DNA of 24,000 nt, taken from positions 100,270 through 124,269 of the forward strand of contig NZ_BAAAHE010000011.1 in the NCBI RefSeq assembly GCF_039525035.1, given 5' to 3'. A program made the position numbers and the translations under genes. Below, in pieces: positions 1-24,000 of the stretch. The number at the start of each line of letters is the position of its first letter. Positions within the stretch are counted from its first letter, which is position 1. The notes under the pieces were generated by a model that ran no database searches, was not told the origin of the DNA, and saw only the letters and a list, made by a program, of their open reading frames with translations. The DNA comes from Sporichthya brevicatena. Lineage in GTDB: Bacteria; Actinomycetota; Actinomycetes; Sporichthyales; Sporichthyaceae.

Positions 1-1241
1 TCCGTCAGTTGTGCGTGTCCGCGTAGAACCAGCGGTCGGCCGGTGCGCACGACCTCCGCGGCGGGCAGGTGGGAGTCGAGCGGGATCTCGTCGAAGTCCG
101 GCACCCAGCCGGGCACGTCTCCCCCGACGGCCAGCACCTGAAGCCGGTCCCCGCGCAGCAGGTACGCGCGGGCAGAGAGCGCGTGCAGTTCCGCCGCGGC
201 CTCCATCGTCACGGTCCGCGCGATGTCGGAGAGGCTGTGGGCGTGGGCGAGCGCACCGGTCACGCGTTGCAGGGCCGAGAGCCGTTCGGCGGCCTCGGAG
301 AGGCTCGCCAGACGGGAGACCTCCTTCGCCAGCGCCGCCTCGAAGGAGAGCTGTACCGGCATCGGCTCCGGCTCGATCTGCGCTCGGACGGCGTGGATCA
401 CCGACTCCCCCAGCCAACGGCGGAAGACCCGCAGCACCGCCGGGGCCGGAGGACTGAGCAACTGGGCGGAACGCGCGAACCGGTCGGCCTCGTCGAGGGC
501 CTCGAGGTGACGGTGCGCCTTCGCGATGGAGTCGGGCGTCGCGTGCAGGACGAGGGTGAAGGAGCCGTCGGCGTTCGCGGCCTGGCGCGCCGTCTCGTCG
601 CGGTACTCCGCCACCACCAGCGTCAGGTCGTCGAGGAGCCGCTGGACGATCTCGACCGTCGACGGTTCGAACGACCCGGCGGCCAGCGCGAGCTGCAGGT
701 CGCGCACGAGCCCGTCGGTGTGCGCCCGCACCGCGAGCACGAGATCGGCGCGGACCCCGGGGATCCGCACCTCGATGGGCGACTCGAGCTCGTCGTCGGG
801 CCAGTCGAACGCGCCGTCGTCGATCGCGATCGGGGCCACGTCGTGGGGGTCCGGCCGCAGTTCGACCCAGACCGTCTTGCCGCCGTCGACGGGCGCGATG
901 CCCCAGGCGGAGGCGTAGGCGGCGACGAGACCGAGCCCGCGGCCGGTCATGCCCATCGGCAGGTCCCGCGGCGTCAGCGCGAACGACCCGCCGCCGTCGG
1001 TGACCTCGACGCGGACCGCCTCCCCGTCCGTCCGGAGCTGGAGCACCACCGGCCCGGCCGCGTGCAGCACCGCGTTGGTGACGAGTTCGGTGACGACGAG
1101 CTCGACGCCGTCCTGGAAGTCCGGCAGGTCGCGCGTGACCTCCGCCGCGAAGCGTCGGGCCTTCGGAACGGCGTCCGGCTGCGCGGCGAGCACGAGTTGC
1201 ACGTCAGAGTCTCCGCGCCCGGCCCGTGCCCACGCGTCCAT
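1..1241 (-). CDS. Partial signalling protein: N-terminal RsbW/SpoIIAB-like HATPase_c (anti-sigma-factor-type Ser kinase) domain, linker, then a GAF domain running off the window edge. A PP2C/SpoIIE domain may follow outside the window.
   Basis: This ORF is not in the ORF track because it has no stop in the window, so I hand-translated the minus strand. It reads (M)DAWARAGRGDSD-VQLVLAAQPDAVPKARRFAAEVTRDL...ELVTNAVLHAAGPVVLQLRTDGEAVRVEVTDGGG...GRGLGLVAAYASAWGIAPVDGGKTVWVEL, which are RsbW-type ATPase motifs. The later part, ...LSALQRVTGALAHAHSLSDIARTVTMEAAAELHALSARAYLLRGDRLQVLAVGG...VVRTGRPLVLRG, is GAF-like. The start is either ATG (complement 1241-1239) or GTG (complement 1202-1200). The frame stays open to position 3. 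The plus-strand ORFs 69..1715 and 949..2178 are its shadows. Confidence 0.6.
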   Translation of the reverse strand, partial: MDAWARAGRGDSDVQLVLAAQPDAVPKARRFAAEVTRDLPDFQDGVELVVTELVTNAVLHAAGPVVLQLRTDGEAVRVEVTDGGGSFALTPRDLPMGMTGRGLGLVAAYASAWGIAPVDGGKTVWVELRPDPHDVAPIAIDDGAFDWPDDELESPIEVRIPGVRADLVLAVRAHTDGLVRDLQLALAAGSFEPSTVEIVQRLLDDLTLVVAEYRDETARQAANADGSFTLVLHATPDSIAKAHRHLEALDEADRFARSAQLLSPPAPAVLRVFRRWLGESVIHAVRAQIEPEPMPVQLSFEAALAKEVSRLASLSEAAERLSALQRVTGALAHAHSLSDIARTVTMEAAAELHALSARAYLLRGDRLQVLAVGGDVPGWVPDFDEIPLDSHLPAAEVVRTGRPLVLRGHAQLT

Positions 1242-1328
1242 TCTGTCGGTCCACGGGTGCTCCGTTCGGGTGTCCTTGGCCCCGTGTCGGAGGTACGGAG
1301 GTCCCGGAAAACGCGAATTTCGGTCGAG

Positions 1329-2081
1329 TCAGCGGGGGTCGAACGCCGGCGGAGGGAACTGCGGGGTCTGGGCGGTGATGCCGCCGTCGACCGGGATCGC
1401 GGCCCCGGTGATGAAGCTCGCCGCCGGGGAGAGCAGGAAGCAGATCAGCTCCGCGACCTCCTCGGGTTCGCCCCATCGTTGGGCGGGAATCTGCCGGCGG
1501 AGCGCCTCGTACCGCTCAGGGCTCTTCTCCCGCAGCGGCGTCGTGAGCTGGGTGTGGACGGGCCCGGGGCAGACGGTGTTGACGCGGATCCCCTTCTGCG
1601 CGAGGTCGACGGCCGCGCACCGGGCGAGGTTGATCGCACCCGCCTTCGCCGCGCCGTACGCGCCGTGGCGGGGTTCGCCGCCGAGGGCGGAGACCGAGGA
1701 GACGACGACGATTGAGCCGCCGCCGCTGCGTTCCAGCAGCGGGGTCGCGGCCTGCATCCCGACCACGAGGCCGACCAGGTTGACCTCGAGGACGCGGCGC
1801 AGCCGGTCGAGCTCGACGACGTCGACGGACTCCGAGCCGGTGATGCCCGCGTTGAGGACGAGCCCGTCGAGCCGCCCGAACCGGCTGTCGGCGAGCTCGA
1901 CCGCCGCGGCCAGCACCGCGGGGTCCGCGGCGTCGCCCTGGACCGTCGCGGCGCGGTCGGCCGGCAGCCCCGCGCACTCCGCAAGGTCGACGAGGACCAC
2001 CGAACCGCCGCGGTCGAGACACATCTGCGCCGTCGCCCGACCGATCCCGGCCGCACCGCCGGTGATCAGCGTGACCGTCAT
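1329..2081 (-). CDS. Short-chain dehydrogenase/reductase (SDR) family oxidoreductase
   Basis: The protein has [16 protein letters not shown] (the TGxxxGxG Rossmann motif), NAG, and the YGAAKAG (YxxxK) catalytic motif. I trimmed the track ORF 1329..2102 to the ATG at complement 2081-2079, which is preceded by GGAGG (complement of 2087-2091) at 5-nt spacing. Confidence 0.9.
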
Positions 2082-2209
2082 CCGAACCTCCTGTCCGCGC
2101 ACGTGCCGCCACGAAACCGCGCGACTGGATGTCGAGTCAAGTATTCGGCCGTCTACCGGCCGCGGCTGCCCTCGCTGAGCGTCCCGCTCGAGACAGTCGG
2201 GCCAATTTC

Positions 2210-2238
2210 TTGACTCGTACCATCCCCGGAGCTAGCGT
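2210..2238 (+). promoter_or_regulatory. Candidate sigma-70-type promoter for the 2276 gene (-35 TTGACT, 17-nt spacer, -10 TAGCGT)
   Basis: TTGACT lies at 2210-2215 and TAGCGT (TAnnnT) at 2233-2238, with an exactly 17-nt spacer. The -10 element ends 37 nt upstream of the ATG at 2276. The -35 element sits inside one arm of an 8-bp inverted repeat, GAGTCAAG (2134-2141) / CTTGACTC (2209-2216). Confidence 0.3.
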
Positions 2239-2275
2239 CCGACGCACCGCTCCCCCGCAGAAGGGACCCTGACGC

Positions 2276-3283
2276 ATGTCCACCGCGCAGCCGTTCGACC
2301 ACTTCCCGGACTCGACGTTGACCGGCACCTACACGCCAGACCTCGGGGAGTTCCTCAACGAGCACCCGCGTCTCGGGGTGAACCTGCAGAGCATGTACGC
2401 CTACGGCGGCGGACGGGCCGAGGACGGCTCGCTGTTCGTCGTCCACCGCAAGTTCCTGGCGTCGATGACCGGCGGGCTGACGGTGATGTCGTCGCAGAGC
2501 GGCAGCATGCAGATGCTCCCGGGCACGCCGTACAGCGCGCGCGGTGAGGTGCGCCGGGTGCGGACGCCCGAGGAGTTCCGCTGGTTCGAGCCGCTCATGC
2601 AGCGCATCCCCGAGGACCTGCGCCTGCCCGGCGAGCAGCCACTGGACCTGACCGTCACCAACGACACGTTGCGCTGGGACGAGGGCAACCTGCTCAACCT
2701 GAACGGCTCGATCTGCGCGACCGGCGTGAAGCTGTACTGCTCACTGGAGAAGGCCGGGATGCTCTACACGAGCCAGCCGTACGCGGTCGAGGGTGTCATC
2801 GACGGCCGCCGGATGCAGGGCACGATCTTCCTCGACGCCATCTACTTCCGCCCGCACGGAGCGGAGTGGAAGGAGACCGAGTTCTACACGGACCGTCAGG
2901 TCTTCTGGAACCTCTACGCGAACCAGCTTCAGGACGGCACCACGCAATTCGGCCACCTGGTGCGGTGCACCAACGGCATGAACCTGGTCTGCATGGTCGA
3001 GGGCGACCGCGTCATCGCGTCGACGGACCAGATGGAGGCCGCGTTCTCCCTCGACGACGACGGCAACATCGACCGGGGCGAGTACCGGGTCGACGACATC
3101 GAGATCGCGTTCAGCGGGGTGCCGGACGGCCGCATGGAGGGCCACTCGAAGGCGCGCTGGGGCGGCTACAAGTCGCAGGCCGGCGAGGTCCGCATCAAGG
3201 GCGACGACCGGCCGGTCAAGGTCGGCTTCAGCTGGATGGAGTTCTTCTCGGACCGCATCCGCTCCGAGGGTCTCGCCCGCTAG
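2276..3283 (+). CDS. Hypothetical protein, 335 aa, no recognisable catalytic motif, no signal peptide or TM segment
   Basis: This is a clean ATG ORF with GC3-rich codon usage. Its composition is non-repetitive and globular-looking, rich in aromatic and beta-branched residues and not Arg/Pro-rich like the shadow ORFs. The opposite-strand ORFs over this span have low-complexity translations. I cannot assign a family by eye. Confidence 0.75.
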   Translation: MSTAQPFDHFPDSTLTGTYTPDLGEFLNEHPRLGVNLQSMYAYGGGRAEDGSLFVVHRKFLASMTGGLTVMSSQSGSMQMLPGTPYSARGEVRRVRTPEEFRWFEPLMQRIPEDLRLPGEQPLDLTVTNDTLRWDEGNLLNLNGSICATGVKLYCSLEKAGMLYTSQPYAVEGVIDGRRMQGTIFLDAIYFRPHGAEWKETEFYTDRQVFWNLYANQLQDGTTQFGHLVRCTNGMNLVCMVEGDRVIASTDQMEAAFSLDDDGNIDRGEYRVDDIEIAFSGVPDGRMEGHSKARWGGYKSQAGEVRIKGDDRPVKVGFSWMEFFSDRIRSEGLAR

Positions 3284-3297
3284 TTCCTGATGCTTCG

Positions 3298-3897
3298 TCA
3301 GCCGCCGCGGAGCATGCGCTCGACGAGGTGCTCGACCTCGGCGAGGAACCCGCGGCGGCCGAGGCCCCGGTAGATCTCGTCGCGCTCGATCCACGACGTC
3401 ACCGCGGTCTCGTAGACGCCGAGGACGCTCGCCCCGACGATCAGGCTCCGGGCGGGCGAGAGCTCGGCGTTCGCACGGGCGGCGGCCGCGCCGAGGATCG
3501 GCACCAGCTGGTGCCGGGTGGCCCGTCGTGCCTCCTCGACCTCGTGGTGCGCGGCCACCGAGGACACGAAGAACACCGTCGCATCGGGGTCGCACTCGTC
3601 GAGCCAGACGACGAGGCGCGCGATGGCCGGCCCGAGGTCGATGGCGGGGCCGGTCGTCGGGTCGAGCTCGGCGGCGAACCGCTCGACCAGTCGCGTGCCG
3701 AAGGCCCGGAAGCCTTCGAGCAGGATCTGTTCCTTGCTCTTGAAGTGGTAGTACAGCGCGGCCGTCGTGACCCCGGCGGAGCGCGCGATGTCGGCGACCG
3801 GGATCTCGTCCGGGGTGCCGGTGGCGAACAGCTCCATGCCGGCGCGGATCACGTCGTTCCGCCGGGACGGGCGTCCCACCGCAGCACCGGTCGCCAT
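3298..3897 (-). CDS. TetR/AcrR family transcriptional regulator
   Basis: The N-terminal HTH reads RRNDVIRAGMELFATGTPDEIPVADIARSAGVTTAALYYHFKSKEQIL. I trimmed the track ORF 3298..4341 to the ATG at complement 3897-3895 (MATGAAVGRPSRR...). The upstream 148 codons are antisense to the neighbouring TetR gene. Confidence 0.9.
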   Translation of the reverse strand: MATGAAVGRPSRRNDVIRAGMELFATGTPDEIPVADIARSAGVTTAALYYHFKSKEQILLEGFRAFGTRLVERFAAELDPTTGPAIDLGPAIARLVVWLDECDPDATVFFVSSVAAHHEVEEARRATRHQLVPILGAAAARANAELSPARSLIVGASVLGVYETAVTSWIERDEIYRGLGRRGFLAEVEHLVERMLRGG

Positions 3898-3945
3898 GGG
3901 TCGCGACGGTAACGTACGGATCGCACGCGAGTACGAGGTGACGCA

Positions 3946-4554
3946 GTGACGGAAGCGGTGGGGCCCGGCCCCGGCTCGCGTCGGCCGGAGGTCCTCGCGG
4001 CGGCCATCAAGGTCTTCGCCCAGCGGGGGCTCGCGGGCACCTCGTTCCCCGACGTCGCCGACGCTGCGGGCGTGACCGTCGCGACGGTGACGTACCACTT
4101 CGCGAGCAAGGAAGCGCTCTTCGAGAGCGCGATGGAGCAGGTCCTCGACGAGCTCAACGCCGTCATCGAGGCCGCGCGCCCGACCGACGAGGCGACCGAC
4201 GTCGAGGGCCTCGGCCGCGTCGTCGACGCGGTGTGGGGCTGGTTCGAGTCCCAGCCCGACTCGGCGCGGCTCTACCGCACCCACCTGCAGGCCGCGACCG
4301 GCTCGACCCGCGATCTCCGGGACCGCTTCGTCGCCCTCCACGTCCGCCGCGCGTTCCAGTACCTCCCCGCCGGCCGGCCGTCCGCGAAGCGCCGCCTCGC
4401 CGCCCAGACCCTCGCCCTGCGCTCCCTGATCGCCGCGCTGAACATGGTCGCCGGCGCCCAGTCCGACGACGGCCCCCTCGCCGGCGAGGACAACGACCTC
4501 GTCCGCCGCTCGATGCGCGACCTCGCCCAGCAGATCGTCGCCGCCGAGCCCTGA
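3946..4554 (+). CDS. TetR/AcrR family transcriptional regulator, divergent from the 3298-3897 TetR
   Basis: The gene has a GTG start at 3946. The HTH reads RRPEVLAAAIKVFAQRGLAGTSFPDVADAAGVTVATVTYHFASKEALF. Confidence 0.9.
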   Translation: MTEAVGPGPGSRRPEVLAAAIKVFAQRGLAGTSFPDVADAAGVTVATVTYHFASKEALFESAMEQVLDELNAVIEAARPTDEATDVEGLGRVVDAVWGWFESQPDSARLYRTHLQAATGSTRDLRDRFVALHVRRAFQYLPAGRPSAKRRLAAQTLALRSLIAALNMVAGAQSDDGPLAGEDNDLVRRSMRDLAQQIVAAEP

Positions 4555-4560
4555 CCTCCG

Positions 4561-6636
4561 CTACGTCGTCACCGGCGGGGCGTCGGGGCGGGCCCGGCCG
4601 ACCCACCGCTCCAGCACCTTGGCCGCGACGGCCTCGGGGGTGAGGTCGAGGACGCGGAGGACGTCGGGGCCGGGACCGGAGAGGCCGAACTCGTCGACAC
4701 CGAGGCAGAGGCCGGCGAAGCGGTGCCAGCCGGCGGTGACGCCGGCCTCGACCGAGACGGTGAGCCGGGCGTCGCGCTCGGTCTCGAGCAGCGCGTCGCG
4801 CTCGAGGACGGAGCGCACGCGGCAGTGCAGACCCTGCGCGTCGAGCAGCTTCGCGGCCTCGACCGCGAGCCCGACCTCCGACCCGGTCGCGAGGAACTCG
4901 ACGTCCGGAGCCCGCGAGGCGTCCTGCTTCAGTGCCTCCTCGACGTGCACCACCCGCAGCCGGCGGTCCTCGGTGGGAGCGCAGGCCGAGAGGGCCGGCA
5001 GCGCCTGCCGGGACAGCGCGATCACCGACGGGCCCGAACGGTGCTCGAGGGCGAGGGTCCAGGCCGTGAGTGTCTCGAGTCCGTTGGCCGGGCGGAACAC
5101 CCGCACGCCGGGGATGAGTCGCAGCGACTCCAGGTGCTCGACCGGCTGGTGCGTCGGCCCGTCCTCGCCGACCGCGACGGAGTCGTGCGTCAGCACGTAG
5201 ATCACCGGCTGTCGCATCAGCGCGGACAGGCGCAGCGCGGGCCGGAGGTAGTCGCTGAAGACCGCGAACGTCGAGCCGAAGACGCGGAACCCCCCGTGCA
5301 GGCTGAGGCCGTTGAGCACCGCCGCCATCGCGAACTCACGCACGCCGAACGGAATCGCCCGCCCGGCCCAGTCGTCGCGACGCACGACGGGGAAGCCCGT
5401 GTCGACGCCCGTCGATCCCGCCAGGTCCGCCGATCCACCGACGAGCTCGGGCAGCTTGTGCTGCATCGCCTCCAGCACCTGGCGGGACCAGATCCGCGTC
5501 GCACGAGCGTCGCGGGGACCCGCGCACATCGCCGCGCGGGTGTCCGTCAGGAACTGGTGCCAGTCCGAGGGCAAGGCGCCGGCGAGCCGCCGGTCCCACT
5601 CGCGCCCGCGTGCCGGGTCGGCCAGGCTCAACTGCGTCAGACGGTGTTCCCACTCCCGGCGGCGCGCGGTTCCCACCGCCGCGAGCGAGAGACAGCGGTC
5701 CCGGACCGGCTCCGGGACCGCGAAGGCCGGGTGGTGCCACCCGGCGCGCGCCTTGGCGGCGCTGAGCGCGGTCTCCCCCAGCGGCGACCCGTGCGCCTTC
5801 GGCGTCCCCTCGATCCCCGGCGCACCGCGGCCGATCACCGTGCGGACAGCGAGGAACGACGGACGCGGGTCGGCCTTCGCCGCCGTGAGCGCGGCGTCGA
5901 TCGCGTCGACGTCCGTCCCGTCGGCGACCGGCAGCACGTGCCAGCCGTAGGCCTCGAAACGCGCGAGGACGTCGTCGGAGCAGGCGAGGTCGACGCCCCC
6001 GTCGATCGTGATGCGGTTGTCGTCCCACAGGACGGTCAGCCGTCCCAGCCCGAGGTGACCGGCGAGTGACGCCGCCTCATGGCTGATCCCCTCCATCAGG
6101 CAGCCGTCACCGACGATCGCGTACGTGTGGTGCTCGACGACCTCGGGAAACTCCGCCGCCAGCATGCGCTCGGCGAGCGCCATCCCGACCGCGTTGGCGA
6201 GGCCCTGCCCGAGCGGGCCGGTGGTCGTCTCGACGCCCGGGGTGTGCCCGTGCTCCGGGTGGCCGGGCGTACGGGAGCCGATCCGGCGGAAGGCGCGGAG
6301 CTCGTGCATCGGCAGGTCGTAGCCGAACAGGTGCAGCAATGCGTACTGCAGGGCGCTGCCGTGGCCGGCGGACAGGACGAAACGGTCGCGGTCCGGCCAG
6401 TCGGGATCGGCCGGGTCGTGCTTCAGGTGCCGGCTGAACAACGTCCACGCCATCGCCGCGGCGCCCATCGGCATGCCCGGGTGGCCCGAGTTGGCCTGCT
6501 CCACCATGTCGGCGGCGAGGAAACGAATGGTGTCGACGGCGAGGGCGTCGACATCCGCGCTCGCGTCCACGCTCCTGTCCACGCCCTCGGACCGAATCGC
6601 ACCGGCTCCGTGGGTCTCCAACGTGCTCTGCCGCAT
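4561..6636 (-). CDS. tkt: Transketolase (CBB-cycle associated by context)
   Basis: The 691-aa product contains [40 protein letters not shown], the [14 protein letters not shown]...[13 protein letters not shown] thiamine-diphosphate motifs, and a C-terminal transketolase domain. GGAGG lies 7 nt upstream of the ATG (complement 6636-6634). Confidence 0.95.
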
Positions 6637-6685
6637 GAAACAACCTCCGTAGGGCGACAGAGCGATCCCAGCGGCTGCAGCGCGC

Positions 6686-6711
6686 TTCTCCCTCCCCCGC
6701 GGGTGGGAGAA
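6686..6711. promoter_or_regulatory. GC-rich imperfect palindrome/hairpin in the tkt / response-regulator divergent intergenic region
   Basis: The sequence is TTCTCCC-T-CCC-ccgc-GGG-T-GGGAGAA. It forms 7 bp + 3 bp of pairing around one T:T mismatch and a 4-nt loop. Its centre is about 6.5 bp from the midpoint between the two start codons (6636 and 6774). Confidence 0.25.
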
Positions 6712-6773
6712 CGGGGGTGAATTGCGCGGTGGAACCTCGCCCCCACCACGGTTCCGGTCCTAGCCTGTGCGCC

Positions 6774-7463
6774 ATGTCCATGCCGAGCCCCGCCGAGGCC
6801 CCCGCCCCACGCCCGGCCCTGCGCCTCGTGCTGGTCGACGACCACGAGATGGTGCTGCACGGCCTGACCGCGATGCTGGCCCACTTCTCCGACCAAGTCG
6901 TCATCGCCGGGACGGCGACCACGTACGACCAGGCCCTCGCCCTCGTCGACCGGACGCGTCCCGACGTCGTCCTCTGCGACGTCCGACTCGGCCGCACCAG
7001 CGGGATCGACCTGTGCCAGGCGATCACCACGGCCTACCCCGAGGTCTCCGTTGTCCTGCTCTCGGTCTACGACGACGAGCACTACCTGTTCCAGGCGCTC
7101 CGCGTGGGCGCGCGGGGCTACATCCTCAAGCGCGTTGACGCCGCCGAGCTCGTGACCCACCTCCAGCGTGCCTGTGACGGGGAGACCGTGGTCGACCCGG
7201 CCCTGGCCGGGCGCGTCGCACTGTCCGCCGCGCGCATCCACGCCGGCGAGTTCTGGCCCGGCGCACACCTGGGTCTGACCCAGCGTGAGTCCGAGGTGCT
7301 CGAACTGCTCGTCGCCGGACGTTCCAACCGCGCCATCGCGTCGACGTTGGTGATCAGCGAGGACACGGTGAAGACGCATCTGCGCGGCCTGTACCGGAAG
7401 TTGGAGGTGACCGACCGCGCGGGCGCGGTCTCGGTCGCCCTGCGGGAGGGCATCTTCCGGTGA
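6774..7463 (+). CDS. NarL/FixJ (LuxR-type HTH) family response regulator
   Basis: The REC domain reads LRLVLVDDHEMVL...DVVLCDVRL (phospho-acceptor Asp)...VVLLSVYDD...GYILK. The C-terminal LuxR HTH reads LTQRESEVLELLVAGRSNRAIASTLVISEDTVKTHLRGLYRKLEV. I chose the ATG at 6774 rather than the track's GTG at 6717, so the start is somewhat uncertain. Confidence 0.9.
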   Translation: MSMPSPAEAPAPRPALRLVLVDDHEMVLHGLTAMLAHFSDQVVIAGTATTYDQALALVDRTRPDVVLCDVRLGRTSGIDLCQAITTAYPEVSVVLLSVYDDEHYLFQALRVGARGYILKRVDAAELVTHLQRACDGETVVDPALAGRVALSAARIHAGEFWPGAHLGLTQRESEVLELLVAGRSNRAIASTLVISEDTVKTHLRGLYRKLEVTDRAGAVSVALREGIFR

Positions 7464-8635
7464 CGTGGCGGCAGTTCACCGCCCCGCCGGACTGCGACTA
7501 CCTCTGCGCCCACCTGATGGCGGACAGCGTCGTGGTGTTCGCCGTCGACGGTGACGACCTGTTCGTCGCCGCCTCCGGTCCTCGGGACCCGCGCATCGCC
7601 GAGTCGCTGCGCATCCCGCTCGGGTTCGGCATCACGGGGCAGGTCGCCGAGGACGGCCGACCCGTGCGCATCGACCGCGACTCGCCCCGCAACGTCGTGC
7701 ACCGCCGCCTGATCGGGCTGGGGCCGGGCGAATCGGTGTCCCGAATCTGCGCCCCGATTCCCGGTCTGTACGGGGAGATCGTCGGGGTCCTCGCGGCGTA
7801 CCGCAACTGCGCCCGGCCCTTCTCCGAGGAGGAACTGACGCGTGCGACCGAGCTCGCGTCGCCGCTCGGCCTGCGCATGCACACCGAGCAGCTGTGGGTC
7901 GCCGTCGGCCGACACCGCGCGGAACGCGACCGCCTGATCGCGGCCGCAATCTCGGCGCAGGAGGACGAGCGCCGGCGCATCGCGTTCGACCTCCACGACG
8001 GCGTGACGACGGTGCTGGCAACGATGGCCTTCCACCTCAACGCGGCGGATCTCGCGGTGCGTGACCTTCCCCACGCCCAGGCGGCCCGCGCCCAGATCGC
8101 GGCCGCGCAGCAGCTGGCCGACCTCGCCTACCACCAGACGCGATCGGCGATCTCCGGCCTCCACAGCCTGGTCCTCGACGACCTCGGTCTGGTCGCCGCC
8201 CTGGAGTCGCTGATCCAGGGCGCGGCACCGGAGCCCGGGACCGAGGTCGAGCTGCTCGCCGACCCCCCGCAAGTCCTCGGCGACATCCCGTCGCACGCCG
8301 CCGCGGCGCTGTACCGCCTGGCACAGGAGGCGTTGAGCAACGCCGTCCGGCACGCCGAGGCGAAACGCATCGTGCTGTCGCTGCGGCGCTCGGGAGATTC
8401 CCTGGTCCTCGCCTGCACCGACGACGGGCGAGGTTTCGACACGAGCGAGCCGCCCTCGGCCCGGACGACGCCGGACGACCCGGCGCGACACCATTTCGGC
8501 CTGTCGTCGATCGAGCAGCGGGCGGCGCTGCTCGGCGCCGACCTACGGTTGGAGAGCTCGCCGGGTCGCGGCACCCGGGTGATCGTCGAGCTCCCGCTGG
8601 ACGTCACCGACCGCGAAACAGCGTTCGAGTGTTGA
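7460..8635 (+). CDS. Soluble sensor histidine kinase: N-terminal GAF domain + HisKA_3 + HATPase_c
   Basis: The GTG start overlaps the response regulator's stop (GTGA at 7460-7463). I saw no hydrophobic TM segment. The GAF-like N-terminus reads ...FGITGQVAEDGRPVRIDRD...GEIVGVLAAYRN. The H-box is SAQEDERRRIAFDLHDGV (HisKA_3). The ATPase region reads QEALSNAVRHAEAK...TDDGRGFD...HFGLSSIEQRAALLGADLRLESSPGRGTRV. Confidence 0.9.
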   Translation: MTWRQFTAPPDCDYLCAHLMADSVVVFAVDGDDLFVAASGPRDPRIAESLRIPLGFGITGQVAEDGRPVRIDRDSPRNVVHRRLIGLGPGESVSRICAPIPGLYGEIVGVLAAYRNCARPFSEEELTRATELASPLGLRMHTEQLWVAVGRHRAERDRLIAAAISAQEDERRRIAFDLHDGVTTVLATMAFHLNAADLAVRDLPHAQAARAQIAAAQQLADLAYHQTRSAISGLHSLVLDDLGLVAALESLIQGAAPEPGTEVELLADPPQVLGDIPSHAAAALYRLAQEALSNAVRHAEAKRIVLSLRRSGDSLVLACTDDGRGFDTSEPPSARTTPDDPARHHFGLSSIEQRAALLGADLRLESSPGRGTRVIVELPLDVTDRETAFEC

Positions 8636-9719
8636 ACAGCGGGAACTCCGGACGCGCACTCCGGGGCCGGACGCCGCAGGCACGGTCGAGGTGGTAGCCC
8701 TCCACCGCGGCGACCTCGTCGCTTGAGCCGAACACCAACGGCAGACGCTGGTGCAGGGCGGTCGGACTGATGTCGAGGACGCGACCACGCCCGGTGCTCG
8801 CGCACCCTCCCGCCTGCTCGATGACAAACGCGATCGGGTTGCACTCGTACAGCAGCCGCAGCCGTCCCGCCCGCGTCCCGGACCGGCTGTCGGCCGGGTA
8901 GAGGAACACCCCGCCCCGGGTGAGGATCCGGAACGCCTCCGCCACCAGCGAGGCCACCCAGCGCATGTTGTAGTCCTGGCCGCGTGGCCCCGCGCGGCCG
9001 GCGAGGCAGTCGGAGATGAAGTCACGAACGGGCGCCGGCCAGAAGCGCTCGTTCGACACGTTCACCGCGAACTCCGAGGCCGACTCGGGCACCCGCAAAT
9101 GCGGATGGGTCCGCACCAGCACACCGGTGGTGCGGTCGAGCGTGAAGGCCACCGCACCCGCGGCGGTCGCGAGGACGAGCACCGTCGCCGGGCCGTAGAG
9201 CGCGAAGCCGGCGCACACCTGGTCCCGGCCCGGTTGCAGGAACTCGGTGAGGTCCACCTCCGCGCCGGTGCCGGTACGCCGCAGCACCGAGAAGATCGTC
9301 CCCACCGGGATGTTGACGTCGAGGTTGCTCGACCCGTCGAGCGGGTCGACCGCCACCAGGTAGGGCCCACGGGCGTCGGGGAACACCTGCGGCTGCGCGA
9401 GCTCCTCCGACACCACCGCCGCGACCGCGGGCACGTCGCGCAACGCGGTCAGGACGACGTCGTTGCTCAGCACGTCGAGGGGCTTCTGCACCTCGCCCTG
9501 GACGTTGAGCTCCCCCGCGTCGACCGCGGCCGCGGCGAGGCGCCCCGCGCCGACGTGGTCGGCGATCCGCAGGACAGCCTCCCCGAAGGCCCGGATCACG
9601 TCGCCGAGGTCACCGCTGGGGTCGAGGGACCGGATCACGTGGCCGTCGGCGTACTGCTCGAGCGAGACGCGCGCCGCCGCCGAGGACCGCTCGACGACCC
9701 CCGCCACCGACTCACGCAT
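8604..9719 (-). CDS. fbp: Class 1 fructose-1,6-bisphosphatase (likely FBPase/SBPase of the CBB cycle)
   Basis: The protein has the motifs NVQGEVQKPLDVLSND, AVDPLDGSSNLDVNIPVGTIFS, YGPATVLV, MRWVASLVAEAFRIL and GGVFLYPAD...GRLRLLYECNPIAFVIEQAGG. I trimmed the track ORF to the ATG at complement 9719-9717, which overlaps the fba stop (ATGCGTGA). Confidence 0.9.
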   Translation of the reverse strand: MRESVAGVVERSSAAARVSLEQYADGHVIRSLDPSGDLGDVIRAFGEAVLRIADHVGAGRLAAAAVDAGELNVQGEVQKPLDVLSNDVVLTALRDVPAVAAVVSEELAQPQVFPDARGPYLVAVDPLDGSSNLDVNIPVGTIFSVLRRTGTGAEVDLTEFLQPGRDQVCAGFALYGPATVLVLATAAGAVAFTLDRTTGVLVRTHPHLRVPESASEFAVNVSNERFWPAPVRDFISDCLAGRAGPRGQDYNMRWVASLVAEAFRILTRGGVFLYPADSRSGTRAGRLRLLYECNPIAFVIEQAGGCASTGRGRVLDISPTALHQRLPLVFGSSDEVAAVEGYHLDRACGVRPRSARPEFPLFNTRTLFRGR

Positions 9720-10725
9720 GAGCGCCCACGACCGCTCGACGCGCCGCGGCCGCGGCGGCCCGTGCACAGTTCTCCGCCAGCCGGTTCTGAGCTCCCGTCA
9801 CGGCGTTCGGGTTGCCCCGCCAGGTACGGAGCGCGTCGTCGACGAGCGCACGTCCGAACGAGAAGGTCAGCGCCCACGGCGCCGCCTGGTCCTCGCCCGC
9901 CAGCCGGTTGACGGCGGCGAGGTTCGCGCAGGCCTGGGCGTTCGACTGGCCGCCGGAGAGGAACGCGACGCCGGGCACCGCGGAGGGCAGCTGGGCGCGC
10001 AGCACCTTGAGCGTGCGCCGCGCGACCTCCTCCGGCGGGCTCGGGACGGGGCAGGCGTCTCCCGCCACGACCATGTTCGGCTTGAGCACGATGCCGGCCG
10101 GGTCGACGCCGAGAAGGTCGAGTTGGTCGAAGACCTCGCCGAGCACCTTGTGGGTCACCGCCTGGCAGACCTCGATCTCGTGGCGGCCGGTCATCAGGAC
10201 CTCGGGCTCCACGATCGGCACGAGGCCCGCCTCCTGACACAGCGCGGCGTAGCGCGCGAGCGCGTGCGCGTTCGCCTTGACGATGCGCTTGGTCGCCCGC
10301 GACACCTCGAGAACGGCCCGCCACTTGGCGAAGGTCGCGCCCATCTCCCGGTACTCGGCCAGCCGGCCGCCGAGGCCGTCCAGACCCTGGGTCACGACGC
10401 CCCCACCCGAGAACGGCAGGGGCACCGTGCCGGTGTCGACCTTGATGCCGAGTTCGATCTCGCGTTCCCGCGCCGCTACGACGAACGGGGTCCCGTCGGC
10501 CAGCGACTGGCGAAGGGTCTCGTCACAGAGGATCATCCCGGAGACCCAGGTCGATAGCCGAGGGGTCGTCAGCAGCAGTTCGCGGTAGTCCCGCCGCACC
10601 TGCTCCGACGCCGGAACTCCGGCCGCCTCCAGCCGCTTCGACATCGTCCCGATGCTCTCGTCGGCGGCGAGAATTCCGTGCCCGGGCCGCACCAACCGGC
10701 GCGCCGTCGTGGCGAGTTCGTGCAT
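9712..10725 (-). CDS. fba: Class I (Schiff-base, eukaryote-type) fructose-bisphosphate aldolase
   Basis: The protein is near-collinear with animal and plant class I aldolase motifs: GILAADESIGTMSKRL, GIKVDTGTVPL, TQGLDGL, FAKWRAVL, LVPIVEPEVL, VLKPNMVV (Schiff-base Lys context), FLSGGQS and PWALTFSFGRAL. The start is the ATG at complement 10725-10723, with GGGAGG 6 nt upstream. Confidence 0.9.
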   Translation of the reverse strand: MHELATTARRLVRPGHGILAADESIGTMSKRLEAAGVPASEQVRRDYRELLLTTPRLSTWVSGMILCDETLRQSLADGTPFVVAAREREIELGIKVDTGTVPLPFSGGGVVTQGLDGLGGRLAEYREMGATFAKWRAVLEVSRATKRIVKANAHALARYAALCQEAGLVPIVEPEVLMTGRHEIEVCQAVTHKVLGEVFDQLDLLGVDPAGIVLKPNMVVAGDACPVPSPPEEVARRTLKVLRAQLPSAVPGVAFLSGGQSNAQACANLAAVNRLAGEDQAAPWALTFSFGRALVDDALRTWRGNPNAVTGAQNRLAENCARAAAAAARRAVVGAHA

Positions 10726-10811
10726 GTGTGGCCTCCCTGCGCTCCGCGCGCCGTCTCGTCCCACCGAGCCTGCGGTTCATCGCCCGGCGGGCACATCACC
10801 CTGCGGGGGAA

Positions 10812-12371
<1,560 letters not shown>

Positions 12372-12382
12372 GGAGCTCAGCA

Positions 12383-12775
12383 GTGCGCATCACCCAGGGG
12401 ACCTTCTCCTTCCTTCCCGACCTCACCGACGACGAGATCGCCGCCCAGATTCAGTACTGCCTGGATCACGGCTGGCCCCTGTCGATCGAGTTCACCGACG
12501 ACCCGCACCCCCGCAACACCTACTGGGAGATGTGGGGTCTGCCGATGTTCGATCTCGTCGACCCCGCGGGCGTTCTGCTGGAGATCAACGCCTGCCGGCA
12601 GGCACGGCCCGACTGCTACATCCGCGTGAACGCGTACGACGCGAGTCTCGGGCGCCAGACGACCGCGCTGTCGATCCTCGTCCAGCGACCGGCGGACGAG
12701 ACCGGGTTCCGGCTGATCCGGCAGGAGAGCTCCGACCGTCGGATCAGCTACACCACCGAACGCCTCGCGCGATGA
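12383..12775 (+). CDS. cbbS: RuBisCO small subunit, red-type
   Basis: The GTG at 12383 has GAGGAG 7 nt upstream. The protein reads (V/M)[56 protein letters not shown]..., which matches the red-type CbbS N-terminus ([15 protein letters not shown]). It is in frame within track ORF 11864..12775. Confidence 0.95.
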
Positions 12776-13695
12776 CCGAGGAGCTGCTGCCCGCCGACGC
12801 CGTCGTCGACCTGGCCGCGGCGCGGCGGGACGCCGGGATCGACGCGGTCCTGGCGCAGCTCGACACCGAGCTGGTCGGACTGGCCCCGGTGAAGCAACGG
12901 ATCCGCGAGATCGCCGCGCTGCTGCTCGTCGACCGCACGCGCGCCCAGTTCGGCATCACGACGGCCAAACCGAACCTGCACATGTGCTTCACCGGCAACC
13001 CCGGCACCGGGAAGACCACCGTCGCGCTGCGGATGGCCGACCTGCTCCACCGGCTCGGCTACCTCCGCCGCGGCCACCTGGTCAGCGTCACCCGCGACGA
13101 CCTGGTCGGGGAGTACGTCGGGCACACCGCACCGAAGACCAAGGACGTCATCAAGCGCGCCATGGGCGGGGTGCTCTTCATCGACGAGGCGTACTACCTC
13201 TACAAGGTCGGCAACGAGCGGGACTACGGCGCGGAGTCGATCGAGATCCTGCTCCAGGTCATGGAGAACCACCGGGACGACCTCGTCGTCGTTCTCGCCG
13301 GGTACGCCGACAAGATGGACACCTTCTTCGCGGCCAACCCCGGGATGCAGAGCCGGATCGCCCACCACGTGACCTTCCCGGACTACACCGTCGACGAGCT
13401 CCGGCAGATCGCCCATCTGATGGTTGATCAGCTGGGCTACCGGTTCTCCCCCGAAGCCGAGGACGCCCTCACCCGCTACCTCGACCGCCGGGTCGGGCAG
13501 CCGTGGTTCGCCAACGCGCGCAGCGTCCGCAACGCCGTCGAGCGTGCACGACTGCGGCAGGCGCAGCGCCTCGTGGAGGGCGAGAACACTATGGTGACCC
13601 TGGACACGCTGACGACGATTCGGCCCGAGGACATCCTGGCCAGCCGCGTCTTCAGCGAGGCCGCCGAGGCGGGCAGAACCGTCCGCTCGGCCTGA
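12772..13695 (+). CDS. cbbX: CbbX, AAA+ red-type RuBisCO activase
   Basis: The ATG overlaps the cbbS stop (ATGA at 12772-12775). The protein has [22 protein letters not shown], Walker [14 protein letters not shown], Walker [12 protein letters not shown], and LAGY...[24 protein letters not shown]. Confidence 0.92.
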
Positions 13696-13717
13696 CGGCG
13701 AACGGCCAGGAGCGACG

Positions 13718-14593
13718 ATGGCGACGAACTCACGCCTCCGCGTCCTGGTCGAACTGGCGGCGGCCGGCTCGGTGCGGGGCGCCGCCGCGCGCCTGTTCGT
13801 CACCGAGTCCTCGGTGTCGTCCTCCCTCAGCGCGCTCAGCGCCGAGGTAGGCGTGCCCCTGGTGGAGCGGATCGGCCGCGGTGTCCGGCTGACCCCGGCG
13901 GGCGAGCGCTACGTCGCCTACGCCCAGCGCATCCTCAACCTCCACGACGAGGCCGTCCTGGCCGCTCGCGGCGAGGCCGACCCCGAGCACGGTTCGGTCC
14001 GGATCGCCGCGGTCACCACCGCGGGCGAACTGCTCATCCCCGCCCTGCTCGCATCGTTCCGCCGGAAGTACCCGGGCGTGGTGCTCCACGTCGACGTCGC
14101 CCCCCGCGGCCGCGTGTGGCCGATCCTGACACGGCACGAGGCGGATCTCGTCGTGGCCGGGCGACCACCTGCGAGCGTGAACGACGTCCGGGTGTGCGCC
14201 ACCAGCCCCAACACCCTCGTCGTGGTCGGTGCGCCCGGCACCCCGGGCGATCTCGCCACCGTCACCTGGTTGCTGCGGGAACCGGAGTCCGGGGTCCGGG
14301 CGACCTGCCTCGCCCTGCTCGGACGGCTGGAGATCACGCCGCCGCTCATGACCCTCGGCTCGCACGGCGCCGTCGTCGCCGCGGCCGTCGCCGGTCTCGG
14401 CGTCACGATGGTGTCGCGTCAGGCCGTGGAGTCCGAACTCGAGGCCGGGACACTGATCGAGATCGCGGTCCCGGGCACTCCGATGGACCGCCCGTGGAAC
14501 GCGGTGACGCAGATCAGTCCCACCGCACCGACCCGGCTGCTGGTCGAGCACCTGCTCGCCGACACGCACCTCGGCTGGGCGCCGGCGGACTGA
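13718..14593 (+). CDS. cbbR: LysR-family transcriptional regulator (putative CbbR by context)
   Basis: The N-terminal wHTH reads LRVLVELAAAGSVRGAAARLFVTESSVSSSLSALSAEVGVPLVERIGRGVRLTPAGE, followed by a LysR substrate-binding-type C-terminus. AGGAG lies 5 nt upstream of the ATG. The gene starts only 22 nt after the cbbX stop. The CbbR identity is contextual and not shown by sequence alone. Confidence 0.8.
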   Translation: MATNSRLRVLVELAAAGSVRGAAARLFVTESSVSSSLSALSAEVGVPLVERIGRGVRLTPAGERYVAYAQRILNLHDEAVLAARGEADPEHGSVRIAAVTTAGELLIPALLASFRRKYPGVVLHVDVAPRGRVWPILTRHEADLVVAGRPPASVNDVRVCATSPNTLVVVGAPGTPGDLATVTWLLREPESGVRATCLALLGRLEITPPLMTLGSHGAVVAAAVAGLGVTMVSRQAVESELEAGTLIEIAVPGTPMDRPWNAVTQISPTAPTRLLVEHLLADTHLGWAPAD

Positions 14594-14684
14594 CCACCCC
14601 CACGCTCCTCCGCGCGGGTGATGGCAGGACGTCGCCCGCACCGCAGGCTGTGATCAGAGCCCGCGTCAGGTGAGGAGCGAAGTC

Positions 14685-15572
14685 ATGTCACGTCAGCACC
14701 CGATCATCTCGGTCACGGGATCGTCCGGTGCCGGCACGACCTCCGTGATGCGCACGTTCGAGCAGATCTTCCGCCGGGAGCGCATCACCGCCGCGTTCGT
14801 CGAGGGCGACAGCTTCCACCGTTACGACCGCGCGGAGATGCGCGCGGCGATGGCCGAGGCGGCCCGCCGCGGCGACCACTCGTTCAGCCACTTCGGACCC
14901 GAGGCCAACCTCCTGGACGAGCTCGAGGAGCTGTTCCGCGCGTACGGCGAAACCGGGACGGGCCGCGTCCGCCGCTATCTCCACGACGAGGCGGAGGCGG
15001 CGGTGTACGGCCAGGCCCCCGGGACCTTCACGCCCTGGGAGATGCTCCCGACGGACAGCGACCTGCTCTTCTACGAGGGCTTGCACGGCGCCGTCCTCAC
15101 CGACACGGTCGACGTCGCGCGCCACGCGGACCTGAAGATCGGCGTGGTGCCGGCGATCAACCTCGAGTGGATTCAGAAGCTCCATCGCGACAAGCAGGAG
15201 CGCGGGTACTCGACCGAGGCCGTCACCGAGACGATCCTGCGGCGCATGCCGGACTACGTGAACTACATGTGCCCGCAGTTCTCACGCACCGACGTGAACT
15301 TCCACCGGGTTCCCGTGGTCGACACGTCGAACCCCTTCATCGCGCGCACGATCCCGACGGCGGACGAGTCCATGCTGGTGATCCGGTTCCGCGACCCGCA
15401 CGGCATCGACTTCCCCTACCTGATCGCGATGCTGCACGGCTCGTTCATGTCGCGGCCGAACACGATCGTCTGTCCGGGCGGGAAGATCGACCTCGCCATG
15501 CAGCTGATCTTCACGCCGATGGTGCTCCGCCTGATGGAGAACCGGCACACCGAGCTCGCCGTCGCCGGCTGA
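14685..15572 (+). CDS. prk: Phosphoribulokinase
   Basis: The protein starts MSRQHPIISVTGSSGAGTTSV (P-loop). It also has FVEGDSFHRYDR, LFYEGLHG, NLEWIQKLHRDK..RGYS and PDYVNYMCPQFSRTDVNF. The ATG at 14685 has GAGGAG 7 nt upstream, so I trimmed the track ORF 14670. Confidence 0.95.
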   Translation: MSRQHPIISVTGSSGAGTTSVMRTFEQIFRRERITAAFVEGDSFHRYDRAEMRAAMAEAARRGDHSFSHFGPEANLLDELEELFRAYGETGTGRVRRYLHDEAEAAVYGQAPGTFTPWEMLPTDSDLLFYEGLHGAVLTDTVDVARHADLKIGVVPAINLEWIQKLHRDKQERGYSTEAVTETILRRMPDYVNYMCPQFSRTDVNFHRVPVVDTSNPFIARTIPTADESMLVIRFRDPHGIDFPYLIAMLHGSFMSRPNTIVCPGGKIDLAMQLIFTPMVLRLMENRHTELAVAG

Positions 15573-15614
15573 CGCTCCTCGACCCCACCCGACCCGAGCA
15601 AGGAGAGCTCTGCC

Positions 15615-16298
15615 GTGCCCGAGATCGCACCGACGCTCGTCGCGTCAGTCCTGCCCGCGAACTTCGCCGAACTCGGCGACCAGGTCGTCGCGATCGAGCA
15701 GGCCGGGATCGACCGGATCCAGTGGGACGTGATGGACGGCCGGTTCGTCCCGAACCTGACGTTCGGGCCGGACGTGATCGCCGCGTGCCGGGACCGCGTC
15801 ACGATGGGCTTCGAGGCCCACCTGATGGTGGAGCACCCCGACCCGATGCTGTCGCGCTGGGTCGAGGCCGGCTGCGGCATCGTCATCGTGCACGCCGAGG
15901 CCTGCCGGCATCTGCACCGCACGCTGTCGACGATCCGCGAGCTCGGGGCGAGGCCGGGCGTCGCGCTCAACCCCGCAACGGGCCTCGAGACCGTCGAGCA
16001 CGTGCTCGACCTGGTCGACCTGCTGCTGATCATGACTGTGAACCCGGGGTTCGGCGGGCAGGCCTACCTGGCCTCGATGGAGCCGAAGATCGCCGCCGCC
16101 CGCGCCGAGATCGACCGGCGCGGGCTCGACATCGAACTGGAGGTGGACGGCGGTATCGGGCCGGCGACGATCGCCGCGGCCGCCCGGGCCGGGGCTCGCG
16201 TGTTCTGCGCAGGCTCCGCCCTGTTCGCGGGCAACTCCCTGGCCGACCGCGCCGCGGAACTGCGCCGGGCGGCGACGGCGCTCCCCCTCGCTGTGTGA
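15615..16298 (+). CDS. rpe: Ribulose-phosphate 3-epimerase
   Basis: The protein has IQWDVMDGRFVPNLTFGP, FEAHLMV, LIMTVNPGFGGQ and LEVDGGI. The GTG start at 15615 has AGGAG 9 nt upstream. Confidence 0.93.
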   Translation: MPEIAPTLVASVLPANFAELGDQVVAIEQAGIDRIQWDVMDGRFVPNLTFGPDVIAACRDRVTMGFEAHLMVEHPDPMLSRWVEAGCGIVIVHAEACRHLHRTLSTIRELGARPGVALNPATGLETVEHVLDLVDLLLIMTVNPGFGGQAYLASMEPKIAAARAEIDRRGLDIELEVDGGIGPATIAAAARAGARVFCAGSALFAGNSLADRAAELRRAATALPLAV

Positions 16299-16428
16299 GG
16301 GGGAGCCGTCGCGCGGGCGGGTCGGCCGCGCTGCCCGCTGGGGGGAGAACGATCCACCCCCTTGTTCACCCACTGGTGTGAGGACCCGTCAGACAGTCGG
16401 GGATCACGCTGATGCCGGGAGGATAACA

Positions 16429-16647
16429 ATGAACGAGACTTCGGACCTCAGTGCGTGGATCATCGTCTTCTCCGGCTCACTTGCTTGCGTTGCCCTGGCC
16501 ATGGCGTGGGCCGTCGGTGCCGTGGGGGCCCGTCGACCCCGGGCTCATCGGCACCTGACCGGGCGGCCGGCGGTGCCCTACTGGCACTCGCCGACCGGCC
16601 TGCAGGACGAGCGGGGTATCACGCCCCTGCCCGACCGCCGGAGCTAG
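16429..16647 (+). CDS. Putative small single-pass membrane protein (72 aa), unknown function
   Basis: The ATG at 16429 is preceded by GGGAGGA at 5-nt spacing. One hydrophobic segment, AWIIVFSGSLACVALAMAWAVGAV, is followed by a basic patch, GARRPRAHRH. Against a real gene, its codon usage has noticeably more A/T-ending codons (act, agt, tca, ctt, gct, gtt, ggt, cgt, cga, cat) than neighbouring genes. Confidence 0.4.
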   Translation: MNETSDLSAWIIVFSGSLACVALAMAWAVGAVGARRPRAHRHLTGRPAVPYWHSPTGLQDERGITPLPDRRS

Positions 16648-16651
16648 TTCC

Positions 16652-17500
16652 TCAGGCCGGACAGCGGGCCGGGATCCGCAACAGCTCCGGGTCGAACCGG
16701 GCCCGGAGCTCGGTGGAGGCGGCCGCCGCGCGGACGATCATCACCGCGTCGTCGGGGCGGTCCTTCACGTCGACCGCCGCGCTGTCCGGGCCGTCCCGGT
16801 GGGCCATGAGCCAGTCGTAGAGCATCCAGTCGAGCGCACTCGCCGCGGTCATCGCGTCGAGGTCGTCCGTGGGGAGCGCCGCGAGCACCTCGCCGATCGC
16901 CGCGCGGTGCTCGTCGCGGGCGGCGTCCTTCTGCACTCCCGAGCTGTCGAACAGGAGCATCGACAGCGTCGCCGGCAGGCGGCGGCCGTCCTCGGTGCGC
17001 ACGACCCAGCGCGCGCCGCGCCAGGGCCGGTCGCCGTCGACCCACACCAGGTCGCCGTACCCGGCGACGACACCGATCCCGGGCTCGTCGAGCTCACCCT
17101 CGAACGGGGCCGGCCCGAGCAGCGACAGCGGGCGACGGGCCATCACGCTCATGAGGAACGCCGTCCCGAGAATCTGGCCCGCTCGGGTCGAGATCACCGC
17201 TCCCATCGACTCGACGGCCGCGTGGTACTCCCAGCTGAGCCGGTCCATCGCGCGGTGCAGCTCGCGCAGCCCGGTGCGTTCGGCGTCGTCCGCCGGGCCA
17301 CGGCCGCCGCCGAGGATCTCGCCGAAACGCCCGGCGGCGATGATGAGCGCGTCGTCCAACGCCTCCAGGTGGGTCGGCAGCAGGCGGCGGGGCTCGTCGT
17401 CGGTCTTCACCAACGCGTCGAGCCGGACCGGCACACCGGTCGGGGTGGACCAGTGGAACCCGATCTGGCCCTCGTCCTGCACGATCACCGGCCGCGTCAC
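16652..17500 (-). CDS. Hypothetical protein (282 aa), last gene of the hyp operon ('X4')
   Basis: The GTG start (complement 17500-17498) overlaps the stop of the upstream gene (GTGA). The protein starts VTRPVIVQDEGQIGFHWSTP... Its composition is globular and it has no motif I recognise. I trimmed the track ORF 16652..17587. Confidence 0.65.
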   Translation of the reverse strand: MTRPVIVQDEGQIGFHWSTPTGVPVRLDALVKTDDEPRRLLPTHLEALDDALIIAAGRFGEILGGGRGPADDAERTGLRELHRAMDRLSWEYHAAVESMGAVISTRAGQILGTAFLMSVMARRPLSLLGPAPFEGELDEPGIGVVAGYGDLVWVDGDRPWRGARWVVRTEDGRRLPATLSMLLFDSSGVQKDAARDEHRAAIGEVLAALPTDDLDAMTAASALDWMLYDWLMAHRDGPDSAAVDVKDRPDDAVMIVRAAAASTELRARFDPELLRIPARCPA

Positions 17501-18261
17501 GACGTCCCCCGCTGCGCCACCAGTTCCAGTTGCCGCATCAGATCGGCCTCCAGCCGTGTCACCTCGAACTCGGTCAGGCGGTCGCACGCGAAGTCCCAGT
17601 GCAGCGCCACGAGGTCGCCCTCGACGGGGTCGGCGACGAAGGCGTCACCGTCGACCCGGTAGTCCACCCGACGGTCGTACTCCGCGCTCAGGCTCAGCCG
17701 CCCGTCGGTGAGGTCCAGTCGGCGCGTGCGCACGGTCAACTGGTCCGCGTGGACGGCGATGACCCGGCCCCAGCCGATCCGGCAGGACTCCAGGACGTGC
17801 AGCGGCTCCGGGCGGCCGGCGTCGAGCAGCCGGGACCATGGGTACACCCCGAAGACGTGGAAGGTGTGCGAGGGCGCCACCTCCGCACTCAGGTCCTCCG
17901 ACAGGTGCGGCCAGTAGTGCCCGGCCTGCGCACGGAGGTTGCTCAGCAGAACCTCGGCGAACTGCTCGCGCGGCAGCTCGTCGGTCAACTGGTTACCCAC
18001 CCAGTACCCGCGGACCACGTCCGGGTCCATGGGCGAACGGCCCGTCAGATTCGCGATGGTCTCCTGGTACGGCCACGCCCCCGAGAAGCGTCGCGCGGCG
18101 GCCTCGACCGCAGCGGGCTCGTCCTGACCGCAGGCGGCCCGAGCGAGCACCGCGGCCCCGGCCGGGCCGCAGTACCCGAGCGCGTTCGGGCCGTGCGCGT
18201 ACCGGGCGAACAGCACGGATCCGCTGACGCCCTCGGCGAGGAGCCGGTCAGCGCGCGGCAC
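17497..18261 (-). CDS. Hypothetical protein (254 aa, 'X3'): unknown N-terminal domain + C-terminal HypC-like domain
   Basis: The proposed GTG start (complement 18261-18259) overlaps the hypD 3' end by 14 nt. The upstream part of track ORF 17497..18669 is an out-of-frame shadow of hypD. The N-terminal region reads LFARYAHGPNALGYCGP...HVFGVYPWSRLL. The C-terminal region, SCRIGWGRVIAV...VEGDLVALHWDFACDRLTEFEVTRLEADL, parallels HypC (MCLGIPGQVVEV...VGDWVLVHVGFAMALIDEAEA). The exact start is uncertain. Confidence 0.65.
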   Translation of the reverse strand: MPRADRLLAEGVSGSVLFARYAHGPNALGYCGPAGAAVLARAACGQDEPAAVEAAARRFSGAWPYQETIANLTGRSPMDPDVVRGYWVGNQLTDELPREQFAEVLLSNLRAQAGHYWPHLSEDLSAEVAPSHTFHVFGVYPWSRLLDAGRPEPLHVLESCRIGWGRVIAVHADQLTVRTRRLDLTDGRLSLSAEYDRRVDYRVDGDAFVADPVEGDLVALHWDFACDRLTEFEVTRLEADLMRQLELVAQRGTS

Positions 18262-19381
18262 CCGCGCCCACCATCTGCGCGGTCTCGCGGTGCAGCCGCC
18301 CGAAGTTGTAGTACGCGGCGCACGCGCCCTCGGAGGACACCATGCACGTGCCGATCGGGGTGGCCGGTGTGCACGCCGTGCCGAAGACCTTGCACTCCCA
18401 CGGGCGGATGACCCCCTTGAGCACCTCGCCGCACTGGCACGCCTTCGGGTCGGCCACCCGGACGCCGGGCATGCCGTAGCGTGCCTCGGCGTCGAACTGC
18501 GCGAGGTCCGAGCGCACCCGCAGCGCGCTTTGGGAGATGAAGCCGAGACCTCGCCACTCGAAGTGCGGACGCAGCTCGAACGTGCGCGCCAGCAGCTCCA
18601 GCGCGGCCGGGTTGCCCTCGGGCCGGACCACGCGGCTGTACTGGTTCTCCACCTCGCACCGGCCCTCACGGATCTGCGTGAGCAGCATGTGCACGGACGC
18701 GAGGATGTCGAGCGGCTCGAACCCGGCCACGACGATCGGCAGGCCGTACTGCTTCGGGATGAACTCGTAGGGCCGCGTGCCGACGACGGTCGAGACGTGG
18801 CCCGGGCCGAGGAACCCGTTGAGGCGCATGTCCGGCGAGTCGAGGATCGCCTTGATCGGCGGGACGATCGTGACGTGGTTGGAGAAGACGCTGAAGTTCG
18901 TCACGCCCAGGTCGCCGGCACGCATCAGGGTCACCGCGGTCGAGGGAGCCGTGGTCTCGAAGCCGACCGCGAAGAAGACCACCTCGCGGTCCGGGTTCTC
19001 CACCGCGATCTTCAGCGCGTCGAGCGGTGAGTAGACGAACCGCACGTCGGCGCCGCGGGCCTTGGCGTCGAGCAGGCTGCCGTTCGAGCCCGGCACCCGC
19101 ATCATGTCGCCGAACGTCGTGAAGATGACGTTCGGCTGCTCCGCCAGCCAGATGGCGTCGTCGACGCGACCCATGGGGATCACGCAGACCGGGCAGCCCG
19201 GCCCGTGCACGAGCTCCACGTTCGACGGCAGGAGGTGCTCGAGGCCGTGCCGGTAGATCGTGTGCGTGTGGCCACCGCAGACCTCCATGAACGCGAACCT
19301 GTCCTCGCCCGCCAGGTCGGCGATGGCGGCGACCAGGCTGCGCGCCGCCGCGGGGTCACGGAACTCGTCGACGAACTTCAT
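18248..19381 (-). CDS. hypD: [NiFe]-hydrogenase maturation protein HypD
   Basis: The protein has MKFVDEFRD, MEVCGGHTH, HGPGCPVCV, FFAVGFETTAP, GPGHVS, and the C-terminal Cys cluster ...CQCGEVLKG...CKVFGTACTPATPIGTCMVSSEGACAAYY. Confidence 0.95.
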   Translation of the reverse strand: MKFVDEFRDPAAARSLVAAIADLAGEDRFAFMEVCGGHTHTIYRHGLEHLLPSNVELVHGPGCPVCVIPMGRVDDAIWLAEQPNVIFTTFGDMMRVPGSNGSLLDAKARGADVRFVYSPLDALKIAVENPDREVVFFAVGFETTAPSTAVTLMRAGDLGVTNFSVFSNHVTIVPPIKAILDSPDMRLNGFLGPGHVSTVVGTRPYEFIPKQYGLPIVVAGFEPLDILASVHMLLTQIREGRCEVENQYSRVVRPEGNPAALELLARTFELRPHFEWRGLGFISQSALRVRSDLAQFDAEARYGMPGVRVADPKACQCGEVLKGVIRPWECKVFGTACTPATPIGTCMVSSEGACAAYYNFGRLHRETAQMVGAGAAR

Positions 19382-19686
19382 CGGACACTCCCTTCGGGAA
19401 GCGCGCCGCTGGCGGCGCCGAAATCGGAGGACGCGAACGCGGCTATCTCGTCGACGTACTCCTGGCCCATGCGCTGGACCTGGTCAAGGGTCGCCTTGGC
19501 CTCGGCCTCGTCGATGAGCGCCATCGCGAAGCCGACGTGCACCAGGACCCAGTCCCCCACGTCCGGGGGCTGGGCGGCGAGCAGGCGAGTGCTGATCACG
19601 CGGCGTACGCCACTGACGTCGACCTTCGCGAGATGACCGGCGGCGTCGACGACCTCGACGACCTGACCGGGGATCCCCAGGCACAT
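19378..19686 (-). CDS. hypC: HypC/HybG/HupF-family hydrogenase chaperone (copy 2, 102 aa)
   Basis: The protein starts MCLGIPGQVVEV (N-terminal Cys2) and contains DVGDWVLVHVGFAMALIDEAEA. AAGGAG lies 6 nt upstream of the ATG. Its stop overlaps the hypD start (ATGA). Confidence 0.9.
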   Translation of the reverse strand: MCLGIPGQVVEVVDAAGHLAKVDVSGVRRVISTRLLAAQPPDVGDWVLVHVGFAMALIDEAEAKATLDQVQRMGQEYVDEIAAFASSDFGAASGALPEGSVR

Positions 19687-19737
19687 GACGCGCTCCTTCT
19701 GACGTTCCGACAGATACTGCTGGCGATCAGCGGGTGA

Positions 19738-20835
19738 TCAGCAGATGCGGGGCAGCGGGTCGCCGACGAGCATGTCGACGATCCGGGTGCCGCCGAACGG
19801 GGTCCGCATGGCGACCATGCCGCCGGGGTTCTCGACGATCTCGCCGACCACCGCCGCGGATCCGCCGCCGGCGGTCTCGCGCAGCGCGACGACCGCCGCC
19901 TCGGCCTCCTCGGGCGCGACGATCGCGGTGAACACGCCCTCGTTCGCGACGTGGACCGGGTCGATGCCGAGCATGTCGCAGGCGCCGAGCACGGCCGGCG
20001 CCACCGGCAGCAGACCCTCGTCGAGCACGACCCCGAGCCCGGTCTGACCGGCGAGCTCGTTGCAGACCGTGGCCAGGCCCCCACGGGTGGCGTCGCGCAT
20101 CCAGCGGGTCGACGGGGCGGCCACCAGCAGGGCGGCCACCTGCTCGTGCAGCGCCATGGTGTCCGAGCTGATGTCGGCCTCGATGTCCAGGTTGCCGCGG
20201 GCGAGCATCACCGCCATGCCGTGGGCGCCGAGCGGACCGGACACGACGACGCGGTCGCCGGCCCGGACCCGGTCGGCCGCGAGCGAGACGCCCGCCGGGA
20301 CGACGCCGACACCCGCCGTGGAGATGTACAGCCCGTCGGCCGTGCCGCGGGGCACGACCTTGGTGTCGCCGGTGACGACGTGGACGCCGGCGTTCGCGGC
20401 CGCCTCGCGCATGTCGGCGACGATCCGCTTGAGGTCCTCGACCGGGAAGCCCTCCTCCAGCACGAAGGCGGCGGAGAGCCACTGCGGCACGGCCCCGGAG
20501 ACGGCGAGGTCGTTGACCGTCCCGTGCACGGCGAGGTGCCCGATCGAGCCGCCCGGGAAGAACAGCGGCTGCACGACGAAGGAGTCGGTCGAGAAGGCGA
20601 GCCGTTCCCCCGACGGCAGTTCCAGGACCGCCCCGTCCCCCAGGTTCTCCAGCTCGGGGTTGCGGAACGCCTCGACGAAGACGTGGTCGATCAGGGCCGC
20701 CGAGGACTTGCCGCCGGCCCCGTGCGCCATCGTCACGACGGAGTCGGTGAACCGCGGGCGGCGCTTACGGAACTCCTCGATGCGCAGGAGCATCCGCCCC
20801 TCGGCGTCGACCTGGGTCGCTGGATCCGGGGACAT
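19738..20835 (-). CDS. hypE: [NiFe]-hydrogenase maturation protein HypE
   Basis: The protein starts MSPDPATQ... It has an AIR-synthase-like fold signature (MAHGAGGKSS, HGTVNDLAVSGA, VTGDTKV) and the C-terminal PRIC motif. The start is the ATG at complement 20835-20833, sharing 1 nt with the upstream stop (TGATG). The first 246 codons of track ORF 19738..21573 are a shadow over the SIS gene. Confidence 0.95.
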   Translation of the reverse strand: MSPDPATQVDAEGRMLLRIEEFRKRRPRFTDSVVTMAHGAGGKSSAALIDHVFVEAFRNPELENLGDGAVLELPSGERLAFSTDSFVVQPLFFPGGSIGHLAVHGTVNDLAVSGAVPQWLSAAFVLEEGFPVEDLKRIVADMREAAANAGVHVVTGDTKVVPRGTADGLYISTAGVGVVPAGVSLAADRVRAGDRVVVSGPLGAHGMAVMLARGNLDIEADISSDTMALHEQVAALLVAAPSTRWMRDATRGGLATVCNELAGQTGLGVVLDEGLLPVAPAVLGACDMLGIDPVHVANEGVFTAIVAPEEAEAAVVALRETAGGGSAAVVGEIVENPGGMVAMRTPFGGTRIVDMLVGDPLPRIC

Positions 20836-21509
20836 CACGCACCTCCGTTGACGTGGGCCGGTGACGACAGGGTTTCCTGGACGGTCGACCACAGGTGCCA
20901 GGCGAGGTGCGCCTGTGCTTCCTGGATCCGGTGCACGCTCTGCGACGCGACGGTGAAGCTGAAGTCCACGTCGTCGCTGACGCCGAGGCGGCCACCGTCG
21001 TAGCCGGAGAACGAGATCGTGAGCATCCCGCGCCGCCGGGCCTCGCCCATCGCGACGACGAGGTCCTCCGAGCAGCCGGACGTGGACAGCGCGAGCGCGA
21101 TGTCGGTCGAGCGGCCGCAGGCGACGAGCTGCCGGGCGAACACGAGGTCGAAACCGACGTCGTTGCTGAGCGCGGTGAGGATCGCCTGGTCGTCGGACAG
21201 GCACCAGGCGGGCAGCGACTGGCCGCGCGGTGCCCGCGCGAACAGCGACGCCACGGTGGTCGCATCGGTCGAGGAGCCGCCGTTGCCGAACGTGTAGAGG
21301 CGGCCGCCGGCCCGGAACCGGGCCACCATGGCCTGCGCCGCCGCGCCGATCCTCTCGGCGTGCTCGGCCACGGTCCGCCGCTGCAGCGCAGAGCTCTCGT
21401 CGATCTTCGCGCGGGCCGACGCCGCCAGGTCGGCCAGCAGCTTCTCGGGGTTGTCCTCGCTGGCGTCGAGGAACGGGTAGAGGAAGCCGGTCTCGTTCAC
21501 CGCGGTCAT
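20835..21509 (-). CDS. SIS-domain protein, GmhA/DiaA-like (phosphoheptose-isomerase-like), hyp-operon embedded ('X2')
   Basis: The protein is collinear with GmhA. It has YTFGNGGSSTDATTVASLF (compare CGNGGSHCDAMHFAEEL), LSNDVGFDLVFARQL, DIALALSTSGCSEDLV, ISFSGYDGG and VHRIQEAQAHLAWHLW. Its start overlaps the stop of the upstream gene (ATGA). Confidence 0.85.
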   Translation of the reverse strand: MTAVNETGFLYPFLDASEDNPEKLLADLAASARAKIDESSALQRRTVAEHAERIGAAAQAMVARFRAGGRLYTFGNGGSSTDATTVASLFARAPRGQSLPAWCLSDDQAILTALSNDVGFDLVFARQLVACGRSTDIALALSTSGCSEDLVVAMGEARRRGMLTISFSGYDGGRLGVSDDVDFSFTVASQSVHRIQEAQAHLAWHLWSTVQETLSSPAHVNGGA

Positions 21510-22228
21510 GACGGGCTCCCCACGCGCGCCAGCGCGAAGCCGGCGTGGACGAGGAGCAGGTCGCCGATCGCAACCTCGCCGACGAGGGTCACGTCGACCT
21601 CCTCGCTGCCCAGACCGGCACGCACCCGCGCAGCCTCACCCGGACCGAGCGGCGGGGTGACGACCTCACCGAGGCGGCCCTCGTCACTGCACGTGATGCA
21701 CGTACCCTCGGCGGTCGGCGGCTCCGGTTCGAGCAGCCCCGGGTGCTCGAAGCAGACGTGGGTCAGTTCCCAGAGCAGGTGGTAGAGCCGGACGTAGCCG
21801 CCGGCCAGCGGTGCGGCCGGGTCGTCGGTGTCGAGCCAGAGCACGTGGTCGGCCGCGCCAGGCTCGGGCCGCACACCGGAACCGATCCACACGGTGGTCA
21901 GACCCCACGCCGGCGCGCGGAGCAGCAGGTCGCGGGCGACGGGGTCGTCGGCGCGGGCGATGACGCAGAGCAGGTCTCCCGCCTGGGTGAGGACGCGGGC
22001 CTGGGCGGCACGGTCAGCCTCGGCGAGAACGAACGCGGGCAGGGCACGCGTGCCGACGATGACCGGGTGCACGAACTCCACCGCGACGTGGTGGGCGTGC
22101 GAGGGCCAGTCGGGCGCCGCGACCCACAGCGTCGCGCCGGCGTGGAACCGGCGAGCCATCGCGAGCGCGGCCGCCGCCAGGTCCTCGGACAGTGCGGCGT
22201 CGGAGACGGGCGGGAGCGTCGCGGTCAT
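21506..22228 (-). CDS. Fusion protein ('X1', 240 aa): degenerate SIS-like N-terminal domain + C-terminal HypC-like domain
   Basis: The ATG at complement 22228-22226 overlaps the stop of the preceding hypC (ATGA). The N-terminal part is GmhA-like in layout (RFHAGATLWVAAPDWPSHAHHVAVEFVHP...GDLLCVIARADDP...VWIGSG...YVRLYHLLWELTHVCFE), but the GNGGS loop is replaced by AAPDWPS. The C-terminal part, TCITCSDEGRLGEVV...EVDVTLVGEVAIGDLLLVHAGFALARV, parallels HypC. I trimmed the track ORF 21506..22468. Confidence 0.75.
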   Translation of the reverse strand: MTATLPPVSDAALSEDLAAAALAMARRFHAGATLWVAAPDWPSHAHHVAVEFVHPVIVGTRALPAFVLAEADRAAQARVLTQAGDLLCVIARADDPVARDLLLRAPAWGLTTVWIGSGVRPEPGAADHVLWLDTDDPAAPLAGGYVRLYHLLWELTHVCFEHPGLLEPEPPTAEGTCITCSDEGRLGEVVTPPLGPGEAARVRAGLGSEEVDVTLVGEVAIGDLLLVHAGFALARVGSPS

Positions 22229-22470
22229 GACTCGCTCATCTCGTCGAGCAGGCCGAACTCCTGCATGAGGCCGACGGTGCGCTCGGCCTCCTCCGGCGTC
22301 ACCCGGGTGAGCGCGTACCCCGCGTGGACGATGACGTAGTCCCCGACGGCGAGATCGGGCAGGTAGTCGAGGCACACGGCGCGCGACTCCCCCACGAAAT
22401 CGACGTCGGCCATGACTCGTCCTCCGCCGGACTCGATCGATGTGATGCGACCGGGCACCGCAAGACACAT
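22225..22470 (-). CDS. hypC: HypC/HybG/HupF-family hydrogenase chaperone (copy 1, 81 aa)
   Basis: The protein starts MCLAVPGRITSI and contains AVGDYVIVHAGYALTRVTPEEAE. Its ATG lies 1 nt after the hypF stop. Confidence 0.9.
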   Translation of the reverse strand: MCLAVPGRITSIESGGGRVMADVDFVGESRAVCLDYLPDLAVGDYVIVHAGYALTRVTPEEAERTVGLMQEFGLLDEMSES

Positions 22471-22471
22471 C

Positions 22472-24000
22472 TCAGTCCCTCCTTCCCTTGCGCAGCATTG
22501 CTCGGGCGACGACGGCCTGGCCTAGGGCCAGTCCACCGTCGTTACCGGGAATCCGACTGTGCGTCAGCACATCCAGGTCGCGGCGGGCCAGCGCCCGCGC
22601 GAGGTCACGCGCCAGGATGCGGTTGGCGAACACTCCACCCGAGATCCCGACGGTGCGCACTCCGGTCCGGTCGGCCGTCGCCGTCAGCAGCTCGACCGTC
22701 GCAGCGGTGAGCGCCTCGTGGAAGCCGAGCGCGATGTTCGGCACCGGCACACCGGCGTCGCGGGCCGCCACGACCGCCGCCACGAGGGGGCCGACCAGGA
22801 TTCGGCCGTCGACGACCGGCGCCGACAGCGGATGGGCGGCGCTCGCCGTCGCGGCCGCGGCCTCGAGTTCGATCGCCGCCTGCGCCTCGTACGTGATCGC
22901 GTGCCGGACGCCCAGCAGGGAGGCGACACCGTCGAACAGCCGGCCCACGCTGCTGGTCGGCACGCACGCGATGCCGGAGCGGAGCTGGCTGCGCACCGCC
23001 GCCACGGCGGCCTCGGGCACCCCGGCCGGCGTCCAGTCCCGGCCGGCCAGACCGGCGTGGTGGAGAAGGGCGAGCGCGACACGGAACGGCTGGCGGACCG
23101 CCACGTCGCCACCGGGCAACGGGAACTCCTCCAGGTGGCCGACGCGCTCGGCGGTCGTGACGTCCTCGCCGATCGCGAGGATCTCCCCGCCCCACACGTG
23201 GCGGTCGCAGCCGAGGCCGGTGCCGTCGAAGACCGCCCCGATCACCGGGCGGCCGACCCGGCCGTGCTCGGCGAGCAGGGACGCGAGGTGCGCGTGGTGG
23301 TGCTGAACCGGCAGCAGCGGCAGGTTCTCGGCCTCGGCCCGCTCCGCCGCCCAGCGACTGGTGAGGAAGCCGGGGTGCAGGTCGGCGGCGACGGCCTGCG
23401 GCGGCACGCCGTGCAGCGCGATCAGGTGGTCGACCGAGCGGAGGAACGCCTCGCGCGCCTCCAGCGTCGACATGTCACCGAGGTGCGCGGAGGTGTAGGC
23501 GTTCGGCCCGGCGGCGATCGTGATCGTGTTCTTCAGTTCCGCACCGACCGCGAGCACCACGGTGTCCGTCGCGGGGATCTCGGTCGGCAACGGGGCCATC
23601 CCCCGCGAACGGCGGAGCACGACCTCGACGTCCGGCCGCACCCCGTCCTCGATGCGGACGATGGAGTCCTCGCACGGCACGGCGATCGGGCGGTCGTTGA
23701 TGAGGAATGCGTCGGCGATGCCGGCCATGCGGGTCCGCGCGTCGTCGTCCTGCCAGCACAGGGGCTCGCCGGACAGGTTCGCCGACGTCATCACGAGGAC
23801 GTCGGGCGGCGGCACGTCGGAGCCGGGCACCGACGCGAACAGCAGGTGGTGCAGCGGCGTGTAGGGCAGCATCAGGCCGAGTTCGTCGAGGCGGGGCGCG
23901 ACCGCGTCGACGATCCCGCTCCCGGGCCGCCGGCGCAGCAGCACGATCGGCGCGGCGGTGGAGGTCAGCGCGCGCTCGGCTGCGCTGCCGACCTCCACCA
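22472..24000 (-). CDS. hypF: Carbamoyltransferase HypF, C-terminal portion (gene continues beyond the window)
   Basis: The YrdC-like region reads LPYTPLHHLL...LVMTSANLSGEPL. The Kae1/HypF C-terminal region reads LAVGAELKNT...HLGD...VQHHHAHLAS...FDGTGLGCD..VWGGE...GISGGVFAN..L. The frame is open to the window edge, so the apparent start at 23998 is an artefact. Confidence 0.93.
   Translation of the reverse strand, partial: VEVGSAAERALTSTAAPIVLLRRRPGSGIVDAVAPRLDELGLMLPYTPLHHLLFASVPGSDVPPPDVLVMTSANLSGEPLCWQDDDARTRMAGIADAFLINDRPIAVPCEDSIVRIEDGVRPDVEVVLRRSRGMAPLPTEIPATDTVVLAVGAELKNTITIAAGPNAYTSAHLGDMSTLEAREAFLRSVDHLIALHGVPPQAVAADLHPGFLTSRWAAERAEAENLPLLPVQHHHAHLASLLAEHGRVGRPVIGAVFDGTGLGCDRHVWGGEILAIGEDVTTAERVGHLEEFPLPGGDVAVRQPFRVALALLHHAGLAGRDWTPAGVPEAAVAAVRSQLRSGIACVPTSSVGRLFDGVASLLGVRHAITYEAQAAIELEAAAATASAAHPLSAPVVDGRILVGPLVAAVVAARDAGVPVPNIALGFHEALTAATVELLTATADRTGVRTVGISGGVFANRILARDLARALARRDLDVLTHSRIPGNDGGLALGQAVVARAMLRKGRRD

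Follow-up and report, generated by a model that had tools for sequence, protein, structure and literature searches.

HypC-derived domains with internal cysteines in two putative metal-binding accessory proteins of actinobacterial hyp operons

A hyp operon with two small and two large HypC-like proteins

In current models, the N-terminal cysteine of HypC (Cys2) carries the Fe(CN)2CO unit and inserts into HypD and into the hydrogenase large subunit, and the C-terminal helix of HypC moves ATP-dependently in the HypCD complex (PMC11565642). A hyp operon of Sporichthya brevicatena encodes two such small HypC proteins and, in addition, two larger proteins (X1 and X3) that end in a HypC-like domain whose equivalent cysteine is internal. 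What could a HypC domain do in this setting? A preliminary description of this DNA held that these fusions would not work in the way of HypC, whose N-terminal cysteine is free, which is reasonable given the reach of Cys2 in the HypC models (PMC11565642).

The window analysed here is a stretch of 24,000 nucleotides, in which the genes lie on the minus strand in the order hypF–hypC–X1–SIS–hypE–hypC–hypD–X3–ORF:

22472..23998, minus strand: hypF, its 5' end truncated by the window edge (Pfam HypF_C_2, HypF_C, Sua5_yciO_yrdC)
22225..22470, minus strand: hypC-a, canonical HypC, 81 aa, MCLAVPG...HAGYAL (PF01455, TIGR00074; identical to WP_344603443.1)
21506..22228, minus strand: X1, 240 aa, in three parts, a degenerate SIS domain resembling GmhA, followed by a Cys/His knuckle and an OB domain of HypC type (AlphaFold2, Foldseek, PF01455; identical to WP_344603441.1)
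21731..22198, minus strand: X1 residues 11-166, GmhA-like alpha/beta domain (alignments to B. pseudomallei and E. coli GmhA)
21689..21760, minus strand: X1 residues 157-180, motif H157-x-C159-xx-H162 ... C177-x-x-C180 (motif census and invariance count)
21509..21700, minus strand: X1 residues 177-240, five-stranded HypC-type OB domain carrying GDLLLVH228AGFA and lacking a C-terminal helix (hhalign, model strands)
20835..21509, minus strand: SIS, a GmhA paralogue, 224 aa (Pfam SIS_2, residue census, alignment to E. coli GmhA)
19738..20835, minus strand: hypE, 365 aa (Pfam AIRS and AIRS_C; the closest relative's gene is also 365 aa)
19378..19686, minus strand: hypC-b, canonical HypC/HybG-like, 102 aa, MCLGIPG...HVGFAM, immediately upstream of hypD (PF01455, TIGR00074)
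18248..19381, minus strand: hypD (PF01924, 518 bits; TIGR00075, 497.7 bits)
17497..18261, minus strand: X3, DUF6390 protein, 254 aa, helical domain followed by an OB domain resembling HypC, with helix (PF19927, AlphaFold2)
17782..18252, minus strand: X3 residues 4-160, all-helical domain, motifs GYC31GP and H132-x-F-H135 (model secondary structure)
17509..17784, minus strand: X3 residues 160-251, HypC-like OB domain from C160, GDLVALH221W motif, C226 and C-terminal helix (hhalign, Foldseek)
16652..17500, minus strand: ORFd, conserved hypothetical, 282 aa (identical to WP_344603429.1)

Stop and start codons of neighbouring genes overlap throughout the operon. The TGA stop of hypC-a and the ATG of X1 overlap as ATGA, as do X1 and SIS; the SIS stop and the hypE ATG share one base; X3 starts with a GTG overlapping the 3' end of hypD, and its stop is coupled to the ORFd start through a GTGA overlap. 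ORFd had no match in Pfam or NCBIfam searches. It lies downstream of DUF6390 only in loci with the gene order of the window, and its relatives are found in loci L023, L043, L069 and L079 (54-62% identity) and as a 285-aa gene on contig P0001.

All four HypC-like sequences that had been reported are present, and the boundaries of X1, X3 and both hypC genes match the NCBI calls for S. brevicatena exactly. The two small genes are canonical, as had been claimed: both start with Met-Cys and match PF01455 over the full length (86.2 bits for hypC-a and 88.2 bits for hypC-b, cut-off 28.5; E about 1e-25 for both), with TIGR00074 scores of 61.6 and 88.8 (cut-off 48).

X1 and its SIS partner

The AlphaFold2 model of X1 (pLDDT 86.6, pTM 0.84) has an N-terminal half with the SIS/GmhA fold, matched by Foldseek to GmhA (5lu7_A, E 6e-9). 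Pfam detected no SIS in this domain, the SIS_2 match belonging to the next gene; the SIS assignment made earlier for X1 is upheld by structure. The C-terminal part matches PF01455 with 32.7 bits, above the cut-off of 28.5 (E 8e-8), and scores 23.4 against TIGR00074, under its cut-off of 48. Since the PF01455 match covers residues 198-236, corresponding to profile positions 15-53 of 65, the region of the N-terminal cysteine and the C-terminal helix are unmatched. Profile-profile comparison of residues 172-240 with 123 HypC sequences extends the similarity to 54 columns (hhalign, 97.6%, P 4e-12). In the model the OB strands lie at 185-236, pLDDT is low in a linker (residues 167-176), and the CxxC falls in a short helix at 178-181; unlike HypC, X1 lacks the C-terminal helix. 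A canonical HypC is joined in frame to X1 in the metagenomic cluster P0083.

X1 has a set of invariant residues of ligand type. Invariance in 198-200 of 200 sequences holds for H44, H47, E51, H54, H128, H150, E154 and H157; with the knuckle and OB residues included, the count is 197 of 200 or higher for each of H44, H47, E51, H54, H128, H150, H157, C159, H162, C177, C180 and H228. The internal cysteines C177 and C180, as well as H228 in the OB motif GDLLLVH228AGFA, are found in all 200. The knuckle has the form CxxH...CxxC, and in most homologues the latter part reads Cx4CxxC, with an extra cysteine (C172) five residues ahead of C177. GmhA binds its catalytic zinc through H64, E68, Q175 and H183, and each of its active sites sits at the interface of three chains (PMC5705639). 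Two independent alignments place H47 and E51 of X1 at H64 and E68, and a low-confidence alignment tentatively places H150 at H183. In contrast to GmhA, X1 has a histidine at D61 and several invariant His and Cys residues of its own, and has lost the phosphate loops GNGGS and STSG.

The SIS protein encoded immediately after X1, in 80 of 80 loci, has the opposite pattern. It retains GNGGS, D61, S123/T124 and Q175/E176 in 80-81 of 81 orthologues, while the positions of H64, E68 and H183 are occupied by Thr, Leu and Trp; none of the 81 orthologues has His at H64 or Glu at E68. Its scores against gmhA models are far under the equivalog cut-offs. Because SIS has kept what X1 lost, and vice versa, these complementary losses suggest, from sequence comparison, that the two proteins assemble into a hetero-oligomer of GmhA type whose sites are composite.

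X3 and the DUF6390 family

Over its full length X3 belongs to PF19927/DUF6390 (E 1.5e-90), and it is 100% identical to an NCBI "DUF6390 family protein" of S. brevicatena. Its HypC likeness is remote but detectable, by profile-profile and fold comparison only. PF01455 found nothing in X3 at E<=1, so the proposed likeness of both fusions to this family was borne out by the profile search for X1, whereas for X3 it was not. With hhalign, residues 155-254 match HypC at 94.8% (P 5e-8), confidently over 26 columns only, and the N-terminal-domain controls gave P>=0.1. The best PDB sequence match, HypC of T. kodakarensis, is non-significant (E 0.11). The AlphaFold2 model (pLDDT 93.5, pTM 0.90) shows a beta domain (163-229) followed by a helix (231-251). 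In a Foldseek search of 350,542 chains HypC (2z1c_B) ranked second, at E 0.02, a weak value, and the remaining top matches were generic OB folds. Foldseek gave no PDB match for the helical domain. An extended hhalign alignment places C160 at Cys2 of HypC (SCRIGWG vs MCLGIPG), with low column confidence in these positions.

DUF6390 comprises about 1,500 clusters at 50% identity. Among 149 representatives of such clusters, conservation amounts to 128 of 129 for C31 of the helical domain, 145 of 146 for H132, 141 of 141 for C160 and 118 of 118 for H221. Both X1 and X3 end, as had been described, in a HypC-type domain with an internal equivalent of Cys2. That cysteine, earlier described as buried, is not an isolated residue: C177/C180 and C160 belong to invariant multi-ligand Cys/His sets drawn from both domains of each protein.

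DUF6390 also occurs fused to five HTH families (MarR, GntR, PadR, XRE and ArsR) and to an EamA transporter, and the HTH fusions retain the invariant set C31, H132, C160 and H221. Across the seven fusion neighbourhoods examined, the adjacent genes encode HypC, NikA-like family-5 ABC systems, a HoxN/NixA-family permease, Nramp, HypA and hydrogenase subunits. Because the fusions adjoin hypC, nickel-type transporters and hydrogenase genes, their sequences and contexts point to DUF6390 as a putative metal-sensing or metal-binding domain. As evidence for nickel the transporters are mixed: the permease scores 347 bits against TIGR00802 (cut-off 333), two NikA-like binding proteins score under equivalog cut-offs, and one ABC system resembles iron or phosphonate importers. 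Adjacency is moreover weak evidence for a nickel ligand, since hydrogenase clusters commonly hold nickel transporters anyway. The strict pairing of X1 with SIS, the HypC–X1 fusion, and DUF6390 as a putative sensor of HTH regulators beside nickel-type transporters all go beyond the preliminary description.

Gene order, hydrogenase association and possible roles

The block hypF-(hypC or X3-like)-X1-SIS-hypE-hypC-hypD-(X3), with hypF first, recurs in 80 of 80 genome loci, and 42 of these have, upstream, a gene for a large subunit that carries TSRICGICGDNH and SFDPCLPCGVHM as motifs. In the closest relative (90% identity) and in Pseudonocardia L043, a small subunit, a 535-aa large subunit and a NifU-Rieske gene precede the hyp genes; an NHL-repeat gene is also present in the closest relative, L043 having instead a weak, sub-threshold TPR match. 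The hydrogenases served are of the oxygen-insensitive uptake type, group 1h (Hhy-type) and Huc-like, the latter probably group 2a. The layout is not confined to this operon: in actinobacteria, hyp operons of the group 1h and Huc types have it as standard gene content. In M. smegmatis the Huc operon appears to differ, as published gene tables give hypF-hypC-hypD-hypE with apparently nothing between, so that the extra module may be dispensable for some such enzymes. We found no published function for X1 or X3, in agreement with the earlier remark that no described function was known for such fusions, and in the one paper that gives this gene order X1 is labelled a "hypothetical protein" (PMC11879354). 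Both are genuine proteins, broadly conserved but unstudied, that reuse the HypC fold as putative accessory proteins of hyp operons.

How might they work? In both, the diverged HypC OB domain retains two marks of HypC, a cysteine where strand 1 begins and the histidine in GDxVxVHxGFA, and the N-terminal domain contributes further invariant Cys and His residues. We favour the reading, to which we give about an even chance of being right, that X1 and X3 are HypC-derived putative metal-binding accessory proteins of hyp operons. The Cys and His residues of both domains would combine into one intrachain metal site, unlike the site between Cys2 of HypC and Cys41 of HypD, which lies between two proteins. 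For X3, the helical domain would supply C31 and H132 and the OB domain C160 and H221; the metal bound by DUF6390 would most likely be nickel, possibly iron. On this view the stand-alone X3 of the hyp operon may act as a chaperone or sensor that handles metal, able to use the docking place of HypC. In X1, a GmhA-derived domain with the zinc and catalytic residues, and without the sugar-phosphate loops, is tied to the knuckle and OB domain, and the predicted X1/SIS platform would cooperate with HypC-a. Since both domains contribute to the invariant sets, such intramolecular metal sites are preferred here over the adaptor or competitor proposed earlier.

A different possibility, which we judge rather unlikely, is that X1 and X3 are oxygen-protective scaffolds, an actinobacterial counterpart of HupF/HoxL plus HupK/HoxV, in which the iron fragment passes from HypC-HypD to the Cys/His site of X1 or X3 and is shielded there in air before transfer to the large subunit. 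Both proteins keep the Cys and His positions of HypC, whose Cys2 is the Fe(CN)2CO carrier (PMC11565642), and the host operons serve aerobic, O2-insensitive hydrogenases. This parallels the Proteobacteria, where extra HypC paralogues and a scaffold are confined to hydrogenases made in air (PMC3534401), and two canonical hypC genes stand besides at every locus. However, the DUF6390 fusions to DNA-binding domains and a transporter fit a ligand sensor better, X1 lacks the helix that moves in HypCD, and the cysteines, internal and flanked by other ligands, would not insert into the HypD pocket like a free N-terminus.

That X1 and SIS form an active metalloenzyme, converting a sugar phosphate for cofactor synthesis (for example as an aerobic CO source) with the HypC-like domain channelling the product, seems improbable. 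Jointly they retain all zinc ligands and phosphate-binding loops of GmhA, their genes always lie together between hypF/hypC and hypE, and we know of no established aerobic CO source in organisms without HypX. But the composite site, geometry included, is predicted from sequence, GmhA relatives such as DiaA (among the matches here) are non-enzymatic scaffolds, X1 has His for D61 and invariant His/Cys foreign to GmhA, and no chemistry links heptose or ketose phosphates to CO or CN. Very doubtful, too, is a role as decoys or negative regulators that rival HypC for HypD or the large subunit and throttle maturation: a HypC-like surface without a free N-terminal cysteine would suit a decoy, but a dozen invariant His/Cys and a dedicated partner protein would be superfluous, and translational coupling to core hyp genes at every locus argues against it. 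An artefact, by a frameshift or miscalled start joining a small hypC-like ORF, is effectively refuted, for although ORF calling is error-prone with overlapping genes and high G+C (otherwise we found no support), thousands of independent sequences repeat the same lengths and architectures (> 5,780 X1 homologues, and the DUF6390 clusters), neither a Met nor any other start codon stands before the internal cysteines, the AlphaFold2 models are confident over the domain junctions, and the boundaries agree with the NCBI calls.

On the favoured reading, as HypC-derived putative metal-binding proteins, X1 and X3 may be extra assembly factors for the oxygen-insensitive [NiFe]-hydrogenases of aerobic soil bacteria.

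The hyp operon and its four HypC-like proteins

Pfam and NCBIfam profile scans, combined with ORF boundaries, delimit a single tightly packed operon on the minus strand at 16652-23998 of the window, the G+C content of which is ~72%.

Genes of the hyp operon
22472-23998, minus: hypF, truncated by the window end
22225-22470, minus: hypC-a, a canonical HypC
21506-22228, minus: X1, between hypC-a and the SIS-domain gene
20835-21509, minus: SIS-domain gene (SIS), a GmhA paralogue
19738-20835, minus: hypE
19378-19686, minus: hypC-b, a canonical HypC
18248-19381, minus: hypD
17497-18261, minus: X3, a DUF6390 protein
16652-17500, minus: ORFd, a conserved hypothetical gene (282 aa), unannotated

The stop/start junctions between consecutive genes overlap (ATGA or GTGA type), implying co-translation. 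Gene boundaries agree exactly with the NCBI protein records, and X3 is 100% identical to the S. brevicatena 'DUF6390 family protein'. ORFd, the start of which is coupled to the X3 stop via a GTGA overlap, matched no family in Pfam or NCBIfam.

The preliminary description counted four HypC-like domains in this operon, two of them in C-terminal fusions, and all four are real: two are canonical, X1 is recognised by PF01455, and X3 is detected remotely by hhalign and Foldseek. hypC-a and hypC-b match PF01455 over their full length (86.2 and 88.2 bits) and TIGR00074 with 61.6 and 88.8 bits, respectively, and both begin with the Met-Cys found in 123/123 canonical HypC sequences collected from related loci as a reference set. 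The PF01455 search separated the two larger proteins: X1 exceeded the cut-off (32.7 vs. 28.5 bits, E 8e-8), covering only profile positions 15-53 of 65, and X3 gave no match at E<=1. Against TIGR00074, X1 scored 23.4 bits, under the cut-off of 48. In a profile-profile comparison with the 123 canonical sequences, X1 residues 172-240 aligned over 54 columns with 97.6% probability (P 4e-12), compared with P 0.11 for the X1 N-terminal domain as a control. The AlphaFold2 model of X1 (pLDDT 86.6) has an alpha/beta domain (11-166), a flexible linker, a short helix with C177-x-x-C180 and five strands (185-236), with no terminal helix after them.

X3 is a full-length member of DUF6390 (PF19927; 303.4 bits vs. 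a cut-off of 25, E 1.5e-90), with residues 13-251 on profile positions 4-240 of 244. Its AlphaFold2 model (pLDDT 93.5, pTM 0.90) consists of helices to residue 160, strands at 163-229 and a long helix at 231-251. With hhalign, residues 155-254 aligned to HypC at 94.8% (P 5e-8) across the GDxVxxHxxFA motif and into the beginning of the helix, compared with P 0.63 for the N-terminal domain, and an extended alignment set SC160RIGWG of X3 on MC2LGIPG of HypC, gap-free, at low column confidence. A Foldseek search of 350,542 PDB chains returned OB folds only, among which HypC 2z1c_B ranked second with the highest identity (23%), though with a weak E-value (0.02); searched by sequence, the PDB gave T. 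kodakarensis HypC as the top match to the family profile, at a non-significant E of 0.11. These independent lines, from profiles and a predicted fold, all point to HypC for the C-terminal third of X3, yet remotely.

H228 of X1 and H221 of X3 align in hhalign to the conserved histidine of HypC (His51 in E. coli, His45 in T. kodakarensis; motif GDxVLVHxGFA), and the internal cysteines (177 and 180 in X1, 160 in X3) have no start codon ahead of them. The frameshift allowed for in the preliminary description as a source of the fusions, or a pseudogene origin, can be rejected on the many homologues, the identical NCBI gene calls and the confident models across the junctions. A full-length profile comparison of X3 with X1 yielded a lone weak match, of the X3 C-terminus to an N-terminal extension within the X1 alignment; since that extension was the HypC part of a fusion protein (P0083, described below), the match reflects HypC similarity, not X1 similarity.

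X1 and X3 are thus HypC-like in fold and in Cys/His positions, but they are not strict HypC members, because neither is single-domain or has a free N-terminal Cys; X1 in addition is without the C-terminal helix and fails TIGR00074, and X3 fails PF01455. The absence of that free Cys also makes it reasonable that, as proposed earlier, they cannot work like HypC. What they share with HypC/HybG (PF01455, TIGR00074) is an OB-fold beta domain, the histidine of a GDxVxVHxGFA-type motif, a Cys immediately ahead of strand 1, and a hyp-operon location near hypD, hypE and hypF. However, HypC is a small single domain, an OB barrel plus C-terminal helix, and its Cys is the processed N-terminus, whereas X1 and X3, at 240-254 aa, are multi-domain proteins with this domain at the C-terminal end, in X3 after a 160-aa helical domain, and the fused domain adds invariant Cys and His. 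Further departures from HypC are the CxxC of X1 and, in X3, an inserted hairpin and HW-F-C in place of H-GFA.

HypC-related factors beside a standard hypC have precedent in HupF/HoxL, with the HupK/HoxV scaffold, which occur specifically with proteobacterial hydrogenases synthesised in the presence of O2 (PMC3534401); as with X1 and X3, extra HypC-type factors go with hydrogenases assembled in air. HupF, however, is a short, single-domain HypC paralogue of ~100 aa, extended slightly at its C-terminus, and acts together with the HupK scaffold (PMC3534401). HupK resembles a large subunit, and SIS and DUF6390 helical domains are absent from both HupK and HupF. The hyp block contains no scaffold gene of the hupK/hoxV type that resembles a large subunit. 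Some X1 homologues are named 'HupF' by NCBI and UniRef, an automatic name unsupported by the architecture, since X1 has 240 aa and a GmhA-like N-terminal domain.

X1 and its probable SIS partner

The SIS domain first proposed for X1 from sequence is supported by the predicted structure: Foldseek matched the N-terminal domain to 5lu7_A, a GmhA (sedoheptulose-7-phosphate isomerase), with E 6e-9 and a target TM of ~0.67, though Pfam detects SIS only in the next gene, with no match for the X1 domain at E<=1, and a PDB profile search gave E 0.09. The SIS protein itself matches SIS_2 (PF13580) with 62 bits (cut-off 27), PDB GmhA with E 4e-23, and by sequence both GmhA and its non-enzymatic SIS_2 relative DiaA (E ~1e-23 to 1e-21); against the NCBIfam gmhA equivalogs it scored 105-112 bits, far under the cut-offs of 209-276. 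X1 resembles GmhA in the predicted fold of residues 11-166 and keeps equivalents of H64 and E68, but carries a HypC-like domain seen in no GmhA. The X1 N-terminal domain and the SIS protein look GmhA-derived, and neither can be a GmhA by itself. In the B. pseudomallei enzyme, H64, E68, Q175 and H183 bind the catalytic zinc (PMC5705639).

GmhA residues in the SIS protein and X1 (B. pseudomallei GmhA numbering)
GNGGS, D61, S123/T124, Q175/E176: SIS, kept in 80-81 of 81 orthologues; X1, phosphate loops (GNGGS, STSG) and Q175 segment lost
H64: SIS, never His (Thr in the window protein); X1, kept as H47
E68: SIS, never Glu (Leu in the window protein); X1, kept as E51
H183: SIS, Trp in the window protein; X1, kept as H150, in one low-confidence alignment only

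Two independent alignments gave the same equivalence of X1 H47/E51 to GmhA H64/E68. As aligned, neither chain has the full zinc set together with the phosphate loops; these appear split across the pair. Such complementary loss would be expected if two paralogues functioned solely as a hetero-oligomer. When one genome per species was scanned with a sequence pattern, at least 599 X1 loci emerged; the best 80 were analysed, and in 80/80 of these SIS lies directly after X1. In the window the two genes overlap by ATGA. We infer that X1 and the SIS protein would form a hetero-oligomer, in an obligate-looking partnership. A housekeeping GmhA of heptose synthesis is ruled out for the SIS protein by the absence of H64 and E68 in all orthologues and of H183 in the window protein. 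HypC-a is tied to X1 by P0083 (331 aa; a metagenomic cluster of five member sequences), which joins a canonical HypC (MCLGIPG...) in frame to an entire X1; this Rosetta-stone link suggests joint action of HypC-a and X1.

Among 200 distinct X1 homologues, H44, H47, E51, H54, H128, H150, E154, H157, C159, E161, H162, C177, C180, D182, E183 and H228 are (near-)invariant, and H228, the histidine of the HypC motif, is kept in 200/200. Several of these form the segment H157-x-C159-x-x-H162, 12-20 variable residues, C177-x-x-C180. An extra Cys (C-x4-C-x-x-C) occurs in at least 92 of 121 homologues and is absent from the window's subclade.

DUF6390 inside and outside hyp operons

A search of 1.84 billion cluster representatives gave 1,498 DUF6390 clusters at E<=1e-3, of which 980 reached E<=1e-10. 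Residues were counted over the 149 best, mutually diverse matches.

Conserved residues of DUF6390 (X3 numbering)
C31: 128/129
H132: 145/146
H135: 132/146
C160: 141/141
H221: 118/118
C226: 109/118

The helical and OB domains each contribute two ligand-type residues, those of the OB domain at the positions of HypC Cys2 and the conserved HypC His. In canonical HypC, Cys2 holds the Fe(CN)2CO unit together with HypD Cys41, after which HypC alone takes the fragment into the large subunit, its C-terminal helix moving upon ATP binding (PMC11565642). In X1 and X3 the fused domain would supply the partner ligands that normally come from HypD, giving a putative metal site within one chain. The evidence favours intramolecular metal sites, with sensor or chaperone roles, over the passive adaptors or competitors envisaged in the preliminary description. 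Metal binding and any effect on maturation are, like hetero-oligomer formation, predictions.

DUF6390 is not confined to hyp operons of the window type. A Pfam scan covered ten DUF6390 proteins of unusual length, and 7/10 have a second domain.

Second domains of long DUF6390 proteins
P0252: MarR, C-terminal
P0253: GntR, N-terminal
P0307: PadR, N-terminal
P0342: PadR, N-terminal
P0375: XRE/HTH_3, N-terminal
P0374: ArsR/HTH_5, N-terminal
P0362: EamA transporter, N-terminal

C31, H132, C160 and H221 are kept in 7/7 of these fusions. Their neighbourhoods, read on contigs L083 and L086-L094, include transporter, hypC and hydrogenase genes. The XRE fusion P0375 has hypC before it and two flanking family-5 (Opp/NikA-type) ABC systems, then NifU-Rieske, maturation protease and hydrogenase large-subunit genes. 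After the PadR fusion P0342 come a gene of no known function and a family-5 ABC system whose binding protein has nickel_nikA as its best NCBIfam match (150 bits, sub-cut-off). The ArsR fusion P0374 lies between a HoxN/NixA-family nickel/cobalt permease (TIGR00802, 347 bits, cut-off 333) and an MFS transporter, near hypA, a CbiA/ParA-type ATPase gene, a protease and hydrogenase subunits. The GntR fusion P0253 overlaps the start of an importer of the ABC type with similarity to iron or phosphonate systems, with a hydrogenase small subunit 8 kb off; P0252 and P0307 directly adjoin hypC, and P0362 has an Nramp gene and a hydrogenase alongside. Between a PadR-DUF6390 regulator and a NikA-like ABC transporter there is a 394-aa protein (L090, 2466-3650, plus; L091, 2335-3519, plus) with no Pfam or NCBIfam family.

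Occurrence on several unrelated families of DNA-binding domains typically marks an effector-binding domain of one-component regulators, and DUF6390 occurs on five such families. From this, the gene neighbourhoods and the conserved residues, we read DUF6390 as a putative domain for binding or sensing metal, with a link to hydrogenase biogenesis. Nickel would be the most likely ligand and iron a possible one; the repeated adjacency to hypC makes a HypC-bound species possible as the signal. In its Cys/His set, its HTH fusions and its adjacency to nickel importers and hyp genes, DUF6390 is like known metal-sensing one-component regulators and nickel metallochaperones (NikR, RcnR/InrS, the ArsR-family NmtR, HypA/HypB); to our knowledge, the DUF6390 fold, helical plus HypC-like OB, is unrelated to any described nickel sensor. 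Literature searches found no paper on DUF6390, none describing a function for the X1/SIS pair, and no functional study on HypC with SIS/GmhA, on 'HypC-like' proteins or on such genes at the loci of M. smegmatis and C. necator.

These elements can be joined in one tentative scheme, which as a whole we consider rather unlikely. DUF6390 would be an unrecognised metal-sensing fold, with nickel the likeliest ligand, in which a helical domain and a HypC-type OB domain combine so that the Cys and His with which HypC handles Fe(CN)2CO become half of a one-chain Cys2His2 site. It would be used in two ways, as the effector domain of MarR-, GntR-, PadR-, XRE- and ArsR-type regulators controlling nickel import for hydrogenases, and as a stand-alone chaperone maturing the hydrogenases that oxidise atmospheric H2. 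X1 and the SIS protein would be an obligate heteromer of GmhA origin, its active site divided, and would hand metal or a ligand to HypC.

Distribution, hydrogenase type and possible autotrophy

The finding is more general than the preliminary description supposed. The best 80 of at least 599 X1 loci come mostly from Mycobacteriales, Pseudonocardia, Dactylosporangium, Acidimicrobiales and other Actinomycetota, with one MAG labelled Sericytochromatia, and the block hypF-(hypC or X3-like gene)-X1-SIS-hypE-hypC-hypD-(X3) recurs throughout them. DUF6390 genes are present in 62/80 of these loci. Sixteen of the 80, mostly Mycobacterium (L002-L004, L006-L012, L016, L020, L031, L039, L048, L052), have no DUF6390 gene after hypD and instead a paralogue, 31-41% identical to X3, between hypF and X1, in the slot held by hypC-a in the window (~9100-9950 in locus coordinates); nearly all have a group 1h-type large subunit upstream. 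C31, H132, H135, C160, H221 and C226 are kept in both subgroups. ORFd follows DUF6390 only in loci with the window (Huc-type) gene order, at 54-62% identity in L023, L043, L069 and L079.

Upstream in 42 of these best 80 loci is a large subunit carrying TSRICGICGDNH and SFDPCLPCGVHM, motifs that we take to be group 5/1h signatures. The M. smegmatis Hhy cluster has the same order in published tables: hypC MSMEG_2712, hypF 2711, gmhA 2706, hypE 2705, hypC 2703 and hypD 2702 (PMC2799521, PMC5445863). Genes past the window end were read from the contig of a 90%-identical relative (P0001), which has the window order (hypC-a between hypF and X1, ORFd after X3) and, in sequence, a small subunit (307 aa), a large subunit (535 aa), three more genes, NifU-Rieske, an NHL-repeat gene and then hypF. 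The Pseudonocardia locus L043 has a similar layout. Its Huc-type large subunit (1230-2837, plus), linked to a window-type hyp operon, has the C-terminal motif SFDSCLVCTVH and was missed by the first regular-expression scan because DSC..C replaces the usual DPC..C. By gene order, the hydrogenase layout of both contigs is that described for the Frankia group 2a 'synton-2' (hypF2-hypC2b-hypothetical-gmhA-hypE2-hypC2a-hypD2), where X1 is named merely hypothetical (PMC11879354). With 1h-type large subunits in one set of loci and a group 2a layout in the other, the module belongs to the maturation operons of both groups. The X1/SIS/DUF6390 module is thus the norm in maturation operons of oxygen-insensitive uptake hydrogenases, not a genome oddity; no such module is named in the C. 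necator hyd4 set as listed (hypF3, C2, D2, E2, A3, B3).

A complete Calvin-Benson cluster, on both strands at 4561-16298, adjoins the hyp operon.

Calvin-cycle genes
4561-6636, minus: transketolase
8604-9767, minus: FBPase (fructose-1,6-bisphosphatase)
9712-10764, minus: class I aldolase
10848-12371, plus: RuBisCO large subunit (cbbL)
12374-12775, plus: RuBisCO small subunit (cbbS)
12532-13695 (ORF), plus: CbbX-type AAA protein (cbbX), true start probably after 12775
13718-14593, plus: LysR regulator
14670-15572, plus: phosphoribulokinase
15615-16298, plus: ribulose-phosphate epimerase

With this cluster beside the hyp operon, the organism looks like a hydrogen-oxidising autotroph, and the arrangement suggests hydrogen-driven CO2 fixation. 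Also within the cluster are a LuxR-type response regulator (6717-7463, plus) and a GAF-HisKA_3 histidine kinase (7460-8635, plus), and another HATPase_c_2 protein is encoded at the window's left edge (3-1328, minus); all three may be regulators of the autotrophy genes.

Group 1h and group 2a hydrogenases allow aerobic soil bacteria to subsist on atmospheric H2 and are pursued as oxygen-stable catalysts, and the assembly of their active site in air is poorly understood. Three uncharacterised genes, X1, SIS and DUF6390, are present in most maturation operons of atmospheric-H2 oxidisers, and each now gains a concrete structural hypothesis with named residues. The M. smegmatis Hhy cluster is a tractable model, since its hyp/gmhA gene order is the same in published tables; judged by position, its X1, gmhA-like and DUF6390 genes would lie around MSMEG_2701-2710. 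If they are required maturation factors, the three would be candidate missing parts for heterologous hydrogenase production; if DUF6390 is a metal sensor, its HTH fusions would be a possible new family of metal-responsive regulators.

Follow-up and report, generated by a model that had tools for sequence, protein, structure and literature searches.

In this study, a pair of adjacent genes, designated X1 and X2, was analysed in the hyp cluster of Sporichthya brevicatena. We propose, with a probability of about 0.6, that they are diverged copies of a GmhA-type gene whose products form an obligate heterodimer with a single active site split between the two partners, and that this heterodimer serves as an accessory of the hyp system. 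The window, that is the whole stretch of DNA analysed, covers 24,000 nucleotides (GCF_039525035.1, NZ_BAAAHE010000011.1, positions 100,270 to 124,269 of the forward strand). The genes and motifs described at this locus in the initial annotation are real, and the relevant part of the window is organized as follows.

22472..23998, minus strand: hypF (Pfam HypF_C_2, HypF_C and Sua5 domains), with its 5' part past the window end
22225..22470, minus strand: hypC copy b, 81 aa, with a canonical N-terminal Met-Cys (PF01455, 1.6e-24)
21506..22228, minus strand: X1, 240 aa, GmhA-fold pseudo-SIS protein with a HypC-like domain (translation, AlphaFold2, Foldseek)
21749..22198, minus strand: N-domain of X1, aa 11-160 (E. 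coli GmhA alignment, PDB profile, hhalign, residue census)
21521..21700, minus strand: C-domain of X1, aa 177-236, HypC-like beta-barrel (PF01455, PDB HypC chains, residue census)
20835..21509, minus strand: X2, 224 aa, GmhA-like SIS protein (Pfam SIS_2, NCBIfam, alignment)
19738..20838, minus strand: hypE (AIRS and AIRS_C domains), overlap-coupled to X2
19378..19686, minus strand: hypC copy a, 102 aa (PF01455, 4e-25)
18248..19381, minus strand: hypD (PF01924, 1.3e-155)
17497..18261, minus strand: DUF6390 protein (PF19927, 1.4e-90), with a HypC-like C-terminus by alignment to HypC

The N-terminal acylphosphatase and zf-HYPF parts of hypF were located in locus L005, and the DUF6390 gene begins with a GTG codon at 18261. 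The coupling of X1 and X2 to hypC, to each other and to hypE, as first described, was found again at the three junctions: an ATGA shared by the stop codon of hypC copy b and the start of X1, a second ATGA where X1 meets X2, and a TGATG at the boundary of X2 with hypE.

The GmhA-type layout attributed to X2 was borne out. Its translation contains the four motifs FGNGGSS, LSTSGCSEDL, SGYDGG and RIQEA, the protein matches Pfam SIS_2 (PF13580) at 7e-17, which assigns it to the GmhA/SIS_2 fold, and its closest sequence matches in the PDB are GmhA chains (about 4e-23). With the NCBIfam equivalog models for GmhA (TIGR00441, NF010546 and NF001628), X2 reached only 105 bits (cut-off 209), 112 bits (cut-off 276) and 88 bits (cut-off 265), respectively, and X1 gave no match.

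In GmhA, the cis His, Glu and His residues bind zinc and carry out the acid-base chemistry. When X2 was aligned with the actual sequence of E. coli GmhA, the positions of these residues (H61, E65 and H180) were found to be occupied by T85, L89 and W204, and neither His nor Glu was ever encountered at X2 positions 85 and 89 in the locus census. The earlier claim that X2 lacks the catalytic residues had been based in part on the wrong histidine, as the catalytic one is H180 (KVIH) and not H175 of RIQEIH; since the three true positions are T, L and W, the conclusion still stands. The phosphosugar-binding residues, on the other hand, are retained: N76, S79, D82, N116-D117, S142-T143-S144 and S147, together with Q196. 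Their counterparts in GmhA are N53, S55, D94, S119-T120-S121 and S124, with Gln172 as the trans glutamine. N76, S79, N116-D117, S142-T143-S144, S147 and Q196 are conserved in at least 79/80 related loci and in 12/12, and the census found Q196, S142-T143-S144, S147 and N116-D117 in 92 loci out of 92. X2 also carries a conserved additional N-terminal segment, 'FLYPF'.

For X1, the replacement of the GNGGS loop by AAPDWPS was confirmed in the translation. Both phosphate loops (GNGGS and STSG) are lost from this protein, as are the phosphosugar-binding residues. Nevertheless, its AlphaFold2 model (pLDDT 89, pTM 0.86) has the GmhA fold: the best structural match in the PDB is GmhA 5lu7_A (E 8.6e-10, TM 0.69), and the best 32 Foldseek matches comprise nothing but GmhA and the closely related DiaA. 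A search of the PDB with the X1 profile retrieved HypC and GmhA chains only and aligned 'HHvavEF' of X1 with 'qHiagEF', and X1 and X2 were related to each other by hhalign (E 4e-4). With the single X1 sequence, only a chance match to a methyltransferase was obtained, and a profile was needed.

Residues were matched by means of E. coli GmhA and of sequences intermediate within the family, among them 'FGNSEDAQHVAVEF' and 'LIQEAHETLYH'. In this alignment, H47, E51 and H150 of X1 correspond to H61, E65 and H180, i.e. to the cis metal-binding and catalytic residues of GmhA, the equivalence of H150 with H180 depending on the placement of a one-residue indel: MAFFT with the intermediates brings the two into register, whereas hhalign is one position off. 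The three residues are kept in 92/92 loci of the census. The family counts more than 5780 clusters, and some of its divergent members (P0306, P0346 and P0279) are devoid of the His motif. Further His and Glu residues of X1 are H44, H54, E154, H157, E161 and H162. The profile alignment with an explicit residue check, proposed in the initial annotation, thus yielded a reciprocal pattern, in which X2 has lost H61, E65 and H180 and kept the phosphosugar residues, and X1 the reverse. The view of X1 as a merely degenerate copy has to be abandoned, as it preserves in every locus of the census exactly the three cis residues that X2 has lost.

This complementarity is meaningful in the light of the architecture of GmhA, whose site receives its Glu and His from one subunit and its Gln from the other (PMC4697000). 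In a modelled complex of the M. tuberculosis enzyme, the loops and the Gln come from one monomer and the Glu from the other (PMC7705670). Since each GmhA site draws on two subunits, one complete site would be present in a dimer of X1 with X2. X1 would provide the His/Glu/His set (H47, E51, H150) and its additional His/Glu residues, and X2 would add Q196 as the trans Gln as well as the pocket for the phosphosugar. The reciprocal site would be dead in the lineage of the window. One metal-plus-phosphosugar site per dimer would result, tethered through X1 to the HypC-like barrel. The proposed site thus shares with GmhA (SIS_2, PF13580; PDB 2x3y, 2xbl, 5lu5, 2i22) both the fold, present in the X1 N-domain and in X2, and the two-subunit architecture, the full set of residues being found across the pair: H/E/H in X1, and the trans Gln, the GNGGS and STSG loops and the GND motif in X2. 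It differs from GmhA in being divided over two genes or two domains, so that no chain is complete, and in the extra elements of both partners, namely the invariant His/Glu residues and the HypC-like domain of X1 and the 'FLYPF' segment of X2. The location of the phosphate loops in trans to the Glu/His residues is taken from the modelled M. tuberculosis complex and not from a crystal structure; if the loops acted in cis, the pair would instead possess two half-sites, one for metal only and one for sugar only.

A full catalytic set is present in neither X1 nor X2 alone, and both could therefore be thought of, as in the initial annotation, as a non-catalytic ligand-binding or oligomerization module. 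By analogy with DiaA, the SIS folds would then only oligomerize, perhaps sense a phosphosugar, and hold the HypC-like domain, HypE and HypD together. Indeed, DiaA and HobA are GmhA folds that have been converted into protein scaffolds (PMC4697000), binding DnaA; they likewise have an incomplete catalytic set and a use unrelated to heptose. Furthermore, DiaA was among the structural and sequence matches, and the conserved 'FLYPF' segment of X2 could be a docking element. However, the Glu and part of the substrate-binding residues are missing from DiaA (PMC4697000, PMC7705670), and neither the phosphate and sugar ligands of X2 nor the cis metal triad of X1 would be expected to persist in a scaffold with the strictness given above. 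DiaA is moreover a homotetramer that has lost substrate ligands, whereas X1-X2 shows strict conservation of ligand and metal residues, which are shared between the partners, and X2 reached 87 bits with the DiaA equivalog model NF008138, far from its cut-off of 352. A scaffold thus fits the residue conservation poorly and is considered rather unlikely. With the cis triad kept in X1 and the phosphosugar residues and trans Gln in X2, a split but complete GmhA-type site is the better fit.

According to the database names, X2 is a 'D-sedoheptulose-7-phosphate isomerase' and X1 a 'HupF' or 'HypC/HybG/HupF family' protein. These names, together with the best PDB matches of X2, would make it an ordinary heptose isomerase that merely lies beside hyp genes, and X1 just a long HypC/HupF paralogue. 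Against this, T, L and W stand in X2 where GmhA has H61, E65 and H180, and GmhA loses its activity in E-to-Q mutants (PMC4697000); X2 falls under every GmhA equivalog cut-off; and the N-terminal 160 residues of X1 are a GmhA fold and not an extension of HypC. The downstream heptose pathway was also searched in the genome, which is 99.5% complete, the search covering GmhB and HldE. Neither GmhB (TIGR00213) nor TIGR02199 had a match, and HldE (TIGR02198) was not found, only generic kinases being retrieved, none of them above 60 bits, where the cut-off is 345. X2, the sole SIS_2 gene of the genome, thus also differs from GmhA in its context, which is a hyp operon in a genome that yielded neither of the downstream heptose genes searched (GmhB and HldE). 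The first impression that the pair are probably not heptose isomerases is therefore upheld, and the housekeeping explanation was rejected as hardly credible.

The same decision follows from the gene neighbourhood. In 80 out of 80 related loci, X1 is directly followed by X2, and both the pairing and its residues are repeated in every one of them, so that the association is not due to chance. In most of these loci hypE comes after X2, and the DUF6390 gene is, also in most, a conserved neighbour. In addition, nine of the 12 loci sampled from other classes of the phylum contain the X1 N-domain and X2 fused in a single ORF. Both this strict adjacency and the occurrence of X2 fused to the X1 domain speak against a coincidental position of X2 beside the hyp genes. 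Such fusions are abundant in the databases; when these were searched, the best 120 matches were all fusions of 389-419 aa, assigned, where a name was given, to Rubrobacter or Rubrobacteraceae. The AlphaFold2 model of a natural fusion (pLDDT 89.7, pTM 0.88) has an X2-type half that superimposes on GmhA structures with a TM of about 0.9. In these other lineages, both halves of the proposed site would be brought together as a single-chain pseudo-dimer.

Tandem-SIS isomerases (the GlmS isomerase domain, PDB 2v4m and 2j6h; 3fj1) also have two SIS domains per chain, and they superimpose on the fusion relatives over about 400 columns with TM values of 0.58-0.63 and 10-15% identity. The domains of the fused proteins, however, belong to the GmhA subtype and include a putative metal site, and their functional context is hydrogenase maturation. 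The residues of the reciprocal site are Q and D/D/H in the fusions versus T and T/L/Y in pairs of the window type. This change is a coordinated loss involving both proteins, and it counts as one or a few evolutionary events and not as many independent ones. Concerning the idea of a SIS/pseudo-SIS heterocomplex tethered to HypC, the accessory role and a probable heterocomplex are thus favoured by the adjacency and the natural fusions. The nine fusions are devoid of the HypC-like domain, and that tether is therefore not essential to the core function.

In HypC, the free N-terminal Cys that follows the initial Met ligates iron. The barrel of X1 begins at about aa 185 of 240, and aa 198-236 match HupF_HypC (PF01455) with 32.7 bits, above the gathering cut-off of 28.5, the first 14 or so positions of the profile being missing; with TIGR00074 the barrel scored 23 bits, below the cut-off of 48. 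The HypC chains 3vyr and 2z1c are the best PDB sequence matches of the X1 profile. The 'VHxG' motif of HypC contains a conserved His; its counterpart in X1 is H228, which lines up with this residue in the two HypC copies of the window. The domain resembles HypC/HybG/HupF (PF01455) in its Pfam score, in this His and in its hyp operon, but it differs in its C-terminal position, as a consequence of which it has no free N-terminal Cys, and in its absence from the fused relatives. In place of a Met-Cys start, the nearest cysteines are those of an internal motif, C177-x-x-C180, ahead of the barrel. C177, C180 and H228 are present in 80/80 loci. With its CxxC and the conserved HypC His, the X1 barrel is therefore a candidate iron-binding or HypD-docking module.

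The same features could be those of a metallochaperone working under oxic conditions, in which the His/Glu cluster of X1 (H44, H47, E51, H54, H150, E154, H157, E161, H162) and Q196 of X2 would store Fe, Ni or Zn or deliver it to HypD, the large subunit or the HypC-like domain. The phosphosugar pocket would then be structural or regulatory. The GmhA zinc site is kept, more invariant His/Glu residues lie on the same two helices, the fused barrel provides a CxxC and a HypC-type His, and the pair was seen only with hyp genes. However, nickel is already served by hypA and hypB, which are present and have nickel functions, and the strict conservation of the phosphosugar pocket would be left unexplained. 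A metallochaperone is hence judged unlikely.

Under the split-site proposal, the pair would be a dedicated hyp accessory for aerobic uptake hydrogenases, of group 2a in this window and of 1h type, most likely acting during assembly of Fe(CN)2CO, alongside HypE, HypC and HypD. Its linkage to hyp genes in other genomes, on which the initial annotation had made its interpretation depend, was observed: hypD is present in 60 of the 62 genomes with X1, and 149 genomes with HypD are devoid of X1. A restriction to one hydrogenase subgroup was not found, as the pair accompanies two large-subunit classes with a mutual identity of only 24-26%. In a plasmid collection, the only match to X1 came from Mycobacterium intracellulare; Cupriavidus megaplasmids gave none.

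HypX is the aerobic CO-ligand synthase of Cupriavidus-type hydrogenase maturation. It is comparable with X1-X2 in role only, as another hyp-linked accessory specific to oxygen-exposed hydrogenases, and has no relation to the pair in sequence or fold. No HypX-type formyltransferase-crotonase protein was found in the genome; its four formyltransferase matches, two frames of insufficient length for HypX (297 and 315 aa) and proteins of the PurU and Fmt types, were rejected as HypX. As a speculation to which we attach little probability, X1-X2 might be an enzyme compatible with oxygen that produces or supplies the precursor of a diatomic ligand of Fe(CN)2CO, for example CO from a ketose-phosphate enediol at the composite metal site. 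It would then fill the role of HypX in aerobic hydrogen oxidizers without HypX, and iron bound to HypCD or to the attached HypC-like domain would receive the product directly.

Literature searches on HypX with group 1h or Mycobacterium, and on MSMEG locus tags, returned nothing functional. Published work already records a 'gmhA' beside a 'hypothetical protein' in operons of group 1h/2a hydrogenases, with no function given (PMC11879354, PMC5900883). Of the new maturation accessory initially claimed, the presence of the genes was thus known, and only the mechanistic reading of the pair is new.

Thousands of database protein clusters of this module are mislabelled 'heptose isomerase' and 'HupF'. 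The module or its fused form is a near-constant companion of the 1h/2a hyp genes in hundreds of genomes. With group 1h and 2a [NiFe]-hydrogenases, soil bacteria live on atmospheric hydrogen, and these enzymes are wanted as air-stable catalysts; the assembly of their metal centres under oxygen is only partly known. A split metal-plus-phosphosugar site with an iron-chaperone-like domain would turn a vague 'gmhA in the operon' into a hypothesis testable residue by residue, and would illustrate cleanly how the active site of an enzyme can be divided among paralogues. The X1-X2 pair is also a candidate for gene sets used in heterologous expression, and it points to an unstudied step in the building of air-exposed hydrogenases.

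In the window genome (about 72% G+C), the hyp genes lie on the minus strand from 24000 down to about 16650, and X1 and X2 are encoded in the middle of this cluster.

Features of the window and of the adjoining sequence
22472-23998, minus: hypF, its 5' part beyond the window
22225-22470, minus: hypC-b, between hypF and X1
21506-22228, minus: X1 (240 aa), between hypC-b and X2
20835-21509, minus: X2 (224 aa), between X1 and hypE
19738-20838, minus: hypE, after X2
19378-19686, minus: hypC-a, after hypE
18248-19381, minus: hypD, after hypC-a
17497-18261, minus: DUF6390 gene, downstream of hypD
16652-17587, minus: 311-aa ORF, after the DUF6390 gene, last of the cluster
4561-16298: Calvin-cycle cluster adjoining the hyp genes (transketolase, FBPase, class I aldolase, RuBisCO large subunit, CbbX-type AAA protein, LysR regulator, phosphoribulokinase, ribulose-phosphate epimerase)
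2286-3515 and 1099-2775 of L005 (same contig, past the window end), minus: NifU-Rieske fusion and NHL-repeat proteins, between the protease and hypF

The motifs quoted in the initial annotation were all found in the translations, and the ATGA, ATGA and TGATG overlap junctions it described are real. Just past the window, the contig carries NHL-repeat, NifU-Rieske and TPR-like genes, a maturation protease, the [NiFe] large (535 aa) and small subunit genes, and hypA and hypB, which run divergently. The NifU-Rieske type presumably corresponds to the HucE/HhyE iron-sulfur proteins, reportedly needed for mycobacterial H2 oxidation. The C-terminus of the DUF6390 protein is a HypC-like segment with an internal Cys (SCRIGWGRVIAV...GDLVALHWDFA), which brings the HypC-like modules of the operon to four: two are canonical, and two are C-terminal fusions. 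The 311-aa ORF had no Pfam match; it occupies the equivalent place in four related loci (L036, L037, L063 and L080), all with the window-like hydrogenase class.

In a single-sequence search, nothing matched the N-terminal 170 residues of X1, whose sole Pfam match was HupF_HypC (aa 198-236). The X1 family, which is large and well conserved and forms over 5780 clusters when grouped at 90% identity, is named 'hypothetical', 'HupF' or 'HypC/HybG/HupF family' in databases. When its profile was compared with the PDB, HypC and GmhA chains were matched exclusively, the X1 segment HHvavEF being aligned to qHiagEF of B. pseudomallei GmhA, which contains the zinc/catalytic His64 and Glu68. Profile-profile comparison also related X1 to X2 (E 4e-4, 142 columns). 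In the AlphaFold2 model of X1 (120 homologues; pLDDT 89, pTM 0.86), aa 11-160 form an alpha/beta domain and aa 185-236 a beta-barrel; in Foldseek, the model's top 32 PDB matches were GmhA or the close relative DiaA (best 5lu7_A, E 8.6e-10, TM 0.69, 21% identity). Taken together, these results identify X1 as a GmhA-fold domain joined to a HypC-like barrel, as had first been guessed. The barrel keeps the HypC His (H228) and, instead of the free N-terminal Cys of HypC, has an internal C177-x-x-C180.

X2 is a SIS_2 protein (7e-17). Among NCBIfam models it scores highest with those for GmhA, but reaches 88-112 bits where the cut-offs are 209-276. Ahead of the SIS core, aa 7-40 (window about 21390-21491) carry an invariant T-x-FLYPF...E...LL.DL..S...K..ES segment. 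GmhA has no counterpart of this segment, which may therefore serve in docking or at an interface.

Both proteins were aligned with E. coli GmhA, taken from NC_000913.

GmhA site residues and their counterparts in X1 and X2
H61: X1 H47; X2 T85
E65: X1 E51; X2 L89
H180: X1 H150, depending on indel placement, in which the X1/X2 profile comparison and the E. coli GmhA alignment differ; X2 W204
Q172 (trans Gln): lost in X1 (A142; T in most relatives); X2 Q196
GNGGS loop: lost in X1; kept in X2 (N76, S79)
D58: X1 H44; X2 D82
GND motif: lost in X1; kept in X2 (N116-D117)
STSG loop and S124: lost in X1; kept in X2 (S142-T143-S144, S147)

X2 had been said to lack the catalytic residues, and T85, L89 and W204 bear this out; that argument cited the His of RIQEIH (H175), but in E. 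coli GmhA it is H180 that is catalytic. A residue census was carried out on 80 related and 12 distant loci. X1 H47, E51, H54, H150, E154 and E161 were found in 92/92 loci, as were X2 Q196, E197, S142-T143-S144, S147 and N116-D117; none of the census loci had His or Glu at X2 positions 85 and 89. Divergent members, such as 'FGNSEDAQHVAVEF' and 'LIQEAHETLYHVLWEL', bridge the X1 family to GmhA.

In published GmhA structures, the catalytic Glu, Gln and His lie on helices alpha2, alpha6' and alpha6, so that one subunit contributes Glu and His, and its neighbour contributes Gln (PMC4697000). In a modelled M. tuberculosis complex, the substrate loops and Gln are on one monomer and Glu is on the other (PMC7705670). 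On that geometry, with the cis/trans placement of the loops taken from the modelled complex, an X1-X2 dimer would have exactly one complete site, X1 providing the metal/catalytic half and X2 the phosphosugar half.

By pattern scan (one genome per species), X1 relatives were found to be encoded at at least 568 places. In all 80 loci examined, X2 follows X1 immediately; hypE comes next where the contig extends, with few exceptions, and the DUF6390 gene mostly lies upstream of X1 or downstream of hypD. One X1 64% identical to that of the window is from L013 (JBLNEK010000105.1), a MAG labelled 'Candidatus Sericytochromatia bacterium'; its phylum sample consists of the same genomes as that of the window, so its label or binning looks wrong.

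The X1 profile matched 62 genomes in a 401-genome phylum sample; outside the window's class, the matches mostly covered the N-domain alone, within open frames of 400-470 aa. In nine of the 12 distant loci fetched, a single in-frame chain has an X1-type SIS domain connected by a linker to an X2-type one, with the FLYPF segment directly after the linker (L089-L098). These nine fusions have no HypC-like barrel and still neighbour hypF, hypC, hypD, hypE and structural genes; fused lineages can thus do without the HypC-like tether. The fused form is abundant: the best 120 database matches to one fusion were all 389-419 aa long, and those with named sources came from Rubrobacter, Rubrobacteraceae or unclassified Actinomycetota. 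The AlphaFold2 model of a fusion (pLDDT 89.7, pTM 0.88) places the two domains relative to each other with confidence; its X2-type half resembles GmhA (TM about 0.9), and the whole chain resembles tandem-SIS enzymes (TM about 0.6).

In the fusions, the reciprocal half-site is retained as well: the X1-type domain has its Gln, and the X2-type domain has Asp, Asp and His. At these positions, split pairs of the window type carry T in X1 and, in X2, T, L and either Y or W. Thus, four residues of one predicted cross-interface site have decayed jointly across two genes, the other site being intact. This pattern is coherent with a GmhA-like interface, but it stems from few independent events.

The linkage of the pair with hyp genes extends to other genomes, HypD being present in 60/62 of those with X1; the other two are partial matches in fragmented assemblies. 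A further 149 genomes have HypD without X1. Restriction to one hydrogenase subgroup, raised in the initial annotation, was not borne out, as two large-subunit classes accompany the pair: a window-like class (77-84% identity, C-terminal ...DSCLVCTVH, NHL and TPR genes; 6 loci) and a class of about 600 aa (24-26% identity, C-terminal ...DPCLPCGVH; 36 loci). The latter C-terminus we take to be the group 1h/5 signature. The presence of the pair beside more than one class agrees with the published remark that 1h and 2a operons often include gmhA (PMC11879354; also PMC5900883, PMC7735108). In M. smegmatis, MSMEG_2706, annotated gmhA, lies beside hypE MSMEG_2705 (PMC5445863, table). PMC11879354 describes the operon's gmhA as 'heptose 1-phosphate adenylyltransferase', a different enzyme of the pathway; the published annotation is therefore loose. 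In the open literature searched, the gene's presence is noted and it is called gmhA, its neighbour being 'hypothetical', with no function, heteromer or split-site idea.

In the window genome (99.5% complete), X2 is the sole SIS_2 gene. GmhB and HldE domain II had no match there, HldE domain I gave weak generic kinase matches alone, and the HypX search found no formyltransferase of sufficient length or with the crotonase half. The adjacent Calvin-cycle genes suggest hydrogen-driven autotrophy, and sedoheptulose and other ketose phosphates are thus products of neighbouring genes.

We infer a physical X1-X2 interface in the split form, a bound metal and ligand, the maturation step served and, if it occurs at all, turnover. 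X1-X2 would form a split GmhA-type site to which X1 gives the metal and X2 the phosphosugar; in the window's lineage, the site would be attached to a HypC-like barrel with H228 and C177-x-x-C180. The pair would act with HypE and HypCD while the iron centre is assembled. X1 and X2 are variants of the known GmhA and HypC families; what is new is the mechanistic reading of their putative biochemical role.
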